Source of the DNA: a virus
Length of the DNA stretch: 64,000 nt
Direction: 5' to 3' (one strand)
IMG/VR virus record: IMGVR_UViG_3300037258_000282
Location: 88,590 to 152,589 of that record
Part shown: positions 1 through 64,000 of the stretch, piece by piece
Layout of the letters: each line of letters starts with the position of its first letter
How positions within the stretch are numbered: the first letter of the stretch is position 1
Position numbers and translations under genes: made by a program
Notes under the pieces: model-generated
Databases searched by the model: none
What the model was told of the DNA's origin: nothing
The model's input: only the letters and a program-made list of their open reading frames with translations

Positions 1-601
1 CATTCTTTATCTTCAACTCATCGCTGTTACAGAACACCGAGTGGTACTTCCAGTGATCCCTGTTGTTCATCATGACAAGGTTCTCTGGATTATTGTTGTA
101 TCTATTTAAGTCGAAGTGGTGAACTGTCCTCTTGTTTAGGTGGTTCAAGTCAGCATCATAAGAGAATTCCTCGCGAAGCCCGTTCTCGTCTTTCCACTTA
201 GATACCGCGCGATGAGTAAATACCCACTTCTTACTGTCATTTTGATATATCTGCTCGTACTCTCTTCCACCATCTTCTATGGGAGACATCCTCCTATAGC
301 CTGGAATGATCGACTCACCAATCGCGAGGTGCTGAGCCTCGACGAACCCCTTGTTCCAAACTGGAAACTTGTGATCTGGTGTGCAGACAACGCTCTTGCC
401 ATTGTCAAGAGTGACGCGAACTACGTCGGAGTCTCTCTTAGTGATGCCAGCCCACTCTACTGGTCCTGGCGCGAATTTACCAGTCATGGGATCGCATGAG
501 TATACCCAGTTCTTCTTACCAGCCTCGTACTCGGCGATTATCTCTTCTAGCGGAAGAGTGCGACCATCCAGCAGTGGTATTCTCGTATCTAACGCGAGAC
601 A
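1..601 (-). mobile_element. Intein with HNH homing endonuclease in the portal protein (3' part outside window)
   Basis: After DDRKFM the frame reads CLALDTRIPLLDGRTL (block A, Cys1 codon 601-599), VVCTPDHKFPV (block B TxxH), then THRAV...TVHHFDLNRYNNNPENLVMMNNRDHWKYH (HNH motif). Confidence 0.9.
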
Positions 602-1549
602 CATGAACTTGCGATCGTCACGAACCTCACCAGACGCGGCGTCATATATGAGACGATTCTTGTGCTTCACCATGATCTCGCGGACGTACTGCTCCGCCTT
701 GATCTTTGGAAGATTACCGACGTCGATGTACCATATTCTTCTCTCGGGGGCTCTCGCGATCCTGTATATGACCATGGAGTCTTCGAGCGTCCTAAGCTGG
801 TTCAGAGACTTAATGCCCTTATGCAGATAGGACAGGACCATGGTCCCACCGTTATCTGTCAGCCCGGATACTACGTGAAGTATGGAATCTACCGCGATCT
901 TTAGGCCGTTAGTCGCAGGGCCAGATGGCTTATTTCCGTAGTTGAACCCCTTATCGTTGAACACGAAGTACTCGTTAGCAACGCGAGTGATCGTGGCGTC
1001 ACCGCCTCCGATACCTCCAGATGAGCCTCCCTGAACTCGCTTTCGAGCGACCTCGCGAATCTTACGGATCTTTCTCGGATCTATGTATCGAAGTTCCTTG
1101 ATGCCACCAGACGTATCGTTCTCATCTATGATGACGTGATAGTATAGGCGCCCATCGATATACCAGCGCCTGAGAATGTCGTACGCGTATTTGTTAAAAT
1201 CGAGAAGGTCTAGGCAGTTGTGAAACTCCTCGATTATGACCTTCTTAATATTATCAGAGATATTGACTTTATCTAGATTTATATCTACGATGGTCTCTTC
1301 GTCGATAGACATAGCTTCATTGACTATCTCATCGATAGCCGAATCGCACTCCGGCTGGAGCGACATCTCTCGATATTTAGTGACGAGTTCGGCCTCAGTT
1401 CGAACAGTTCCATCTAGATCGATGTACGTTCCGAACGAGCCACCGGCCGCGACGATAACAGCTCCGTCCTCATTATCCCTCGGGGCGAATGAGACTAGCT
1501 GCTTGTCTAGCGGTACTTTTCTCTTAAACTCAAATCCGAATAGCATCAT
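1..1549 (-). CDS. gp20: Portal vertex protein (T4 gp20-like), 5' part, contains an intein; continues beyond window start
   Basis: Not in the ORF track (no stop inside the window). Manual translation from ATG 1549: MMLFGFEFKRKVP...GGSFGTYIDLDGTVRTEAELVTKYREMSLQPECDSAIDEIVNEA...KNRLIYDAASGEVRDDRKFM, typical of T4-like portals. Lies downstream of gp19, as in T4. Confidence 0.95.
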   Translation of the reverse strand, partial: MMLFGFEFKRKVPLDKQLVSFAPRDNEDGAVIVAAGGSFGTYIDLDGTVRTEAELVTKYREMSLQPECDSAIDEIVNEAMSIDEETIVDINLDKVNISDNIKKVIIEEFHNCLDLLDFNKYAYDILRRWYIDGRLYYHVIIDENDTSGGIKELRYIDPRKIRKIREVARKRVQGGSSGGIGGGDATITRVANEYFVFNDKGFNYGNKPSGPATNGLKIAVDSILHVVSGLTDNGGTMVLSYLHKGIKSLNQLRTLEDSMVIYRIARAPERRIWYIDVGNLPKIKAEQYVREIMVKHKNRLIYDAASGEVRDDRKFMCLALDTRIPLLDGRTLPLEEIIAEYEAGKKNWVYSCDPMTGKFAPGPVEWAGITKRDSDVVRVTLDNGKSVVCTPDHKFPVWNKGFVEAQHLAIGESIIPGYRRMSPIEDGGREYEQIYQNDSKKWVFTHRAVSKWKDENGLREEFSYDADLNHLNKRTVHHFDLNRYNNNPENLVMMNNRDHWKYHSVFCNSDELKIKN

Positions 1550-1575
1550 AACGGAAAGTGACTCCTATGACGCTA

Positions 1576-2214
1576 TTATGACTGCCCACCAGTAGGATCT
1601 ACAGTGATGGCCGCGGTCGTATTGGAGATCTCCCACCAGTCATAAGAGAAAGTAACGTCGAATACCTCTATCTGGTTGGTCTGATCCCATCCGAGTCTGA
1701 TCTCTGCGACGTTGTTGGGCCATGCACCCATGATGGCGTATGTTACGATCTGCGATCCGGTTTTCGAGAACTGAGTGACGTCCATCTCTACCTTGTATGA
1801 AGTTCCAGAGCTTCCACCCGTGGTAGTCGTTGTATTGGTTCCAATACCTGGAGTTGGCCCACCGGACTCAGATAGAAAGTTAGGATTGCGGACGTTACCG
1901 ACCATGGCGTTTATGTAGTTCGACCACGCCTCAAACGTCGAGCGAAGGAGAAAGTCCTCGTCGTTCTGGATAGTTACGGTCCAATCCGGAAAGGTCCTAT
2001 CTCCAGCCGCCTTCATGGTCCGCCCAAAGTACGGTACGGGAATATTTCCTATAGTCGCCGGTGGAATCGACCCCGCCTGGCAGGCAAATTGGAACTTCTG
2101 AGGAGCTCCAGGAGCAGAGAACGGAGGAAGATTGAGAGTGCAGCTGAAGAGTGAGGGACGAGCACCGTCGAGAACTAGTCCCTGCTGTCTGAATGTGGCT
2201 ATGTTGAATGGCAG
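1576..2214 (-). CDS. gp19: Tail tube protein (gp19-like), probable CTG start
   Basis: The frame extends upstream of the track's Met: CTG-PFNIATFRQQGLVLDGARPSLF...IPVPYFGRTMKAAGDRTFPDWTVTIQNDEDF...IEVFDVTFSYDWWE. GGGAG lies 8 nt before the CTG. Confidence 0.93.
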   Translation of the reverse strand: MPFNIATFRQQGLVLDGARPSLFSCTLNLPPFSAPGAPQKFQFACQAGSIPPATIGNIPVPYFGRTMKAAGDRTFPDWTVTIQNDEDFLLRSTFEAWSNYINAMVGNVRNPNFLSESGGPTPGIGTNTTTTTGGSSGTSYKVEMDVTQFSKTGSQIVTYAIMGAWPNNVAEIRLGWDQTNQIEVFDVTFSYDWWEISNTTAAITVDPTGGQS

Positions 2215-2228
2215 TGGAGTTACTCCCG

Positions 2229-2423
2229 TTAGATGACGTATGTACTATTTATTCTCTTCTGATGTGAGGCAGACATCTTGGTCCTAGTCTCATCAGATAT
2301 CTTGGTACCTAATTTTCTCAGTCTCATCTTCTCTCTAGCCTCTGTGGAGTGCCTATTACCGGTATTATCGGTCGGAATGCCAGAGCTCCAGACTCTAATG
2401 TATTTTTTTATCAAAGGTACCAA
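2229..2423 (-). pseudogene. Remnant of a NUMOD3-containing homing endonuclease
   Basis: GNRHSTEAREKMR and GTKISDETRTKMSASH are two NUMOD3-like motifs. No nuclease domain; AT-rich insert between sheath and tube genes. Confidence 0.6.
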
Positions 2424-2478
2424 AAATATTTAGTAGGTGAAGAAATCCTACTAAGTTGTTGATTTCAAATTGGTTTTA

Positions 2479-4611
2479 TTATCCCGAGAAGTTGCCAACT
2501 ACCTCTGCGAAGGCCACTCCGGTCGGAACAGCTACAAAATTAAGTTGTATAAAGTTAATTGAGCGCGATGGCTTGACGTATATGTCGGCCACAAACTGAT
2601 TTGAGTCAATTACCTGAGCCGTGTTGTTGGTGGTATCGCAGACAACTTCGAAGTCAAAGATACCATCGAGAGCCTTGATTCCCGCAAGATATGGAGTCAC
2701 CATATTGACGAACGCCGCGCGGGTAAACGCGTCATTTAGCTGGAATAGGGTATACTTCGCGGCTATAGAGATGGCCTTCTCTATGGTGATGAACAGGCGC
2801 CTGACGTTGATGCGATCGAAGGCCGACGGCTGCGACAGCATCGTCTTGTCTCCGTAGAGGATCGTTCCCTGAGCCGGGAAAGTCACTACCGGATCTATGC
2901 CGTTTGGATACAGGAGATTCCTATCCGAGAGGGCCGGATTGAAGCGCATCTTGACGACGTTGTTTATCTGACCGCGGTTGAAGCCGGCCGGTGAGTCCCA
3001 AGGATATCCGATGGAATCATTCCTCACGCAGAGCCCGGCGATGTCTCCGTTGGTCGGAACCCACCTATAGACGTCATTATACCTATCGTACTGGTACTTA
3101 TACCCGGAATCGATCAGGGCATAGGAAGTAGACGAGAGGATGTTCCTCCAGTTTATGAGCGCTACGGCCTCATTATTATAGTTGTTAGTGATGACCGCGT
3201 CGTCTGGAGTGATAAACACCACGCAGTCTAGGCGAAATTGGGCGATATTCTGGATCAGCCACTCACTTAGGAGGAAGTTGTTGATCTGCATGCCGGATCC
3301 ATCTAGGGCTACCGTAGCTCCACCGATAGGTCTTCCCTGAAGGATCAGAGACACGTCGATGTCTTCGGTCGACTGAAACTTCAGGTAGCCGTTGGTGATG
3401 GTCGCCAGCGAGGCGTTGGACTCGCCGACTCCGTCTTGGCCGGAGTTAAAGGCGATCGTAAGTGGAAAGCTGTCTGACGAGCTGAGGAGCGACGTGGAGA
3501 TCGCGGAGTTGGCCGCGTGATCTGGGCGATCGTTTACTCCCCAGGCGTACTGAGAGTTCTGGTTGAGGACGGTCTTCCAGAAGTTCGTCACACCACCTAC
3601 GGTCAGCGCGTCGGTCGCGCGAGATAGGTTGGTGTAGGTCTCGAGAATGGTTCCAGGGACTCCCGAGAAATCTCCGTTCTCATCTTGAATGACCACGTGC
3701 ATTCCATCGATGATCGACGCGTTGGACGTCTTCGTCGCCATATACGGCGTCTGCTGAGGTGGAACTCCGATGACGTTCTGAAATTCCCAGAACCTAGTGA
3801 TGAAGTTGGTGTTCGCCGCGGCAGATGAGTTGATCGAGAAGTCCGTCGATACGATATACTTCGAGGTCAGTCCGACAGATACGGTCGAGATATTCGAAGT
3901 CGCGTTCGTGGTAAGTACCGGAGCTGATATCGTCGCGATCTGAGAGTACTGCGTTCCGACAGAGGTATTTCCCAGCACTATGTAGTCGCCAACAGAGAAG
4001 TTAGAGATCAGCGTGTTGACCGCCGCAGTTATCTGCGTTCCGTTAGCGCCGACCATCACGAGTGATACGGCGTTAGATCCAGTATTGATCGACGCGGTAG
4101 TCACTACAGCGTTTGAAGATACGGCGTTTGGAAGAAAGACGTTTGAGGTATAGGCATTGACCGAGTCGCACACCGACACGAGAAGTGAATTTCCGAGCCC
4201 GCCCGGCCACTTAGCGATGAACATCGCGTTAGTGTCGAATGATACGACGTTCTCAAATTGAGCCTCGTTAGTGACCACGCAAAGCGCGACGTTAGCGACC
4301 GGTCCGGTGTTGGCGATAGCGTTGAGAGCGGCATTGGCGTCACCAGAGGTCGTGTTGGCCGCGCGAACGACGAAGAGCTGATTACCATAGGACAGGAAGT
4401 TAGCCGCGGTAAACCAAGTCTGGAAGTTGTTCTGGTTAGGAGATCCAAAGGTCGACACTAGAGTCGACTCGGAGTTGATCTGAATGGCCTCTCCAACTGG
4501 TCCCCAGCTGAAGATACCGGCAATCGCTCCCTGAGTAGTGCCTACCGCCGGAACTATGGTAGTTAGGTCAAACTCAGTTACGTTTACGCCGGGAGATAGT
4601 TGAGTCGCCAT
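2479..4611 (-). CDS. gp18: Tail sheath protein
   Basis: MATQLSPGVNVTEFDLT, FSWGP, SPAGFNRGQI, SAFDRINVRRLF, YVKPSRSINFIQLNFVA. Confidence 0.97.
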   Translation of the reverse strand: MATQLSPGVNVTEFDLTTIVPAVGTTQGAIAGIFSWGPVGEAIQINSESTLVSTFGSPNQNNFQTWFTAANFLSYGNQLFVVRAANTTSGDANAALNAIANTGPVANVALCVVTNEAQFENVVSFDTNAMFIAKWPGGLGNSLLVSVCDSVNAYTSNVFLPNAVSSNAVVTTASINTGSNAVSLVMVGANGTQITAAVNTLISNFSVGDYIVLGNTSVGTQYSQIATISAPVLTTNATSNISTVSVGLTSKYIVSTDFSINSSAAANTNFITRFWEFQNVIGVPPQQTPYMATKTSNASIIDGMHVVIQDENGDFSGVPGTILETYTNLSRATDALTVGGVTNFWKTVLNQNSQYAWGVNDRPDHAANSAISTSLLSSSDSFPLTIAFNSGQDGVGESNASLATITNGYLKFQSTEDIDVSLILQGRPIGGATVALDGSGMQINNFLLSEWLIQNIAQFRLDCVVFITPDDAVITNNYNNEAVALINWRNILSSTSYALIDSGYKYQYDRYNDVYRWVPTNGDIAGLCVRNDSIGYPWDSPAGFNRGQINNVVKMRFNPALSDRNLLYPNGIDPVVTFPAQGTILYGDKTMLSQPSAFDRINVRRLFITIEKAISIAAKYTLFQLNDAFTRAAFVNMVTPYLAGIKALDGIFDFEVVCDTTNNTAQVIDSNQFVADIYVKPSRSINFIQLNFVAVPTGVAFAEVVGNFSG

Positions 4612-4666
4612 GCCTCTTTCCTTTCAGTAGTTTAAACTACAACTGATTATTATTCTAATTTCCGAG

Positions 4667-4674
4667 TATTTATA
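4667..4674 (-). promoter_or_regulatory. T4-type late promoter TATAAATA upstream of gp18
   Basis: Exact TATAAATA on the minus strand, in the gp17-gp18 intergenic gap. Confidence 0.8.
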
Positions 4675-4706
4675 ATACTGAGGCTTTCACTACAGTTCCG
4701 TATTTA

Positions 4707-6368
4707 TCAGAATTTCTCCTGCTTATAGTACATCCAGTTGTCACCGTCGTATGGTCTGACGTTTGGATCCGGCTCATCCCTGCCGTCATACACGAATAGA
4801 AATTGGGCTAGATCCTGCTCGATCTCTTCGTCTGTCTTATCTCTAAGCTTCTGCATGGTATGGATGTTGGCATAGTCCTTGAAGTATCCTTGATCTGACA
4901 GCCATGAGAAGAGCACGAGACCCATGACCAAGTCGTCGTGCTTTCCCGGCTCGGCCTCATATGAATCTTTCTTCTTTGAGAACGTCGAGAGCTCCTCGAT
5001 AGTGTTAAAATCATTTATGATGAGCTGATTCTGCTCCACGAGAAGCTTTAATATCGAGCAACCTATGTTCTTAACTACTTTAGTAGTCCTGATACCCTTA
5101 TCAATCTGCTTTCCACCGAAGCCAGAGGTGATCCTCTTTCCAGACCTTCCGGCATTCTCAGTAAAGAGAACGTTGTCATAGTTGAAGTCATAGTGCAGGG
5201 AGGTAGAGACCTGCTCACCGATATCGTTGATCTCTACTAGAACTGCCGAATTGTTGTAGGCGATCGCGACTCTATGCACTATGGCGGCGTAGTCCAATGG
5301 AGTGATGTAGTTGTCTCTATACACCGCGACCTGCTCATATGGCATCTCGGTGACGTCGATAAGTTGAAACGCAGAGTAGTCTAGACCTTTTCCACGTGAG
5401 ACGTCGCAGACCATCATGTAGATCCTATTAGGTCGCGGAGAGACATACACGTGAAGTCCCTCGGAAGCGGTCTCTGGACTCTTCCATATGAGCTCCTTGA
5501 GCTTCCATCCCGCGATAAGCGTTCCAGATGAACCTTGAAATTCGCACTCCATCTCTTGGGCGAATTTCTGAAGATCTCCATTCATTCCATCGAGAGTGTC
5601 TTTCTTCCACTTCTCGTCCCTTCCCGGAACGTCCTTCCAGTGGACTCTCAGAGGCTTGAACTGATTTTTTCTCTCCTTGGCTCCTACCCAAAACTTATGA
5701 AAGTGATTGAGTCCAAATGGCGTGGAGACCAAGATGATCTTTGAGTCGACGCCGGACGAGATAGTCGGATAGACTGAGGTGTAGAACTCATCCCACTTCT
5801 CGATGTGAGCCGCCTCGTCGACGAAGAGAAGTGATATGGAGTATCCTCGGATCGCGTCTTTTGTAGTAGTAGAAGCTATAACGCGAGAGTTGTTGTCTAG
5901 CTCAAACGATCCCTCGTTCCACTTCAGAACTCCATGCTGAAGCCACTTGGGAAGATGCTCGTATGCGAGCTGAATGCGTCCTAGTATCTCGCGAGCGACC
6001 TCTCCCTTGTTGGCTAGCAGCGCGACGGTCTTCTCTGACTGAAACAGAACGTACCACAGTATGAAGCCGCACGTAGTGGTTGACTTGCCACTTTGACGCG
6101 CGGAAGTTATAATATTGAACCTCTCATTTTTGAAGTTCAACAACATCTGCTTCTGATAGTCATATAGCTTAAAGTGCACGAGTCCCTTATCTAGAGATAC
6201 GATCTTCATGTAGGTCTCTACGAAGTAGATGGGATCCTCGGAGCACTTGACGTACTCTTGAATAAGTTCCGGCGTCCACTCTATCTGCTGATTAGCTCTC
6301 TTTAAGAGTGGATTTCCGTTGTAGGCTTTTACTAGGTCGAAATTTCGATCATCCTGCATACTTACCAT
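4707..6368 (-). CDS. gp17: Terminase large subunit
   Basis: Walker A ARQSGKST, Walker B LLFVDEAAH, nuclease CDVSRGKGLDYS and HDDLVM; YNGNPLLKRAN N-terminus. No intein seen. Confidence 0.97.
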   Translation of the reverse strand: MVSMQDDRNFDLVKAYNGNPLLKRANQQIEWTPELIQEYVKCSEDPIYFVETYMKIVSLDKGLVHFKLYDYQKQMLLNFKNERFNIITSARQSGKSTTTCGFILWYVLFQSEKTVALLANKGEVAREILGRIQLAYEHLPKWLQHGVLKWNEGSFELDNNSRVIASTTTKDAIRGYSISLLFVDEAAHIEKWDEFYTSVYPTISSGVDSKIILVSTPFGLNHFHKFWVGAKERKNQFKPLRVHWKDVPGRDEKWKKDTLDGMNGDLQKFAQEMECEFQGSSGTLIAGWKLKELIWKSPETASEGLHVYVSPRPNRIYMMVCDVSRGKGLDYSAFQLIDVTEMPYEQVAVYRDNYITPLDYAAIVHRVAIAYNNSAVLVEINDIGEQVSTSLHYDFNYDNVLFTENAGRSGKRITSGFGGKQIDKGIRTTKVVKNIGCSILKLLVEQNQLIINDFNTIEELSTFSKKKDSYEAEPGKHDDLVMGLVLFSWLSDQGYFKDYANIHTMQKLRDKTDEEIEQDLAQFLFVYDGRDEPDPNVRPYDGDNWMYYKQEKF

Positions 6369-6768
6369 CCTCTTGAGGTGACTCTACGACCTTCATCTCT
6401 ATGATCTTCTGCTCGTCCTTAACTCCAGCTATCATCTTCGCGAGTTCTGCCGTAGAGAGAAATAGGTTGTTGTTCGTGATGTTTTTAGTCGAAGTGATCG
6501 GAGCGTCGGCGTTGCGAATAGATCTGATCTTTATCTGAAGATCAAGAAGGTCCTTGTTAGCCATCACTATAGTCGAGACTAGCCCGGAGAGAACCTCATA
6601 TGAGCGCGGATGCTGCGACTGCTGGGCTAGATTAGAGAGTTCGTGAAGAGAGGTCTTGGCGGTCTCTATAACTTCTAATAGATTAGCTCTCGCGGTCTCA
6701 AAGTCTCTCGATGCCGAGTCGTTGTTTACTTCATCAAGCAGGTTAGAGATCTCATCACTTTCGCTCAT
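6349..6768 (-). CDS. gp16: Terminase small subunit
   Basis: DFETARANL, QHPRSYEVL, TNNNLFLSTAEL; immediately upstream of gp17. Confidence 0.9.
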   Translation of the reverse strand: MSESDEISNLLDEVNNDSASRDFETARANLLEVIETAKTSLHELSNLAQQSQHPRSYEVLSGLVSTIVMANKDLLDLQIKIRSIRNADAPITSTKNITNNNLFLSTAELAKMIAGVKDEQKIIEMKVVESPQEDGKYAG

Positions 6769-7571
6769 ACGTCAGTTTCCATTATAGTAGAGATGAACCC
6801 ATAGTCGTCAGTTATGGAGATCTCTTGATATGGAATCGTTAGAGACGCGTTTGAAGTCGGCTGACCATTAGCGAGAAGACCAGGATAATACTGAAAGCTT
6901 GCAGATGGAGTCAAGTTAGCCGCCGCATCTCCAACTATGATAGATGTGTTAGTGAATTGAATTGGGAAGGCCTGCTTTATCGGCCCGTACATATATCCCT
7001 TGACCTGAAGACTAAACTCCCAGATTATAGCTCTTCTCTTATTGAAGTCACCGTCGTAATTATCAGATACCGCGACGTCTGATATGACTACTGGAATATT
7101 TCTAGAGTCACTCATCTCGGGGACCAGATTTATAGATAGGGTCCAATCTGGAGTAAAGTATGGAAGTATCTGCTCGATGATCTTCGTACCGTCCTCAGCG
7201 TTCTTCACGTAGACGTAGCACTTGAAGTTGATGTTATAGGGAACTGGGTTATACTGAACGCTGAGGCGGTTAGCCGCAGAGCCCGGCCGTATGTTTCGAT
7301 TTATAGTCTCAAGCTTTCTCGACGCGTCGTACTCTAGTCCCACCAGCTCATACGACATCACGGGAAGTATCACGGCGGCTGGCCTAGAGATGTCGGGATC
7401 TTGGTCGACTCTGGCCATCATCTTATCTTTGGGAGCGTACATAACCGGCACGGTTAGGAGCTCAGTAGTCGAGCCACCGACTGTCCTGACTATCTTGATG
7501 TCGTTGAGAAGAACTCCTACTAGAACTACATACTTTCTGATGAGTCCGAAATAATACGACTGGCCAAAAAT
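6765..7571 (-). CDS. gp15: Tail sheath stabilizer / tail terminator (gp15-like), probable ATT start
   Basis: PVPYNINF, IIEQILPYFTP, RRAIIWEF. The conserved N-terminus FGQSYYFGLIRKYVV...LNDIKIVR lies upstream of the track start. GGAGG-N5-ATT, with an in-frame TAG just upstream. Confidence 0.88.
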   Translation of the reverse strand: MFGQSYYFGLIRKYVVLVGVLLNDIKIVRTVGGSTTELLTVPVMYAPKDKMMARVDQDPDISRPAAVILPVMSYELVGLEYDASRKLETINRNIRPGSAANRLSVQYNPVPYNINFKCYVYVKNAEDGTKIIEQILPYFTPDWTLSINLVPEMSDSRNIPVVISDVAVSDNYDGDFNKRRAIIWEFSLQVKGYMYGPIKQAFPIQFTNTSIIVGDAAANLTPSASFQYYPGLLANGQPTSNASLTIPYQEISITDDYGFISTIMETDV

Positions 7572-7606
7572 ACAAACCTCCTATGACTGAATGAAAGAGA
7601 GTGTGG

Positions 7607-8389
7607 TTAAAAAATTCCGCCTGATGGTTGGACTGAGTCTGGAACTTCTCCCTCCTCAACGTCGTCCTCAGAGAACGGATTCTCAACCGTCCAGTTGATT
7701 ACCTCATCTCCCTCAGTATCGATCTCGCGAGAGTCATCGAACGCCATCCTCTTGTCGGGCCCAGAACTGGCCTGCTGGATGATGTTGTCGTCCGTATCCG
7801 TGAGGTAGTTGCCCAGAGTGTCGAGAATGGCCCAGTCATAGATGTTGTTGTCGAACATCGCCTGTATCTTATCGATCTGAGGCACCCCAGTGTTGAATAT
7901 CTCAGACGAGTACTCGAACAGTTGGCACGTCATCTGCCAGGTATATAGCTTACCGAGCTGATAGAAGGTCTCAAACTTCTGAACGAAGGTTATCTGAAAG
8001 CACTTATCGTTCAATGGAAAGTATATGAGGTCTCCCTCGTTTGGTCTTACCTGTCCAGTGACTGACGATACTATCTGCTTGAAGACTTTTCGAGGAACAG
8101 ACAGCGTAACCTGATCTCGGATCTCTAGCCCGGCGAACTTAGACATAAACGAGCCATCGCCCTCGAATTGATCGGCTGACTCTATGTATAGGCAGAGAGG
8201 AATGGCCTGACTATATGTGGACTGATCGTCGGCCCCGAGAAGTCTATCCTTGTTTACTATTCCGCGTGGGAGGTACATCATGTCCTCACCATATATTCCG
8301 GTCGCCTCAATAATCAAGCTCTCGAGCAGGTCCTGCTCCTTAGAGGCCTTGTAGTTATTAAAAAAAAGTGAACTCCCGCTTATCGGCAT
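7607..8389 (-). CDS. gp14: Neck protein gp14
   Basis: LIIEATGIYGEDMMYLPR, MSKFAGLEIRDQ, RPNEGDLIYFPL, FYQLGK, ENPF. Confidence 0.92.
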   Translation of the reverse strand: MPISGSSLFFNNYKASKEQDLLESLIIEATGIYGEDMMYLPRGIVNKDRLLGADDQSTYSQAIPLCLYIESADQFEGDGSFMSKFAGLEIRDQVTLSVPRKVFKQIVSSVTGQVRPNEGDLIYFPLNDKCFQITFVQKFETFYQLGKLYTWQMTCQLFEYSSEIFNTGVPQIDKIQAMFDNNIYDWAILDTLGNYLTDTDDNIIQQASSGPDKRMAFDDSREIDTEGDEVINWTVENPFSEDDVEEGEVPDSVQPSGGIF

Positions 8390-8427
8390 CGAGATCTCTT
8401 AAACCTTGCTCTTAATTAACATAAAAA

Positions 8428-9165
8428 TTAGTTAATCATATCTACAACCGGAAGCGAGTAGTTCATGATGAGATCATGCTCGAGCTTCTCTCGCTCCTCT
8501 GTGGCCTCATTGTAGATCTTCTGCCCGTTGAACATCACGCCTCCAGGTAGCTTCATGCCGGTGAACTTAGACAGGTTAGAGCCCCAGTTCTGCTTTATGA
8601 GGCAAGTCGCGTATCTCGTGAGCCAGCGATCTCCCCACATCTTGGGATACTCATCTGGATCTATCACTTTATACGCCCTGAATATCAAGAAGTCGCCGAC
8701 GTTGACGATATTCCAGTCCATGTCTATGTAGACGCGATTCTGGTGCCTGTTATATCTAAGTGGCTGCAGTCCGACTAGAATCTGCTCCAAGAACTGTATT
8801 CCCTGGAGAGCCACATAGTATGGAGTCATAGATACCGACGTCAGGGTATAGAGGTCGTTTAGGGCGATCTGATACCTGATATTGAACAAGTTGTTCGTGT
8901 TCAGGGCCTCTCCGATGGGAAATATGTCGACGACTCCAACGAAGTTATCTGGGAGCGTTACGTACCTATTGGTGATGTCCTGCTGCTGAACCTTATAGGC
9001 GTAGTTCTCTGCCGTAACTCCGTCGAAGTGATAGTCCGCGAACATCTGGAGGGCCTCGTCGATCCTGTCCTCGACCTGATCGTCGTCGACGTTGATCTCA
9101 ACGACAGGATGACCGAGCTTCCTCAGGCAAAAAGTCTTAAATTGTTGCCTATTGACAGGTATCAT
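8428..9165 (-). CDS. gp13: Neck protein gp13
   Basis: CLRKLGHPVVEINVDDDQVEDRIDEALQ, DYHFDG, QNWGSNLSKF, LPGGVMFNG. Confidence 0.93.
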   Translation of the reverse strand: MIPVNRQQFKTFCLRKLGHPVVEINVDDDQVEDRIDEALQMFADYHFDGVTAENYAYKVQQQDITNRYVTLPDNFVGVVDIFPIGEALNTNNLFNIRYQIALNDLYTLTSVSMTPYYVALQGIQFLEQILVGLQPLRYNRHQNRVYIDMDWNIVNVGDFLIFRAYKVIDPDEYPKMWGDRWLTRYATCLIKQNWGSNLSKFTGMKLPGGVMFNGQKIYNEATEEREKLEHDLIMNYSLPVVDMIN

Positions 9166-9170
9166 TTATA

Positions 9171-9713
9171 CTATTCCCCGAACAGTGGTGTTAGGGCTTT
9201 GTCTGCTCTGGTGGTGAACGTCTCGCGATCGGCTATACCGTTAGTACCGCCGTTGATCCTCCTCGTGATAGTCTCGAGATCGTCTGCGTCGGCGTACTTC
9301 GAGAGGTCTCTAGACTTCCAGTACTCGCAGGCCGTTCGAACGGCGATCTCTGGAGTCGCGGCCAGGTCTGGGTTGGACACTAAGTCCACTCCTAGAGTGT
9401 GTGTCATCGCCATGTAGTTCAATCTTCCGGTAAGTTGGAAGATTCCACGACCCTTGAAGCGCGGCCCATCTCCAGCCTCGACGTTTCCGAGATCCTTCCT
9501 TCCCTCATACTCTCTGCCAGACGCGTACTCTACTAAAGTCCTAAATCCAGCGGTCTCTTCGGCAGACTGCCCGAGAAAGTGGTCCAGCCTGAGTAGAGTG
9601 TCGATTCCATACTCAGGTAGGTATCTGTTGAGGTGTGGGGTAAGATCTACGATGAGCTCTCGTGAGGCCTGCGGGGCGATCTCAAGTAGTATCTCAGAAG
9701 TAAGTTGTATCAT
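9171..9713 (-). CDS. GH19 (chitinase-like) endolysin
   Basis: HFLGQSAEET, YEGRKDLGN, DGPRFKGRGIFQLTGRLNY, ITRRINGGTNG. Confidence 0.92.
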   Translation of the reverse strand: MIQLTSEILLEIAPQASRELIVDLTPHLNRYLPEYGIDTLLRLDHFLGQSAEETAGFRTLVEYASGREYEGRKDLGNVEAGDGPRFKGRGIFQLTGRLNYMAMTHTLGVDLVSNPDLAATPEIAVRTACEYWKSRDLSKYADADDLETITRRINGGTNGIADRETFTTRADKALTPLFGE

Positions 9714-9725
9714 ACATAAGCTCCA

Positions 9726-10244
9726 TTATGCCCAATAGATGCTGGACCCATTGCTGTGAAGGGTAGTTCCATTCGCTCCGAAGCTTCCGTTGGCCACGAT
9801 CCCACCTGAGATTAGGATGCTTCCATTAGTATAGACCTCGAAAGTCGTGTTCGAGCTGGTATTTTGAACTTGAATCGCTACGTTTGCTCCAGAGACCACC
9901 AGCAGCGTTCCCTGCTCCGACATTCTTCCCACGAGACCGGAAGCGTTGGCCCAGTGCACGATGTCTCCATTATTTGAAGTTATCGTAAGGCCCTGTCCAT
10001 TGAGAGAGATGATCTCGCACGCCAGCCCAAAATTAGTTTGAAAATATCCGGCCTGCCCTGAGTTACTGAACCCCTCCACTCCAGTTCCAGATACCGAGAC
10101 GCCGATAGCTCCAGCACTGGTATTCGAGTACCCAGACGTACCGATGCCGTCAGTAGACACGCCGACGATCGCGGCGTTCGCCTGCGACTGCGCCTCTAGC
10201 GCGTTGTTGAATAGGTTCTTCACTTGAAAAGTTAGGGTAGTCAT
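9726..10244 (-). CDS. Virion/fibre-associated beta-rich protein
   Basis: G/S/N-rich. The C-terminus IVANGSFGANGTTLHSNGSSIYWA resembles a motif in the gp9/10-like proteins of this window. Confidence 0.6.
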   Translation of the reverse strand: MTTLTFQVKNLFNNALEAQSQANAAIVGVSTDGIGTSGYSNTSAGAIGVSVSGTGVEGFSNSGQAGYFQTNFGLACEIISLNGQGLTITSNNGDIVHWANASGLVGRMSEQGTLLVVSGANVAIQVQNTSSNTTFEVYTNGSILISGGIVANGSFGANGTTLHSNGSSIYWA

Positions 10245-10269
10245 TAGACCTCTTTCGCGTACTTTTAGA

Positions 10270-10277
10270 TATTTATA
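10270..10277 (-). promoter_or_regulatory. T4-type late promoter TATAAATA
   Basis: Exact TATAAATA overlapping the tailspike stop codon, upstream of the 10244 gene and the endolysin. Confidence 0.7.
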
Positions 10278-12225
10278 GGTTGCTGGCGATCACTTTGCCA
10301 GTTCCAGTACCAAGATCGTTCACAGTATTGGCCCTCAGCCCATAACCCCTGTTTCCAACGATGACGTAGTTGTTGGACCCTCCAGAGGTTACGGTGATGC
10401 CAAATGAGTTGTTCCCGGTTACGGTAGGATACGCCGCTCCTAAGACGTTGTTGATAATAGAGAAGTTGTTTATGGCCGCCGCCACGTTGATGCACGGGTA
10501 CGTATTGGCCGATCGAGTGCCATTTTGAACTATGATGTTGTCCGATATCAGATAGTCGATTCCACCCTGAAGATTTATAGCTGACATGGAGTTGTTCTGA
10601 ATCAGGTTGCCGACGATGCGGTTTGGTCCTATGACTGCAGTAGACTTCATGATTATTCCACTAGAAAAGATGGCTCCCTGTATGGTACAATCAGAGATCA
10701 TGACGTCAGTGCACGTGGCAAAAGACAGCGGTGTAGAGATAGGATTTGAGAACGTAGACTTGTTGATGTATATACCAGAGGCCGCGGCCGCGTTGGTGGT
10801 GGCCGTATCTACCACGCTTATTGAAGATAATAGATTATTTACTATGGTAGAATCTATTATGGTATTGTACGTATAGTTGTCGATTAGGATTCCAATGGCT
10901 GACGTCGACATGATAGGTCGATACGACATGGTATTGGAAGTCTGCGTGTTGGTCTGCCAGCCTAATGCAGTCGGTGCGGTGGGAAGTCCAACTCCTGAAG
11001 TTCCAGCGACCGTGACCTGAAAGTACCAGCTAGATGAGCTAAACACGTCTCCCAAACTGTATGCCGTAGAGTTCGCGTATGCGGCCTTATAGTTGAGCGT
11101 AGTTGGAGTATTTGCCGCATATGAATATGGATTGTCTATGAGACAGTTTCGTATCTTACTATTATACACTCCTACCGTCGAGTTTCCCTGAAGCTCGATG
11201 CCGTAAAATCCAGTAGCATTTAATACCGTTATATTATCCACGATAGTGTTGTTACACATTCTGAGAAATACCCCAGAAAAACCTCCATTAATATATAGAT
11301 CTCTAAGCACGCAGTTATTCGCGCCGAATAGTTGGATCTCATAGCCGGAGGTCTTGAATACGCTTGGAACGAAGGCCATTTCAGTTAGCATGCACTGCGA
11401 TCCATCTATCTGAAACGTTACTCCCGTAGTGGCCGCCGTCTGAATTACTGTCGTATTAAGTCCAGAACCAAGCAGACATATGTTGTTAGAAGTTATGGCG
11501 GACGGGTTGTTTATTGGATATACTCCCGGAGGAAAGAATATGATCGCTCCGTTAGTGAGTGAGTTTACGGCCGTCACTATATTGTTGAAGTTAGTCGTGT
11601 TGATGGCGGCATTGTTCTGCGGGGTGACGTTATAGTCAGTGATGACGTTTATCCACGGAATGATATCGACACCATTGATCGAGTACGTCGTAGCGTTTAT
11701 CGACGTATTTACCGTCGAGTTTCCTATCGAAGAAGATGCTGGAGTTAGATTAAAAGTAGACGTAGAGTTCGCTACTGTTATAGCGACAGACGTTAAGACC
11801 ACATTTGCGGTCGTATTGCTGATAGAGATTGAGTTTATTCCGATGACTGCTTTAGTCGTCGAATTGCTGATGCTGAGAGTCATCGGAGTCGTGGTTACTG
11901 TAGACGTAGAGTTAGCTATACTCTCTGACGACGAGTTTCTAGAAGAGTTAGCGATCGTATTTCCGATGAATAGGACAGAAGTGTTGACGGTGACGTTGGC
12001 TCCAACTGTCATACCGCCGTTCACGTTGAGATTGACTAAGTTTGATCCGATCTCAAAGTACGCCGATCCATTGGACGAAAACATCTTGAAGTCTATTAGG
12101 TTGAGCGCTAGTTCGCCGGTAGATATATACGAAGAGTTTGCGTTATACGACCCGGCGGTAGTATTGGGAGTTTTTCCCGTAGTTGAGGTACGCTTTATAT
12201 AAAGCGGCAGTGGATCTGTTGCCAA
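10273..12225 (-). CDS. Tailspike / fibre with pectate-lyase-like parallel beta-helix (putative depolymerase)
   Basis: N-terminal IKRT...GELALN fibre module; INVITDYNV...IIFFPPGVY...LLGSG beta-helix entry, followed by PbH1-like repeats. TTG start. Confidence 0.75.
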   Translation of the reverse strand: MATDPLPLYIKRTSTTGKTPNTTAGSYNANSSYISTGELALNLIDFKMFSSNGSAYFEIGSNLVNLNVNGGMTVGANVTVNTSVLFIGNTIANSSRNSSSESIANSTSTVTTTPMTLSISNSTTKAVIGINSISISNTTANVVLTSVAITVANSTSTFNLTPASSSIGNSTVNTSINATTYSINGVDIIPWINVITDYNVTPQNNAAINTTNFNNIVTAVNSLTNGAIIFFPPGVYPINNPSAITSNNICLLGSGLNTTVIQTAATTGVTFQIDGSQCMLTEMAFVPSVFKTSGYEIQLFGANNCVLRDLYINGGFSGVFLRMCNNTIVDNITVLNATGFYGIELQGNSTVGVYNSKIRNCLIDNPYSYAANTPTTLNYKAAYANSTAYSLGDVFSSSSWYFQVTVAGTSGVGLPTAPTALGWQTNTQTSNTMSYRPIMSTSAIGILIDNYTYNTIIDSTIVNNLLSSISVVDTATTNAAAASGIYINKSTFSNPISTPLSFATCTDVMISDCTIQGAIFSSGIIMKSTAVIGPNRIVGNLIQNNSMSAINLQGGIDYLISDNIIVQNGTRSANTYPCINVAAAINNFSIINNVLGAAYPTVTGNNSFGITVTSGGSNNYVIVGNRGYGLRANTVNDLGTGTGKVIASNL

Positions 12226-12268
12226 TGTTGGCTCCTATTCATGCGAGTATATACTCGCGTTTCTACTA

Positions 12269-12481
12269 TCAGAACGAAGAGTCGTCCTTCTTCGTCTTCT
12301 TCTTGACGTCTTCTAACCGCTTCTCTAGAGCGATCTTCTCATCACTTAAGACTCTAACGGCATTCTCAGCTATAGTCAGACGAGTCGTAAACATGAGTTC
12401 GTTTCTCATCAGTTCGGCGATCTTATCATTCATCACCTGTATATAGGTGTTGATGAACACCTCGTTCATCGGCTGGTCCAT
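12269..12481 (-). CDS. Small coiled-coil hypothetical protein
   Basis: Heptad-like 70-aa ORF with an SD, located between fibre genes. Confidence 0.7.
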   Translation of the reverse strand: MDQPMNEVFINTYIQVMNDKIAELMRNELMFTTRLTIAENAVRVLSDEKIALEKRLEDVKKKTKKDDSSF

Positions 12482-12504
12482 TTCAAACTTCCTTTCATTG
12501 AATA

Positions 12505-13848
12505 TTAGAAGCTACCACCGTCTAGCGTTCCATAGGCCGGCAGGTTGTTGGTGATCTGTAGAACATACCCATTAGATCCAACTCCAAGTCTAGATAGGGC
12601 CGATGGGGCCGCAGTAGCGGCATAGAGGATGTCTCCTGCGGCATACGATCCTCCGGCCACACCAGTACCTCCGTAGGTCGCCAGAAGGGCAGTCGTCAGA
12701 GTGAGTGAGTTGGCCACGATCGTTGACGAGACGGTCGAGTTCGCCGTGATGTTGACTACGGTAGAGTTGACGACTAAGCCACCGATAGTCAGGGCGGCGA
12801 GAGTCAGAGCTCCAGTCGTCAGAGTGTTTGCCGTGATGCTGACTGGAAGCGTCGAGTTCGCCGTTACGGTAACTCCTGTGGAGTTAACTACGAATGCTCC
12901 GCCAGCTCCATATGGAACTAGGTAAGACTGGAGAAAGCCAACCGCGGCATTAGCTGACGCGATGTCGAATGTCGAGTGAGTATTTGGGCTCGTGTTTGAC
13001 ACTCCGAGCCAGAAGAATGGGGCCACGTTGGTGGACTTAGACGCTATCCTACCGAAGATGTTGTAGTATGGCGTCGATGGGCCGGATGAGTTCGCGGGAG
13101 ACCACCATCCAGTATCTATGGTATCCGACGTGAGAGCCGAGAGGTTAGAGCCAAGCTCTATGAAGTTGGCGTTGACTATAAGCTCGGTCGTATTGACGAG
13201 CTCTACAGTTCCGGCGACCGTTAGGTTTCCAGATAGGGTCATATTCACGCCCTGGATGGTCGCTCCCGATACCGCCAGGTTCGATGAGATGACGGTATTA
13301 GTGCCAGCTAGGGTATTATTTCCAGTTAGAGTCTGACTCGCTACAGTCGTGACTACGTTCGACGCCGGAACCGATCCGATGTAGTTGGCGGAGTTAGCCA
13401 CGATGTTAGGCTGAGAGGCAGTCTGGAGCGTTCCATAGATGTTTGTAGTCGAGATCGACGCCGCGTTTAGTGTAGTCGTACCACCGGTGTTGGCCAGTAT
13501 AAGTTGAACTAGAACGTTCGCGGTAGAGTTACCAACCAGCATTCCCATCGGGTTGGTGTTTCCCGTGATGACGTGGTAGGTCGTGTTGCTTGTCTGAGTA
13601 GTAGACGAGTCATTGACCGTCAGGATCGCTATTCCAGATATTCCAAATGTCGAGTTGACTACGAGTGCCTGGTTAGCGGTCGCGGTTCCCGGAGTCCTCT
13701 GTCCGGCGATGGGAACTATGGTCGCTCCATCGGTAGAACCTATATAGAGAACCTCTACAACGTTAGAATAAGCTAGCTCTCCAGGATTGAGCGACGCTGG
13801 AATAGAGTTTCCCGCCGAGCGCTTGATCTGAATTAAGTTGTTAGCCAT
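12505..13848 (-). CDS. Tail fibre / virion appendage protein
   Basis: MANNLIQIKRS...LNPGELAYS, LSGNLTVAGT, GGTG...GDILYA; C-terminal LDGGSF. Confidence 0.75.
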   Translation of the reverse strand: MANNLIQIKRSAGNSIPASLNPGELAYSNVVEVLYIGSTDGATIVPIAGQRTPGTATANQALVVNSTFGISGIAILTVNDSSTTQTSNTTYHVITGNTNPMGMLVGNSTANVLVQLILANTGGTTTLNAASISTTNIYGTLQTASQPNIVANSANYIGSVPASNVVTTVASQTLTGNNTLAGTNTVISSNLAVSGATIQGVNMTLSGNLTVAGTVELVNTTELIVNANFIELGSNLSALTSDTIDTGWWSPANSSGPSTPYYNIFGRIASKSTNVAPFFWLGVSNTSPNTHSTFDIASANAAVGFLQSYLVPYGAGGAFVVNSTGVTVTANSTLPVSITANTLTTGALTLAALTIGGLVVNSTVVNITANSTVSSTIVANSLTLTTALLATYGGTGVAGGSYAAGDILYAATAAPSALSRLGVGSNGYVLQITNNLPAYGTLDGGSF

Positions 13849-13876
13849 TAGATGTCCTCTGTCGTGGTGTCGATGT

Positions 13877-13884
13877 TATTTATT
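13877..13884 (-). promoter_or_regulatory. Late promoter variant AATAAATA
   Basis: Intergenic, about 30 nt upstream of the 13848 gene. Confidence 0.55.
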
Positions 13885-13941
13885 AGTTACAAGTTTTTTT
13901 TCATCAACTGTTCATTATAAGCGTCGCAGAGTCATTTATGC

Positions 13942-14127
13942 TTAAAAAAATCCACCATCAACTGAGAATAGCGTATTGATGAATCCATCCGAGCCGCCTT
14001 GAACTATGACCGAGGGATAGCTTTTCACCGTGATGGTCTGAGTGTTAGCTTTCTGAACGCGAACTTGCTGAGCGGGCGGCTGCCTCACCACTATCTTTAC
14101 GTCTCCAGTGAGCCCTCCGCCGCTCAT
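13942..14127 (-). CDS. Small hypothetical virion protein
   Basis: In operon; ends in VDGGFF, like the neighbouring fibre. Confidence 0.65.
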   Translation of the reverse strand: MSGGGLTGDVKIVVRQPPAQQVRVQKANTQTITVKSYPSVIVQGGSDGFINTLFSVDGGFF

Positions 14128-14130
14128 AGC

Positions 14131-14523
14131 TTAATCCGATATTTGACTAGTATTATTTGAGTATATCTGCGAGAATGTATAGGTGTTTGGGTATGAAGCT
14201 CCAGTAACGGCTGGAGTGACCTCCACGTAGCCGTCGACGACTCTAGTCACCTGATTTGCCGTAGCTATCTGTACGTCGTATACGTACTTTCCAGGAAATA
14301 TAGAGTTAGTCACCGCGGCATTCATAGTGAGAACTATGCCTCCGGAGATGTTGTTTATAGTGGCTTGAAATGGAATAATATTAGTCGACGTGTACCATCT
14401 CTGCATGACGGCATTGACCGTATATCCCATGAGATTGATTATATCGCCGATGTTGTCAGTGACGATAATGTCAGTCGAGAAGCTAGCTCCCTGATCTATC
14501 ACTAGGTCGTATCTTATCGCCAT
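14131..14523 (-). CDS. Virion structural protein (beta-sandwich fibre adaptor-like)
   Basis: LVIDQGASF...INLMGYT...GKYVYDV...TRVVDGYVEVTPAVT, a pattern common in T4-like phages. Confidence 0.7.
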   Translation of the reverse strand: MAIRYDLVIDQGASFSTDIIVTDNIGDIINLMGYTVNAVMQRWYTSTNIIPFQATINNISGGIVLTMNAAVTNSIFPGKYVYDVQIATANQVTRVVDGYVEVTPAVTGASYPNTYTFSQIYSNNTSQISD

Positions 14524-15128
14524 TACGCGCCGGTCCTCACGAAGTTGACTACGACGGAGTTAGATACCGGCGTAAACTGCAGCTGCAGGGTCGTCGCGTT
14601 AGCGGTAGCTGAGAACTCGCCCATATAGCTGTTCGTATACATCTGAGCCCATTCGGACATATACGCATTTTGCCCATCGTTTGTCGTGAGGACCTTAGAG
14701 GCGTAATAGTTGTTGGCGAGCTCGTCCTTTATCGCGACCATATATTCAGCCGCGTGAAGTCCGGAGAGTGAGTAGCTGTCGACAGTTTGAGTCGTAGTGC
14801 CCGATAGAGTCACTGAAGAGGTGTATAGAACCGTAGATACTACTTGAACCCAAGATCCATTGGCGTTCAAAAAATACTGACCGTTGGACACCTGTGAGGT
14901 CGACGGCACGGAGACAGTGACGTTAGAAGTTGAGTTAGCGACTTCTAGAGTGCCGTTGGTATAGAGTCCACCGGCCGAAAAGGTTCCAACTAGCGCCGCA
15001 TTGCCTGGAGTCGCCGCGGTGTTGGCGGTCATGACTATAGTAGACATGGCGTTGGCTATGGCGTCTGTCTGCGTCAGCCAGAACTCAAACGTGTTGGTCA
15101 GTGCGGTATTTGCTATCGATATTGTCAT
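14523..15128 (-). CDS. Virion structural protein
   Basis: NTFEFWLTQT N-terminus; VDSYS...AAEYMV...SKVL C-terminal domain typical of T4-like structural proteins. Confidence 0.65.
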   Translation of the reverse strand: MTISIANTALTNTFEFWLTQTDAIANAMSTIVMTANTAATPGNAALVGTFSAGGLYTNGTLEVANSTSNVTVSVPSTSQVSNGQYFLNANGSWVQVVSTVLYTSSVTLSGTTTQTVDSYSLSGLHAAEYMVAIKDELANNYYASKVLTTNDGQNAYMSEWAQMYTNSYMGEFSATANATTLQLQFTPVSNSVVVNFVRTGA

Positions 15129-15340
15129 GCGCCTAACTTTTCCAGTATTAACTTTAGTGTCGTCTTGATCTCCGCGACATCTCCCTCTAGAACCCTTAGT
15201 TTATCTACGGCTCTATTCACCTTATTGGTGTGGGCTTTCTTCATCTTATACTCACGAAGTTTCTCTAAGTCTACACTTAAGATTGCTCCAGTGTGGATGT
15301 CCATGGACAGTCCCGGTCGATCAGTAGGCACTAACTTCAT
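15125..15340 (-). CDS. Conserved small hypothetical protein
   Basis: GLSMDIHTGAIL plus a coiled coil ending EIKTTLKLILEK. Confidence 0.7.
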   Translation of the reverse strand: MKLVPTDRPGLSMDIHTGAILSVDLEKLREYKMKKAHTNKVNRAVDKLRVLEGDVAEIKTTLKLILEKLGA

Positions 15341-15344
15341 GAGA

Positions 15345-15352
15345 TATTTATC
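15345..15352 (-). promoter_or_regulatory. Late promoter variant GATAAATA
   Basis: Intergenic, 4 nt before the ATG at 15340 (possibly leaderless). Confidence 0.55.
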
Positions 15353-15357
15353 GGGTA

Positions 15358-18108
15358 TTATAGTTGAAGTGCGAGAGCTCTAACGTCTTTAAGTATCGGC
15401 ACCTGAGCCGAAGAGTCAGCCTGAAGAACTACCTTGATCTTAAACTGTATGTAACTTTGATACAGGCTTCCCGTACTTCCCAGATATGTCAAGCCGTCGT
15501 CAGTCTGAACGTAGGCAGAGGCTCCAGCATTCGACGTCTGCCACGGAGTTCCTACCGTCAGTAACTCATCGTCTGTGACAGACACTACTGCCTGCTCATC
15601 TCCGTCGATCTGAATGATGGTTCCCGGCTGAAAGTTCAAAGTGAAGTCAGTGCTAGAGCCGACGATCTGGTTGTTGGTCGTCGAGGTAGTTACCGTTCCG
15701 TTGACTAAAGTATTGGATCCAGTTGAGAGCCAAGCTGTAGTCGGCGGCAGCACCAGATAGTAGGTACTGTTGGTGTAGTTTCCATTGAACGGCTCATTTA
15801 GAGTCAGAACTGAGTTGCTCGATATAGAAGTGATCTGCCGAGCGGACTCAGTGAACGTCGAGTTTCCCAGCATGTTGATGAACCAACCAACTGCCAGTTC
15901 GTTCTCAAATCTCGTTCCATTTCCAGAGACGTTGACTGAGTTGTTCGGCGAGGTTATCGTTCCAGTAGTAGCTATCGAAGAGTAGTTATGCGCAGTTGAG
16001 AAAGTATAGTCATTGAACGACGATGGATTAGCCGGATTAGAGTAGAAATCTGGAGTCTGATTTATCAGCGGGGTCCAAGTCTTAGCAGAGATTGGATCTG
16101 GATCATATGAATTCTTAAACTTCACGTATACCAGGACGTCAGTTCCAGGAGGCCTATACGCAGTCAGCAGTATCTGAATGTCCTGTGAGTCTTGCCCCGT
16201 CGCGAGAGTCACTGGAACGGATACGTACTTAGACTTCTCATTTCCAGTGCTGAAGAACTCATTATAGTCAAAGCCAAGCGGGTCGACTAGATTTTCAATA
16301 ACGAGCTGCTTGTTCTTTACCATGTCTATCACGGGAGATAAGAACTGACTGTCTGTAGTCATCCTAGCGTGAATAGTCATAGACTTCGCACCGGCCATAA
16401 ACTGCTTCTCGTTAGAATATCCCGCGACTATCCTCTCCTTATCGTAGAGATTGGTCTCATATCCAACGCTTATCGGCTGAAAGCCCGTGTCGAGCTCGTA
16501 GGTATTACTCGTGCCGGAATATTCAAACGTGACGCTAGTTCCCGCTGGAGCTATCGTCGCGAAGTTTCCAACGATCGAGTCTACTACTGGATTGAGAAGA
16601 CCAGATACCTGCGCCGTCGCCACTAGAGTAGACGTGTTGGGTGAGGAGGCTAGAGATGAATTCGCGAACCTATGAAATTGAATAAAGGAAGTGCCAAAGA
16701 AAGTTCCAGAGCTCGATCCCATGTGAAGCTCTTCGTTGTTTGGGTCGATATAGAATACTACTGCGTTAGCCGCAGAGTCTATCGTGCTGACGGTAGAGTT
16801 TCCCGCGGCAAATACTATATCTCCGGGAAGAACTTGAGACGCCGTGTTGGGATAGCTGACGTTGTATATCGACAGGTAGTCTGTGTTGGCGTTGTTGAAG
16901 TACGCGTCGCCTCCAGTAGACGTGAAGTTCGAGACAAACAGCTTGAACTTCACGTACTCAGTCTGAAGTGCGGTCCACGCCGTCGCGGTCGCCCCATAGA
17001 AGGCCGTACCTCCGACTCCAGGCTGAGAGAACATCTGAAGCCCGGTGGATACGTCGACGTCGCCTATGTTGGCGGTCCACACCTGATAATCTGGATCGTC
17101 TGAATCTGGAGCGATGACGAGAGCGTATTGCTGCCCGTTCTGCATGAATACTGGGGACTCGAAGAAGAAGCTCGTGCCAACAGTTCCAGTATTAGAAACG
17201 CTGACGTTGGCCATAGGCATGTGAACTTGAGAGAATGGAAGTATCGAATTCGTGTCTGGATATCCGTTAGTCACGTCGCAGAGGTAGACGCTAACGCCGT
17301 TATTGGCCGTAAGTGATGTCTGGTTAAAGTATAGTACTACGTACGTTCCAAATACTCCATCTTCCTGATTCGGCGTGACGATGGTAAACACCTGAGCCAG
17401 TGGATCTGCTCCAGATCCAGGTCCGCATCCTCCCCCGTGCGGCCATCCAGTATAGGACGGCGTATAGGACACTACCTTAGTTGGGCTCGGTGGAGCTACG
17501 GTGACGGTTGAATTCGACGTCGTCACTATCGACGTGACGGTATTAACTACTGGAATAGACGATAGTAGTGGGTTGACCGTGGTTAGAGTTACCGTCTGCT
17601 TCGTTACAGACAGATTCGACGCAGTATACTGAGCGGATGCCATGGAAGTTATGGCCGCCGCACCTAGTACGAGATTGCTGACGTCAGCGGCCTCGAGAGT
17701 GCACACTCCCGTCTTAAAAGTTGCGTCTGGAATATTGAACTGACCGGTCAGAGTGCCATTAGCGTCAGTCGTTAGAGTAGTTCCCCACGTTCCTCCGACT
17801 TGAACTTGAGTATAATCAGAGGTGTCTGTGACGTTTACCGCATACGTGCCGTCTGGATTACGTATTCCGGGAGCGCAGTATTGATCTACGTTGATGTTGT
17901 TGAAGAACACGTGCATCTGAGCGGACGGACGAAGACCGACCGCGACAAACGAGATGATGGTTGCCCGAATGTATGGCTGCAGCGATACGTCCGTGACGTA
18001 GTTTCCTACGGTCACGGTATTGCTCTGTGGACTTACTGAAAGCTGATAGCCGCTCTGAGTAGACGTAGTCGTCGTAGTAGACGTTGTGGTCGAAGTGGTT
18101 GTTGCCAA
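15358..18108 (-). CDS. Large virion structural protein (C-terminal half of DUF4815/VrlC-like family)
   Basis: PYIRATIISF..GLRP, DPLAQVF, FFESPVFMQNGQQYALV, SPVID, SKYVS..VTL, FKIKVVL...VPILKDVRALAL. Confidence 0.75.
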   Translation of the reverse strand: MATTTSTTTSTTTTTSTQSGYQLSVSPQSNTVTVGNYVTDVSLQPYIRATIISFVAVGLRPSAQMHVFFNNINVDQYCAPGIRNPDGTYAVNVTDTSDYTQVQVGGTWGTTLTTDANGTLTGQFNIPDATFKTGVCTLEAADVSNLVLGAAAITSMASAQYTASNLSVTKQTVTLTTVNPLLSSIPVVNTVTSIVTTSNSTVTVAPPSPTKVVSYTPSYTGWPHGGGCGPGSGADPLAQVFTIVTPNQEDGVFGTYVVLYFNQTSLTANNGVSVYLCDVTNGYPDTNSILPFSQVHMPMANVSVSNTGTVGTSFFFESPVFMQNGQQYALVIAPDSDDPDYQVWTANIGDVDVSTGLQMFSQPGVGGTAFYGATATAWTALQTEYVKFKLFVSNFTSTGGDAYFNNANTDYLSIYNVSYPNTASQVLPGDIVFAAGNSTVSTIDSAANAVVFYIDPNNEELHMGSSSGTFFGTSFIQFHRFANSSLASSPNTSTLVATAQVSGLLNPVVDSIVGNFATIAPAGTSVTFEYSGTSNTYELDTGFQPISVGYETNLYDKERIVAGYSNEKQFMAGAKSMTIHARMTTDSQFLSPVIDMVKNKQLVIENLVDPLGFDYNEFFSTGNEKSKYVSVPVTLATGQDSQDIQILLTAYRPPGTDVLVYVKFKNSYDPDPISAKTWTPLINQTPDFYSNPANPSSFNDYTFSTAHNYSSIATTGTITSPNNSVNVSGNGTRFENELAVGWFINMLGNSTFTESARQITSISSNSVLTLNEPFNGNYTNSTYYLVLPPTTAWLSTGSNTLVNGTVTTSTTNNQIVGSSTDFTLNFQPGTIIQIDGDEQAVVSVTDDELLTVGTPWQTSNAGASAYVQTDDGLTYLGSTGSLYQSYIQFKIKVVLQADSSAQVPILKDVRALALQL

Positions 18109-18144
18109 GGCGCTAAGCGTCTCCCGATATGCCGCTGTTAAGCG

Positions 18145-18152
18145 TATTTATG
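18145..18152 (-). promoter_or_regulatory. Late promoter variant CATAAATA
   Basis: Intergenic between the two DUF4815-like halves. Confidence 0.5.
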
Positions 18153-18157
18153 TTGGA

Positions 18158-21100
18158 TCAGCCGACGAATAACCCGTTGTTATAGGTCACCGGCGTTCCG
18201 TTATTGATGAATGGACTAGTCCACGTTGAAGACGGCGTCGACGTCGCAGCCGTAGAAGTGGTAGAAGTATTGGTGGTGACTATGGTATTTGATACTGTAG
18301 ACGTCGCGGTCCTCCAGTCACCCCAGATGCTCGCGTATGGACTGTTGGCGAACTGGTTCCAGGCCGAGGTGTTATTGATCGTTATCGAGGCTGAGCCCGT
18401 CGTGTTAGTGTCTATCTCGTTGTTGTACGATGGAAGGAGAGTCATCACTCCATTCCACGCGTAGGCCACGAGGGCCGCGGACCTGTACTTAGTCGCGAAG
18501 CTCTGATTCAGGAACTCTTGATGCGTGTATGGAAGTATCGTCACTCTACCGCGTCGAACGGTATTCACGGCCTCAGCATAGTTAAAGTTAACCGCAACGT
18601 TAGTCCTCACGATCTTTGGCCGAGCCACTGAATTAACTGAATCGATGGCGACAGAGAACTCATGGTCAGACACGTCGCAGTAGCTGAAGTCGTTTAGTGG
18701 ATCGGCGAATATTCCATTCTTAAATCTGTCATTTCCACTCGCGTCTAGAACAGTAACGCTCATCGCAGACTGCTGAAGCATGTTCAGAGACACGCAGTAT
18801 TCCAGGTTAGTTATCCTAGAGTCTAGCGTACCGATATCTTTCATCGTGTACCTTCTATTGGTCACGAGAGAAGTAGACATATACTTTGAAACGTCTCTAG
18901 ATATACTTTTAGAGCTCTTGTTCTCAATGGTGAGCGCATCGACTTGATCTGAAGTCAGAGACGGGTATGGGGGCACGGCGATGACGGCGAGGGCCATGGC
19001 GTTGTCTGGAAACAGCGGAGGCTGCGGCGATACTGACGACACTCCCTCTTTGATCTTTAGGATATTATCTGGAGTGATGTACACCAGATCATTCCTCGGA
19101 AGATACGCGGTGAAGTCAGACTGCATGTTCCATCCCCAGGCTGGGTTGTTGATCCCAGTTCCAGGTATATTGAACGATACGTTGGCAAGCGGATTTGTAG
19201 TCGCGTAAGTTATGGCGGTCGCGACAGCCGCGGCGTTAGTAGTGTCGACGTACCCGGTGTCGTTGGCGGTAGATACTGCTGGAGTCCTAAAGTCAACGTA
19301 ATCTCTGAGAGGTCTCTGAACTCCCTGAGAGTCTACATAGACCGGTATCTCGGTCGTGGTTATGGCCGTAGCGTTAGCGGTATTCGCGTCGTCGATCGGA
19401 TAGGACTCGACGGTAAAGAAGCCTACTCCAGGCGAGTTGTTGATAGAAAAGTAGTCGAGTTGCACTAGCAGGTATGGATTATCACTCTGCGAATACGAAG
19501 AGGTTGGATACAGGTATCCAGGACCATAGTTAGTGTCTGTTCCACCTGAGTCGAATACGAACTGAGAGGTTATGAGTGAGCCACTCGTGCCGTACGACCC
19601 GTTGGCCGAGCCATACACGGCAGTGATGGCGTGTACGTCGGGGAATCCCAGGCAGAATGGCCCGGCCGGATTCGCGGAGCTTGCCGTGTTTATCGCGACG
19701 AAGCGATTCTTGTTTATGATCTTAGCGGCTGGATGAACGCCAGTTCTTAGAACGTCGAAGTCGACCACGCACGTCAGCGCGCTCACCGGAGCGTCTCCGT
19801 TGCCATAGCTGAACGCCACGCTAAACGACGTAGAGTTCGTGATCTCAACTAGACCCGTAACGTCTCTGTTAAACGATGAGATCGGAAGTATCGCTCCAGC
19901 TGGCCAGTACTTATAGTACGTCTGACCCGATGCGTTCGCCGAGAAGGCGGCATCTACGTAGAGTTGAGAGGAGTTCTTGACGCTGGTGATGGTACGAACG
20001 GTAGAACCAACGAGTATCTGACTTCCCTTGATGAAGTTTTGATCGAATGTCGTACTGCTTCCAGTCACGAGAGTGTTTGCAGAACTTACCGTAATCGTTC
20101 CAGATAGCGCTGAAGAAAGATTGTTAGAGGTATTTACCAGTGTGAAGTTCTTGGCTTCTGGGTCAGTGAGAACCCCGATTCCATATGGAAGTACGTCTAC
20201 TCCTCCTGAAGCAGAGGTAGTTATGGTATAAGTTCCTATTCCAGCGGTGATAGTCAGCGGAACGGAAGCCCTATATACGTACTCGGTATTTACGTTGTTA
20301 GACTGATCGCGAAGATTTTCTAGACCAGATACGCCAAAGGTGTACAGCTGCTCTGAAATAGTTGGGTTTATGATCCCGTTGAAGACCATGTCTCCAACTC
20401 CCATCACGCTTCCGTTATAGTAGACTATGGACTGGATATCAGTCGTGGATGCTCCAGAATTCATCGCGATATTGTATAGATGCAGGGCGTACTGACACCC
20501 CGCATTTCCAGGAGTTCCATCATTATACGAGAAGCACCTTACGGTAGCGGTTCCTATCTGATTTCCTACGGGAGATAGAGAGGTAAACGCCCTATTAGTT
20601 ACGGCAAACTGAGCGGTGTCGTAGAGTCTGACGGTCTGTGCGGAAGTAAAAGCGAAGTTACCCGCCACCTGATCCAGGACGGCATAGCCACCATAGTTGA
20701 AGCTGATCTGCTGAGAGTTGAAAGTATTGGTGTCTACTCCCCTTCGCATCTGAACGTACGCGGTCTTGATGACCTCTACTGGGTATCCCTGGGCGTATCC
20801 CTTGCCGGTTCCTATCCTAGCCAGCGCGTTGTCAGGAGCGAGGTTCGCGGAGACAGAATTTGAAGAGGTGATGGTATCGATCGCAAATGGATTTACGACG
20901 AAGTTTCCGGCCTCATCATATACTCTAGAAGCTATGGCGCTTCCGATAGTTGAGTATAGTTGAGATTGGCTGTTAGTAGCAGATACCAGCGAGCCATATG
21001 AGTAGGTCGCGATTGGATTGAATCCAACGGTATTGGCCGCAGTATTTGGATCTAGCGTCAGGAGTCCGCATGAGATCTTAAGTCTATCAGCTCCGGGCGC

Positions 21101-21832
21101 GTTGACGTTGGTATATCCAAGCGCGTTGTCCAGGAGAGATGGATCCTGCGCGTAGGTCACGATAGTTTCTGTCGCTACGAACCCAACGACCGAATTTCCA
21201 GCATCAGTCCCATAGGCATTGACTATTCCAAAGGTCGGCTCTAGGATCTTAACGAACGTGCCGTTGATGAACACCACGCCGTCGGCCACTGAGATTCCAT
21301 GCGCGTTTCCATTCGTTATCGTAGAGGCGTTTGAAGTGTAGGTGTTGACTACGAATAGGTTTGAGCCATTAGCAACGCTCGAAAATACGAGCTGCTCGTT
21401 GTTTCCAAACGTCTGAGACGCGTCGTTGCCGGTATTGAGGTAGTTCAGATATACGATCTGAGTATTTGGATAATTTGACTGGAGGCCGGGGGTCGCGAAC
21501 ACTACTCGGGCTTGAAGGTTAGACGTTAGGCTCGTCACTAGCGCGTTGACAGAAGATACTACGTCGTAACTAGCCCCATTAGAGGCCGCGTCTGACAACC
21601 TGACGTAGGGAAGGTTGGCCACGTCGTAGATCGCGCCACCGGTAACGATATCTCCATTCTGAAACGCCCAGTCTGCGAATGACTCTACTTGATTCTGAAG
21701 TATCGTCTGAAGTTGAGTCAGCTCACGCGCCTGAACTGCCTGCGACGGCTTGAATAGAACCCGATAATATAGGTTATTGGCGTCGAAGTCGTCGTACCAG
21801 GGGGCTACGTTGAGATTAGTGGAGATCGGCAA
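18158..21832 (-). CDS. Large virion structural protein (N-terminal DUF4815/VrlC-like)
   Basis: NLNVAPWYDDFD..YYRVLFKP..AVQARELTQLQTILQNQ, NAPGADRLKI, RRYTMKDIG.LDSRI.NLEY, DRFKNGIFADP. Confidence 0.8.
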   Translation of the reverse strand: MPISTNLNVAPWYDDFDANNLYYRVLFKPSQAVQARELTQLQTILQNQVESFADWAFQNGDIVTGGAIYDVANLPYVRLSDAASNGASYDVVSSVNALVTSLTSNLQARVVFATPGLQSNYPNTQIVYLNYLNTGNDASQTFGNNEQLVFSSVANGSNLFVVNTYTSNASTITNGNAHGISVADGVVFINGTFVKILEPTFGIVNAYGTDAGNSVVGFVATETIVTYAQDPSLLDNALGYTNVNAPGADRLKISCGLLTLDPNTAANTVGFNPIATYSYGSLVSATNSQSQLYSTIGSAIASRVYDEAGNFVVNPFAIDTITSSNSVSANLAPDNALARIGTGKGYAQGYPVEVIKTAYVQMRRGVDTNTFNSQQISFNYGGYAVLDQVAGNFAFTSAQTVRLYDTAQFAVTNRAFTSLSPVGNQIGTATVRCFSYNDGTPGNAGCQYALHLYNIAMNSGASTTDIQSIVYYNGSVMGVGDMVFNGIINPTISEQLYTFGVSGLENLRDQSNNVNTEYVYRASVPLTITAGIGTYTITTSASGGVDVLPYGIGVLTDPEAKNFTLVNTSNNLSSALSGTITVSSANTLVTGSSTTFDQNFIKGSQILVGSTVRTITSVKNSSQLYVDAAFSANASGQTYYKYWPAGAILPISSFNRDVTGLVEITNSTSFSVAFSYGNGDAPVSALTCVVDFDVLRTGVHPAAKIINKNRFVAINTASSANPAGPFCLGFPDVHAITAVYGSANGSYGTSGSLITSQFVFDSGGTDTNYGPGYLYPTSSYSQSDNPYLLVQLDYFSINNSPGVGFFTVESYPIDDANTANATAITTTEIPVYVDSQGVQRPLRDYVDFRTPAVSTANDTGYVDTTNAAAVATAITYATTNPLANVSFNIPGTGINNPAWGWNMQSDFTAYLPRNDLVYITPDNILKIKEGVSSVSPQPPLFPDNAMALAVIAVPPYPSLTSDQVDALTIENKSSKSISRDVSKYMSTSLVTNRRYTMKDIGTLDSRITNLEYCVSLNMLQQSAMSVTVLDASGNDRFKNGIFADPLNDFSYCDVSDHEFSVAIDSVNSVARPKIVRTNVAVNFNYAEAVNTVRRGRVTILPYTHQEFLNQSFATKYRSAALVAYAWNGVMTLLPSYNNEIDTNTTGSASITINNTSAWNQFANSPYASIWGDWRTATSTVSNTIVTTNTSTTSTAATSTPSSTWTSPFINNGTPVTYNNGLFVG

Positions 21833-21843
21833 GTGCTGCTTCC

Positions 21844-23376
21844 TTACAGGCTAATCACGACGCGATAAAGTTCGCTCTCGGTATTAGACCTATTGATGTT
21901 GTTGATATTAGTAATATAGAGTGGTCTCACGTCTTTAGCATAGATCTGTCCTACAGTATTTATTACTAGAATCGAGTTCGCGTAGTTAGAGTTCGCGACG
22001 ATAACCTCGTTATTCTGAAAGTTCTTATCTCCAGTGAGATATATCGTGTTTCCGACGATGTTAGCGATAGTTCCGAGGGCGCCAGAGTTAACTCCCTGCA
22101 CTTCAGAGCTGATGACGAACGCGTTAGTAGCGATAGTTCCACTCAAGACTTGGCTAAAGGTCGAATTGGTATATAGATTAGAGCTCTTAGATCCGTCTGG
22201 ATTAGCGGCATAAGGATTCTTAATGATTCCTATCTTGTTGTAGAGTATTCCATCTACCGGAATAGTGTTGCTCTCCGTGTTGGCGAACGCGAACGTTATC
22301 CCGATTCCCTGGAGGCTTAGCTCGGTGGATGGATCGGCACCGTGACCGCCTGGAGGTGGAACTATCGGATAGATATTTGCTCCGGATCCTACGGTCGGTG
22401 AGGCGATGAAGGCGTTAGCCCACGAGACGTTAGATCCTGGATCTACGACTACTACGCTTATGATCGTCTGAGCCGAGGTATTCACGACTGAGTAGGCCAG
22501 AACGTTAGTACTTCCATCAGAGTCGACATACACTTGTGGGGCGATATGCGCGGTAGTGGTGCCACCTACTACAGTTCCAGTCTCTAAGTTTTGATTGAGA
22601 GTGAGAAAGTTTCCATTGACTGGATCATACGTGTGACTAACCACGATCCTAAGTTGATCGGTAAACGACGGAGTGTGGATATATATACCGCAGTTATTGA
22701 AGAACCCGCTCGTGCCAGACGCGTTTGTCGAGAGCTGAAGCACGACGTTGTTTCCATCTACTCCAACCACCGTCCCATCATACGTGGTAGTATACCCGCC
22801 TCCGCCGTTAGTTACGGGTATCACGTCGACGCCACAATACGTAGACGCCGTAGTCTGTATAGCTGAGTTGGAGACGATCGGAGCGTAGACTCCGATGCTG
22901 AAAGTCTGAAAGATATAGTTCGGAATGGAGGTAATATATCTCCACTTATACCCATCTCCAGTCTGAAAAGTCGTCGTCTGAATCGTGGACGGCTCGACCG
23001 TCGACGGGACGCCATTAGCGTTGTCGATGCACTTGAACACTGAGTATGGAGCGCCGACTCTAGGCAGCGTGAAGACGTAGAAGTCATTATCCACTAAGGT
23101 CTGAGTGTTGTCGTACCTAGAGTAGATAGTGTTGGCAACCCATAGGTTGCTGTATACCATAGGAGATATATCGGCGCCGACCAAGAGTTTTCCAAACTCC
23201 ATCTGCCAGTCGTTAGTAAACTGCTCGGCGTAGTCGGTAGTCGTTACCGGCCGCGCGTTTCCAGATATAGCCACAGGGCTGGCACCGAAGCCATAGTAGA
23301 AAGAGTTATTGGAGTTTATCGCGGAGGTAAACTCATCTATCATCGCCTTCTTATAGGCCGCTAGGGTCAGTCCCAT
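21844..23376 (-). CDS. gp8: Baseplate wedge subunit gp8-like
   Basis: YSVFKCIDN, TGDGYKWRYI, PPGGHGADP..EL, IGIIKNP, INRS...SELYRVVI. Confidence 0.8.
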   Translation of the reverse strand: MGLTLAAYKKAMIDEFTSAINSNNSFYYGFGASPVAISGNARPVTTTDYAEQFTNDWQMEFGKLLVGADISPMVYSNLWVANTIYSRYDNTQTLVDNDFYVFTLPRVGAPYSVFKCIDNANGVPSTVEPSTIQTTTFQTGDGYKWRYITSIPNYIFQTFSIGVYAPIVSNSAIQTTASTYCGVDVIPVTNGGGGYTTTYDGTVVGVDGNNVVLQLSTNASGTSGFFNNCGIYIHTPSFTDQLRIVVSHTYDPVNGNFLTLNQNLETGTVVGGTTTAHIAPQVYVDSDGSTNVLAYSVVNTSAQTIISVVVVDPGSNVSWANAFIASPTVGSGANIYPIVPPPGGHGADPSTELSLQGIGITFAFANTESNTIPVDGILYNKIGIIKNPYAANPDGSKSSNLYTNSTFSQVLSGTIATNAFVISSEVQGVNSGALGTIANIVGNTIYLTGDKNFQNNEVIVANSNYANSILVINTVGQIYAKDVRPLYITNINNINRSNTESELYRVVISL

Positions 23377-23687
23377 ATATGCTCTCTCTTTATCTGCTTT
23401 TTCAACGCGATGACCTCGTCGTGCAGCTCCTGCAAGGCTTTAACGATAAGTGGTATGAGCTTATCGTTGTTTATCATCCACGGCTTGAGTACTGGATCTA
23501 TGCCGCCAACTCTAACCGCGCGTGGGAACGCGTCGTTCATCTCCTGAGCTATGAAGCTCGTTAGATCGACGCTTGGATCGCGCTTGAAGTTAAAGTCTAC
23601 GACTCGTATCTTTAGGAGATTTTCAAGACCAAACTCAGTGTCTCTAATATTTTCCTTAAGTCTTATATCCGATTGAGTGTTTGTCAT
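23367..23687 (-). CDS. Stand-alone tail fibre chaperone domain (peptidase S74 / ICA-like)
   Basis: SDIRLKENI, FIAQE...FPRAV, LIPLIVKALQEL coiled coil; own GGAG SD. Confidence 0.8.
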   Translation of the reverse strand: MTNTQSDIRLKENIRDTEFGLENLLKIRVVDFNFKRDPSVDLTSFIAQEMNDAFPRAVRVGGIDPVLKPWMINNDKLIPLIVKALQELHDEVIALKKQIKREHIWD

Positions 23688-23701
23688 CTAGGTACTCTCC
23701 A

Positions 23702-24502
23702 TCAGTAGGAATTGTTAGCTAGTACTCTAGCTTTGACGGTGCAGGCCGCTATGTTGTCTGTAAGCACGTACACGTGAACATTCGCGTTTACCAGCGTAAC
23801 GTTAGTATCTTGGACTTGCTGTGGGTAGTATGAGTTGATATGTCCCCAGATCCTATTATCGTTCGTATTACTCACCGCGGCCACGACTGTCATGACGAGC
23901 TCCTGGCATGACGTAAAGTCCCACGTCGCTCCAGAAGTCCCGGAAGCCGCCATAGAGCTTCCCGTGTGGTAGAATATATAGTTACCATCGCTCTGAGCCG
24001 TAACCCAGTACGCTAGGGTGTTTCCATCCGACTGAACTCCTAGAGAGGCGCTGTTTCCGGCATACTTGAAGATGAAGCCATCGACATCTATCCTTCCAGT
24101 GTTGGCTAGAACGAACACTTGGTCAGATTTGTAGAAGCTATTGCCAGCGTTGTTGCCGAATGGATTATTGGCAGATCCGGAAAAGGTCACAGCCACGAAA
24201 CCATCTGAGAGGTCGGTGGGAGAGCCCCAGTATACGGTATTTCCGGAGCTCGTGAGAACCTGCAGCCCAGTCCCATTAGAGCCATTGGCGGTTATAGTGT
24301 TGACCACTAGAGTAGTGACCTGAATGGTCGTCGTGTTTATCGATGAGTTGATGGAAGAATTTCCCACCGTTACGGACTGAGATACTACGGCGTTAGTATA
24401 CAATTCTGTAAAGTTCGAGTTGATCTTCTGGCCTCCCGTGCGAAGCGGGTCGCCAGTTCCATCATTATTAGCCGCACCTAAACCTATGAGTTGTTGTGAC
24501 AT
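23702..24502 (-). CDS. gp9/gp10-like baseplate-fibre connector, copy 1
   Basis: IGLGAANNDGTGDPLRTGGQKINSNFTELY. Confidence 0.75.
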   Translation of the reverse strand: MSQQLIGLGAANNDGTGDPLRTGGQKINSNFTELYTNAVVSQSVTVGNSSINSSINTTTIQVTTLVVNTITANGSNGTGLQVLTSSGNTVYWGSPTDLSDGFVAVTFSGSANNPFGNNAGNSFYKSDQVFVLANTGRIDVDGFIFKYAGNSASLGVQSDGNTLAYWVTAQSDGNYIFYHTGSSMAASGTSGATWDFTSCQELVMTVVAAVSNTNDNRIWGHINSYYPQQVQDTNVTLVNANVHVYVLTDNIAACTVKARVLANNSY

Positions 24503-24514
24503 AAAAGTTCCCGC

Positions 24515-25501
24515 TTAAGCTACTGCTAGAAGTATACCGCCGTTTATCAACTGCGTGAAGTAAGTGATGATTATCATTCCATTAGCGCCGTCCCCTCCAT
24601 ACCCAGCCGTACTGGAAGCCGCCCCGCCGCAACCTCCTCCTCCTCCGAATAGACCTCCCCCTCCTCCGTTGGCTCCATAGGTCGCGGCTCCACCGCCTCC
24701 CCCTCCTCCTCCCCCACCGCCAGGTCCGAATACGAAACCATTTGAAGTTAGAGAATATCCGACTCCACCGCCACCTTCACCACCGTACCCAGCGGTAGTT
24801 CCCTCTCCGCCGCCGCCCCCTCCGCCAGACCCATTCGCTCCGGGACTACCGCTTCCTCCTCCCGCCGCGCCGCCTGTTCCTCCGGCAGTTCCATCGTATG
24901 CCGTACCACCATTGCCACCAGTACCAGTGACCGTAGAGTTAGCTCCAGCCGTCCCACCATCGGCCGCGCCCCCAGCTCCAGCCCCACCGCCTCCGGTTGA
25001 GATCGCCCCGCCGTTCGCCCCGGGACCATGCTGTCCCCCCGCCCCTCCGCCGCCCGCGCCAGCATAGTACGTTAGATACTCATTTGGACCTCCCCACCCT
25101 CCACCCTGAGCTCCGGTAGATGGTACGCATAGAGAGACGTTCCCTCCGATTTGATCTCCGCTTCCTCCTGGAGCAAACAGAAGTGGCCCACCTGAATTTC
25201 CAATACCTATCCCAAAGGACGTATCTGTCCCAGTGACTCCAGAATAGATTCCGCTCGTATTTGAGCCCGCGCCCCCAAGTCCAACGCTATAGGATATCGT
25301 CTGATAGTGCGTAAGAGTGGGATTCTTAAGAATAGAATAGGCCCCACCTCCGCCTCCCACTCCTCCAGTAGTATCGGCTAAACCGCTTCCGCCTCCACCG
25401 CCGCCGCCGATTCCCTCGACCGTAATATTGGCGCCGAGATTTACATCTGGAGTCACGACCCAAGTGTTTCCAGACGTGAGGATTATAACTTTCTGTGCCA
25501 T
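24515..25501 (-). CDS. Glycine-rich tail fibre tip protein
   Basis: ITVEGIGGGGGG, long poly-Gly tracts, GANGMIIITY. Confidence 0.75.
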   Translation of the reverse strand: MAQKVIILTSGNTWVVTPDVNLGANITVEGIGGGGGGGSGLADTTGGVGGGGGAYSILKNPTLTHYQTISYSVGLGGAGSNTSGIYSGVTGTDTSFGIGIGNSGGPLLFAPGGSGDQIGGNVSLCVPSTGAQGGGWGGPNEYLTYYAGAGGGGAGGQHGPGANGGAISTGGGGAGAGGAADGGTAGANSTVTGTGGNGGTAYDGTAGGTGGAAGGGSGSPGANGSGGGGGGGEGTTAGYGGEGGGGVGYSLTSNGFVFGPGGGGGGGGGGGAATYGANGGGGGLFGGGGGCGGAASSTAGYGGDGANGMIIITYFTQLINGGILLAVA

Positions 25502-26178
25502 CAGGAGTATGCCTGTCCGGCGACAGTACCATATATAGTACTACCACCATTAAAGCTCATCAAAACGATGAGATCTTTGCCGCTTCCTCCTGTAGTTATC
25601 GTCGGAGCTGAACCTCCCGGCCAAACCGTTCCGGGGGGCCACCCCGTTATGTCAAATGATCCAGTATTTTCTATCTCGAGAGTCAGTCTCGCCACTTGGT
25701 TAGAGGTGGGCCAGCTCGAGACGTTTATTACGGCATCCCCGGTCAGAGATATTCTCTGAAACTCTCCGTTAGCCCTATTGATCGTGACGCTTCCATTTAC
25801 AGATATCTGACCTCCGCATGGGAGGTCAACTTTATTAGAGTTTATAAAGAAGCCAGACGAATCATATACTAAGGCCTGAGAGACTATAGGGTTAGCTATA
25901 TTGAACACCTGCGGAGACCAGAATACGCCCGAGCCGTTGCTGGTCATAGACGCATTATTAGTTCCAACTGAACCATTCGCGACTATCGACGAGACTACGA
26001 TCGCAGTACTGTTTACGAATGAATTTACCGTGGAGTTGCCGACCGTAACAGACACCGAGATCACGGCGTTCGTATAGAGCTCCGTGAAGTTGGCGTTGAT
26101 CTTCATCCCGCCGGTCCTCAGCGGATCGCCGGTTCCATCGTTATTAGCCGATCCAATACCGATTAGCTGCTGAGACAT
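25501..26178 (-). CDS. gp9/gp10-like baseplate-fibre connector, copy 2
   Basis: IGIGSANNDGTGDPLRTGGMKINANFTELY; C-terminal WPGGSAPTIT...D...GGSTIYG domain. Confidence 0.75.
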   Translation of the reverse strand: MSQQLIGIGSANNDGTGDPLRTGGMKINANFTELYTNAVISVSVTVGNSTVNSFVNSTAIVVSSIVANGSVGTNNASMTSNGSGVFWSPQVFNIANPIVSQALVYDSSGFFINSNKVDLPCGGQISVNGSVTINRANGEFQRISLTGDAVINVSSWPTSNQVARLTLEIENTGSFDITGWPPGTVWPGGSAPTITTGGSGKDLIVLMSFNGGSTIYGTVAGQAYS

Positions 26179-26206
26179 TCAGGTGTTAAATCCCTACTTT
26201 TTTTGA

Positions 26207-26214
26207 TATTTATC
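26207..26214 (-). promoter_or_regulatory. Late promoter variant GATAAATA
   Basis: At the gp7 stop, upstream of the 26178 gene. Confidence 0.55.
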
Positions 26215-28402
26215 AGGTAGCGTCGAACGTTACGTAGGTCTCGTCGAGTAGGAATACGGTAGAATCCCACCTAACATCACCCGTGGGTATCGAATTTCCC
26301 GCCACAGTTGGATCCGCAAGGACACTCATCGGAGAGCTCTCTACTATATTCAAGCAGAACTCACCGAACATCTCTGATCCCGCAGGATGAAACGTGTTGT
26401 ATAGTATATCCCTATACTGCTGGAGCTGGATAGCGGCCTGAAGCTGGTATGAAAATACTTGATAAAAGTAGCTATCCTGAATGTACTTATCGGAGTTTAG
26501 AAACCCCTGAGTGGTATCCCAGTATCCAGGCGCGACTCCAACGCCGGACTTAACTACGCTTCCCATGACGCCAGAGAAAGTATCGACTTGAATGAGAGAT
26601 GACACTAAGTTGGCACCGGAGCCAGTCTTAGACATAACGAAAGTCTGAGGAGAAGCCGGATATCCAGAACCACGATAAGTCATCGCGGTGTTTACTACGG
26701 AGCCATTTCCATCGGTTATTACGTATCCGACCGCCCTATCGGTATTATTGTCAGAGAAAGAGAGAACGTCTCCATTAGAGTACTTGCTTCCTCCCAAGAT
26801 GATCTCTGGATCGGCTATACTATTGTAGAGATACGCGGTGATAGACTCACCAGTCTGATAACCTCTACCAGAATCATGGGCCTTGACGGTAAGCACTATC
26901 GTGTTGGACGATCTCAGATCGGTGTTTACCATGGCTCTAGAGTTAGCATATCCAAACTGAGCGAAGGCTAGATCTGGACACACCTCATATATGGCGCTCG
27001 TGGTAGAGTTACTCTTCGGATAGTCCCAGAGGGTTATAGAAGTGTCGTTTGTCACCGCATATATCACGTGCTTCTCGAGGACGATACTCGCAGAATTAGG
27101 AGCTATCGCCACTAAGTCGTCGTCGCTAAACGCGGACGTGAAGTACGTACCGACGCCGGTTATTATCTTCGAGTTGCTTACCCAGCTTACATTACCCTGA
27201 AGTGGAGCTGAGTCTATTACAGTTCTAACTGAAACATAGGGATTGTCTACGTAGTTGTTTCCCGCTATCTCATATGCTAGAGAGTTTATACTTCCAAATG
27301 TCTCGGCCGCGAAAGAGAGAGCAGAATCTATCGGAGAACTTATGTTAGCCGCCGCGTTTCCCACGAATCCAAACGTCGGGGAGTTCAACACGACGTTAGC
27401 GTAAGGCGCTATGATATCTGAATTGAACGTGATGGAAGTCGTATTAGTCATCGTTCCGATCTGAAACGACGCTCCATGACCGGTATTGTCAGACGACTGA
27501 TTGTATATGTATATGCCCGCGTTGGCCTGTTGATCGAATCCTCCAGAGACCAAGTCAAAGAATACGGACCCGAATAGGCTCTCAGTGGCGGTGATCCTCA
27601 GAAGTCCGCCGATACCATGAGATATGATGCTGCTATTAGCGTCGGTATGCTGGACTTGCAGGACTTGCCCCACTGAAAAGTCGATACCACCCTGAGTGAT
27701 CTCGAGGCTGTCTAGTGATCCCACTATGGTTGGGGCCGAAGTTACGAGCATATCGTCTCTTCCAGCGTAGTCAGAGAGCAACAGCAGCTTCTCTCCTACT
27801 TCAAAAGACTTATTGGGTGGAGACATATTCGATATATTGAATACCGTCAGAAGAGTCTGATTTATAGGCTCCTTCGTAGCGCTCTCTACTACAGCGGTTA
27901 CTCCAGACGACAGTCCTATGACTGCCTGTCCAAGATATGAGTCCAGTATTATATCGTCTACTGAATTTCCTATCAACTCCAGATACATGGGTTGCTTCCA
28001 AGTTCCATCTGATGGAAGCAGCATGTCGTACGACGGGATGTATACCTCTACGTCCTCGTTGTATATGAGCTTAAATAAAAGTTTAAAGCAGGTTATAGAT
28101 CCCTTCGCCCGATAGACGTCGAGGATATGCTTCAGCAGATACCTCTTGTTTATTATGACGTTGAATGGGATTCCATAGAGGTACTCAGACTGAAAGTGAG
28201 ATAGAAACTCGTCTAAAGTATTATCGATGTCGCGATAGTTTAATAGGTTTCGGGCCGCGCCGAGGGGATTACCAGTCTGCGACATCCACTCATAGTAGGC
28301 CTGCATGAACAGGATAAAGTTGGGTCCGTAACTTTGAAAGAAAGCCGGAAACTGTGACTTTACGAATGGAGTTACGTCTTGTTGTATCCCAAAGTCCATC
28401 AA
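26213..28402 (-). CDS. gp7: Baseplate wedge initiator gp7-like
   Basis: QFPAF...FILFMQAYYEW, RDIDNT, YRAKGS, PSDG.W, IQDSYFYQVFSY, HPAG. Confidence 0.8.
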   Translation of the reverse strand: MMDFGIQQDVTPFVKSQFPAFFQSYGPNFILFMQAYYEWMSQTGNPLGAARNLLNYRDIDNTLDEFLSHFQSEYLYGIPFNVIINKRYLLKHILDVYRAKGSITCFKLLFKLIYNEDVEVYIPSYDMLLPSDGTWKQPMYLELIGNSVDDIILDSYLGQAVIGLSSGVTAVVESATKEPINQTLLTVFNISNMSPPNKSFEVGEKLLLLSDYAGRDDMLVTSAPTIVGSLDSLEITQGGIDFSVGQVLQVQHTDANSSIISHGIGGLLRITATESLFGSVFFDLVSGGFDQQANAGIYIYNQSSDNTGHGASFQIGTMTNTTSITFNSDIIAPYANVVLNSPTFGFVGNAAANISSPIDSALSFAAETFGSINSLAYEIAGNNYVDNPYVSVRTVIDSAPLQGNVSWVSNSKIITGVGTYFTSAFSDDDLVAIAPNSASIVLEKHVIYAVTNDTSITLWDYPKSNSTTSAIYEVCPDLAFAQFGYANSRAMVNTDLRSSNTIVLTVKAHDSGRGYQTGESITAYLYNSIADPEIILGGSKYSNGDVLSFSDNNTDRAVGYVITDGNGSVVNTAMTYRGSGYPASPQTFVMSKTGSGANLVSSLIQVDTFSGVMGSVVKSGVGVAPGYWDTTQGFLNSDKYIQDSYFYQVFSYQLQAAIQLQQYRDILYNTFHPAGSEMFGEFCLNIVESSPMSVLADPTVAGNSIPTGDVRWDSTVFLLDETYVTFDAT

Positions 28403-30246
28403 CTCGTCCCGGTGTTAATCGAGATGATCACGTCGTTTGGATCTATAGTGAGGATCTGATCTTGCTCTATCACTATATCGTCGTTCTGAAGTTGGGCATA
28501 CAGGCTTATATAGCTACCGACGTACTGCGACACCTGTATGATATTGAGTGAGATAACTCCATTTGAGTAGTTGACGGTGCCCACTGAGTCGTTGATGTTG
28601 GTGACGATTCCAGAGTTCTTTGAGTATATTATGAGATTTCCATAGTTGTCGTCTCTAATTATTGAGTTTGGAAACGTGTTTCCCTGTGGATTCACGTACG
28701 TGAACGCCGTAGAGAATACTACCGGCTGCGCTGAGCCGAGTGGCAGCTTTGAGATCTCATACTGATGACTTGGAGTCTGTATGGCATTATTGAAGTCTAT
28801 CGTAGTCTGAAAGTCGATGTTGATCTGTGGCGAGAGCCTCTTTATCATCAGAGCCGTCGTGTCATTACTGATGATAGATGGATCAGTGTCGTCTATGGCC
28901 GCGATAAACTTAGAATATCGAAAGTCGCCGTTGAATTTTTGCAGGTTGTTCGCTGAGTATTCAGTTATAGTGTCTAGTACGAGAGTCTGCAGGTCGGCGG
29001 AAGTCAGACTAGTCGACATAGGTGAGAAGGTGACGTTGGAGGTGACTCCAATGAAGAAATAGTTGGGATCTGTCACTATCACTCTTATGGGAACGCAGTC
29101 TAGACTTATCAGATAGTTGATAACGTTAGATTTAATATAGTCTGGAGCGACCGACGATGAGCCGGTCGGCTTAAGGCACGCCGCGACGAATCCGTACTTC
29201 TTGGGATTAAGCTGCTCTCCGCCATAAGTGTTTACGTCTGAGATCTCTCCTGAGAATTGAGCCATAATCAGTGACTTGAAGTCATCGGAAGCTACTGCTC
29301 GCTCCTGCGTAGCGTAGAACCTCGGGGCATTGAACTTTATCGAGTTGAGACTCTCTTGGCTGGTCCCACCAGACGAGTTGACAATCACGACGATAGGACC
29401 AGAAATAGAGGCGGTCCCACCGTTGAAGGCCCCTAAATTCTGAATCGTCACGAAACTTGATATACCGTCTGCCGTGTTTCCAGAAGCTACCCTGTAGCTT
29501 GCCGTAACTAGAGATCCATTGAATGGAACATAGCCCAGTAGGCCGTCTCCAAACACTACCTCATATTGTCCGTCTTGAGCTCCCTGCACGAAGTAGACCT
29601 CGGAGTTGGCGTTGAGCCCGTATAAGTTGAGCGCTCGCGCGTACTCGACTCCGGTATTTGAGGTATTCGAGGAGTTTTCAAATACCGTAACCGTCAGTGA
29701 AGATACGTCTATACCTGGGTTCGAGAGTAAGAATATCTGCTGCTCGCTAGTCGCGTCTATGACGAATGAGTCAGTGATATACTGACCCTCGAAGATCTGC
29801 AGGTTTGATACCTGATACGTAGAGTTAGATGAGACGAATGACTGATCTGCAGATGTCGAAAACGTGTAGTTTCCATTGGCGTTCGTGCCCGAGAATAGCG
29901 TTCCAGCCGGAATGACGAATGGATTAGATATTCCATTGGTGACTACGGTAAATGATATGTTAGCTTCAGACGAAGCCGCTGACGTAGGTAGGTAATTAAG
30001 CTCCTTGGCTCTCGACACGGCTGAGTTCAACTTCTGAGCTGAGTCGAGAAACATCTCAGATAGAACCATGTTAAGATAGAACGAGTTTAGATACGTGTTG
30101 TATGACAACGCGTCCAGTAGGACGTTCAGAGCTGCTGAGTTAAAGTTATAGTCCTGCAGCGTGTCCTGAGAAGTCAGGTACTGCTCTAGTTGAGTCTTCA
30201 GAGTGTTGAAGTCAAGCGACGAGAGTATTAGTGCGCTGTTGGCCAT
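28399..30246 (-). CDS. gp6: Baseplate wedge subunit gp6
   Basis: LDFNTLK, DYNF, EMFLDSA, FGDG, IKFNAP..YATQERAV, FRYSK. Confidence 0.92.
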   Translation of the reverse strand: MANSALILSSLDFNTLKTQLEQYLTSQDTLQDYNFNSAALNVLLDALSYNTYLNSFYLNMVLSEMFLDSAQKLNSAVSRAKELNYLPTSAASSEANISFTVVTNGISNPFVIPAGTLFSGTNANGNYTFSTSADQSFVSSNSTYQVSNLQIFEGQYITDSFVIDATSEQQIFLLSNPGIDVSSLTVTVFENSSNTSNTGVEYARALNLYGLNANSEVYFVQGAQDGQYEVVFGDGLLGYVPFNGSLVTASYRVASGNTADGISSFVTIQNLGAFNGGTASISGPIVVIVNSSGGTSQESLNSIKFNAPRFYATQERAVASDDFKSLIMAQFSGEISDVNTYGGEQLNPKKYGFVAACLKPTGSSSVAPDYIKSNVINYLISLDCVPIRVIVTDPNYFFIGVTSNVTFSPMSTSLTSADLQTLVLDTITEYSANNLQKFNGDFRYSKFIAAIDDTDPSIISNDTTALMIKRLSPQINIDFQTTIDFNNAIQTPSHQYEISKLPLGSAQPVVFSTAFTYVNPQGNTFPNSIIRDDNYGNLIIYSKNSGIVTNINDSVGTVNYSNGVISLNIIQVSQYVGSYISLYAQLQNDDIVIEQDQILTIDPNDVIISINTGTS

Positions 30247-30249
30247 AGA

Positions 30250-30675
30250 CTACCTTGTTCTGGAAATAAAAAGTTTTAGACTTCCTGGTTCAGGGATATT
30301 TATTAGTGAGAAAGTTATGTTGACGTTGAACCCATCGTTATCGGGATCTGCTATGACTGAAATATTGAGAAGTTGAGCTCTCGGCTCATACAGAGACATC
30401 GAGAGCGCGATCTTACGTATGATATCCTGCTGAACGAACGGCGTGTAGTTCTCGAAGAGCATTCCGGTTATTCCAGATCCAAAGAATGGATCAAATAGTC
30501 TCTCTCCGGGGTTAGTCAGAAGCATGTTCTTGAGAGCCTGTCTAATAGAGTCCTGGTTCTTTAGTACGACCAGAGAGTTAGACATCGGGTGCTGAAGAAA
30601 GTTGTCGTCAAAGTCAGAGTATACGTTCAGCTTTCTAGACTGCGCGGTTATCAGATCTGCTCGAGTTACGGCCAT
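30250..30675 (-). CDS. gp25: Baseplate wedge subunit gp25
   Basis: YSDFD..F..HP, IRQALKNMLLTNPGERLFDPFFGS, YEPRA. Confidence 0.92.
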   Translation of the reverse strand: MAVTRADLITAQSRKLNVYSDFDDNFLQHPMSNSLVVLKNQDSIRQALKNMLLTNPGERLFDPFFGSGITGMLFENYTPFVQQDIIRKIALSMSLYEPRAQLLNISVIADPDNDGFNVNITFSLINIPEPGSLKLFISRTR

Positions 30676-30686
30676 ATTTTTCCTCC

Positions 30687-31559
30687 CTATGGCGTGACGA
30701 AGAATGGAGTCACTTGACTGGTAGCGGTAGGCTCAAGCACGACAGATCCATCTGAATTCGTCGACTCCAGCATCAAGTTCTGAACGTTGACGTCTCCATT
30801 TGGTGCATATATATTGACGTTGCTCTGCGCGGCATACACGTTGATGTCACCGACATGGGTTACTATAGTTATCCCTCCAGTATCTATCACTATCTTATTA
30901 CTTCCAACTATTAGCTCTATCGCCGTGGCAGAAGTCAGAGATATAGTCCCATTAGCGTTATACGACACGGAACCATTCGCCGTATGCCCCTCATTTCCAC
31001 CGACCTTGACTGAATATTCTTGAGTGGCGTCGTGATGTATAGTTCCCACTGCGGTAACTGAGAAGTCCTGGTCGACCGAGTGGTGCTCTCCACCCTGCAC
31101 CACGGTAAAGGATTGATCTCCCTGCATGGCGTGATGACCATCGCCGTTGGCTGACAGCGTCATGTGGTTTTCAGCCGTCGCGCAGATGGCTGGACCATTT
31201 ATCGCCGTATAGTCTGATCCGGCGGCTATCTCAGTATGCCTTCCAGTTCCTATGTTGACTCTATGACTGCCTCCTATCGCGGCGTCGACGTGCCCGGCTA
31301 TAGATGAAGTATGTGACGCGGAGGCAGACTTGACTCCACCATGCACCATCTCATTCATATTTCCATCTTTATCGAGCATCCTAGTCGTATAGCTTCCGTC
31401 CTCAGTCACTCTCGCTACTATAGAACCGACGTTGCTCGGATCGATCGAAGAGCTGTCTTGATCTCCCAGTGGGTGAGTGGAGTTCCATATAAGGTACTCA
31501 TCTGGAAGTGGAAAGTGGGGATCAGTTCTAGTGTTTTGTACAGTAGGAAGTGCCATCAC
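30687..31559 (-). CDS. gp5 C-terminal-like beta-helical spike protein
   Basis: His-rich repeated strands (VGGNEGHTANG, IELIVGSNKIVIDTGGITI); upstream of gp25. Confidence 0.6.
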   Translation of the reverse strand: MMALPTVQNTRTDPHFPLPDEYLIWNSTHPLGDQDSSSIDPSNVGSIVARVTEDGSYTTRMLDKDGNMNEMVHGGVKSASASHTSSIAGHVDAAIGGSHRVNIGTGRHTEIAAGSDYTAINGPAICATAENHMTLSANGDGHHAMQGDQSFTVVQGGEHHSVDQDFSVTAVGTIHHDATQEYSVKVGGNEGHTANGSVSYNANGTISLTSATAIELIVGSNKIVIDTGGITIVTHVGDINVYAAQSNVNIYAPNGDVNVQNLMLESTNSDGSVVLEPTATSQVTPFFVTP

Positions 31560-32890
31560 TTAGTCCTAGTAGATTGAATGCTGACTCCAGATATGATAGA
31601 CGTTAGAGACGCGCCGACCGGCATCGAAGACACCGCAGAGGCGAGACTTCCAGCTACACTTTGGGCCTGCTCACTCATGGTTGAGCCAAACATATTAGCG
31701 ATGTTAAATGCCATTCGTCCGAGAGACATGACCTTAGTGGCGTTCTGAAGCATGGTCTGCATCGTACTCTGATTAAGTACAGTTCTGGGAACGTGCTCTG
31801 GAAGTACTGTACTTATCGCTGGAGCGATGTTCGGAATGAGAGTTCCAACGCTTCCAAGAATTCCAGACAGCGTGGTTCCTAGGATCTTTTGAAGTCCCTG
31901 ATCGGTGGCAGACGCTTGAGCCGATAATATTATGGCGGATAGCTGCGCGAGACCAAGCTGTCGTATCTCGAAGAGTATCGAGCTCACTAAGTTATTGGCG
32001 ATCTCCACGTTCTCACTTCCCGTGAGAGCTGGAATAGTGGCCAGTTGATCTGCCACGGTAGAGTCAAGTATAGAAATAACGGTCTGAACTGTCGCTGAGC
32101 CGGTATTTAAAGTTTGAGTAGTCGATTGGCCTACTGGAAGTGACGCGATCGTCTGGGCCAGAGACGACACTTGGAGGCCCAAGAGTGGCCCTCCGATAGT
32201 CGCCGCAGTATTAGCTATCGCCGCGACACTGTTCGAGCTTACGGCCGCAGAGATCGCGGAAGATAGGGCAGAGGCGGCCGAGACAGACGCCGAAGATAAT
32301 GCCCCGGTCCCAGTTCCTGAGAGCATTCCACCTATAGCCTCGTTTAGTAGGTACTGAGATGGAGCTGAGAGAGTTGGAGATATCGCGTTGAGTTGATTGA
32401 GAACGCTCGACATACCGATAGTTCCCGATAGAGACTGAAGTGCTCCCGTAAGACCACCTGATACCATCTGAGCTATCCCGCCCGTAGACGAGACTGAGCT
32501 CATCGTTCTGAGAAGTATCATCGCGTCGAGGGCCTTTCGCACGACGCCGACGACGTTCGATGGATCTACAGACTTTATGGCCTGAAGAACGTACTGTTCA
32601 GAACTTGCGGATGCAGAAGTCGGGTTATTTGCCGACATATTCGATGGATACTGCTGAGATATGACCATCTGAGCGCGCTTCTGGGCGTTGTCAGAAGTAT
32701 CCGAAGGAACTGTTCCCTGGTTTCCGATGTTGGCGTTTAAGCCGACACTTCCAGGATCATAGGATTTCTTCAGTAGAGATCCCTTGACCGTCGTCGTTAT
32801 AACTCCAACTATGGCAGAGTTGAAAGTATTGCCGTAGGTCAGTGGTTCCGACCTCTTAGTTACGTCGAACTGTCCGTCTTGCTCAAGCAA
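31556..32890 (-). CDS. Hypothetical Ser/Ala-rich protein in the gp5 locus
   Basis: 444-aa ORF in operon, TTG start; no recognisable motif. Confidence 0.65.
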   Translation of the reverse strand: MLEQDGQFDVTKRSEPLTYGNTFNSAIVGVITTTVKGSLLKKSYDPGSVGLNANIGNQGTVPSDTSDNAQKRAQMVISQQYPSNMSANNPTSASASSEQYVLQAIKSVDPSNVVGVVRKALDAMILLRTMSSVSSTGGIAQMVSGGLTGALQSLSGTIGMSSVLNQLNAISPTLSAPSQYLLNEAIGGMLSGTGTGALSSASVSAASALSSAISAAVSSNSVAAIANTAATIGGPLLGLQVSSLAQTIASLPVGQSTTQTLNTGSATVQTVISILDSTVADQLATIPALTGSENVEIANNLVSSILFEIRQLGLAQLSAIILSAQASATDQGLQKILGTTLSGILGSVGTLIPNIAPAISTVLPEHVPRTVLNQSTMQTMLQNATKVMSLGRMAFNIANMFGSTMSEQAQSVAGSLASAVSSMPVGASLTSIISGVSIQSTRTK

Positions 32891-32932
32891 GTTTTATATT
32901 CCTTATAGAGATTAATCGTACATATCAAACGT

Positions 32933-33247
32933 TCAAGTGGAACTTCTTCCAGCACGATGAAAGGACCCTAGAATGAATGGGATTTGCTTCGTCTCTGGAT
33001 CTAAAAAACAGCCGAACACGTGGGTTCCAGGAAGATACTTATTAGTGACTCCAACTCCATTCAGTGACGGAACGTTGTTGTGCACTGAGTGGCACCAGAT
33101 GAGATCCTCATCTGGTATAGGATTAGGTCCGGCATTCTGGTGTCCGTGTATCATTACTTTTACCTTATGGGCGTTGTCCGGGTCCTGAATGTCTAGAACC
33201 TCGCCGACGAAGAACGGCGTGAAGCCGCTACCAGATTGAGCGGTCAT
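32933..33247 (-). CDS. gp5 N-terminal OB-fold protein
   Basis: FFVGEVLDIQDP...VKVMIHG...IPDEDLIW...GTHVFGCFLD..QIPFILGS. ATG 33247 overlaps the upstream TGA. Confidence 0.8.
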   Translation of the reverse strand: MTAQSGSGFTPFFVGEVLDIQDPDNAHKVKVMIHGHQNAGPNPIPDEDLIWCHSVHNNVPSLNGVGVTNKYLPGTHVFGCFLDPETKQIPFILGSFHRAGRSST

Positions 33248-34437
33248 CCCTGCTGATACCCTCCCTTGATGCACTCGAGGTTGCAGAGATATCTGGGCTG
33301 AACGTCGGGTCTTCGAATATCATGAGTGAGCTTAGATATCAGCCATCTTCCATACATCTGCTGTTCCCTTCCAGGATTTACGACCGCTATTACTTGAGGA
33401 ATGTCGCAGAAGACAGTCTTTCCAGCCATCAGTACCGGATCTCCAATGCAACTCATCCTCATAAGCTGCTCCATCATCTGGGCCTTGTTTGTCATCTTAT
33501 TTGGAATAGTGTCAGGCATGAAGCTCTTCGGAACATTCTGATTAGTGATATTGGGATTGACGTACCTGAAGATCGGCCGATTGGCGCCGGAGAACAGCGA
33601 CGTAAAGCTCGATAGAGTCGTTATCACCGTAGACGCAAGTTCAGTCACACCAGCTGGCGTAAAGTCTTGCTGCTTGAATTCGTGAGTATGAGTGTTGAAC
33701 GTGAGAACCCGCTGTGCTATAGTTCCAGCCGACACACGGTTCATCGCGTCCATACTCTGAAGTACCTCCCAGGAGAGTATGTTGTCGTCGAGATTCGAGA
33801 AGAAGTCATGCCCGACCGTGTTTATCTGTGTGAATGTCTTAACGTCACCGGATCTAGTCATTCCCTCTATGGTCTGAAAGTTATATCCTCCGGCGTTCTG
33901 GAAGAACATATAGTTTGATGAGCTCTGGTTCTGCTGAGAGACGGCCTCCTTTCTGAGCATCTCTATAGCTTCAAATACTGTTTGATTGGTGATGTTCATG
34001 TTTCGATTGCCTATGGTCTGCTCTACCGCTATGCCTGAACCTATCTTTTCAAAGATACTCTGAACCATAGACGATATCTGAGTGTTGAATGCCTGCTGAA
34101 CCGTCGTGGCAGCTCCAGTCAGCACTTCCGTACCTACGCACACTAACTTATAGGTCTTGGCGTGAAGGGCTCCATGAGACTCTATCTCTCGAACTGAGTT
34201 GAGCGTGAGATCGTAGTTAGCAGTCGCGCCATTTGGCTTAGAGAAGTTTAAGTTTACGCTCTCTCCACCAGACAGGTTGTATCCAGATATGGAGTCCGTA
34301 GAGTCTACTACCTCTATCTCGGCCATGACTCCCGGAGTGAAGATGGTCTCCATGATCTGAGCAGAGAGAAAGTTTATTCTGGAGATGTCCCACCCTCCTA
34401 CAGTGAGGGCGTTTATCTGTGCGTCACCAACGCTCAT
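33244..34437 (-). CDS. Baseplate hub / tail protein (gp27-like)
   Basis: IMETIF.P, YMFFQN, IGDP.L.AG, GRWLISKLTH; between gp53 and the gp5 OB gene. Confidence 0.65.
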   Translation of the reverse strand: MSVGDAQINALTVGGWDISRINFLSAQIMETIFTPGVMAEIEVVDSTDSISGYNLSGGESVNLNFSKPNGATANYDLTLNSVREIESHGALHAKTYKLVCVGTEVLTGAATTVQQAFNTQISSMVQSIFEKIGSGIAVEQTIGNRNMNITNQTVFEAIEMLRKEAVSQQNQSSSNYMFFQNAGGYNFQTIEGMTRSGDVKTFTQINTVGHDFFSNLDDNILSWEVLQSMDAMNRVSAGTIAQRVLTFNTHTHEFKQQDFTPAGVTELASTVITTLSSFTSLFSGANRPIFRYVNPNITNQNVPKSFMPDTIPNKMTNKAQMMEQLMRMSCIGDPVLMAGKTVFCDIPQVIAVVNPGREQQMYGRWLISKLTHDIRRPDVQPRYLCNLECIKGGYQQG

Positions 34438-35330
34438 TACACCACCGGAGTGTTAGACTGAAGTAGACCCTTCACCATAGTCACGAAGTTACTCAGGTAC
34501 TGCGGTTGAAGTACGTTTATGATCTTGTTACCCTCGTTCTTAGCGTTTTCCCAATCATAATAAGTAAGTGGAGCCCAGTATGCCTGCGTATCCTCAGGTA
34601 TGTTGTTGGATACTATAGCGAAGCTGGTAGTAGTGACGCTAACTCCACTCTGAAGGCCGGTAACAGTCGATCCATTCGCTACGGAAAAGCCATTAGAAGA
34701 TCCATATGGAAATTGTATGTGCTGAAGTATTAGAAAAGTTGGATCTGACTGCAGCACCTGGGCGTTTAAGTTTCCGGAAACCTGCGATATGTTCACTACC
34801 TCGTCAAAGATGAACTTAGCGGTATCTCCATTCACTCCTACGTTTATCACAAAATTGGTAGTCGTAGTCCAGTCAGTGTTGGCTCTCGAATAGCTACTTG
34901 GATTAGCCGAGGTAGTGTAGTTAGGCTGCCAGTAACTCTGCTGATTCGCCGTCAGCGCCTCGTATCCAGCTGGAGTTATCGTACTCTGATCCAACCAGTT
35001 GTTTATAAAGTACTTTATTCTCTGCTGCGCGATTGGAACAGAGCCATACTTGTCAATAATGAACGAGTTGAACTGGTCGGTGGATAGATACCAATCAAAA
35101 TATGGATCAATTATACCATTGCAGAGATATAAGACCCAAGACGCGTACGGATCTCCATATGCCGCATACGCGATGTTGTCTGGTCTGATTCCCTCGTTGA
35201 GCGTCAGCGGGTAGTAGAGGAAGGGGTTGCTGGTAGTCGTATTAGACACCACTACTCTCTCAGTTATATCTACCGCGACGCTATTAGAATATACGGTGTT
35301 GGAAAAGTTGGTAAAGTACGTAAGGGCCAC
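34437..35330 (-). CDS. gp53: Baseplate wedge subunit gp53
   Basis: YFTNF, RPDNIAYAAYGDP..SWVLYLCNGIIDPYFDW, YYDWENAKNE..KIINVL. Confidence 0.88.
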   Translation of the reverse strand: MALTYFTNFSNTVYSNSVAVDITERVVVSNTTTSNPFLYYPLTLNEGIRPDNIAYAAYGDPYASWVLYLCNGIIDPYFDWYLSTDQFNSFIIDKYGSVPIAQQRIKYFINNWLDQSTITPAGYEALTANQQSYWQPNYTTSANPSSYSRANTDWTTTTNFVINVGVNGDTAKFIFDEVVNISQVSGNLNAQVLQSDPTFLILQHIQFPYGSSNGFSVANGSTVTGLQSGVSVTTTSFAIVSNNIPEDTQAYWAPLTYYDWENAKNEGNKIINVLQPQYLSNFVTMVKGLLQSNTPVV

Positions 35331-36260
35331 TCACTGTCCCCCTGCGAACGTAGTTGGAGAGGATCCGATGTTCAAAAATGAGTTGAGTATGCTCTTAACT
35401 CCAGAAGTTATCGTATTCTGAAGCTGCTCTATAGTGATATTGTTTACGGTAGTTCCAGTAAAGTCTGAATTAAGCCAGAATTCTACTTCCATCAGTGATA
35501 TCCTGATCTCGGCCATAGTCGGCCCCTTCGTCGATCCAAAGAATGACGGCTGTCCCGCGGGAGTCCAATTGACTGAGAATGATTCTATTACGGCTGGCTT
35601 GAATATATACGTAAAGTTATTAGGATCATTGTTGGACACGACTATTAGCACGAGGCTTGGATAGGTCAGGAGCAGTCCTCCTGTAGCCGTTCCAGGAAGC
35701 TGGTTGGCCTTGAAAGTGTTCGCTATCGAGTTAAGAATCTGAGTCTCTCCAGGACTTACTGGAGTTAGCTGCCATGCAAACGAGTGCTTCTTAAATGATG
35801 GGGCCTCAAACATCACAGTCATAAATGGGTTTAGAGTCGCACCGAGAGCCTGAAGTGGATACTTTCCCAGGTTGGCAACGTCTGCCCCACCGAACTTATT
35901 AGCTAGCTTACCAACGACAGATCCTCCTAGTGCCGCCGCAGCTCCGCCTATGGGATTACTGCTCCCAACTTGATTCATAGACATACCTATGGCTAGACCC
36001 ATCTCAGTGGCGTTGAACCTCACGTCCTGTTGATCTACCATATTATTAGGAAGTGGAAGTCTTATAGTACCTAAGTCAGTGAGATTGACGTTGTTGTTGA
36101 ACGTTACGGGAGTGTACTGATAGAATGAAAATGACATCCAGTATGGAAACGCGGACGAGCTTCCCAGATCGGATGGGAAGTTAAGCCCTCCGGTCGGGGA
36201 TAAGTTAGCGTTGTTATTGAATACTGCGGTCAGATTAACTGCCGAAGCTGGAGTCGCCAT
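35331..36260 (-). CDS. gp48: Baseplate tail tube cap gp48-like
   Basis: IRLPLP, NPFMTVMFEAPSFKKHSFAWQLTP, ISLMEVE. True start is MATPAS at 36260, not 36374. Confidence 0.8.
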   Translation of the reverse strand: MATPASAVNLTAVFNNNANLSPTGGLNFPSDLGSSSAFPYWMSFSFYQYTPVTFNNNVNLTDLGTIRLPLPNNMVDQQDVRFNATEMGLAIGMSMNQVGSSNPIGGAAAALGGSVVGKLANKFGGADVANLGKYPLQALGATLNPFMTVMFEAPSFKKHSFAWQLTPVSPGETQILNSIANTFKANQLPGTATGGLLLTYPSLVLIVVSNNDPNNFTYIFKPAVIESFSVNWTPAGQPSFFGSTKGPTMAEIRISLMEVEFWLNSDFTGTTVNNITIEQLQNTITSGVKSILNSFLNIGSSPTTFAGGQ

Positions 36261-36278
36261 TGGTATCCTTGAGTTTCC

Positions 36279-36300
36279 TATAAATACCATATTATTTATC
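36279..36300. promoter_or_regulatory. Face-to-face late promoters for the divergent gp4 and gp48 operons
   Basis: TATAAATA on + at 36279-36286 and GATAAATA on - at 36300-36293. Confidence 0.75.
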
Positions 36301-36318
36301 AAGAATCTGGAAGAGTAG

Positions 36319-36759
36319 ATGCAGGGGCGTTTTAAGTTAAAGCACCCAGAAAAATATAAGGGAAATGCTTCCAACGTAGTGTATCGAAGCAGTTGGGAGC
36401 TGAAAATTATGATTCATCTCGATCATGATACCACTGTATCGAAGTGGAGCTCTGAGGAAAATGTAATAGCATACAGGTCTCCAGTAGACGGTCGACTTCA
36501 CAGGTACTTTGTGGACTTTATGGTTGAAAGAGTAGACTCTTCTGGAAATAGAACTACTACTCTGATAGAGGTCAAACCTGAGAAAGAGACCGTACCTCCT
36601 AAAGTTACTAAGAACAAAAAATCAAGACACTTCATAACTGAGTCTATGACGTATGCCAAAAACTTAGCGAAGTGGGAGGCGGCTAAGAAGTACTGTGAGA
36701 GTCGTGGGTGGAAGTTCGTGATACTAACTGAGCGACATCTGTTCGGAAAGAAGAGCTAG
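36319..36759 (+). CDS. gp4: Head completion nuclease (T4 gp4-like, TnsA-like fold)
   Basis: HPEKYKG..SNVVYRSSWE, WSSEE, HRYFVDF, LIEVKP, NLAKWEAA, ILTE. Confidence 0.93.
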   Translation: MQGRFKLKHPEKYKGNASNVVYRSSWELKIMIHLDHDTTVSKWSSEENVIAYRSPVDGRLHRYFVDFMVERVDSSGNRTTTLIEVKPEKETVPPKVTKNKKSRHFITESMTYAKNLAKWEAAKKYCESRGWKFVILTERHLFGKKS

Positions 36760-37358
36760 TGGCAGATAATTTTCTTACGACTCTAAAGAAGAGAGCCAGG
36801 GGATTAGTACGAGTAGGCACCAAGAAGGCCTCTGACTGGTTCAGAGAGGCCGTAAAGGCGCTGTCTAAACCATCTGCCAGGCAGCTGATCGACCAGGCTG
36901 GTCCCTTTAAGAGATTCGAGACTCTATCTAAGAACTCGATAGGAAAGATGTATCTCTTTCAATATGATCCCAAACTTAAAGAAGTGTTACCATACTACGA
37001 CATATATCCCCTGATATTTCCGATACAATACTACTCTGATGGCTTCCTAGGAATAAACTTACACTACCTTCCGATAACTCTTCGCATGAAGCTCATGAGA
37101 GAGCTCTACACTATCGCTAACAACAAGAAGTTCGATAAGACTACAAAACTGCAGATCTCATACTCACTGCTGAATGGAGCGGCTAGGTTCTCCTACTTTA
37201 GACCGTGCGTCAAGAGATATCTGTTCAGCCACATCAGGTCGCCGTTCTTGTATATATCACCGGATGAGTGGGATATAGTACTATCTCTGCCGATCCAGAA
37301 GTTCAAGAAGGCCACGGCCGAGAAGGTATGGGAAGACTCGAGGAGGGCCGTTCAGTAA
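36759..37358 (+). CDS. gp2: DNA end protector protein
   Basis: GKMYLFQYDPKLK.VLPYYDIYPL, GFLGINLHYLP, PCVKRYL. Confidence 0.93.
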   Translation: MADNFLTTLKKRARGLVRVGTKKASDWFREAVKALSKPSARQLIDQAGPFKRFETLSKNSIGKMYLFQYDPKLKEVLPYYDIYPLIFPIQYYSDGFLGINLHYLPITLRMKLMRELYTIANNKKFDKTTKLQISYSLLNGAARFSYFRPCVKRYLFSHIRSPFLYISPDEWDIVLSLPIQKFKKATAEKVWEDSRRAVQ

Positions 37359-38035
37359 TGCCGTTCAACGTAAGCACCTTCAAGCAGAACATATCTACAT
37401 ATGGCATCATTCAAGATAACAAGTATGACTTCAGCGTCAATTTTGGCTTCTCGGGTCCAGTTAGCACCGGATCCGCAGGCCTGCCATCGGCCGCGATCTC
37501 CTCGTCAAAGATTCAGACGTCGGTTGGTCCGGTAACTATGTCCACTCTCGCGGCAGACCTATCAAATAGGTCCATTCTCACCAGTCTTCCATCGTTCATT
37601 CTCAGACCAACGAACGTCAATAGATACGGTCTAGGACTGCTTGAGAGCATGCCGTTCACGGGAATGTACTCTGATCTTCCCGTTACATTTCTCGCTGACT
37701 CAAAGGGCGGCATCTACAACTTCTTCTATAACTGGATGAGCTTTATATTCACCGGAAATGGACAGGCCGCTCCAGATGGAGTGTCGAATCAGATCACCCG
37801 CGGCAACTCATATTATACTATGGAGTACAAGTCGAACTATGCCGCGACCATAACTATTAAGGTCTACGACAACGCGGGAAACGTGTCTATGACTCACAAC
37901 TTCTACAACGCCTTTCCGATATCTCTCAATGAAACTTCAGTTAGCTGGGAATCTACCAACAAGCTCATGAAATTATCTGTTACATTTTCCTATAAAGAAT
38001 GGAAGATGACTAATTCAACACTAACATCACAGTGA
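37358..38035 (+). CDS. Tail tube-like baseplate initiator (gp54/gp19 family)
   Basis: Starts MPFNVSTFKQ (TAATG overlap); FYNWM, NAFPISL, LSVTFSYKEW. Confidence 0.75.
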   Translation: MPFNVSTFKQNISTYGIIQDNKYDFSVNFGFSGPVSTGSAGLPSAAISSSKIQTSVGPVTMSTLAADLSNRSILTSLPSFILRPTNVNRYGLGLLESMPFTGMYSDLPVTFLADSKGGIYNFFYNWMSFIFTGNGQAAPDGVSNQITRGNSYYTMEYKSNYAATITIKVYDNAGNVSMTHNFYNAFPISLNETSVSWESTNKLMKLSVTFSYKEWKMTNSTLTSQ

Positions 38036-38042
38036 GGAACTA

Positions 38043-38768
38043 TTGCTACCCAAGATAAACTTTCCTACTATCCTACTGACTATTCCATCGCGGGGAAATA
38101 AGGAAAAAAAGTTCTCGTTCAGACCTATGCTAGTCAGAGAAGAGAAGATCCTACTCATGGCCAAGGAGTCCGAGAGCGATACTGATATTCTTACTGCAGT
38201 GAGGCAGGTAGTTAATAACTGCGCTCTGGATCCTAATTTCGACGTCGATGATCTCGCTCTATTCGAGTTAGACTGGCTGTTCATTAGACTCAGAGCGTTC
38301 TCATCTAGTGACACTATAGAAGTCTCTTATCGAGATAATCAAGAAAATAAAGTCTATGACTTTAAGATTAAGCTCGACGAAGTTCAGATAAAGTTCCCCG
38401 ATGGCGCGCAAGCCGACGTGATAGAGCTCACGAAGACCGCGGGAATTACTCTAAGATATCCATCTGCAAAGTTATATTCAGACTCTAAGTTTCTGAACTC
38501 TCTAGATGGTGAGAAGTCCTTCTTTGACCTCGCGGCGCGATGCATCAAGAGCGTATACGATGGCGACTCAGTCATGTCTGCCTCAGATTTTTCACATGAA
38601 GAACTTATGGAGTTTATAGAGTCTATAGATATAAAGAGCTATAACAAGATACGAGAGTACCTCACTTTGGTACCTTCACTATACCATAGGCTCTCTTATG
38701 TTGACTCTAGTGGACAAGAAAAAGAGATCATCTTGTCTTCGTTATCAGATTTTTTTACGCTGCGCTGA
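38043..38768 (+). CDS. gp26: Baseplate hub subunit/chaperone gp26-like
   Basis: MLPKI..P, FRPMLVREEKILLMA, FELDWLFIRLRAFS, ends LSDFFTLR. Confidence 0.88.
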   Translation: MLPKINFPTILLTIPSRGNKEKKFSFRPMLVREEKILLMAKESESDTDILTAVRQVVNNCALDPNFDVDDLALFELDWLFIRLRAFSSSDTIEVSYRDNQENKVYDFKIKLDEVQIKFPDGAQADVIELTKTAGITLRYPSAKLYSDSKFLNSLDGEKSFFDLAARCIKSVYDGDSVMSASDFSHEELMEFIESIDIKSYNKIREYLTLVPSLYHRLSYVDSSGQEKEIILSSLSDFFTLR

Positions 38769-38938
38769 GCTCGGCGTCACTAGAGAGCTATTATAAGACT
38801 TTATTCTCTCTGATGCAGCACCACAAGTGGGGTTCAATCGGAGAGATCGAGAGTATGATATTATTTGAAAGGGATCTTCTAGTAGATATGCTGATACAGT
38901 TTATCAAAGAAAAAGAAAGAGAGTTAGGGGAGCAATAG
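38756..38938 (+). CDS. gp51: gp51-like baseplate hub assembly catalyst, in the -1 frame of the gp26 end
   Basis: Missed by the track: YAALSSASLESYYKTLFSLMQHHKWGSIGEIESMILFERDLLVDMLIQFIKEKERELGEQ*. No ATG/GTG/TTG in frame before the conserved YYKTxFxL motif. Confidence 0.8.
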   Translation, partial: YAALSSASLESYYKTLFSLMQHHKWGSIGEIESMILFERDLLVDMLIQFIKEKERELGEQ

Positions 38939-41662
38939 TTGGCGTCACGACGTCCAAAAAGTATACTAAGTTCTATATTTCCAGAACTCACCGAAACCTC
39001 TAAGGAGGTGGCGCGCGAGGGGTTTGGCCATACTGTAGCTTCAGCGATCTTTCCATCTATCAGGTTCCATCGCTCACCCACACGCGCCACAGCGGCTCGC
39101 GAAAAGCCAAAAAAAGTCGTAGATAGAACCAGACAGACCGACGATGAGTTCAAGACGAATATCACGCTAGTAAAGCTAGCCCTAGACTCTATCTCTGCCT
39201 CTCAGAGAGAGGGAGCATTTATACTCAAGCAGGAGTTGAATCTAACAAAGAGGACTAACGCGCTCCTGGAATCTATACTAGCGAAGGGTGGTATTTCATC
39301 TAGTGGTTCTGGTTCTGGTGGAGGAGGCGGTCTACTTAGCGATCTAGGCACAGTAGCGGCTGGTATAGCCGGAGGTCTTGGGACAGTTAAAGGCGGACTA
39401 AAGTACGTCTCCGAAGGTATAACTAACATACTAAAGAAGGTCGGTCCAGCGACTGCCGAAAAAACAGTCGCAGAAGCTGGAGCGGGCGAAGGTTTGCTCG
39501 CGAAGTCCCTGAAGATAGGTAAAGGTATACCTCTTCTAGGCGACGCAATACAGGGAGCTATCTATGGTTACGAATCTGGGTCAGTTGGGGAAGGAATCGC
39601 TGCGGGATTTGGCTCGCTCGGTGGAAGACTCACGGGTGGCGCTGCTGGTTCGGCTGGAGGACCAGTTGGCGCACTTGTCGGTGAAGTCGGAGGCAGCCTC
39701 GCCGGCGCGGCCACGGGAGCAGATGCCTATAAGAAGACGAGGGATAACTATGAGTGGTCGTGGCTGAGGCTTCGCTGGGTACCTAAGAACTCTCCTCCAG
39801 ATCCCATGAGTCAGATACACTCCGGGGAGCACTGGGACTGGCTGAGACTGAGATGGGTTCCAAATGATGGCTCTACGACATTTAACCCTCTGGGAACTGG
39901 GATACCAAGTCAACCTAAGATCGGCCCGTCACTCAACGAAAAGAGCGTCAAGACTAGAGTTACTGATCTTCACTTCACAGCTAGAAAGATCACTCTTAAG
40001 ACCGATAAGTTAGTTCTAAACATCAAGGGTATGGGAAGTTCGACAACTCAGGCTCGAGCAGATTTCAGTACCGGAGGCGCTACTCCAGCATTTGGCGGTG
40101 GGTCTATCGGTACCGGAGGAACGTACGGACCGAGCACTCTAGGTCTCGGTGGTTCTACTAGTCCTATCACTGGAAATCTCTCTGGAGGTGGGACGCCTAG
40201 AGTACAATCTGCTCCAGGAGCTGGAAATACGTCAGTGGCCGGAGGTGGCGTTTCAGCTAAGGTAAGTTCAGCGACCGTAAGTCAGAACAAGCAGTATTTC
40301 CTCGACGCACTCAACAAGGGTGGAATAACCGATCCCCAGATGAGGGCCGCTATGGCGGCTGTAGCGGAAGGAGAGTCTCATTTTGGTCCGCACTCAGAGA
40401 CTGGATATCAGAATACATCTAATGCCCGCATCAGGTCTGTATTTGGAAGCAGGCTTTCAGGATACAGTGACGATCAGATCACTCAGCTAAAGAAAGACCA
40501 GCGAGCTTTTTTCAACGCCGTGTATGGTGGCAGGCTTGGTAATGCCTCAGACGATGGATATCAATATAGGGGGAGGGGATACTTTCAGCTCACCGGAAAG
40601 GGAAACTACGCTAAGTACGGTAAGATGATAGGGGTAGATCTAGTAAACAATCCAGATCTAGCCAACGATCCCCGGATAGCAGCCCGGATAGCGGTAGCAT
40701 ACATGAATGACAGATACGCCTCTGCTCCTGGATCTTCAGTCTATGAGAAGACCGCTCGAGCTGTAGGAAGAGCCGTCGCCTCGACTGAGGCAGTCAAGAT
40801 GGCCGCGTATGGTCGCTACATTAATTCCGGAGAGTTTGCCCCTGGAAAGATCGCTGATCTAAGCTTTGAAAGTAAGAGCCAGGGCGCTACTAGAGTTGGA
40901 AATGGATCAGTAAGCGCGGCGGTCGATTCAGTACTGAAGCTCAAGGGAAAAGACGACGCCCACGACGACGCCCTGCTTAAAAAATATATGTCTGATGGAG
41001 GTGTGGGCATGGATCCGCATGACTTAGCCTGGTGCGCCGCGACTGTAGACTCAGCTCTATCACAGCAGGGAATAAGAATTCCTAGACTTCCTAATGGAAG
41101 ACCAGACTTAATGGCAAGATCGTATGCCAACTGGGGAACCTCCGTAGAACCCAAGAATACTCAAAAGGGAGACGTCCTGGAGTTTAAGGATGGGTCTCAC
41201 GTTGGATTCGCTACGGGAAATACTAGGATAGGTCCCAACGGCCAGCCGCAGGTTGAACTACTGGCTGGAAATGAAAACGCCCACATGCCGGGCCTGCAGG
41301 GACCTGGACGCTCGCAAGTTGGAATGGTTAATACTAGGTTCGTAGACGCAGACCAAGTCAACATCCGAAGAGCGGGTGCTGAAGATCTTCCAACTCAAGA
41401 ACTCTTAGCCGCTGAGAGGCCGGCCCCACCTCCGGCACCAGGTATGTATGAGGATAGAAGTGATAGACTAGTGAAGTCAGCAGAGATTCACGATAAGAGA
41501 AATTCTTCTATACCTAGGGAGGATCTACATGATCGTCACTGGCCTATATCTCCAACTAAGCCGAAGAACCCGCATGATTCTAGTTATTTCGACGTCGCCC
41601 ACTTCTTCCCACACATCTATGACAAGTCCAAGAAAGACTCACCGTCGATTCAGGTAGCATAA
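38939..41662 (+). CDS. Tape-measure/hub-like virion protein with GH19 and CHAP/NlpC-like peptidoglycan hydrolase domains
   Basis: Gly/Ala-rich N-half; YGGRLGN..DGYQYRGRGYFQLTGKGNY (GH19); AWCAATV...GDVL...SHVGF...LAGNE (Cys-His peptidase). Confidence 0.75.
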   Translation: MASRRPKSILSSIFPELTETSKEVAREGFGHTVASAIFPSIRFHRSPTRATAAREKPKKVVDRTRQTDDEFKTNITLVKLALDSISASQREGAFILKQELNLTKRTNALLESILAKGGISSSGSGSGGGGGLLSDLGTVAAGIAGGLGTVKGGLKYVSEGITNILKKVGPATAEKTVAEAGAGEGLLAKSLKIGKGIPLLGDAIQGAIYGYESGSVGEGIAAGFGSLGGRLTGGAAGSAGGPVGALVGEVGGSLAGAATGADAYKKTRDNYEWSWLRLRWVPKNSPPDPMSQIHSGEHWDWLRLRWVPNDGSTTFNPLGTGIPSQPKIGPSLNEKSVKTRVTDLHFTARKITLKTDKLVLNIKGMGSSTTQARADFSTGGATPAFGGGSIGTGGTYGPSTLGLGGSTSPITGNLSGGGTPRVQSAPGAGNTSVAGGGVSAKVSSATVSQNKQYFLDALNKGGITDPQMRAAMAAVAEGESHFGPHSETGYQNTSNARIRSVFGSRLSGYSDDQITQLKKDQRAFFNAVYGGRLGNASDDGYQYRGRGYFQLTGKGNYAKYGKMIGVDLVNNPDLANDPRIAARIAVAYMNDRYASAPGSSVYEKTARAVGRAVASTEAVKMAAYGRYINSGEFAPGKIADLSFESKSQGATRVGNGSVSAAVDSVLKLKGKDDAHDDALLKKYMSDGGVGMDPHDLAWCAATVDSALSQQGIRIPRLPNGRPDLMARSYANWGTSVEPKNTQKGDVLEFKDGSHVGFATGNTRIGPNGQPQVELLAGNENAHMPGLQGPGRSQVGMVNTRFVDADQVNIRRAGAEDLPTQELLAAERPAPPPAPGMYEDRSDRLVKSAEIHDKRNSSIPREDLHDRHWPISPTKPKNPHDSSYFDVAHFFPHIYDKSKKDSPSIQVA

Positions 41663-41663
41663 T

Positions 41664-43154
41664 ATGGTATCACTATCTGATATAGGTAGATCTATAGGAT
41701 CTGGAGCCGCGAGAATCACGTCGGCTGGGGCTCGCGCGCTATTTCCATCTATGTTTGGTAGATCTCCACTAGACGCCGCTGACATTAGTCAGGAAGATCC
41801 AAAAGAAAGTGATGACGCGCCGAAGAAGGGATCGATCGTATCAAAGATCGACAGATTATCGGCCTCGACTCTTCAGACTAACTATATACTGAAAAAACAA
41901 CTAGACCTTATAGGAAAGCAGAACCAGATACTCTCGGTCATCAGAGCAAATTCAGGATCTGGATCGGGACTCGGGTGGTTGAACAGTATTCTAGCTATGG
42001 CCGTCGGCATAGGAACGGCCTTCGGAGGAAAGTATATATTTGATAAGCTATCTGGTAAAGTCGTCGACGCGTCCCCCAAGAAGCGTGAGATAAGACAGGA
42101 GAAGTCTTATACTTCAGTGCCGCCCGCGGCGCGCCAGCATACTCCCACACAGACACCGATGGAGAGGATGCCGAGCAGTCCAGAGCCGACGACATCTGTT
42201 CCAGAGACTCACACTAGAGTCGTTAACTCTACAGATCAAGTGGGAAATAGCGACAAGAGCCTAAACTTCAGCGCAGACACGATAACCCTCGATGCTAAGG
42301 ATGAGTTCGATCTTGAGGTAGGCGACGTTGAGCTCGCGAACAACGCTACGCCGATCTCAACTCAAGTGTCTAGGTTTGTCGCGCCAGCGACTCCAGCGAC
42401 TCCAGCGCCGGCGACGCCATCTAAGAGTACTCAGCCAACTTTACAAGAAAAGCCTGCCCCATCAGCGCCGGCTTCACCACCAGACGCGTCAGAGAAAAAG
42501 GCGGCGACTCAGCAGAAGAATCTTCCTAGTTCAAGTGATGTTACCAGTCCCGAGAGCTCATCTCTATGGCAGCCGCAGGCCAGCGGAGGACCCTCTCCTG
42601 GACCATCACCAGCTCCCTCTGGGGCACCCTCTAGAGGAATAACACCACCTCCAAACGATGCTCCCCAGAAGGCTCCCGCTATCGTTCAGAAAGGAACTCC
42701 TTCTGTTTCCCCACAGACTGCCACTCCGGCGATCGACTCAGGTCAGTCGACTCCTCTCGTTCCCAACTCGCAGTCTCGAATCCAGCGATCTCCGGAAGTA
42801 GTTCCAGCTCCTCCCATGGAAGGGGCTCAACAGCAGAGATCTACTCATCACCTGCAGATGCCTCCGCGGGCCAGATTCAATTTATATTCTCCCATGGCCG
42901 ATAGACCAGTAGCGCCAGATCTCAGAGAGATCGACCAACCAAATGCCGATATAGTTCAGAGAGTAAGACCCTCTCCGCCACCTATATTCTTAAAGAAAAG
43001 AGAGAGCGCGAGAGAGAAAGATAGAGCTAGAGAGATCTCTAGTCCCACAAGCGAACATAAGTACACCCAGATGGTGGCTAAGATGAATGAGAGTAAGAGA
43101 GATAAGACTATGAATCCTAACTCACACGCGCTGCTGGATGCGCTGGTGACATGA
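41664..43154 (+). CDS. Pro-rich hypothetical protein, partly paralogous to the preceding gene
   Basis: Shares N-terminal blocks with 38939..41662; one hydrophobic segment; PT/PA-rich linker. Confidence 0.7.
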   Translation: MVSLSDIGRSIGSGAARITSAGARALFPSMFGRSPLDAADISQEDPKESDDAPKKGSIVSKIDRLSASTLQTNYILKKQLDLIGKQNQILSVIRANSGSGSGLGWLNSILAMAVGIGTAFGGKYIFDKLSGKVVDASPKKREIRQEKSYTSVPPAARQHTPTQTPMERMPSSPEPTTSVPETHTRVVNSTDQVGNSDKSLNFSADTITLDAKDEFDLEVGDVELANNATPISTQVSRFVAPATPATPAPATPSKSTQPTLQEKPAPSAPASPPDASEKKAATQQKNLPSSSDVTSPESSSLWQPQASGGPSPGPSPAPSGAPSRGITPPPNDAPQKAPAIVQKGTPSVSPQTATPAIDSGQSTPLVPNSQSRIQRSPEVVPAPPMEGAQQQRSTHHLQMPPRARFNLYSPMADRPVAPDLREIDQPNADIVQRVRPSPPPIFLKKRESAREKDRAREISSPTSEHKYTQMVAKMNESKRDKTMNPNSHALLDALVT

Positions 43155-43456
43155 GCGATCAAGATACTAAGCCATCCACTCGCGATAGTTCTTCCGTCAA
43201 TGTAGACGATCAAAGTTGGTTCAAGAACCACTGGCGTCCGGCTATGGCGTGGCTCTATATGCTCATATGCCTCAACGACTTCGTGATATTTCCGTGGGTC
43301 TCTATGCTGATACCCGTGTTCGTGAAGGGAGCCGTATACATACCATGGATGCCGGTTACGCTCCATGAGGGTGGATTCATCCACATAACCTTTGGGGCTA
43401 TCCTAGGAATTACGGCGTGGACGAAGGGACAAGTTGAGAGAATAAACGCTAGTTAA
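43151..43456 (+). CDS. Putative holin / small membrane protein
   Basis: WRPAMAWLY...DFVIFP, FHI-like GFIHITFGAILGITAW; two transmembrane segments. Confidence 0.65.
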   Translation: MSDQDTKPSTRDSSSVNVDDQSWFKNHWRPAMAWLYMLICLNDFVIFPWVSMLIPVFVKGAVYIPWMPVTLHEGGFIHITFGAILGITAWTKGQVERINAS

Positions 43457-43483
43457 AAAAAGAGGGGCCGAAGCCCCTCTTTT
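43455..43483. terminator. Bidirectional intrinsic terminator
   Basis: AAAAAAAGAGGGGC-CGAA-GCCCCTCTTTT between convergent genes. Confidence 0.9.
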
Positions 43484-43504
43484 CCTATCATTCTCTGCGA
43501 CGCG

Positions 43505-44455
43505 TCATATCTTATTCGCGAGACTCTTGAAGTACTCTAGAGTCTCCCCGTCGTCTTCACCAGAGTCGTCAGTCTGCAGCGACGGAGACTCCACCTTCTC
43601 GTCGTCCCTAGCCTCTTCGGTCTTTCGAGACTTCGATGAAGAATGCTCAATCGCCTCACGAGCGGCACTCTTGGTCTCGTTCTCACCCTTCCATGGGTCG
43701 TCAGTTCCATCCTCGAGAACTGTCGCGAGCTTAAGCTTGAGCTCTTGATAGGTCTTGAAGTGCTTGCGATTCAATAGGTCCTGAAGTGAGTAGCAGGTCC
43801 TCCAGATGGTCTCGATCTCTTCGTCAGTCTTGGCGATCTGAGAGGGCTTCATGAACTCAGACTTATCGTAATTCCTATAACCCTCGTGATTACGAACTTT
43901 GAGCTTGAAGTTAGCTCCCTCCCAGAGGTCGAAGGCGTTGAACGCCTCTTCATCCGCGAACTGAGGCTGAGTCGTCTCGGACAACTTGTCGAAGATCTTC
44001 TTTCCGTACTTAAACAGAAAGACCTTCCCGTTGTTGTCAGGCTTAGCCGGATCGTCGACTACCAGGATGTTTGAGTAGAAGTGAAGTCGCCTCTTCTGCT
44101 TCCTGGCGATCTCCTTGTTGGACTCTAAGTTAGTGTTCCAGAGCTTAGAGTTAAGCTCTGAGAGAGGATCCTTCTCTCCCTCAAAAGTGGTCAGCGACTT
44201 TTCAATGTACCACTTGCCGGTCGGTCCCTGGAATCCATGGTCGTATATCCTGACGAATGGAACGTTCTCTCCGGGAGGGGCCGCGAGGAAGCGAATTATG
44301 GCATAGCCATTTCCTGCCTTATCGACGGTCGGGATCCAGAATCTCTCGTCTGGCCCGTTGTCGTACTTTTGGTTCATCTTGGTCATCTCGGCAGAGATAG
44401 TCTCAATGGACCTCTTACCTGAATTTGCCTTGAGCTTTGCAAAGTCTATTGTCAT
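43505..44455 (-). CDS. gp32: Single-stranded DNA-binding protein
   Basis: DERFWIPTVDKAGNGYAIIRFL, HGFQGPTGKWYIEKSLTT, GANFKLK, YRNYDKSEF, acidic tail. Confidence 0.96.
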   Translation of the reverse strand: MTIDFAKLKANSGKRSIETISAEMTKMNQKYDNGPDERFWIPTVDKAGNGYAIIRFLAAPPGENVPFVRIYDHGFQGPTGKWYIEKSLTTFEGEKDPLSELNSKLWNTNLESNKEIARKQKRRLHFYSNILVVDDPAKPDNNGKVFLFKYGKKIFDKLSETTQPQFADEEAFNAFDLWEGANFKLKVRNHEGYRNYDKSEFMKPSQIAKTDEEIETIWRTCYSLQDLLNRKHFKTYQELKLKLATVLEDGTDDPWKGENETKSAAREAIEHSSSKSRKTEEARDDEKVESPSLQTDDSGEDDGETLEYFKSLANKI

Positions 44456-44527
44456 GTACTCTTAGATTTCCTTTTATGTTGCAATGTTTACACTTGTTTT
44501 GATGTAGGCCACGTATAACGCCTAATC

Positions 44528-44535
44528 TATTTATC
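44528..44535 (-). promoter_or_regulatory. Late promoter variant GATAAATA upstream of gp32
   Basis: Intergenic between gp59 and gp32. Confidence 0.5.
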
Positions 44536-44543
44536 AAACTATA

Positions 44544-45122
44544 TCACATAACTTCAAAAGAGTCAAGGATAATCTGTCTAAACTTGTGAGCGTCGTACTC
44601 GATAAATGGAGTATACTTTTTAATCATAAAGCTTAAGTCACTCCACACGACGTCGTCAACTAGAACTTTATTCCAGTTCTTCCACGCGCCGGTAAGTTGG
44701 AGAAGTATCGCTACTGTGTCTATCGACACCTTCGAAGCTATATAGTCGATCAGTAGGATCGGATACTGCTGGCCTCCCTGAAACGTCAGATTTTTATCGA
44801 ATATTGGATGCAGTATCTTAAGCTCTTGAGAGAAGAAGTAGGTTAAAGCCTCGCGCCTCTTCATCCACTTCTTATAGATTATCTCTCCGTGCTCATTGAG
44901 CGCGTCTCTAATATAGAGATTTGGGTTCATCACTAGGTTTGATACTAGAAAGTTCTTAGGATCCTGGTGCCTTGAGAGCTTCTCAAACCAATATCTGTCT
45001 TTTCGAGCTAAGAAACTGTTGACTGAGATCCTCGTCTTACCGCCATACTTGAAGTAGTCGTAGTCCGAAGTGAAGTGCTGCTTAAGTGACTGGTAGAGCG
45101 TGAATGCGTTATACGGTGTCAT
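44544..45122 (-). CDS. gp59: Helicase loader
   Basis: MTPYNAFTLYQSLKQHFTSDYDYFKYGGK...RKDRYWFEKL...KKYTPF; start at 45122. Confidence 0.9.
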   Translation of the reverse strand: MTPYNAFTLYQSLKQHFTSDYDYFKYGGKTRISVNSFLARKDRYWFEKLSRHQDPKNFLVSNLVMNPNLYIRDALNEHGEIIYKKWMKRREALTYFFSQELKILHPIFDKNLTFQGGQQYPILLIDYIASKVSIDTVAILLQLTGAWKNWNKVLVDDVVWSDLSFMIKKYTPFIEYDAHKFRQIILDSFEVM

Positions 45123-45555
45123 CCTGCATAGCTCTCTCAAAGCGGGCATAGAGGCCGACCGCCTTACCATAGGCCTCGATCTCCCAGGGGAGGTCCCAAT
45201 AGTCCATACTATCAATATTGTAGCTGCGCCCATCAAATGACGACCTTGAGCTAGATAGGTCGCGCAGGCGTCCCGAGACGTGCTGAGCTGCGTGGGTCAT
45301 TTCATGAGCTATTAACTCTAGAAGAATCCTCTTCTTCTTGATATTCTTAGAGAGGCATATCGTATACTCATACTTTGAGTCTCTACCAATGTCGGCCTCT
45401 TCCTCGGCTCTGTCGCCGAAGTGAATAAACTCAAAGTATATGTGAAGTTTCTTCCTCACGCTCTTGGTGAAGAGGATGTCTGCGTAAAAATTAATCGCAG
45501 AGCGTAGATCTGACTCGTTCCACCTCTTTGGAACGTTCTTAAAGTACAGATGCAT
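45109..45555 (-). CDS. Zincin-like (HExxH) metallopeptidase
   Basis: IAHEMTHAAQ, YWDLPWEIEAY. Confidence 0.8.
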   Translation of the reverse strand: MHLYFKNVPKRWNESDLRSAINFYADILFTKSVRKKLHIYFEFIHFGDRAEEEADIGRDSKYEYTICLSKNIKKKRILLELIAHEMTHAAQHVSGRLRDLSSSRSSFDGRSYNIDSMDYWDLPWEIEAYGKAVGLYARFERAMQDDTV

Positions 45556-45558
45556 AGA

Positions 45559-45777
45559 TTATACCGGAAGTCTTGCGGTCTTCTTTAATATGTTCAGATC
45601 TTCAGCCTCGACCTGAATCCGCGCCTTCAAGCCCGAGTCTCTCTTGACTAACTGAGCGAGTAGCTCTATGTCTATCTCATTTTTTTCAGAAAATAGAACT
45701 ACGGCATCTATGACACCGATATTCTTGGAGGCGGCGAGCTTGGTTATCTCGTCTATCACAGAACTCTTATCGAACAA
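45559..45777 (-). CDS. gp33: Late transcription coactivator
   Basis: IDAVV.FSEKNEIDIE, LKARIQVEAEDLNILKKTARLPV; located near gp59. Confidence 0.85.
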   Translation of the reverse strand: MFDKSSVIDEITKLAASKNIGVIDAVVLFSEKNEIDIELLAQLVKRDSGLKARIQVEAEDLNILKKTARLPV

Positions 45778-45795
45778 TGTAATTTCCGGTAAGTG

Positions 45796-45870
45796 TGGTA
45801 GGCGTACAGTGAGTCGAACACTGATAAAACCTGTTATGAGCAGGTGGCATTACCATTATGCTATACGCCT
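45796..45870 (-). tRNA. tRNA with CAT anticodon (Met elongator or Ile2)
   Basis: AGGCGTA/TACGCCT acceptor stem, CCTG-CTCATAA-CAGG anticodon arm, TTCGACT T-loop, encoded ACCA. Confidence 0.9.
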
Positions 45871-45878
45871 GTAATTCT

Positions 45879-45907
45879 ACGATATCACGGATGGTGAGGT
45901 ATGTCAA
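45879..45907 (-). promoter_or_regulatory. sigma70-like promoter for tRNA(CAT)/gp33/gp59
   Basis: TTGACA-N17-TATCGT with TG at the extended -10 position. Confidence 0.65.
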
Positions 45908-45952
45908 CGACAGGTGACTTTACAGAATGTAACCGATAGTTGACATGTATCG

Positions 45953-46034
45953 TGGAGCCTCAGACAGGGATCGAACCTGCATTTGCAACTCCTTTACGGA
46001 TAACGGGGTAGAAACCCGAACCGGTTACTGAGGC
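45953..46034 (-). tRNA. Atypical D-arm-less tRNA-like RNA, anticodon TCT (Arg)
   Basis: GCCTCAG/CTGAGGC acceptor stem plus TCCA; T-arm GCAGG-TTCGATC-CCTGT; CGGG-TTTCTAC-CCCG arm; only about 9 nt where the D-arm should be; about 23-nt variable region. Confidence 0.7.
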
Positions 46035-46078
46035 GATATCTCATACATAGCGTTCACTTCGAGACTTAGTCACTTATC

Positions 46079-46405
46079 CTAGTGACTAAACTGAAGTGGA
46101 GGCTTTGGAGCAGACCTCGGCTTGAATATATCAGAGGTCTTGAACTCAGGAGCGTGAGTCGGCGTCGAGTTAGTGGTCTCGATAGTCGCTATCTCTGCCT
46201 TAAGTGCGGTCTCTCTAGTCTCCAGAGCCTCGAGTTCTTTCTCAACTCTCGCGGCTAGTGTGGTGAAGTTGTCGGTGGGAGTATTCGCTACCGACGCGTT
46301 GGCTACCGCAGAGACAGTGGTGTTCGCGACCTGCTCGACCAGTCTTGGGCGCTCCGCGCCCTCTGGAGTGCGCGGAGCGGTCCTCTGAATGCGCTGAAGA
46401 GGCAC
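46079..46405 (-). CDS. Hypothetical coiled-coil protein
   Basis: GTG start directly after the upstream stop; central heptad region. Confidence 0.6.
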   Translation of the reverse strand: MPLQRIQRTAPRTPEGAERPRLVEQVANTTVSAVANASVANTPTDNFTTLAARVEKELEALETRETALKAEIATIETTNSTPTHAPEFKTSDIFKPRSAPKPPLQFSH

Positions 46406-46406
46406 G

Positions 46407-46742
46407 TCAGATCTTCTTGATCTCGCCTACCACGTCCGAAGCCGCGGTCTCGATTCCAGTCAGGATCTTGGACCCAACGCTCTCGACGACCGGAGCAGCT
46501 GGCGATGCCGCCGCTGCCGCTACCACCGCAGTCGCGGTGGAAGTTACCGTCGATACTGCCGCATTCGCCGCGGCTAGAGTCGTTGGATTCATGACGGCCT
46601 TCTCAGCAGACTTGACGTCGTTTGACACGGCAAGACCGATTCCACCGAGCTCAGTGTTGACGCTCGGCTGCCACCAATTCATCTTGTAGCCGACGAACGC
46701 GATCACGCATACTAATACTAACAACCAGAAAATAACTGCCAT
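46407..46742 (-). CDS. Hypothetical membrane-anchored Ala-rich protein
   Basis: N-terminal transmembrane helix; strong GGAGG SD. Confidence 0.7.
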   Translation of the reverse strand: MAVIFWLLVLVCVIAFVGYKMNWWQPSVNTELGGIGLAVSNDVKSAEKAVMNPTTLAAANAAVSTVTSTATAVVAAAAASPAAPVVESVGSKILTGIETAASDVVGEIKKI

Positions 46743-46760
46743 AGATCTCTCCTCCTAGAC

Positions 46761-46799
46761 AAAAAAGACGCGGATTTTGTTGTTTCCGAGAAAATCCGC
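46761..46799 (-). terminator. Terminator / 3' hairpin of tmRNA
   Basis: GCGGATTTT...AAAATCCGC stem followed by a T6 run on the minus strand. Confidence 0.75.
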
Positions 46800-47012
46800 A
46801 AACTCAGCGAGGGTTACGCCGCTAGGCGGGCCTCACAGGCGAAGTTGTCGTTCGCATTTAACTACGATAGGTCTCTCAACGGGAGCCATCAACGCCAGTC
46901 GATCCTATTTCGCCCCCAGCAGAAGAGAACCCTTAGATTCTCTCGTGGTGGAGGCGCCGGGTACTGCCCCCGGGTCCTTGCGCCTATCTCGTCGTATCAA
47001 CGATTCCCATCA
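46764..47012 (-). ncRNA. ssrA: Permuted two-piece tmRNA (alphaproteobacterial type); tag ANDNFACEARLAA
   Basis: Acceptor piece GACCCGGGGGCAGTACCCGGCGCCTCCACCA ends at 46946. A 28-nt intervening segment follows. The coding piece starts GGGGGCGAAATAGGATCGAC at 46917 (G3-U wobble). Tag frame 46855-46814. Outer ends approximate. Confidence 0.93.
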
Positions 47013-47018
47013 TATCGA

Positions 47019-47026
47019 TATTTATA
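47019..47026 (-). promoter_or_regulatory. T4-type late promoter driving tmRNA
   Basis: Exact TATAAATA immediately upstream of the tmRNA acceptor piece. Confidence 0.75.
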
Positions 47027-47065
47027 TATCTAATCTGGGACCGCGACAATAGAAAAAAATAGAAG

Positions 47066-47533
47066 TCAGTACGTATCTGGCTCAGACTGCTTCTTCTGAG
47101 CCGGCGCTTCGGCACCGCCGTGCTCCCTTAGGGACTTCATCACCTGCTCGATATAGCCAAATAGCTTGGCCGTAGTTACCGGGCTTACAGACATATCGAC
47201 CAGCGACGTGTCTGCTCTGATGCATATCTTCTTGATCTTGTCGTATTCAGTCTCTGCAGTAGAGCTTAGTAGTCCCGGATCGTACGACTCGTACTCCACG
47301 CTAAGGAGCTCATGGCTTACTGGGTTTATCCATACCTCTACGATCTTGGTCTTGTCAGAGAGCTCGCCTCCGCGAAACAACTTCGCGAAGCCACCGGCAG
47401 CAATATCTTGTGCGAACTTGCTGGCGTCAGTATTACATAGCTGCTGCTTTGAATCAAGTCCGTAGGCCGGAGTCATCAGCATCAGCGCCGCGAGAGTCGC
47501 GATTCCGATCTTTTTAGTATTCATGTCTATCAC
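47066..47533 (-). CDS. Hypothetical secreted/periplasmic protein
   Basis: Signal peptide KKIGIATLAALMLMTPAYG; two Cys. Confidence 0.7.
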   Translation of the reverse strand: MIDMNTKKIGIATLAALMLMTPAYGLDSKQQLCNTDASKFAQDIAAGGFAKLFRGGELSDKTKIVEVWINPVSHELLSVEYESYDPGLLSSTAETEYDKIKKICIRADTSLVDMSVSPVTTAKLFGYIEQVMKSLREHGGAEAPAQKKQSEPDTY

Positions 47534-47543
47534 CTCTTCTGTG

Positions 47544-48677
47544 TTAGAGCGCCCTGAGGATGACGATACTCTCAGTCATCCTCGACTGTAGATTAACTGG
47601 ACTACCTTCTACTTGGCCCATTAACTTCCCCAGGGCGATCTTACCAGCCGATAGAACTTCACTAACTATCTCGGCAGTCTTTCGTCCAGTCTTTTTAGTG
47701 ATAGAACTACTCGCGTCGGACCCAACTATCGTAGTTCCACTTACAGAAAGAGTCGAGCCATTCTTGGCCCTATGCACCGTAAGTAAGTTATATCTCGTAT
47801 TTATACACCAGACTTCAGATGCTCCCACTATCTTCTTAGGGTCTATGGATACGACCTTAAGGCTTGGACAGTCTCGCATGAACTTTAGGTTCTTTACGGT
47901 CTTGTCCGAGCTGACAGCCCTGTGAGTCCTTATTATGATCGGTTTTTTGACGACGTTCTTGGCGTTTGAGTCGTATCTCTCAGCATCTGATATCAGCTCA
48001 GCGAAGAAGTTTATACGCTCGTTCAACTGATCTGAAGACATGTTCCTGTACGCGTATCTCAAGTCGACATCGTCCGTATCTAAAGCTTCGACGAGCTCTT
48101 CGAACCACTCTCCATAGAAAGTCACGATCGCCTGAATATAAGGTCTCGGCACAGACTTCGCCGCTAGGTATTCATATAGTGAGAAATTCTCATTTAAGTC
48201 GATCTCACGCTCTATATCCCCCAAGACATCCGAGATCCTGTTTGTCTGAGTCTTATCTCTCGCCTTCGTCTGACGATCTTCAGTCGCTTGCGGTTTTATG
48301 GCGCGCGATTGAGCGACGTCATAGATCTTCTTGATGATGAACGCCTCGGGCTCTCCTGGAAGTTCGCATCCCCTGGACAAAAGTCTGGCTATCCAGCATG
48401 CCGTGAGCGGAAGCCACGTGTCAGGCATCCTCTTCAAGATCTCGAATTCTTCTGACAGTTCAAACTCACTCAGATAGACTTTTAGATACTCTCTAGCGTC
48501 GGAGGCATCGCACATGGTATTGTACCACGTCAGTGTCGATCCATACTGGCTGTCTGTAAGAGGATCTGAGAACTCTGGCTCTGGGCCCATGAACTTTAGG
48601 TTGGCGTAATAACTCTCTCCGCGAGTCATTCTCTCTACTTTACGCGCGGGCCTCTTAGTGATAGTCGACCTGCGCAT
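47544..48677 (-). CDS. Conserved hypothetical protein of T4-like phages
   Basis: GPEP, LTWYN, VSIDPKKIVGASEVW.INTRY, LSVSGTTI; preceded by an early-type promoter. Confidence 0.75.
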   Translation of the reverse strand: MRRSTITKRPARKVERMTRGESYYANLKFMGPEPEFSDPLTDSQYGSTLTWYNTMCDASDAREYLKVYLSEFELSEEFEILKRMPDTWLPLTACWIARLLSRGCELPGEPEAFIIKKIYDVAQSRAIKPQATEDRQTKARDKTQTNRISDVLGDIEREIDLNENFSLYEYLAAKSVPRPYIQAIVTFYGEWFEELVEALDTDDVDLRYAYRNMSSDQLNERINFFAELISDAERYDSNAKNVVKKPIIIRTHRAVSSDKTVKNLKFMRDCPSLKVVSIDPKKIVGASEVWCINTRYNLLTVHRAKNGSTLSVSGTTIVGSDASSSITKKTGRKTAEIVSEVLSAGKIALGKLMGQVEGSPVNLQSRMTESIVILRAL

Positions 48678-48712
48678 AGTGGATCCAAACCTTCTAGCGA
48701 ACTGTCATCACC

Positions 48713-48741
48713 ACAATAACACGTGAGTGCTCGCTTGTAAA
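48713..48741 (-). promoter_or_regulatory. sigma70-like early promoter
   Basis: TTTACA-N17-TATTGT with extended TG. Confidence 0.55.
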
Positions 48742-48749
48742 CTACTTAT

Positions 48750-49388
48750 TTAAGAGAAGATCGTGGTGGTCACCATCACTCTCCCATAGACCTCCGCGCT
48801 CCCATAGACCCGAGCGTTCTCATAGATCCGAGCGCTTCCATAGACCTCCGCGTTCCCAAAGACCTGAGCGTCTCCATAGACCTCCGCGTTCCCAAAGACA
48901 TAAGCGTTCCCATGGACATAAGCGCTTCCATAGACCAGAGCGTCCCCATAGACCCGAGCGTCCCCATAGACCCGAGCGTCCCCATAGACCCATCCGGAGT
49001 CCGATAGGTTCTCCTCGCGCTCGATCCATCCCCCGAGGTCTTCGGCCTTGACTCCATGGATTGGAATATCCCGAGTAGCCCGAATCCTTCTGAGAGTGAC
49101 TCCATAGTGGAGTAGAGTCTCTCCGGTGAACTCAAATGTTTTATTGGAGGTCTTCGTACTTGAGTTCATCTCTGAGTCGAGATTGTCGAGTGCGTGCCTA
49201 ACGTCCGCCATCTCTCTCCGCACCCAGTCGACGTTCATCTCTCGCTGATCTGGTGGCAATTCTGGATTGAATGAGGACCATCCACACCGAAGCGTCTTAC
49301 CTAGCGCGGCGCACAGCTCTCCGCACTCCTCGACTGTTTTTCCTACTGCAAAGTCGAGCCCTGGACGCATGTATCGCTTATCTGTCAT
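48750..49388 (-). CDS. MazG-like domain fused to a hexapeptide-repeat paralogue
   Basis: KTVEECGELCAALGK...REMADV (MazG-like acidic pattern), then FEFTGETL...LGGWIEREENLSDSGWV and VYGDAR repeats. Confidence 0.7.
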   Translation of the reverse strand: MTDKRYMRPGLDFAVGKTVEECGELCAALGKTLRCGWSSFNPELPPDQREMNVDWVRREMADVRHALDNLDSEMNSSTKTSNKTFEFTGETLLHYGVTLRRIRATRDIPIHGVKAEDLGGWIEREENLSDSGWVYGDARVYGDARVYGDALVYGSAYVHGNAYVFGNAEVYGDAQVFGNAEVYGSARIYENARVYGSAEVYGRVMVTTTIFS

Positions 49389-49472
49389 GATCTTTTTCCT
49401 TTTTCACGCCGTGAAGTCAAACTCCACGAGCAGCCACATTTAGCCAATGAACTTATAGTACTTCATCAGTTC

Positions 49473-49676
49473 TTAGCTCTCAGACCGGTTGAGTCTCTTT
49501 GAGACTTCGGCTATCTTAGCCTTAAGTCTGTCATATTCCTCAATAGAGTACACGACAAGTTCATCATCATCTGGCCACAGCTGGGCGTGAAGTTGATCTC
49601 TACGCCATCTTCGCCAGAGCAAATATCGATACCGCCCGCACTCGGAGATATCAGGGTCATATAAGTGGAGCTCCAC
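49473..49676 (-). CDS. Small protein with DUF1643-like N-terminal fragment
   Basis: ISECGRYRYLLWRRW matches the start of DUF1643 proteins, but the rest of the domain is absent. Confidence 0.45.
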   Translation of the reverse strand: MELHLYDPDISECGRYRYLLWRRWRRDQLHAQLWPDDDELVVYSIEEYDRLKAKIAEVSKRLNRSES

Positions 49677-49863
49677 TCGATTCGCTCCACTGCTTTCGCG
49701 CCCGAGCCCATCTGCCCATCATAGTCTTTACGTCGACCGTCTGTGGCTCCGCGTAGAAACCGGCCGTCGCTTCGTCAAACTCGTCGGCGCACTTAATCAA
49801 CTTATCGACATCTGCGTGGCCAGACGCCGCGAGTTTCCGCATGTTATCCGAAAGTACCGTCAA
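49657..49863 (-). CDS. Hypothetical protein
   Basis: AGGAG SD, TTG start, 68 aa. Confidence 0.6.
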   Translation of the reverse strand: MTVLSDNMRKLAASGHADVDKLIKCADEFDEATAGFYAEPQTVDVKTMMGRWARARKQWSESSGAPLI

Positions 49864-49879
49864 CTGTTATCTCCTATTC

Positions 49880-50800
49880 CTATAGTCTTCCTATGGCGCG
49901 CTCTAGAAAGTTAATAATATCTATCGTCTCGTCACCCAGAGGCGTACCTCCGCGTGTTTCCTGCCAGTGCTCCCGCGCCTCGGCGAAGGTAAAATACCTG
50001 CATCCGGCCGTGAGGCGCGGCGTACCATCGGCGCATGGAAACGCGAAGAACGTATAGCCGTCGCTGCGCATGACGAAAGGAAGATTCATCGTTATCCGCG
50101 CGCCACCGAAGACCCGAGCGCTCCCGTAGACCTTAGCGCTTCCATAGACCTCCGCGTACCCATAGACCCGAGCGTCCTCAGAGACTTGAGCGTCCCCGTA
50201 GACCCAAGCGTCCCCATAGACCATGGCGTCATCATAGACCCAGGAGTTTCCATAGACCCGAGCGTCCCCATAGACCCGAGCGTTCCCATGGATATAAGCG
50301 CGCCCGGAGACCCAAGCGCTCCCGGAGACCTCCGCGTACCCATAGACCCAGGAGTTTCCATAGACCCGAGCGTTCCTATGGACCTCCGCGCCACCGCAGA
50401 CCTGAGCGTCCCCGTGGACTATAGCGCTTCCATAGACCTTCGAGTTCCCATAGACCCGAGCGCCTCCGTAGACCCGGGTGCGCCCATAGACCTGAGCGTC
50501 CCCATAGACCCAAGCGTCCCCATAGACACGAGCGCTCCCGGAGACCAAAGCGCCCCCGTAGACCCGAGCGTTCCCATGGATATAAGCGCTACCATAGACC
50601 TGAGCGTCCCCATAGACCCAAGCGCCGTCCGTGTGACTTAGGTTACGTTCGGTCGCGATGTAACCACCAAGGCTACCTACTTGCACTTCTCCAAATTCCC
50701 GCGCCGCGACAATGCGATAAAGTGTCGTACCATCATTTGAGGTAACTGTATCATCTGGTAGCAAGTTGTACTTGGTAACATAAATTTGATTGTCGCTCAT
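49880..50800 (-). CDS. Hexapeptide-repeat (left-handed beta-helix-like) protein with C-terminal AGCRYF...EAREHW domain
   Basis: LYRIVA...LGGYIATERNLS, about 29 VxGxAx repeats, then RSDGYTF...AGCRYFTFAEAREHW. Confidence 0.8.
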   Translation of the reverse strand: MSDNQIYVTKYNLLPDDTVTSNDGTTLYRIVAAREFGEVQVGSLGGYIATERNLSHTDGAWVYGDAQVYGSAYIHGNARVYGGALVSGSARVYGDAWVYGDAQVYGRTRVYGGARVYGNSKVYGSAIVHGDAQVCGGAEVHRNARVYGNSWVYGYAEVSGSAWVSGRAYIHGNARVYGDARVYGNSWVYDDAMVYGDAWVYGDAQVSEDARVYGYAEVYGSAKVYGSARVFGGARITMNLPFVMRSDGYTFFAFPCADGTPRLTAGCRYFTFAEAREHWQETRGGTPLGDETIDIINFLERAIGRL

Positions 50801-50849
50801 GGATTCAATATCTCCTTGCTTTTATTGATGTCATTCATTGACTATCGCT

Positions 50850-52253
50850 TCATCCGCGCTTCTTCCTCCATGGAGCGTCTCTCTGCCAGTCACCTGCCAT
50901 GATATTTCCAATTGGATCGACATAATCGACTATATCACAGAGATCGAAGTCTTTTATCTGACTCAGAATCTCTTTTGCGGACTTGTACGCCGATGGAAGT
51001 TCAGATTTATCTGGAATTCCAGAGAAGTATCTTACGTCGATTCCCTTAGCCTCATTCCTGATGATCTCCTCTACCGGACGATCAGCGCTCATCCTTAGGT
51101 ACTTTCCGCGTGAGAAATTCCTTCCAGCCCCATGCGGAGCGAATCCGAGGGATGATGACATACCAGACTCCGGACGCGTCTTCGCCATCAGAATCGGCTC
51201 TGCCATGTTGAGCGGTATCAGAGTCAGATTGTTGGTGTCGTCAGAGAAGAAGTCATATGCTGGAGTCGCGCCCTTGGCGTGATAGAACAATCCGTCGGAT
51301 TTCTGAAACACGAAGTTGTGCTCGTTCCAAAATCGATCTTTGACCTTCAGACCTAGGGCGTCTGCGCAGGCATCGTGTATGGCGAAGTGACTCTTCTTGG
51401 TCCAGCGCCTGATCAGCTGAAGCGCCGCCCAATACTCCCTCCCGTCGTCTGACTCTGTGGGTATCCACGCCTGATGCTCTGGAACATCCGGAGCGATCTT
51501 CCTCCTATGACTCTCCGCGCACGCCATGCCTCGGTCGAAGAGCATGGCGCCAGGTTTTCTAGAGCCGTGATGAGTCACGAGAGCGATCTGTCCGGTCGAC
51601 CTGACTCGCCCGACGAAGAAGAAGTGATTTCCGTCGCCCTGAGTTCCGAACGTCGCGGAGGCCGCATCTCCCATCATCGACAAGAACTTGTTTCTCTCGA
51701 AGTCGTCCATCAGATCTTGAGATGGACATAGGGCTCGGTAGGTTTTCTTTCTCCCGCCGAAGTGCGAGAGCTTCATCCCCGCGTCGAGCAGATCTGTTCC
51801 AGTATTAGTGGAGGAAGCGAAGCCCGCTTGTCCGAATATAGATATGGCCATAGAGCAGCATATGTCGGATGAGTGCATGGCCGGATGAATGGCACTCTTA
51901 CAGGCCGCGACGCCGCCGACCGGAATCACCCCGAGTCTCAGATCGTAGGGGCACGCATCCGGCATTATGGTCGCCGCGATTACGGTGGGAACTCTAACGA
52001 GCTCGTCCATTGACTTTGCTACCATATCGTAGTTCGCCAGATCATCGTCTGTATTCAGGCGGATGTTAGAGCTCCACCGTGGTCCCGATCCCGACTTCCT
52101 GAGACTCATCTGAACTGGCTCGTAGTGGTCGGCGAACGCGCGGATCTCCTCGTCAGTCTCGAACGAGAGACAGGCTGAGTCTGCGATGACCGCCTTCCAC
52201 CACGGCGCGCCGCGGTATCCCAATTCCTTAAGCTTCGAACCAGTGATTTCCAC
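50850..52253 (-). CDS. rtcB: RtcB-family RNA ligase (3'-phosphate/5'-OH)
   Basis: MPDAC, IPVGGV, DICCSM, GTQGDGNHF, VTHHGSR, NEHNF, HAKGAT, HGAGRNFSR, ELPSAYK. Likely GTG start at 52253 after GGAGG. Confidence 0.92.
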   Translation of the reverse strand: MEITGSKLKELGYRGAPWWKAVIADSACLSFETDEEIRAFADHYEPVQMSLRKSGSGPRWSSNIRLNTDDDLANYDMVAKSMDELVRVPTVIAATIMPDACPYDLRLGVIPVGGVAACKSAIHPAMHSSDICCSMAISIFGQAGFASSTNTGTDLLDAGMKLSHFGGRKKTYRALCPSQDLMDDFERNKFLSMMGDAASATFGTQGDGNHFFFVGRVRSTGQIALVTHHGSRKPGAMLFDRGMACAESHRRKIAPDVPEHQAWIPTESDDGREYWAALQLIRRWTKKSHFAIHDACADALGLKVKDRFWNEHNFVFQKSDGLFYHAKGATPAYDFFSDDTNNLTLIPLNMAEPILMAKTRPESGMSSSLGFAPHGAGRNFSRGKYLRMSADRPVEEIIRNEAKGIDVRYFSGIPDKSELPSAYKSAKEILSQIKDFDLCDIVDYVDPIGNIMAGDWQRDAPWRKKRG

Positions 52254-52281
52254 AGCGATGATCCTCCGATCTTGCCTCCCC

Positions 52282-52378
52282 ACGATATACCTTCCATGAG
52301 CGACTGTCAATAGATCATCTCTCTGACCTTCAGAGCAGTTAACTCATGATTGACAAATCCGCTCGAGAGTGATAGTAT
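52282..52378. promoter_or_regulatory. Divergent sigma70-like early promoters
   Basis: Minus strand TTGACA-N17-TATCGT (52310-52282); plus strand TTGACA-N17-TAGTAT (52350-52378). Confidence 0.75.
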
Positions 52379-52411
52379 GGCGTAATGATATACATTTAGT
52401 CGGAGATAGAA

Positions 52412-52912
52412 TTGCTGATAGAACATGACAGAGGCGCGGTGGAAAGCCAGAATCAGATGGGAACACCAGAGTTAGATATTCCAGTCACGAGCGGGATGCA
52501 CCACATCGGTGTAACTGGAACTCGCAAGGGAATGACTAACTATCAGATGCGGTGCGTGAATAGTTTTCTCGTCGACCTGGCGTCCTCTAAGAAACCGACT
52601 CGCGTCGCGCTCCACCACGGAGACTGCGTTGGAGTGGATCTTGAGGTCGCGGAGCTCGCCGCGTCCATCGGTATGTGGGTGGTGTGTCATCCGCCTATAA
52701 ATAAAGAGTTGAGGGCATACCACGAGTCCGATGAGATTCGAGCGCCGGCTGGGTACATGTCGAGAGATCGAGATATAGTGAGAGAGTCTATATGTCTCAT
52801 GGTAGTTCCGATGGATGAGTACGTGGCTAGTGGAGGCACCTGGTACACGTATAATGAGGCCAGGAAGATGAGAAAGATCACTGAGATATTCTGGCCAAGC
52901 GAACTTCACTGA
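52412..52912 (+). CDS. SLOG-superfamily (YspA/DprA-like) nucleotide-binding protein
   Basis: IGVTGTR, LHHGDCVGVD, CHPP, SRDRDIV, GGTWYT; start codon uncertain. Confidence 0.7.
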   Translation: MLIEHDRGAVESQNQMGTPELDIPVTSGMHHIGVTGTRKGMTNYQMRCVNSFLVDLASSKKPTRVALHHGDCVGVDLEVAELAASIGMWVVCHPPINKELRAYHESDEIRAPAGYMSRDRDIVRESICLMVVPMDEYVASGGTWYTYNEARKMRKITEIFWPSELH

Positions 52913-53055
52913 TGCTCGCGAAGATCAAGAATTTTTTAAGTGAGTGCATAAGGATCGCGTCTAAGATCACTGGAGTAAGTCATAGGGAATCCACTCCTAT
53001 TGCCGCGCCTAGGGTCAAGATCCACATGTACTTTGGAGATGAGGAGATTAAGTGA
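52912..53055 (+). CDS. Small hypothetical protein (47 aa)
   Basis: MLAKIKNFLSECIRI...; TGATG overlap with the upstream gene and overlap with the next. Confidence 0.45.
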   Translation: MLAKIKNFLSECIRIASKITGVSHRESTPIAAPRVKIHMYFGDEEIK

Positions 53056-53258
53056 AGAAGTTTGAATTTATAGTCACCATATACGAGGGATGCGACGAGT
53101 TCTGGGATGAACTCAAGGATGAGCGAGACTTCGGCGCCGGCGTAGTGAAGTCGCTCATATCTGGTAGCATTGATGATATGGGCTTCGGTAGGGATACCGT
53201 CACCGTAAAGAGCTTCTCGTGGGAGCCTGATTCATTGGAGTCCAATGATAATGGCTGA
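53052..53258 (+). CDS. Hypothetical protein
   Basis: FEFIVTIYEGCDEFWDEL; SD present. Confidence 0.65.
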   Translation: MKKFEFIVTIYEGCDEFWDELKDERDFGAGVVKSLISGSIDDMGFGRDTVTVKSFSWEPDSLESNDNG

Positions 53259-53448
53259 CATCATTCAGATCAGCTCATTTCTCAAGACTAACTGCAACGT
53301 CGCGTCTGACTACCTGACATTCTGTAGGAATGAACTGGTACGTGAGGACTACGAGGACTTGCTAATAGCCATACTTGATCACGACCACTATGAGACTCTC
53401 GACGAGGACATGCAGGATATAGTCGACACTTACTGGAGCATCAAATGA
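53245..53448 (+). CDS. Hypothetical acidic protein
   Basis: In operon with overlapping neighbours. Confidence 0.6.
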   Translation: MIMADIIQISSFLKTNCNVASDYLTFCRNELVREDYEDLLIAILDHDHYETLDEDMQDIVDTYWSIK

Positions 53449-53657
53449 CAAGACTGACTGAGGTGAGCGTATGCAAGCTGCTCACGACTAAACTGAAGCA
53501 GGCCGAGCTAGCCGGAGAGCCGGCAAGTTGGCCGATCCCAATTGATAAAGAGGTCTTGGCATTCATCGCGAGAGGGCGCTCCGAGATCTACGTCTACGAC
53601 GCACTGGGCGCCTTACAGGAGAACTCTCTGAGCAGGCCGCGGCGCCGGACGCACTGA
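53445..53657 (+). CDS. Hypothetical protein
   Basis: ATGA overlap, GGAG SD. Confidence 0.55.
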   Translation: MTRLTEVSVCKLLTTKLKQAELAGEPASWPIPIDKEVLAFIARGRSEIYVYDALGALQENSLSRPRRRTH

Positions 53658-53670
53658 TGCTCGCTGTGCT

Positions 53671-54120
53671 ATGACTCTCAACCTAGCGTTTCTATTATCC
53701 CTACTGTTCTCTCAGCCGGCATCAGCTCCTCAACCTGCGCTCCATCATCAGAGCGCGGCTGTAGTCGGAGACTCACTGGCCGTAGGACTTGGAGGCGCCG
53801 CTCACCTTCCAACCTTCGCGAGAGTGGGAGCGTCGTCTTGCGTCATAGTTGGTATGGTTCCAAGATCATACTACTCCGTGGTGTTCGTGTCAGCTGGAAC
53901 TAACGATCCTCCCGGCAGGTGCCTAGATAAGATAAGAGCGCGCATCAGGGCCGGTAAGATCATCTGGATACTTCCAGTCAACTCGGCTCGCAGAAATGTC
54001 GTGAGATTCGCGGCCTCTCATGGGGACTCAACGCTAAATTACGTTCCCTCAGTTAAGAACTGGCCGCACCCAGACTCATATGAGCCGATGGCTAGATTAG
54101 CTAGAGCAGAGGTAGAGTAA
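53671..54120 (+). CDS. Secreted SGNH/GDSL-like hydrolase
   Basis: Signal peptide; VVGDSLAVG, SAGTND, C-terminal HP. Confidence 0.7.
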   Translation: MTLNLAFLLSLLFSQPASAPQPALHHQSAAVVGDSLAVGLGGAAHLPTFARVGASSCVIVGMVPRSYYSVVFVSAGTNDPPGRCLDKIRARIRAGKIIWILPVNSARRNVVRFAASHGDSTLNYVPSVKNWPHPDSYEPMARLARAEVE

Positions 54121-54130
54121 GAGACTATCC

Positions 54131-54286
54131 TTGGGAAAGACATACAGAAACCAAAAGTCGGCCTACGAAGATCAGTCCGATGCGAAGAAGTTCCAGAAGA
54201 GAGCTAAGAGAGATAAGAGCTTCAAGATCAAGCACGTCGCGACTGATAAGAAGAAGTTCATAGAACCCGCGGCGCTTCCTAAATAA
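54131..54286 (+). CDS. Small basic protein (51 aa)
   Basis: TTG-GKTYRNQKSAYEDQSDAKKFQKRAKRDKSFKIK...; fills the intergenic gap. Confidence 0.5.
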   Translation: MGKTYRNQKSAYEDQSDAKKFQKRAKRDKSFKIKHVATDKKKFIEPAALPK

Positions 54287-54301
54287 CTATATAAAGATTT
54301 G

Positions 54302-54330
54302 TTTACATGGCGTATGAGGTGTGATAGTAT
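54302..54330 (+). promoter_or_regulatory. sigma70-like early promoter
   Basis: TTTACA-N17-TAGTAT with TG. Confidence 0.65.
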
Positions 54331-54391
54331 CGCATGGTAGTTTGGGGGCAAGAAGATATTATGTCTTGCCAGTTGGGGAGGTGGTAAAAAG

Positions 54392-54853
54392 GTGAATAAG
54401 AGTGGAGATATAGTACTTAACGTTGGAAAGTACGTTGTCGGTGATCCATGCTACTTCATCGAAGACGAAGACTGGATTGATTTTCTTGAGGAACACGACT
54501 TCTTCACGGAGATAAGTCTTGGTAAGACCATGGATGGTAGGACCGCCTGCATAATGGCGACAGAGTTCGGCGACGGTACGCTCTTCGATATGGAGAAGAA
54601 TGAGTACATAGTCGACTCCGGCCTTATTGGAGTCATCGAGTATAGAGAGGGGGACGACATCCCCTACGGTATGAGACTCGTAGACTTTACCGAGAAGGCC
54701 TGGTGCTTCAACTTAGATGGGTTTCTTCACTTTGGTCCCATCATAATAGATACGGTCGGCAACTTCGAGGGATTCCTGGAAGAGGACGGTGAGGAAAAGC
54801 CGCCGCACGACTACGTATCTGAGATACTCGGCCGAGACCCGGTCGAAGATTGA
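54392..54853 (+). CDS. Conserved phage hypothetical protein
   Basis: GKYVVGDPCY, TEFGDG, VDSGLIGVI. Confidence 0.75.
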   Translation: MNKSGDIVLNVGKYVVGDPCYFIEDEDWIDFLEEHDFFTEISLGKTMDGRTACIMATEFGDGTLFDMEKNEYIVDSGLIGVIEYREGDDIPYGMRLVDFTEKAWCFNLDGFLHFGPIIIDTVGNFEGFLEEDGEEKPPHDYVSEILGRDPVED

Positions 54854-54856
54854 CTT

Positions 54857-54931
54857 TCCACGATAGTTTAATCGGTAGAACCTCGGGCTCTGAACTCGGG
54901 AATCCTAGTTCGAATCTAGGTCGTGGATCCA
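54857..54931 (+). tRNA. tRNA-Gln (CTG)
   Basis: TCCACGA/TCGTGGA acceptor stem, CTCTGAA anticodon loop, CCTAG-TTCGAAT-CTAGG T-arm, encoded CCA. Confidence 0.9.
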
Positions 54932-55061
54932 GTATCTTGAGTAGGGTCCAACTCCCTACTCAAGAGAGTACTCGATTCGGTCGCAAGCCTCGCCTACAGG
55001 AGGACAGGCGCGTCGAGCTTAAAGCGGTAGATGTTGCTATCATAAGTGATTGAATAAACTT

Positions 55062-55091
55062 AGGGGACTGTCGAGCGCTCGACAGTCCCCT
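55062..55091 (+). terminator. Perfect 30-bp palindrome / terminator
   Basis: AGGGGACTGTCGAGC-GCTCGACAGTCCCCT followed by a short T run. Confidence 0.65.
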
Positions 55092-55153
55092 TTATCATAG
55101 AGTGATGATCGGGATCCTCCGAGCTATCATCCTATGATTTTTTTCAAAATCAT

Positions 55154-55182
55154 TTGACATCTTCTTAAAGAGGTGATATGTT
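55154..55182 (+). promoter_or_regulatory. sigma70-like early promoter
   Basis: TTGACA-N17-TATGTT with TG. Confidence 0.7.
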
Positions 55183-55211
55183 TATATCCATCGACAAGAG
55201 GAGAGAGTCAG

Positions 55212-56183
55212 ATGTCTCATGAGATTGAAATTATCGACGGTAAGGCCGCGATGGCGTATGCCGGAGCGGTTCCCTGGCACGGACTGGGAACGAAGGTTCC
55301 ATCGGATCTGACTCCCATACAGATGCTTGAGGCCGCCGGGCTTGACTGGAAGGTGGAAAAATCTCAGGCCTACGTCGTGGTCGACGACGAAGTTCAGCTG
55401 ATCGATAGAGCCGCCCTGATCCGATCTTCGGATAAGAAGGTGCTCGACGTCGTCACAAATGACTGGAATCCCGTACAGAACGAGACGGCATTCGAGTTCT
55501 TCAACGAGTTTATCGCGACCGGCGACATGGAGATGCATACGGCTGGATCTCTTCACGGAGGTCAGATTGTTTGGGCTCTCGCCAAGACCAAAGATTCATT
55601 TGAGCTCTTCGGTGGAGATAGGATCGACTCCTATATGCTCTTCACTAACTTTCATCGGTATGGATGCGCGATCGACAACAGGTTCACTCCGGTTCGCGTC
55701 GTATGCAATAATACCATTCAGATCGCTTTAGCGGCCTACGACAACGATCGAATATTCAAGAGCTCTCATCGAAGAGAGTACATTCCGACACTCGCCAAGA
55801 AGGCTCTCGGAATAGCCACGGATGGCATGAAGAGCTATAAGGAGCGCGCGGAGTTTCTCGGCTCCAGGCAGGCCAAGGGCGAGGATATAGTCGACTACTT
55901 CAACCGAATATTTCCGATGAACTCCGACGGCGATAGTGAGAAGGTCCGAAGAAAGGATGTCTCAAAGAACGCCTCGCGCGCTCGGGCCATTCTTGAGACA
56001 CAGCCGGGCCATGAATTCGCCGCCGGAACGTGGTGGCAGCCATTCAATGCCGTGACGTACCTAGTAGATCACGTGATGGGAAGAAGCGATGACACTCGCA
56101 TGACTTCCGCGTGGTACGGCGCCAACCGAACTCTCAAGAATCGGGCCCTCACGGAAGCCCTCGCGATGGCCGACGCGTCGTGA
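55212..56183 (+). CDS. DUF932/DUF945-family phage protein
   Basis: MSHEIE...MAYAGAVPWHGLG, AGLDWKV, PVQNETAFEFF, TAGSL, FTPVRVVCNNT, GTWWQPFNAVTY.VDH, SAWYG. Confidence 0.88.
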   Translation: MSHEIEIIDGKAAMAYAGAVPWHGLGTKVPSDLTPIQMLEAAGLDWKVEKSQAYVVVDDEVQLIDRAALIRSSDKKVLDVVTNDWNPVQNETAFEFFNEFIATGDMEMHTAGSLHGGQIVWALAKTKDSFELFGGDRIDSYMLFTNFHRYGCAIDNRFTPVRVVCNNTIQIALAAYDNDRIFKSSHRREYIPTLAKKALGIATDGMKSYKERAEFLGSRQAKGEDIVDYFNRIFPMNSDGDSEKVRRKDVSKNASRARAILETQPGHEFAAGTWWQPFNAVTYLVDHVMGRSDDTRMTSAWYGANRTLKNRALTEALAMADAS

Positions 56184-56240
56184 TATGATTTATGAATAGG
56201 ACTCAGAGGACGCGAAGTCCTCTGATCGACAGGAGGTAAC

Positions 56241-56837
56241 ATGACCAAGCACTTTGAATTTACCGATGAGACTTTATTCGACTCCGGAATAATCCTCAGG
56301 AGGATTCGTGCTACTCGGAATATTCCAATCTATGGGGTAGAGACCGGAGACCTCGGGGGATGGATCGAGCGCGAGGAGAACCTATCGGACTCCGGATGGG
56401 TCTATGAAGACGCTCGAGTCTATGGGGACGCCATGGTCTATGGGGACGCTATGGTCTATGAAGACGCTCTGGTCTATGGAAGCGCTAAGGTCTACGGGAG
56501 CGCTCGGGTTTTCGGGGACGCTCGGGTCTTCGAGAGCGCTTTGGTCTATGGGGACGCGGAGGTCTATGGAAGCGCTTATGTCCATGGGAACGCTCAGGTC
56601 TATGGGTACGCGGAGGTCTATGGAAGCGCTAAGGTCTACGGGAGCGCTCGGGTCTTCGGGGACGCTCGGGTCTTCGAGAGCGCTCAGGTCTATGGGGACG
56701 CTCAGGTCTATGAAGACGCTTTGGTCTATGAAGGCGCTAAGGTCTATGGGGACGCTAAGGTCTATGGGAGAGCTCGGGTCTTCAGAAACTCCGTGATCTC
56801 TGGCTCAACCCACGTCACTCTAGATCTTAGATCGTAA
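56241..56837 (+). CDS. Hexapeptide-repeat protein, array copy 1
   Basis: KHFEFT...GDLGGWIEREENLSDSGWV plus VxGxAx repeats; AGGAGG SD. Confidence 0.85.
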   Translation: MTKHFEFTDETLFDSGIILRRIRATRNIPIYGVETGDLGGWIEREENLSDSGWVYEDARVYGDAMVYGDAMVYEDALVYGSAKVYGSARVFGDARVFESALVYGDAEVYGSAYVHGNAQVYGYAEVYGSAKVYGSARVFGDARVFESAQVYGDAQVYEDALVYEGAKVYGDAKVYGRARVFRNSVISGSTHVTLDLRS

Positions 56838-56847
56838 AGCGCGACCA

Positions 56848-56876
56848 TTGACATCGAAGCGAGATCTTGATAAGGT
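56848..56876 (+). promoter_or_regulatory. sigma70-like early promoter
   Basis: TTGACA-N17-TAAGGT with TG. Confidence 0.65.
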
Positions 56877-56902
56877 ATCTTCCATTGGATAGGAGGTTCG
56901 AC

Positions 56903-57457
56903 ATGGCTAATCACTTCGAGTTCACCGGTGAGACTACTACCTTCGATGGAGTCACCCTCCGTAGGATCAGGGCTACTCGAGATATACCCGAGTACGCCGT
57001 CGCCGTCGGAGACCTCGGGGGATGGATCGAGCGCGAGGAGAACCTATCGGACTCCGGATGGGTCGATGGAGAGGCCAAGGTCTATGGGGACGCTCGGGTC
57101 TTCGGGAACGCTCTGGTCTCCGGGAGCGCTCAGGTCTTCGGGGACGCTCGGGTCTTCGGGTACGCTCAGGTCTTCGGGTACGCTCGGGTCTTCGGGAGCG
57201 CTCAGGTCTTCGGGAACGCTCGGGTCTATAATTCCACGATCGAGCCGTCGATCGTGGACCGAATCTATGAGACGCCCGGCGCGCAGCTATCCGAAAAGGA
57301 CTGTAGGAAGACTGCGGTAAGTTCATTCGTTGAAAATATCGTGAAGTCAATGATCCACGGCTCCGACGCCCCACTCGCGAAGTTGTCCGTAGAATTCACC
57401 GACGGGACGAAGATCACTGTCGATCTCCCGAAGCGGTCCAAGCGCGCGGCAGATTAG
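56903..57457 (+). CDS. Hexapeptide-repeat protein, array copy 2, with unique C-terminal domain
   Basis: MANHFEFTG start after AGGAGG; short repeat tract; C-terminus LSVEFTDGTKITVD. Confidence 0.85.
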   Translation: MANHFEFTGETTTFDGVTLRRIRATRDIPEYAVAVGDLGGWIEREENLSDSGWVDGEAKVYGDARVFGNALVSGSAQVFGDARVFGYAQVFGYARVFGSAQVFGNARVYNSTIEPSIVDRIYETPGAQLSEKDCRKTAVSSFVENIVKSMIHGSDAPLAKLSVEFTDGTKITVDLPKRSKRAAD

Positions 57458-57458
57458 A

Positions 57459-57487
57459 TTGACATATGCCCACGATCCTGATAATCT
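57459..57487 (+). promoter_or_regulatory. sigma70-like early promoter (duplicated at 60603)
   Basis: TTGACA-N17-TAATCT with TG. Confidence 0.65.
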
Positions 57488-57499
57488 GGAAATGAGGAG

Positions 57500-57724
57500 T
57501 TGCACGAGATGATAGAGAAAGCGGATTATCAGAGGACCGAGCTCGGTTCCATCATCGGAAAGACTGTAAAGTCGATAACGCATGACTATAGGGCCCCGAT
57601 GGCTCGATTCACCGTTGAGTTCACCGATGGAATGAAGATGTCGGTCGATCACTCTGGAATGTTCGACTCGAATGGGTATCTGTTCGACACTGACTCGATA
57701 AGGTACCCATATGAGAGGACTTGA
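57500..57724 (+). CDS. Hypothetical protein
   Basis: IIGKTVKSI...FTVEFTDGMKMSV; downstream of a promoter and SD. Confidence 0.6.
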   Translation: MHEMIEKADYQRTELGSIIGKTVKSITHDYRAPMARFTVEFTDGMKMSVDHSGMFDSNGYLFDTDSIRYPYERT

Positions 57725-57965
57725 TCGCGACCACCACCGCCCTCCCATGCACATCGGATATTCTAAGGGAACATGGGTGATGTTTCTCGAGAACGGCGAG
57801 CCACCCATGCGGTTTGACTCCATCGTGTCCATAGAAGCGTTCTGTGAGGCGAGATGGCCGCATGAGTATGGGCCCAAGAATCAGAGGGCTGAACGCGAGA
57901 GTATTAGAGACGACAACGTCAGGTGGTTTAACTCCTGGCCTAAGTTTAACCGGAGAAAAAGATGA
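57711..57965 (+). CDS. Hypothetical protein
   Basis: 84 aa; ATGA overlap with the next gene. Confidence 0.55.
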   Translation: MRGLDRDHHRPPMHIGYSKGTWVMFLENGEPPMRFDSIVSIEAFCEARWPHEYGPKNQRAERESIRDDNVRWFNSWPKFNRRKR

Positions 57966-58789
57966 GCAGTCACTACAGGCTTACCGAAGAGACTATGACT
58001 CTCGATAAGACAGTACTTCATAGAATTCAGGCTCTCCGAGATATTCCAATCTATGGGGTAGAGACCGGAGACCTCGGGGGATGGATCGAGAGGGAAGATA
58101 ACTTATCGGACTCCGGATGGGTCGGGGAAGAGGCCATGGTCTACGGGGACGCTCGGGTCTATGGGGACGCTTGGGTCTGTGGGGACGCTCGGGTTTTCGG
58201 GAGCGCTTTGGTCTATGGGGACGCTTGGGTCTTCGGGAGCGCTTTGGTCTATGGGGACGCCATGGTCTATGAGAGCGCTCGGGTCTTCGGGAGCGCTCGG
58301 GTCTTCGGGAGCGCTTTGGTCTCCGGGAGCGCTCAGGTCTATGGGGACGCTCGGGTCTATGGGAGCGCTCGGGTCTATGGGGACGCCATGGTCTATGGGG
58401 ACGCTCGGGTCTTCGGGAGCGCTCAGGTCTCCGGGAGCGCTTGGGTCTCCGAGAGCGCTTTGGTCTATGGGGACGCTTGGGTCTACGGGGACGCTCGGGT
58501 CTTCGAGAGCGCATGGATCTACGGGGAAGCGGAGATCTCCGGGAACTCGAAGGTCTCCGAGAGCGCTCGAGTCTATGGGAGCGCTTGGGTCTCCGGGAGC
58601 GCTCGGGTCTATGGGAGCGCTGAGATCTATGACGCTCGAGTCTCCGGGAGCGCTCGAGTCTCCGGGAGCGCTTTGGTCTCCGGGAGCGCTCGTGTCTATG
58701 GGAACGCTCGTGTATATGGGGACGCGGGGGTCGGAGGAGAGACCGTGGTCTATGACTCAACCCACGTTACTAGGAGTTTGCGTCTATGA
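57962..58789 (+). CDS. Hexapeptide-repeat protein, array copy 3
   Basis: MSSHYRLTEETMT...GDLGGWIEREDNLSDSGWV plus a long repeat tract. Confidence 0.85.
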   Translation: MSSHYRLTEETMTLDKTVLHRIQALRDIPIYGVETGDLGGWIEREDNLSDSGWVGEEAMVYGDARVYGDAWVCGDARVFGSALVYGDAWVFGSALVYGDAMVYESARVFGSARVFGSALVSGSAQVYGDARVYGSARVYGDAMVYGDARVFGSAQVSGSAWVSESALVYGDAWVYGDARVFESAWIYGEAEISGNSKVSESARVYGSAWVSGSARVYGSAEIYDARVSGSARVSGSALVSGSARVYGNARVYGDAGVGGETVVYDSTHVTRSLRL

Positions 58790-59277
58790 AGCACTTTGAG
58801 TTCACCGGAGAGACTTTATCCGACTATGGAGTCACTCTCAGAAGGATTCGGGCTACTCAAGATATTCCAGTCTGTGGAGTCAAGGCCGGAGACCTCGGGG
58901 GATGGATCGAGCGAGAGGAGAACCTATCGGACTCCGGATGGGTCGGGGAAGAGGCCAAGGTCTACGGGAGCGCTCAGGTCTCCGGGAGCGCTTGGGTCTC
59001 CGGGAGCGCTCAGGTCTATGGGGACGCCTGGATCTACGAGAGAGCTCGAGTCAATGAAAGTGCTAAAGTCTACGAGAACGCTCAAGCCTACGGAAGCGCC
59101 TGGATCTACGAGAGCGCTCAGGTCTACGGGTGCGCGGATGTCTACGGGAGCGCGGATGTCTACGGGCGCGCCCAGGTCTTTGGGAGCGCTCGAGTCTACG
59201 GGAACGCGGATGTCTTTGGGAGCGCTCAGGTCTATGGGGACGCGGAGGTCTATGGGAGCGCGGAGGTCTACTTCTGA
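58786..59277 (+). CDS. Hexapeptide-repeat protein, array copy 4
   Basis: MKHFEFTGETL head; ATGA overlap. Confidence 0.85.
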   Translation: MKHFEFTGETLSDYGVTLRRIRATQDIPVCGVKAGDLGGWIEREENLSDSGWVGEEAKVYGSAQVSGSAWVSGSAQVYGDAWIYERARVNESAKVYENAQAYGSAWIYESAQVYGCADVYGSADVYGRAQVFGSARVYGNADVFGSAQVYGDAEVYGSAEVYF

Positions 59278-59359
59278 GGACTACGGTGGTTTAACCGGAG
59301 AAAAAGATGAGCAGCTATCGTCACTACAGGCTTACAGGTGGTTTTAACCGGAGAAAAAG

Positions 59360-59956
59360 ATGAGCAGCTATCGTCACTACAAGCTTACCGAAGAGACTAT
59401 GACTCTCGATAAGACAGTACTTCATAGAATTCAAGCTCTCCGAGATATCCCGAGAGCTATGGTTAGAGTCGGAGACCTCGGGGGATGGATCGAGCGAGAG
59501 GAGAACCTATCGGACTCCGGATGGGTCGATGGAGAGGCCAAGGTCTACGGGGACGCTCGAGTCTCTGAGGATGCTCAGGTCTATGGGTACGCGGAGGTCT
59601 ATGGAAGCGCTAAGGTCTACGGGAGCGCTCGGGTCTTCGGGTACGCTCGGGTCTTCGAGAGCGCGGAGGTCTACGGGGACGCTCGAGTCTATGGAGACCC
59701 ATGGGTCTATGGAGAAGCTCGAGTCTTTGGGTACGCCCGAGTCTATGGCGACGCGCGCGTATATGACTTCAGAAAAGTCTACGGAAGCGATGAGGTCTAT
59801 AACAACGCCCAAAGCTTGAAACAAGAGCCGGGGCCCGCGCCCACTGAGAGATCTACTGAGAGATCCGAGTCTACAGACTCTTCGCTTCCTAAGCTTCCTA
59901 AGATCTCAATAGAGTTCGTAGATGGAGTAGTGAAGATCGCGATAGGTCTGAAGTGA
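59360..59956 (+). CDS. Hexapeptide-repeat protein, array copy 5, with unique C-terminal tail
   Basis: MSSYRHYKLTEETMT head; ends ISIEFVDGVVKIAIGLK. Confidence 0.85.
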   Translation: MSSYRHYKLTEETMTLDKTVLHRIQALRDIPRAMVRVGDLGGWIEREENLSDSGWVDGEAKVYGDARVSEDAQVYGYAEVYGSAKVYGSARVFGYARVFESAEVYGDARVYGDPWVYGEARVFGYARVYGDARVYDFRKVYGSDEVYNNAQSLKQEPGPAPTERSTERSESTDSSLPKLPKISIEFVDGVVKIAIGLK

Positions 59957-59983
59957 AGATCGTCGTCGACATGGGATCCTAAC

Positions 59984-60625
59984 ATGAAGCACTTCGAGTT
60001 CACCAGAGAGACTTTATTCTTCAATGGAGTCACCCTTCATCGAATTCAAGCTCTCCGAGATATCCCGAGAGCTAAGGTTAGAGTCGGAGACCTCGGGGGG
60101 TGGATCGAGAGGGAAGATAACTTATCGGACTCCGGATGGGTCGGGGAAGAGGCCAAGGTCTTCGGGAACGCGGAGGTCTTTGGAAACTCTCGGGTCTTCG
60201 GGAGCGCTCGGGTCTCAGGGGACGCTTGGGTCTACGGGGACGCTTGGGTCTTTGGGCGCGCTCTGGTCTCAGGGGACGCTTGGGTCTCCGGGGACGCATG
60301 GATCTACGGGCGCGCTCTGGTCTCCGGGGACGCGTGGGTCTTCGGGGAAGCGGAGGTCTCCGGGAACTCGAAGGTCTACGAGAGCGCTCGAGTCTCCGGG
60401 AGCGCTTGGGTCTCCGGAAGCGCTCGGGTCTATGGGAGCGCTGAGGTCTATGACGCCGGACGAGTATATCAAGACGCCAAGGTCTTCGGGAACGCTAGAG
60501 TCAATGGCATCGCCCTAGTCTCCGGGAGCGCTCGAGTCTCCGGGAGCGCTCAACCCACGTTACGGAACGAAGATCACTGTCGGTCCGAGTGCGCGCGCGA
60601 GATTGACATAGGCCCACGATCCTGA
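59984..60625 (+). CDS. Hexapeptide-repeat protein, array copy 6
   Basis: Chimeric head (KHFEFT plus HRIQALRDIPRA). Confidence 0.85.
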   Translation: MKHFEFTRETLFFNGVTLHRIQALRDIPRAKVRVGDLGGWIEREDNLSDSGWVGEEAKVFGNAEVFGNSRVFGSARVSGDAWVYGDAWVFGRALVSGDAWVSGDAWIYGRALVSGDAWVFGEAEVSGNSKVYESARVSGSAWVSGSARVYGSAEVYDAGRVYQDAKVFGNARVNGIALVSGSARVSGSAQPTLRNEDHCRSECAREIDIGPRS

Positions 60626-60631
60626 TAATCT
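60603..60631 (+). promoter_or_regulatory. sigma70-like early promoter (copy of 57459)
   Basis: TTGACA-N17-TAATCT. Confidence 0.65.
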
Positions 60632-60715
60632 GGAAATGAGGAGTTGCACGAGATGATAGAGAAAGCGGATTATCAGAGGACCGAGCTCGGTTCCATCATC
60701 GGAGAGTTCGCGTCT

Positions 60716-61354
60716 ATGAAGCACTTTGAGTTCACGGGAGAGACTCTACTCCACTCTGGAGTCACTCTCAGAAGGATTCGGGCTACTCGGGATATTCCAA
60801 TCCATGGAGTCAAGACTGGAGACCTCGGTGGATGGATCGAGCGCGAGGAGAACCTATCGGACTCCGGATGGGTCGGGGAAGAGGCCAAGGTCTCCGGGTA
60901 CGCTCGTGTCTACGGGGACGCTCAGGTCTCCGGGAACGCTCATGTCTTCGGGTACGCATGGATCTACGAGAGAGCTCGAGTCAATGGAAGTGCTAAAGTC
61001 TACGGGAGCGCTCGTGTCTATGGGAACGCCTGGATCTACGAGAGCGCTCATGTCTTCGGGTACGCATGGATCTATGGGAGCGCTCGTGTCTACGGGTATG
61101 CTCAGGTCTCCGGGAACTCGAAGGTCTCCGAGAGCGCTCGAGTCTATGGGAGCGCTCAGGTCTATGGGAGCGCTCAGGTCTCCGGGGACGCTCGGGTCTT
61201 CGGGCGCGCTCGGGTCTATGGGCGCGCTCAGGTCTATGGGGACGCTTTGGTCTATGGAGACGACGCTTTGGTCTATGGAGACGCTTTGGTCTATGGGGGC
61301 GCTCGGGTCGGAGGAGAGACCGTGGTCTATGGCTCAACCCATGTATGTTACTAG
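60716..61354 (+). CDS. Hexapeptide-repeat protein, array copy 7 (possible in-frame N-extension from 60644)
   Basis: MKHFEFTGETL at 60716; the upstream in-frame segment copies the first 20 codons of the 57500 gene. Confidence 0.85.
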   Translation: MKHFEFTGETLLHSGVTLRRIRATRDIPIHGVKTGDLGGWIEREENLSDSGWVGEEAKVSGYARVYGDAQVSGNAHVFGYAWIYERARVNGSAKVYGSARVYGNAWIYESAHVFGYAWIYGSARVYGYAQVSGNSKVSESARVYGSAQVYGSAQVSGDARVFGRARVYGRAQVYGDALVYGDDALVYGDALVYGGARVGGETVVYGSTHVCY

Positions 61355-61366
61355 GAGTTCGCGTCT

Positions 61367-62131
61367 ATGAAGCACTTTGAGTTCACGGGAGAGACTCTGG
61401 AGTCACTCTCCACGGGAGAGACTCTACACTCTGGAGTCACTCTCAGAAGGATTCGGGCTACTCAAGATATTCCGAATGGAGGAGTCAAGGCCGGAGACCT
61501 CGGGGGATGGATCGAGAGGGAAGATAACTTATCGGACTCCGGATGGGTCGGGGAAGAGGCCAAGGTCTCCGGGCGCGCGCGGGTCTTCGGGGACGCCATG
61601 GTCTTCAGGAGCGCTTGGGTCTATGGGAGCGCTCAGGTCTCCGGGAGCGCTTGGGTCTGTGGGGACGCCATGGTCTATGGGGACGCTCAGGCCTTTGGGT
61701 GCTCCCGAGTCTTTGGGGACGCTGAGGTCTTTGGGGACGCTCTGGTCTATGGGGACGCGAGGGTCTTTGGAAACTCTCGGATCTACGAGAGCGCGCTGGT
61801 CTTCGGGTACGCTCAGGTCTCCGGGAACGCTCATGTCTTCGGTGACGCTCACGTTCGTGGGAGCGCTCGGGTCTTCGTGGACGCGAAGGTCTCCGGGCGC
61901 GCTCGGGTCTTCGGGAGCGCTCTGGTCTTCGGGTACGCTCAGGTCTTCGGGAGCGCTCGTGTCTATGGGGACGCTCAGGTCTTTGGGCGCGCCCTAGTCT
62001 ATGGGGACGCTCGGGTCTATGGGGACGCTCTGGTCTATGGGGACGCTGAAGTCCTCGAGCGCGCGGAGGTCTACGGGGACGCTGAAGTCTATGGAGGCGC
62101 GCTCTACGGTACTCATAGGAGACATGACTAA
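61367..62131 (+). CDS. Hexapeptide-repeat protein, array copy 8
   Basis: Head with an internal duplication (ETLESLSTGETLHSGVTL); long repeat tract. Confidence 0.85.
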   Translation: MKHFEFTGETLESLSTGETLHSGVTLRRIRATQDIPNGGVKAGDLGGWIEREDNLSDSGWVGEEAKVSGRARVFGDAMVFRSAWVYGSAQVSGSAWVCGDAMVYGDAQAFGCSRVFGDAEVFGDALVYGDARVFGNSRIYESALVFGYAQVSGNAHVFGDAHVRGSARVFVDAKVSGRARVFGSALVFGYAQVFGSARVYGDAQVFGRALVYGDARVYGDALVYGDAEVLERAEVYGDAEVYGGALYGTHRRHD

Positions 62132-62630
62132 GCACTTTGAGTTCACGGGAGAGACTCTACGGAAGCGCCTGGGTAACTCTCGAGTCTATGGGAACGCCTG
62201 GATCGCTCCTAGTCTCTACGGGGACGCGCCTGGATCAGAGCGGACTCAGACTCCGAGAGCGAACTCCAGCGAACTCCAGCGGACTCCAGCGGAAGAGAGT
62301 GAACTCCAGCAGACTCCAGCAGACTCCAGCAGACTTCAGCGAACTCCAGCGGACTCCAGCAGAAGAGAGCAGACTCCAGCAAACTCCAGCAAACTCCAGC
62401 AGACTCCAGCAGACTCCAGCAGACTCCAGCGGAAGAGAGCGGACTCCAGCAGACTCCAGCAGACTCCAGCAGACTCCAGCAGACTCCAGCAGACTCCAGC
62501 GGAAGAGAGCGGACTCCAGCGAACTCCAGCGGACTCCAGCGGACTCCAGCGGACTCCAGCAGACTCCAGCAGGAGAGCGAACTCCAGCGAACTCCAGCAG
62601 ACTTCAGCAGACTCCAGCGGACTCCAGTAG
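62124..62630 (+). pseudogene. Degenerate paralogue head (MTKHFEFTGETL) fused in frame to the 10-bp satellite
   Basis: AGGAG SD plus ATG 62124; scrambled repeat fragments, then TPADSSRLQQ-type decapeptides up to TAG 62628-62630. Confidence 0.55.
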
Positions 62631-64000
62631 ACTCCAGCAGAAGAGAGCGAACTCCAGCAGACTCCAGCAGACTCCAGCAGACTCCAGCAGACTTCAGCAG
62701 ACTCCAGCAAACTCCAGCAAACTCCAGCAGACTCCAGCGGAAGAGTCCAGACTCCAGCAGACTTCAGCAGACTTCAGCGAACTCCAGCGGACTCCAGCAG
62801 ACTCCAGCAGACTCCAGCAGACAGACTCCAGCAGACTCCAGCGGAAGAGTCCAGACTCCAGCAGACTTCAGCAGACTTCAGCAGACTTCAGCGAACTCCA
62901 GCGGACTCCAGCAAACTCCAGCAGACTCCAGCGGAAGAGAGCGGACTCCAGCAGAAGAGAGCAGACTCCAGCAAACTCCAGCAAACTCCAGCAGACTCCA
63001 GCAGACTCCAGCGGAAGAGAGCGGACTCCAGCGGGAAGAGAGCGGACTCCAGCAAACTCCGGCAGACTCCAGCAGAAGAGAGCGAACTCCAGCAAACTCC
63101 GGCAGACTCCAGCGGAAGAGAGCGGACTCCAGCGGAAGAGAGCGGACTCCAGCAAACTCCGGCAGACTCCAGCGGAAGAGAGCGGACTCCAGCAAACTCC
63201 GGCAGACTCCAGCGGAAGAGAGCGGACTCCAGCAAACTCCGGCAGACTCCAGCGGAAGAGAGCGGACTCCAGCAAACTCCGGCAGACTCCAGCGGAAGAG
63301 AGCGGACTCCAGCAGACTTCAGCAGACTCCAGCAGACTCCAGCGGAAGAGAGCGGACTCCAGCAGAAGAGAGCAGACTCCAGCAAACTCCAGCAAACTCC
63401 AGCAGACTCCAGCAGACTCCAGCGGAAGAGAGCGGACTCCAGCAGACTCCAGCGGACTCCAGCGGACTCCAGCAGCTCCGAGCGAACTCCAGCGGACTCC
63501 AGCAGACTCCGAGCGAACTCCAGCAGACTCCAGCGGACTCCAGCGGACTCCAGCAAACTCCGGCAGACTCCAGCGGAAGAGAGCGGACTCCAGCAGACTC
63601 CGGCAGACTCCAGCAGACTCCAGCAGACTCCAGCAAACTCCAGCAGACTCCAGCGGAAGAGAGCGGACTCCAGCAGACTCCAGCAGAAGAGAGCGAACTC
63701 CAGCGGACTCCAGCAGACTCCAGCGGAAGAGAGCGGACTCCAGCAGCTCCGAGCGAACTCCAGCGGACTCCAGCAGACTCCGAGCGAACTCCAGCAGACT
63801 CCAGCGGACTCCAGCGGAAGAGAGCAAACTCCGGCAGACTCCAGCGGAAGAGAGCAGACTCCAGCAGACTCCAGCAGACTCCAGCAGACTCCAGCAGACT
63901 CCAGCAAACTCCAGCAGACTCCAGCGGAAGAGAGCGGACTCCAGCAGACTCCAGCAGAAGAGAGCGAACTCCAGCGGACTCCAGCAGACTCCAGCGGAAG
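62240..64000. repeat. 10-bp-period satellite (ACTCCAGCAG and variants), >1.7 kb, continues past window end
   Basis: Units are ACTCC/AAGAG/ACTTC followed by AGCAG/AGCGG/AGCAA/AGCGA/GGCAG; four exact 40-bp higher-order copies at 63141-63300. Confidence 0.97.

Follow-up and report, generated by a model that had tools for sequence, protein, structure and literature searches.

Why would an uncultured T4-like soil phage give about 6% of its genome to 15 copies of a gene for a YdcK-like rod protein? The question arises from a 64,000-nucleotide stretch (the window) of a 152.6-kb contig, in which an earlier note had seen an array of mosaic hexapeptide-repeat genes and had read it as a recombination-driven diversification system, working in the manner of a gene accordion. 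With moderate confidence, we favour a lineage-specific expansion of a YdcK-like β-solenoid family to 15 members that would evolve by ordinary processes.

Layout of the gene copies

ORF calls bore out the eight intact paralogues, two inverted copies and relic of the first description (Table 1). All eight array genes (56241–62131) lie on the plus strand and each keeps its frame, as had been claimed. The eight-gene count is correct for the array and too low for the family: five further plus-strand copies (L1–L5) occupy bases 105–6631 of the same contig, at the end opposite the window array, and the family therefore comprises 15 genes: two are inverted, and the other 13 share one strand and flank the contig ends. 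Reading frames of 163–275 codons are intact in 13 of 14 same-strand copies despite the register-prone repeats. The contig's left end begins AGAATGTCC and the region upstream of L3 is ACTCCAGAATGTCC; on this basis the satellite is likely to bridge the window array to the left-end copies, and the two sets are probably joined through it if the map is circular.

Table 1. Features in and around the array, in window coordinates
Feature	Position	Strand	Description
I1	48750-49388	-	inverted, 212 aa
I2	49880-50800	-	inverted, divergent; directly downstream of RtcB
Sigma70-type promoter	55154-55182	+	TTGACA-N14-TGATATGTT; before DUF932 gene; also best consensus-scan match
DUF932 gene	3' of promoter 55154, 5' of R1		
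Hairpin before R1	56199-56227		-20.5 kcal/mol, z -2.6
R1	56241-56837	+	198 aa, 23 units, tail STHVTLDLRS
Promoter cassette	56848-56876	+	TTGACA...TGATAAGGT with shared leader/RBS; before R2
R2	56903-57457	+	184 aa, 10 units, tail with VEFTDGxK mini-module
Promoter	57459-57487	+	TTGACA...TGATAATCT; of small ORF ahead of R3; within duplicated cassette
Small ORF	57509-57724	+	71 aa, no family match
R3	57962-58789	+	275 aa, ~35 units; stop overlaps R4 start (ATGA)
R4	58786-59277	+	163 aa, 18 units; 85-nt exact head block common to left-end L1
53-bp direct duplication	59285-59388	+	contains RBS and first R5 codons; recombination scar
R5	59360-59956	+	198 aa, ~15 units, tail with IEFVDG mini-module
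R6	59984-60625	+	213 aa, chimeric head
Duplicated promoter	60603-60631	+	before R7 leader
R7	60653-61354 (leader ATG) or 60716-61354	+	~25 units
R8	61367-62131	+	254 aa, 31 units; stop inside first codons of relic
Relic ninth copy	62124-~62262	+	12 head codons, head core deleted, 3-4 units; decays into satellite
10-bp satellite	62263-64000		units RACTCCAGCR / GAAGAGAGCR, at least 173 units; contig terminus

A collapsed or chimeric repeat assembly is an extremely unlikely source of this layout. The contig does break in the 10-bp satellite, and many loci of the family in IMG/VR lie at contig ends. Against an artefact, the heads differ by 5–30%, tails and flanks differ as well, and all frames are intact; exact repeats reach at most 85 nt between copies and 39 nt within a copy, so ordinary reads resolve the array.

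Family membership and predicted fold

The eight array proteins and the two inverted copies score 43.8–123.5 bits against PF18836 (B_solenoid_ydck; gathering cut-off, 30 bits). Matches to PHROG 7964/5070 extend over the head and repeats with E values from 1e-33 to 1e-100, making the array copies direct members of these groups, to which PHROG 20149 (head) and 20532 (C-terminal part) are added. A phmmer search recovered the YdcK crystal sequence 2f9c_A (E 1.6e-15, query 25–220 against chain 24–218), head included. NCBIfam NF040481 gave 49–95 bits against an equivalog cut-off of 350, with model positions ~11–197 of 326 aligned, so that the phage proteins are distant homologues of YdcK rather than equivalogs. 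The array products are thus predicted β-solenoid repeat proteins of the catalogued PF18836 family. Homologues number more than 7,400, mostly viral or metagenomic, and the sequence collections hold no close relative of the phage, the best match reaching 54–63% at the amino-acid level.

YdcK of Escherichia coli and Salmonella (PDB 2F9C, 2PIG) has the same head, G-x-x-GG-[WY]-[IV]...NLS...W[VI], and the same 6-residue repeat, 18 per turn. Compared with YdcK, the phage repeats are far more regular, and the array proteins are shorter, with no C-terminal part. Only I2 keeps the canonical C-terminal domain, being a full-length member with head, 29 units and a conserved C-terminal domain of ~65 residues. 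YdcK is encoded by a single chromosomal gene without assigned function, and the family name therefore tells nothing about role. A literature search retrieved no paper on the family, and a PADLOC search for defence systems gave no match.

DSSP analysis of the predicted models yielded a strict 6-residue strand periodicity, the AlphaFold models being of moderate confidence (pLDDT 64 and 76). Using VIA-align, the model matched LpxD, GlmU, LpxA and YdcK with Z of 15–19 but at an r.m.s.d. of ~12 Å, whereas the right-handed helices Ag43 and TibA fitted it at 2.4 Å (Z 14–15); the model (pLDDT 70–84) therefore seems wound opposite to YdcK. The signals of handedness conflict, as homology to YdcK points to a left-handed helix and the AlphaFold superposition to a right-handed one.

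Public annotations of the family often read 'polymer-forming cytoskeletal protein', which agrees with a structural role in which the proteins would form a bactofilin-like polymer, or would attach to the virion or to a structure inside the cell, with the paralogues as blocks of different length. R3 and I2 reach the whole-protein cut-off of Bactofilin PF04519 (30.4 and 28.3 against 27.9 bits; the others score 18–25 bits), and the right-handed helices that superpose on the model have bactofilin's hand. We nevertheless consider this role unlikely: the bactofilin scores are borderline and no single stretch passes independently, the YdcK relationship is much stronger, the genes lie in an early, non-structural region without late promoters, and variable exposed residues would be unexpected in a self-assembling lattice. 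'Putative acyltransferase' is also found as a label, and weak NCBIfam and Pfam similarity to the GlmU, LpxD and LpxA repeats, together with top distance-matrix fold matches to LpxD and GlmU (Z 17–19), would suit LpxA/GlmU-type acyltransferases acting, for instance, on sugar groups in the hypermodified phage DNA or in the envelope of the host. An enzymatic role of this kind is very unlikely, given that only the repeat itself shows the similarity, that Hexapep PF00132 matches I2 only and under its cut-off (23.3 against 27 bits), that the high-Z matches have the large r.m.s.d. given above, that the loops and C-terminal domains which form active sites are missing from the array copies, these being bare rods, and that 13 surface-variable paralogues would be unexpected for an enzyme.

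Unit variation and exchange between copies

Each of the eight array copies has a conserved head of ~55 residues with the motif GDLGGWIERE(E/D)NLSDSGWV, then 10 to ~35 units of V-[YFS]-[GE]-[SDNRY]-A-[RQWLKE], and a short, idiosyncratic tail, in agreement with the first description. That description also had the same units recurring in different order; the range of unit numbers holds but a single fixed set of units does not, since 145 distinct peptide units occur among 312 and few exact two-unit words are shared between copies (8 observed against 3.3 ± 1.6 after shuffling, a modest excess). The core of the unit is fixed (V1 94%, G3 82%, A5 90%) and positions 2, 4 and 6 are variable. V1, G3 and A5 should build the core and turns and positions 2, 4 and 6 should point outward, consistent with the proposal of a β-solenoid with surface variation as regards both the solenoid repeat and the expected exposure of the variable residues. 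Pooled unit comparisons, as opposed to a phylogenetic model, gave pN/pS values of 2.0 at codon 4, 1.06 at codon 6 and 0.18–0.43 at codons 3 and 5, clearly above 1 only at codon 4, from which we infer diversifying selection on a putative binding surface. The head is under purifying selection (pN/pS 0.17–0.49), with a pS of 0.55 in its first half.

Several wobble bases of the units are frozen, contrary to codon usage in the rest of the genome. Valine is encoded by GTC in 98% of cases (30% genome-wide), glycine by GGG in 81% (12%) and alanine by GCT in 75% (26%), with AGC for unit serine and CGG for unit arginine. Other phage lineages freeze other codons (GTT/GGT/GCT, GTA/GGA/GCT or GTG/GGC/GCG), often at 90–100%, and such lineage specificity argues for concerted evolution within a lineage and against a family-wide DNA motif. 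Together with the variable 2/4/6 pattern, the frozen wobble bases are taken to indicate concerted evolution. The 24-nt head-core DNA had no exact match in IMG/VR or the JGI metagenome collection.

The heads are 70–95% identical between copies at the nucleotide level and mosaic. Their variable patch pairs across clusters, R4 matching L1, R8 resembling L2, R7 resembling I1 and L3, and R2 resembling L4; R1 further matches R3, and R5 resembles R6, itself chimeric. In a PHI-like test, neighbouring-site incompatibility was 0.339 against 0.450 ± 0.027 after permutation (0 of 2000 as low), and all four gametes occur in 158 of 351 informative-site pairs. The I2 head is only 54–60% identical to all others, yet an exact stretch of 63 nt is common to I2, R1 and R5; R5 has an exact block of 63–69 nt in common with R1 and I2. 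We read the mosaicism, directly from these sequences, as the product of segment exchange between copies.

Junctions of other kinds accompany this exchange. A promoter-leader cassette of ~104 nt was duplicated at ~98% identity (~57456–57558 to 60600–60702), creating the R7 fusion, in which a full paralogue with an internal start (MKHFEF, 60716) follows in frame on the small ORF's first 21 codons. The last codons of R6 (IDIGPRS and stop) run through the −35 box, and the TGA stop supplies the TG of the next extended −10. In I1, a complete paralogue of the array type continues in frame from a fragment of a MazG-like NTP-pyrophosphohydrolase (residues 12–73). The motif VEFTDGMK of the small ORF is the same as that in the R2 and R5 tails.

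In the poxvirus gene accordion, reportedly described by Elde and colleagues in 2012 for amplification of K3L, a large dsDNA virus likewise uses recombination to multiply a gene in tandem, there one that acts on the host. Such arrays are short-lived, nearly identical copies being gained and lost again in the course of passaging. In contrast, the phage copies diverged long ago, have their own promoter or are coupled to a neighbour, and are unlike in length and tail; with their head identities and short exact blocks, they do not fit an accordion of near-identical copies. The locus also recalls diversity-generating retroelements and shufflons, in that a putative binding protein built of repeats varies at a handful of codon positions and there are inverted partial copies close by. 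However, the 152.6-kb record, 91% complete, has no match to reverse transcriptase (PF00078; control genomes matched), serine recombinase of the resolvase/invertase type (PF00239) or tyrosine recombinase (PF00589). Unlike in a diversity-generating retroelement, there is no template/variable repeat pair and no adenine specificity, codon 4 being [AGCT][GA]C and codon 6 [CTAG][GAT]G. Old, diverged copies and the lack of a dedicated enzyme argue for an ordinary multigene family rather than an accordion or programmed system. The earlier note is therefore upheld in part: the solenoid, the variability at presumably exposed positions, the segment exchange and the differing unit numbers stand, whereas the accordion analogy and the dedicated system are not supported.

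We regard as rather unlikely a true device for fast diversification, in which copy number and unit order would shift within populations, as fast as infections proceed, by unequal crossover on 18-bp units and so renew binders against host defence. It would explain the mosaic blocks, the ~98% duplicated cassette, the variable unit numbers and the frozen wobble bases, which imply repeated unit amplification; T4-type phages recombine intensively, and the inverted copies are possible donors, as the 63-nt block of I2 illustrates. It accords poorly with the age of the paralogues, seen in head identity and pS, with the limited exact sharing between and within copies, with repeat tracts in which no higher-order periodicity or block structure was found, and with the enzyme searches of the record. 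A largely neutral or selfish expansion in a recombination-prone hyperplastic region, with some copies decaying, is similarly unlikely. The relic that degenerates into satellite, the frame-shifted tails, the chimeric fusions R7 and I1 and the −35 box lost before L2 are in its favour, but it is opposed by the intact frames of 13 of 14 same-strand copies, the purifying selection on heads, the cost of ~6% of the packaged genome and the independent expansions in many phages.

Under the favoured expansion by ordinary processes, gene duplication would multiply the copies, the phage's own general recombination sufficing; homologous exchange or gene conversion would act between them, promoter-leader cassettes would be duplicated and 18-bp units gained and lost, and amino-acid change would outpace silent change at exposed positions.

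Promoters, possible role and occurrence elsewhere

Candidate promoters of the class TTGAC[AT]-N14-TGATAnnnT number ~25 genome-wide by regular expression, with left-end sites at 51, 1431 and 6049, and the R2-type cassette also precedes L1, L3 and L5. They are recognised by their likeness to the consensus, and the main cassette's −10 (TAAGGT) would be weak if it did not have its TG extension. Early-type promoters had been proposed for the array; some genes indeed have their own, but for R4, R8 and the relic there is translational coupling. The T4-type late promoter TATAAATA is absent from the arrays. An early hyperplastic region, host-type promoters (sigma70-like, with extended −10) or coupling, and no late promoter make early expression and an intracellular site of action the most likely for the array proteins.

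Hyperplastic regions of T4-type phages carry promoter-early stem-loop (PeSL) cassettes (Arbiol et al. 2010, PMC2839356). The present locus is similar in being a T4-type region rich in non-essential early genes, with a repeated sigma70-like promoter cassette, its class assigned from sequence alone, at recombination junctions (R2, small ORF, R7 leader, L1, L3, L5). It differs in that (i) no stem-loop/terminator half can be made out, the L1 and L3 cassettes being preceded by folds that do not surpass shuffled sequence (z of −0.27 and +0.18), (ii) the only strong hairpin stands before R1, without a T-run, and (iii) the cassettes multiply one gene family instead of shuffling unrelated ORFans.

As to what the proteins bind, host proteins involved in defence or in takeover of the cell are a possibility that we put forward as speculation; the decoys or inhibitors of the earlier note would be one form of it. 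More doubtful still is a widespread phage 'repertoire' strategy, in which the invariant head would engage one shared partner while the stripes along the rod vary, so that a panel of early binders neutralises defence sensors or other variable proteins of the host. Exposed stripes rich in Tyr, Ser, Asp, Arg and Trp would then be continually renewed as units amplify, single residues change and copies convert one another; the sequence donor would be the inverted full-length copy, and expansion would have occurred independently in many lineages. Such a strategy, if true, is so far unrecognised and would equip large phages with a permanent set of early binders.

The family is very common in phages, and its tandem arrays are common elsewhere too. 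Among 79 IMG/VR loci examined, 32 have at least two copies within 10 kb (tandem sets of 2–7) and 16 at least four, which qualifies the statement that phages usually carry one or a few. Relative to these other PHROG 7964/5070 sets, 15 copies are the top of the range seen, the canonical C-terminal domain is lost in the array, and one copy decays into a 10-bp satellite. In cultured phages, members of the family occupy non-structural regions; examples are Lactobacillus phage LfeInf, where the site is beside the terminal repeat, and Bacillus phage KLEB27-3.

Census of the repeat genes in a T4-type phage

The window is the final 64 kb of an IMG/VR virus record. This record is linear, spans 152,589 bp and is 91% complete according to CheckV. 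Its tail sheath and baseplate wedge proteins, together with a large terminase that shares 55% identity with its counterpart in the Sinorhizobium phages phiM12 and phiN3, place the phage in the T4 superfamily. Its host is probably an alphaproteobacterium. The ORF listing of the window contains eight intact paralogues (R1 to R8), each built from the same three parts: a head of about 55 residues that ends in GDLGGWIERE(E/D)NLSDSGWV in all eight, a tract of hexapeptide units (23, 10, ~35, 18, ~15, 23, ~25 and 31 units from R1 to R8) and a short tail that differs from copy to copy. Tandem Repeats Finder recovered the 18-bp period in every array gene. The listing thus bears out the description in the earlier note of eight intact paralogues with a conserved head, units and variable tails, accompanied by two inverted copies (I1 and I2) and a relic, and a search of the whole record extends it by five copies at the left contig end (L1 to L5). 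The 15 genes together take up 6% of the record (~9.4 kb). Within I1, residues 12-73 match the middle of the MazG-like NTP pyrophosphohydrolase family phrog_4856 and the remainder is a complete solenoid gene.

Features of the array locus and its surroundings (positions in the window, or bases from the start of the record where marked left end)
Feature	Position	Strand	Description
R1-R8	56241-62131	+	eight intact paralogues
Relic	from 62124	+	retains 12 codons of the head plus a few units, then 10-bp satellite
Satellite	62263-64000		10-bp units; terminates the contig
I1	48750-49388	-	fragment of a MazG-like NTP pyrophosphohydrolase, joined in frame to a complete array-type paralogue
I2	49880-50800	-	divergent full-length family member with an extra C-terminal domain
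L1-L5	left end 105-6631	+	five further copies
Small ORF	57509-57724		71-aa ORF between R2 and R3
Predicted promoters	55154, 56848, 57459, 60603		pattern match, TTGAC[AT]-N14-TGATAnnnT
Predicted promoters	left end 51, 1431, 4782, 6049		pattern match, same pattern
Mini-module	57330-57457, 57509-57724, 59880-59956		xVEFTDGxKIxVD
Short tandem repeats	left end 1295-1335, 2498-2550, 4076-4325		12-bp GGTCAGAGACTT units and ~80-bp repeat
RtcB RNA ligase gene	50850-52310	-	
tRNA-Met	45796-45870		
tmRNA	46723-47038		
tRNA-Gln	54857-54931		

Overlapping ORFs in the five other frames of the repeats (e.g. 57993-58760, - strand) were rejected, as they are open merely because the 18-bp unit is stop-free in all frames. 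I2 sits 49 nt downstream of the RtcB RNA ligase gene and on the same strand, with tRNA-Met, tmRNA and tRNA-Gln genes nearby. The mini-module occurs in the tails of R2 and R5 and also inside the small ORF, and matches no Pfam or PHROG family.

Family membership and predicted fold

Every copy scores above the Pfam threshold for PF18836 (YdcK beta-solenoid repeat) and matches PHROG 7964 and 5070, both entries without a function, with E-values down to 1e-100. I2 aligns with the sequence of the solved YdcK (2F9C/2PIG) at an E-value of 1.6e-15, head included. The match to the NCBIfam YdcK equivalog model is weak (at most 95 bits, compared with a 350-bit cut-off), which identifies the phage proteins as distant homologues. 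At least 7,469 homologues were significant among 8,000 scored candidates, the majority of them from metagenomes and viruses, and carriers among cultured phages infect Streptococcus, Liberibacter, Xanthomonas, Vibrio, Bacillus, Lactobacillus, Mycobacterium and other hosts. Individual carriers include Lactobacillus phage LfeInf, Streptococcus phage Sfi19, Xanthomonas phage CP1 and Curvibacter phage P26059A. The names that the family bears in public annotation, such as acyltransferase and polymer-forming cytoskeletal protein, are guesses, and a literature search (YdcK/PF18836, phage early hexapeptide repeats, left-handed beta-helix anti-defence proteins) returned nothing relevant and no functional paper. 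PADLOC returned no hits. DNA mimicry is not favoured: the pI of the proteins is 4.5-7.8 and their net charge lies between -12 and +1, values quite unlike those of Ocr-like mimics. In the GenBank entries of Vibrio phages 1.034.X, 1.139.A and 1.209.O, host CRISPR-spacer matches are annotated over the family gene.

AlphaFold models of R1 (pLDDT 64) and I2 (pLDDT 76) display a strict six-residue strand periodicity, and both proteins are predicted to be solenoids. Foldseek searches of the PDB with the two models yielded no match at E <= 0.001. Using VIA-align, the I2 model scored Z 15-19 with the left-handed LpxD, GlmU, LpxA and YdcK, but with an r.m.s.d. near 12 Å, and the right-handed helices Ag43 and TibA fitted at 2.4 Å with Z 14-15. 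Since the distance-matrix score is blind to chirality, we interpret the high Z-scores with left-handed helices as those of a right-handed model, so that the I2 model appears to be wound in the reverse sense to the homologous crystal structure. For the protein itself, homology points to the left-handed YdcK type. AlphaFold may have assigned the wrong handedness to this highly regular hexapeptide solenoid.

The C-terminal domain of I2 (~65 residues, 240-306) is that of the canonical family form. It is predicted as four strands and two helices with pLDDT >90 and is common to many viral homologues, with the consensus CGCFxGTxxEFxxxVxxTHG. No Pfam family covers this domain, no structural match was found for it, and an Atlas look-up returned only the YdcK-like family itself.

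Surface variation, concerted evolution and recombination

We derived the unit statistics from 312 parsed units. V or I occupies position 1, G (82%) or E position 3 and A (90%) position 5, with Y, F or S at position 2, S, D, N, R or Y at position 4 and R, Q, W, L, K or E at position 6. This alternation is compatible with an inward core and outward stripes, and Tyr, Ser, Asp, Arg and Trp are abundant in the latter. The earlier note had placed the variable residues on the surface of a beta-helix, and the pooled units support a surface focus of variation: pN/pS is 2.0 at codon 4 and 1.06 at codon 6, compared with 0.18-0.43 at codons 3 and 5. Unit similarity is flat (~0.70 at the nucleotide level) at offsets of 1-12 units, with no face-specific or higher-order periodicity, indicating that the tracts lack higher-order structure.

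Several silent sites of the units are nearly frozen, and in a state opposed to the codon usage of the phage: Val is encoded by GTC in 98% of cases versus 30% genome-wide, Gly by GGG in 81% versus 12% and Ala by GCT in 75% versus 26%. Codon 4 is almost always NNC (Ser is AGC) and codon 6 NNG (Arg is CGG), and pS, which is 0.55 for the head's first half, is 0.055 at codon 1. At 48 other IMG/VR loci of the family, codons are frozen differently in each lineage, often at 90-100%, and no exact match to the 24-nt head-core DNA of this phage occurs elsewhere in IMG/VR or in the metagenome collection; both findings argue against a DNA signal shared across the family as the source of the uniformity. We interpret the frozen wobble bases as the product of concerted evolution within each lineage. 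Units would have been re-amplified repeatedly from a few founders, with later change accumulating mainly at sites that alter exposed residues.

The heads are mosaic. The I2 head is only 54-60% identical to that of every other copy at the nucleotide level; nevertheless, I2, R1 and R5 have an identical stretch of 63 nucleotides (VYGYAEVYGSAKVYGSARVF). R4 and L1 have 85 exact nucleotides of head in common, copies from the two clusters can be paired by the head's variable six-residue patch, and in R6 an A-type N-terminus precedes a middle of the R5 type. The PHI-like test, applied to a 120-nt head alignment, gave an incompatibility of 0.339 for neighbouring informative sites, compared with 0.450 +/- 0.027 after permutation, a value as low being reached in 0 of 2000 permutations of site order; all four gametes are present in 158 of 351 informative site pairs. 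Outside the heads, a cassette of 104 nt, comprising a promoter, a leader and the small ORF's initial 21 codons, is duplicated at ~98% before R7, to which the duplicated codons are fused in frame. The R6 frame crosses the -35 box of this duplicate and its stop codon overlaps the TG of the extended -10, a 53-bp duplication lies before R5, and the tails STHVTRSLRL, STHVCY and STHVTLDLRS are one DNA stretch read with small indels.

We interpret the shared blocks, duplications and chimeras as scars of homologous and illegitimate recombination, for which special machinery would not be required. Searches of the record with the Pfam reverse transcriptase, resolvase/invertase and tyrosine recombinase families gave no match, and control genomes gave matches. 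Of the recombination-driven diversification system proposed in the earlier note, the recombination-shaped mosaicism stands, as the shared blocks and the PHI-like test indicate, and a dedicated system, lacking a recombinase or reverse transcriptase match, is not supported. Head identity among the copies is 70-95%, and the longest exact repeats are at most 85 nt between copies and at most 39 nt within a copy. These values argue against an assembly artefact, which the note had considered, and against the gene accordion that it had invoked, a set of transient tandem near-identical amplicons. The copies are old.

Contig ends, expression signals and relatives

The left contig end opens with AGAATGTCC, and a site upstream of L3 is paralogous to it: there, ACTCCAG-AATGTCC joins a satellite unit to left-end sequence (left-end bases 1-50 and 1380-1400). 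T4-type genomes are circularly permuted. Taken together, this match and circular permutation suggest that the two clusters are probably a single locus joined through the satellite, with a circular map broken inside it and the probable order R1-R8, relic, satellite, L1-L3, a 3.3-kb spacer and L4-L5. A 2.1-2.5 kb spacer among the left-end copies contains no ORF with a family assignment and no Rfam match, and an Rfam search of the left-end region gave no match in the spacer between L3 and L4. Further short tandem repeats lie between the left-end copies.

A single predicted promoter class has ~25 sites in the genome and clusters at the array region. The starts of R4, R8 and the relic lie at or inside the preceding stop codon, and the arrays contain no copy of the T4-type late motif TATAAATA. 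The predicted promoters, the coupled starts and the missing late motif are compatible with four early transcription units. The repeated predicted promoter cassettes recall the promoter half of the promoter-early stem-loop (PeSL) cassettes of T4-type phages (Arbiol et al. 2010, PMC2839356); the stem-loop half is not evident at those of the array.

Searches for close relatives, by megablast against GenBank phages, with the DUF932 neighbour in IMG/VR and with R3 in the metagenome collection, found none, the best matches reaching 54-63% at the amino acid level; the 80 IMG/VR loci found with the DUF932 neighbour held no family copies. The family alignment retrieved 79 IMG/VR loci, of which 32 have at least two head-bearing ORFs within 10 kb and 16 at least four, with a maximum of seven. 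In cultured phages such as LfeInf and KLEB27-3, several copies lie outside the structural regions. In copy number, the array described here ranks at the upper end of the known range, but it is not a new kind.

The discovery is incremental, since family, arrays and shuffling mechanism all belong to kinds already known. It is chiefly valuable as a well-resolved case from one of the commonest unexplained phage gene families. The locus offers a clean natural data set (15 paralogues, 312 units, a core/surface split, lineage-specific frozen wobble bases and dated recombination scars) of use for planning experiments on the role of the family, and it illustrates repeat-protein diversification in the hyperplastic regions of T4-type phages.

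For many of the family's IMG/VR loci, a contig end lies no more than 1-2 kb away, and copies occur at both ends of some contigs (e.g. the record that holds loci L087 and L093); family arrays frequently interrupt assemblies or are located at genome termini.

Follow-up and report, generated by a model that had tools for sequence, protein, structure and literature searches.

A kilobase-scale 10-bp minisatellite beside a repetitive gene family in a T4-like soil phage: a possible case of satellite birth from a decayed paralogue

Introduction

Phage genomes are, to our knowledge, almost free of satellite DNA. Among large DNA viruses that replicate in eukaryotic cells, the terminal repeats of poxviruses and the reiterations of herpesviruses lie at defined termini or in regulatory regions, and these repeat blocks vary in copy number. 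Iterons, such as those of T4 oriE, lambda ori and P1 incA, are direct repeats of about 12-22 bp that occur in about 3-12 copies beside an AT-rich unwinding region and work with a cognate initiator. T4-like phages package DNA by the headful mechanism and have circularly permuted genomes, hence genomes without fixed ends, and T4-type replication depends on recombination.

Satellites of prokaryotes, as described in a survey that did not include phages, are mostly short, and many of them encode amino-acid repeats (Subirana & Messeguer 2019, PMC6749651). They are thought to stem from replication errors and are lineage-specific (PMC6749651). The hyperplastic regions of T4-like phages contain promoter/stem-loop cassettes that mediate gene shuffling, and recombination between short repeats is an accepted source of variation in these regions (PMC2839356, PMC4122927). 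A full-text literature search returned no paper on T4-like phages that joins tandem repeats with hyperplastic regions, and a limited search for phage minisatellites or tandem repeats of T4-like phages found nothing specific; because this search was limited, we state the novelty of a kilobase-scale phage satellite cautiously.

Here we describe a 10-bp tandem array in a T4-like soil phage, which among described classes comes closest to the non-coding satellites of prokaryotes (PMC6749651). The array resembles members of that class in its head-to-tail repeats, its lack of a coding period and its lineage-specific occurrence, but differs from them in its size of about 173 units and at least 1.76 kb. 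As in iteron arrays, the repeats are direct, lie in one orientation and are phased near the helical repeat, and a second, smaller copy of the motif is found elsewhere in the genome; unlike iteron arrays, the phage array has 10-bp units, 173 copies and 60% GC, and no initiator was found for it. Like the variable parts of T4-like genomes (PMC2839356, PMC4122927), it lies among lineage-specific early genes with duplicated cassettes, although the cassettes there are promoter/stem-loop elements, whereas here there is a kilobase satellite. With the repeat blocks of large eukaryotic DNA viruses it shares the kilobase scale and the short unit, but it is internal to a circularly permuted genome.

Results

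The window analysed here is a stretch of 64 kb, the final part of a 152,589-bp (152.6-kb) IMG/VR record that is classed as linear and 91% complete and for which no terminal repeats are recorded. Coordinates follow the numbering of this window, except where "contig" marks the numbering of the 152,589-bp record, and those of the main features are collected in Table 1. TRF reported a single array at 62263-63995 (period 10, 172.8 copies, 75% matches, 1% indels, score 1607); degenerate units begin upstream of it, at about 62236, and the array reaches the last base of the window (64000). Parsing on AGC/GGC anchors gave 172 units. A first-pass annotation had proposed a 10-bp satellite of at least 1.76 kb and about 175 units, which agrees with these values, and all of its coordinates for the array were correct to within a few bases.

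Table 1. Positions of the array, its internal blocks and the neighbouring gene family (window numbering unless marked contig)
Feature	Position	Strand	Basis or remark
Eight co-oriented YdcK beta-solenoid paralogues	56241..62131	+	ORFs, PF18836 and phrog_7964/5070 matches; lead into the relic and the array
26-nt paralogue-head segment, codons SDSGWVGEE	61533..61558	+	Holds both core 8-mers, ordered and oriented as in the satellite
Relic YdcK-solenoid (hexapeptide) paralogue ORF, 168 aa	62124..62630	+	Aligned to four paralogue heads
10-bp minisatellite	62236..64000	+	About 173 units, stopped by the contig end; TRF and unit parsing
118-bp block	62915..63032	+	Exact duplicate at 63326-63443
35-nt segment with the array's only 11-bp GGG variant unit	63012..63046	+	Identical inverted copy at contig 4680-4714
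Perfectly 40-periodic block (four-unit higher-order repeat)	63125..63314	+	Longest repeated substring 150 bp, 63125 vs 63165
87-bp block	63461..63547	+	Exact duplicate at 63732-63818

Each unit consists of a pentamer formed by AGC or GGC plus RR, followed by ACTCC, AAGAG or ACTTC, so that the alternation of two pentamers seen at first reading was confirmed by unit parsing. The second pentamer is ACTCC in most units, AAGAG in 29 and ACTTC in about 9-12, and the eight common unit types occur 47, 34, 19, 19, 16, 9, 9 and 7 times. Phase had been described as kept with few slips, and spacing was indeed exactly 10 bp in 160 of 169 anchor intervals, the slips comprising three 11-bp units, one of 8 bp and one of 14 bp. 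The 29 AAGAG pentamers were never neighbours (minimum spacing 20 bp), as expected from the earlier description of isolated AAGAG units between ACTCC units. After an AAGAG unit with GG, the next unit was almost always an ACTCC unit of the GG form, and because an AAGAG unit is nearly always followed by the matching ACTCC unit, the 20-bp pair is a real sub-structure. The + strand, which had been called strongly T-poor, contains 9% T, with 34% C, 30% A and 26.5% G. Chance cannot be the source of this array.

The units are further organised into longer repeats. Four exact 40-mers reported at 63141-63300 were verified by a 40-mer test and lie within a longer, perfectly periodic block, and the blocks that had been seen to recur at about 63471 and 63741 and at about 62925 and 63335 proved to be exact duplicates of 87 and 118 bp, respectively. 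Unit-to-unit similarity had maxima at lags of 4, 8, 12 and 24 units, because the four-unit higher-order repeat occurs five times. Higher-order repeats together with segmental duplicates of 150, 118 and 87 bp are the signature of slippage or unequal exchange, and the array thus shows the properties of a non-coding minisatellite: many short head-to-tail units, no coding constraint and this signature. A repeated 150-mer is unresolvable by a de Bruijn graph with k<=141, and copy numbers within the 190-bp perfectly periodic block are therefore unreliable.

Several observations indicated that the array is almost certainly non-coding apart from the tail of a relic ORF at its left edge. Its period of 10 is not a multiple of three, and unit identity at lag 3 (30 bp) was 0.148 against an expected 0.155, showing no codon periodicity. 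Of possible start codons, ATG, TTG and CTG are absent from the array and GTG occurs once. One + frame lacks stops over the whole 1.76 kb, but could begin only at a TTG (62137) that no ribosome-binding site precedes; moreover, with 9% T, stops are nearly impossible on the + strand, so that open frames are uninformative. A coding amino-acid repeat was rejected on the basis of the period, the lack of a 30-bp signal and the lack of a credible start. A search of the array against Rfam gave no match.

The array adjoins a family of repetitive genes, and domain searches assigned the neighbouring genes to YdcK-solenoid, DUF932 and DUF2786/DUF7168 proteins. The relic ORF retains the first 12 codons of the solenoid family and a few hexapeptide units, runs about 390 nt into the satellite and ends at a TAG at 62628; its Pfam matches were to low-complexity families only. 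This ORF is probably translated, since a ribosome-binding site (AGGAGA) stands before its ATG and the ATG overlaps the stop of the preceding paralogue (61367-62131). At the left edge of the array, relic hexapeptide units pass gradually into degenerate satellite units.

A link between array and genes was also found in the conserved heads of the flanking paralogues, seven of which contain CGGACTCC and, after a 10-nt gap on the same strand, GGGAAGAG. Within the array, CGGACTCC and GGGAAGAG lie 3 nt apart, their order and strand matching those in the heads. Co-occurrences of these 8-mers were expected 0.02 times per shuffled genome, a value that applies to two core 8-mers chosen after the data had been seen. 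Copies identical to the 26-nt head segment start at 58107, 58928, 60126 and 60858, and at contig 5694 and contig 6249. No other contig that carries the last intact paralogue is on record to bridge the gap.

The contig belongs to a T4-like soil phage, as seen from a match to the Gp23 capsid family (E 1e-149), and the phage is, from this identity, presumably lytic. The end of the window is the end of the contig, and the array continues up to it, so that 1.76 kb is a minimum length. The contig begins with a promoter-like spacer followed by more YdcK-solenoid paralogues; at its other end, eight paralogues of this type are followed by the relic and then the array. Since the array runs off one end and the other end lies in the same paralogue family, the assembly break falls inside a gene array, and on the circular map the satellite sits within that paralogue array, in the variable (hyperplastic) early region of the phage. 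A genome end, which the first-pass annotation had listed among its explanations, does not fit a headful-packaging, circularly permuted T4-like phage whose contig starts in the same paralogue family. Two other proposals fared no better, as the large terminase gene (contig 94088-94699) is about 56 kb away from the suggested packaging site, and the 152.6-kb contig contains no ParB_N domain that would speak for a partition site. The practical effect of the array in the record is that the assembly broken there did not close an otherwise near-complete genome, which also warns of unreliable copy numbers.

The array motif recurs at one distant place, contig 4680-4724, in a non-coding region of about 0.7 kb (contig 4079-4766) that is crowded with other iterated motifs of 10-12 bp. 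Within this copy, at contig 4.7 kb, the AAGAG motif forms a perfect 14-bp palindrome found nowhere else in the genome; the copy lies 60-100 bp, and the palindrome about 70 bp, upstream of a promoter-like site (contig 4782-4810) for a DUF2786/DUF7168 gene. The DUF2786 gene itself had one distant relative only.

Searches for comparable arrays supported the earlier view that such satellites are rare. Three consecutive units had no match in other IMG/VR contigs and none in 185,579 prokaryote species genomes (GTDB). In metagenomes, the three-unit pattern was found in seven stretches, all of them small arrays in unrelated contigs, with flanks that were fungal-like or otherwise eukaryote-like except in one bacterial contig. 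Looser unit patterns returned unrelated short arrays or single chance matches only, and 20-mer matches in Binatia genomes were set aside as one conserved gene rather than arrays. A protein search with the 621-aa open frame returned one weak match of comparable length, along with 13 spurious ORFs that were short and fungal in type, and no relative in this search carried the phage-specific units. The check that had been suggested, a search for similar arrays beside hexapeptide genes of other phage contigs, was run with TRF on 80 loci of hexapeptide-gene relatives and on 80 loci of DUF932 relatives from IMG/VR, and no comparable array was found. Some related T4-like contigs carry 12-bp arrays near DUF932, which were rejected as candidates: they are small genes encoding four-residue repeats and, being coding, are not analogues of the satellite. 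Megablast of the left flank (55000-62240, array excluded) against phage GenBank records gave no match.

Discussion

We favour, with moderate confidence, the explanation that the array is a native, essentially non-coding minisatellite that arose from a decayed paralogue and grew by slippage and unequal recombination in the variable early region of the phage. A paralogue in a recombination-prone gene array would have decayed, leaving a fragment with the head motifs that encode SDSG and GEE, and a seed of about 20 bp from this YdcK-solenoid fragment may then have been amplified through replication slippage and unequal homologous recombination, with repeated segmental duplications. The array itself records this growth, in its higher-order repeats and in internal duplicates that are exact over 87-150 bp. 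Headful packaging would absorb length changes of kilobases within the terminal redundancy, and polymerase reading through from the paralogue operon upstream would transcribe the array passively, with only its first 390 nt or so translated, as the tail of the relic. A sequence-specific function is neither required by nor shown in the data, and neutrality is what we infer from them. As the array is lineage-specific, a young and possibly neutral expansion fits better than a conserved device. Against this explanation, at least 1.8 kb of neutral DNA is unexpected in gene-dense phage genomes and invites a functional reading, and the strict 10-bp phase and the strand asymmetry could be marks of selection and not of recent amplification alone. 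A native minisatellite of this size in a T4-like phage would mean that arrays of this kind can be carried, and can expand, in phages that package by the headful, and the locus would be a concrete case of possible satellite birth from the remains of an already repetitive gene family.

Of the functional readings, all of which we regard as unlikely, the least so is that the array loads or titrates a DNA-binding protein, of phage or host, that recognises the AAGAG+ACTCC pair of about 20 bp, as an iteron-like or handcuffing-like sink or platform, with the palindromic copy upstream of the DUF2786/DUF7168 gene acting as a working operator or origin element. The palindromic copy looks like a protein-binding site, and its symmetry, its position upstream of a promoter-like site and its setting amid other iterated motifs form the one observation that keeps a binding protein in consideration. 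The strict 10-bp phase could be read in the same way, as could another viral contig (L175) that ends in a 10-bp array adjoining iteron-like 32-bp repeats. However, no candidate binder was identified, the motif occurs nowhere else in the genome besides the copy at contig 4.7 kb, and the array is not conserved in relatives. The origin iterons suggested by the first-pass annotation compare poorly in number and size, since the 173 or so 10-bp copies, or the dozens of 20-bp pairs, lie far above any known iteron set, which has about 3-12 repeats of about 12-22 bp. An AT-rich unwinding element was found neither within the array (GC 0.60) nor to its left, the right flank lying beyond the contig. The related proposal that 10-bp spacing places all sites on one face of the DNA holds locally, for about five units; over the array it fails, because at 10.5 bp per turn each unit is displaced by about -17 degrees and the sites spiral once round the helix every 21 units.

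A narrower version, in which the satellite is a selected, helically phased sink that titrates a host or phage factor (a regulator, a replication initiator or a defence sensor), appears somewhat less probable still. In that version the normal target of the factor would be the palindromic motif copy upstream of the DUF2786/DUF7168 gene, and the locus would be the first example, in a lytic T4-like phage, of a titration array on the kilobase scale. If the array did bind a protein or act as a decoy, it would represent a new type of phage regulatory or counter-defence element.

A role at the RNA level, which the first-pass annotation had also raised, we consider distinctly improbable. It would involve a long, untranslated, unstructured and C-rich + strand transcript made from the upstream operon, serving as a zone of Rho loading and termination or as a sponge that takes up an RNA-binding protein or sequences resembling Shine-Dalgarno sites. 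All eight upstream genes point in the same direction as the array, and a promoter/terminator scan found no terminator-like site between about 56.6 kb and the array, so that read-through transcription is likely; as the relic ORF stops at 62628, more than 1.3 kb of such a transcript would remain untranslated. The + strand RNA folded worse than 200 of 200 shuffles (z = +3.7), C (34%) exceeds G (26.5%), and untranslated, unstructured RNA with more C than G is the kind on which Rho terminates. On the other hand, lack of structure is the automatic outcome of a direct repeat in one orientation, a terminator or sponge needs no 1.7 kb, and the absence of an Rfam family match and of conservation elsewhere also weighs against an RNA role.

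The possibility that the array is not phage DNA was also examined, and we regard a chimera or artefact, that is, a eukaryotic (fungal-type) minisatellite joined to a phage contig or a length and order invented by the assembler, as equally improbable. The same 10-mer does occur in small arrays of eukaryote-like metagenome contigs and in fungal-like spurious ORFs, the array is located at a contig end, and the contig contains the repeated 150-mer that a de Bruijn graph with k<=141 would not resolve. Nevertheless, the 35-nt segment that includes the unique variant unit has an exact inverted copy, located by comparing k-mers between the array and the remaining genome, which sits between phage genes. 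The core 8-mers are common to the array and the flanking paralogue heads, the left edge is gradual, degenerate and inside a phage relic gene, and the AAGAG and ACTTC units, about 20% of all units, were absent from every foreign array found. These four observations together indicate that the array is the phage's own DNA rather than a eukaryotic contaminant; its pentamers are also among the commonest words of the phage genome. The contaminating minisatellite named in advance as the outcome that would overturn the satellite's assignment to the phage is therefore disfavoured, as far as sequence alone can tell. An assembler loop, which would give a perfect end repeat of about k-mer length, was rejected, since the units are heterogeneous over 1.76 kb and 82% of the 55-mers are distinct, in contrast to the perfect 99-bp loop ends of contigs L009 and L011.

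The remaining functional reading named in the first-pass annotation, a decoy, would have dense sites in one orientation titrate a methyltransferase of the host, or else a restriction or defence sensor, and its probability seems to us slightly lower again. The array contains 100 GANTC, 65 CAGCAG, 121 CTGGAG and 29 CTCTTC sites; GANTC reaches 57 per kb, compared with 6.2 per kb elsewhere in the genome, and all CAGCAG sites lie on one strand. Yet any 10-bp repeat is automatically dense in its own 5-6-mers, GANTC is not avoided in the rest of the genome (938 sites observed, equal to the Markov expectation), and the phage has no methyltransferase of the CcrM or Dam type.

Least probable of all is translation of the array, as a frameshift-proof disordered repeat protein or as a phase-variable switch for a downstream domain: although all three + frames yield the same 10-residue repeat, a change of one 10-bp unit shifts the frame by +1, and the relic ORF is translationally coupled to the upstream gene, the coupled frame ends after about 390 nt, the fully open frame lacks a credible start and owes its openness to the low T content, 30-bp periodicity is absent, and the homologues are spurious short ORFs. 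With respect to a phase-variable contingency locus, the tract does follow the relic start, but the coupled frame stops within the tract, and the DNA downstream of it lies beyond the contig.

The minisatellite that we favour has look-alikes in environmental sequences (L006-L011 and P0002-P0012), which share the ACTCC+AGCRG unit and the 10-bp period. They differ from the phage array in size (7-25 units), in having variants with T, in lacking AAGAG and ACTTC units and in their flanks, which are unrelated, and are most readily explained by a simple unit that arose independently.

10-bp arrays in other assemblies

The 10-bp satellite that ends the phage contig (IMGVR_UViG_3300037258_000282) has a counterpart: IMGVR_UViG_3300010051_000019, a 65-kb viral contig, carries at its end a 10-bp array of at least 14 units (L175:7486-7628), and is a second instance of a 10-bp satellite breaking a phage contig. 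The units of both arrays share CTCCAG. In L175 the array directly follows non-coding DNA in which 32-bp repeats resembling iterons occur.

The satellite's 10-mer (ACTCC+AGCRG) was observed outside viral contigs. Among several eukaryote-like metagenome fragments (P0002/P0008, P0005/P0006 and L006), which are probably of fungal source, both the 10-bp array and its conserved flanks are held in common, suggesting that they represent a dispersed element bearing this minisatellite. In a bacterial contig of the LXNJ01 assembly, the gene for a methyltransferase-like protein of more than 1150 aa, which reads like a PglX/type IIG enzyme, enters a perfect array of this 10-mer, and such an array also opens a second contig of the assembly. 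These arrays may reflect a repeat-mediated assembly break, or may form a phase-variable 3' end of the methyltransferase-like gene.

Repeat features of the phage contig, its relatives and the LXNJ01 contigs
Feature	Location	Setting
12-bp motif	within G000:C1:4079-4766	non-coding region
87-bp composite, x2.1	within G000:C1:4079-4766	non-coding region
10-bp motif, x4.7	within G000:C1:4079-4766	non-coding region
11-bp motif, x4 and x2.7	within G000:C1:4079-4766	non-coding region
45-bp satellite-like element including a perfect 14-bp palindrome	within G000:C1:4079-4766	non-coding region
Perfect 99-bp arrays of the satellite's 10-mer	L009:1-99; L011:1-99	ends of LXNJ01 contigs
Small genes of 12-bp repeats (examples)	L164:9620-9800; L172:9800-10250	near DUF932 gene

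Word composition and other repeats of the phage contig

GA/CT-type words are strongly over-represented in 5-mer counts of the whole phage contig (G000), the most frequent being CTCTC/GAGAG, AGAGA/TCTCT and GAAGA/TCTTC; GACTC/GAGTC is in 10th place, with roughly double the count that equal base frequencies would predict. A 53-bp unit is tandemly duplicated with 96% identity at window 59285-59388, spanning the start of the 59360 paralogue (one of the YdcK-solenoid genes), and looks like a recombination scar.

Outside the window, about 0.7 kb of non-coding DNA near the contig start (G000:C1:4079-4766, equal to L092:4079-4766) is dense in varied short tandem motifs and lies directly ahead of a promoter-like site as well as a DUF2786/DUF7168 gene. 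This stretch may act as an origin or have a regulatory role. The unit of a 12-bp repeat (x4.9) at G000:C1:2505-2564, inside a doubtful 110-aa ORF with a TTG start, recurs in the non-coding region at 4.1-4.3 kb.

Repeat-protein genes in related phages

Several small genes flank the DUF932 gene in the related T4-like contigs L160-L167, L171 and L172. Nearly all of their sequence consists of 12-bp repeats, each of which specifies a four-residue unit (x-D/N-Q-V/I), and they make up a repeat-protein family. The genes have their own ribosome-binding sites, and some are arranged in tandem.
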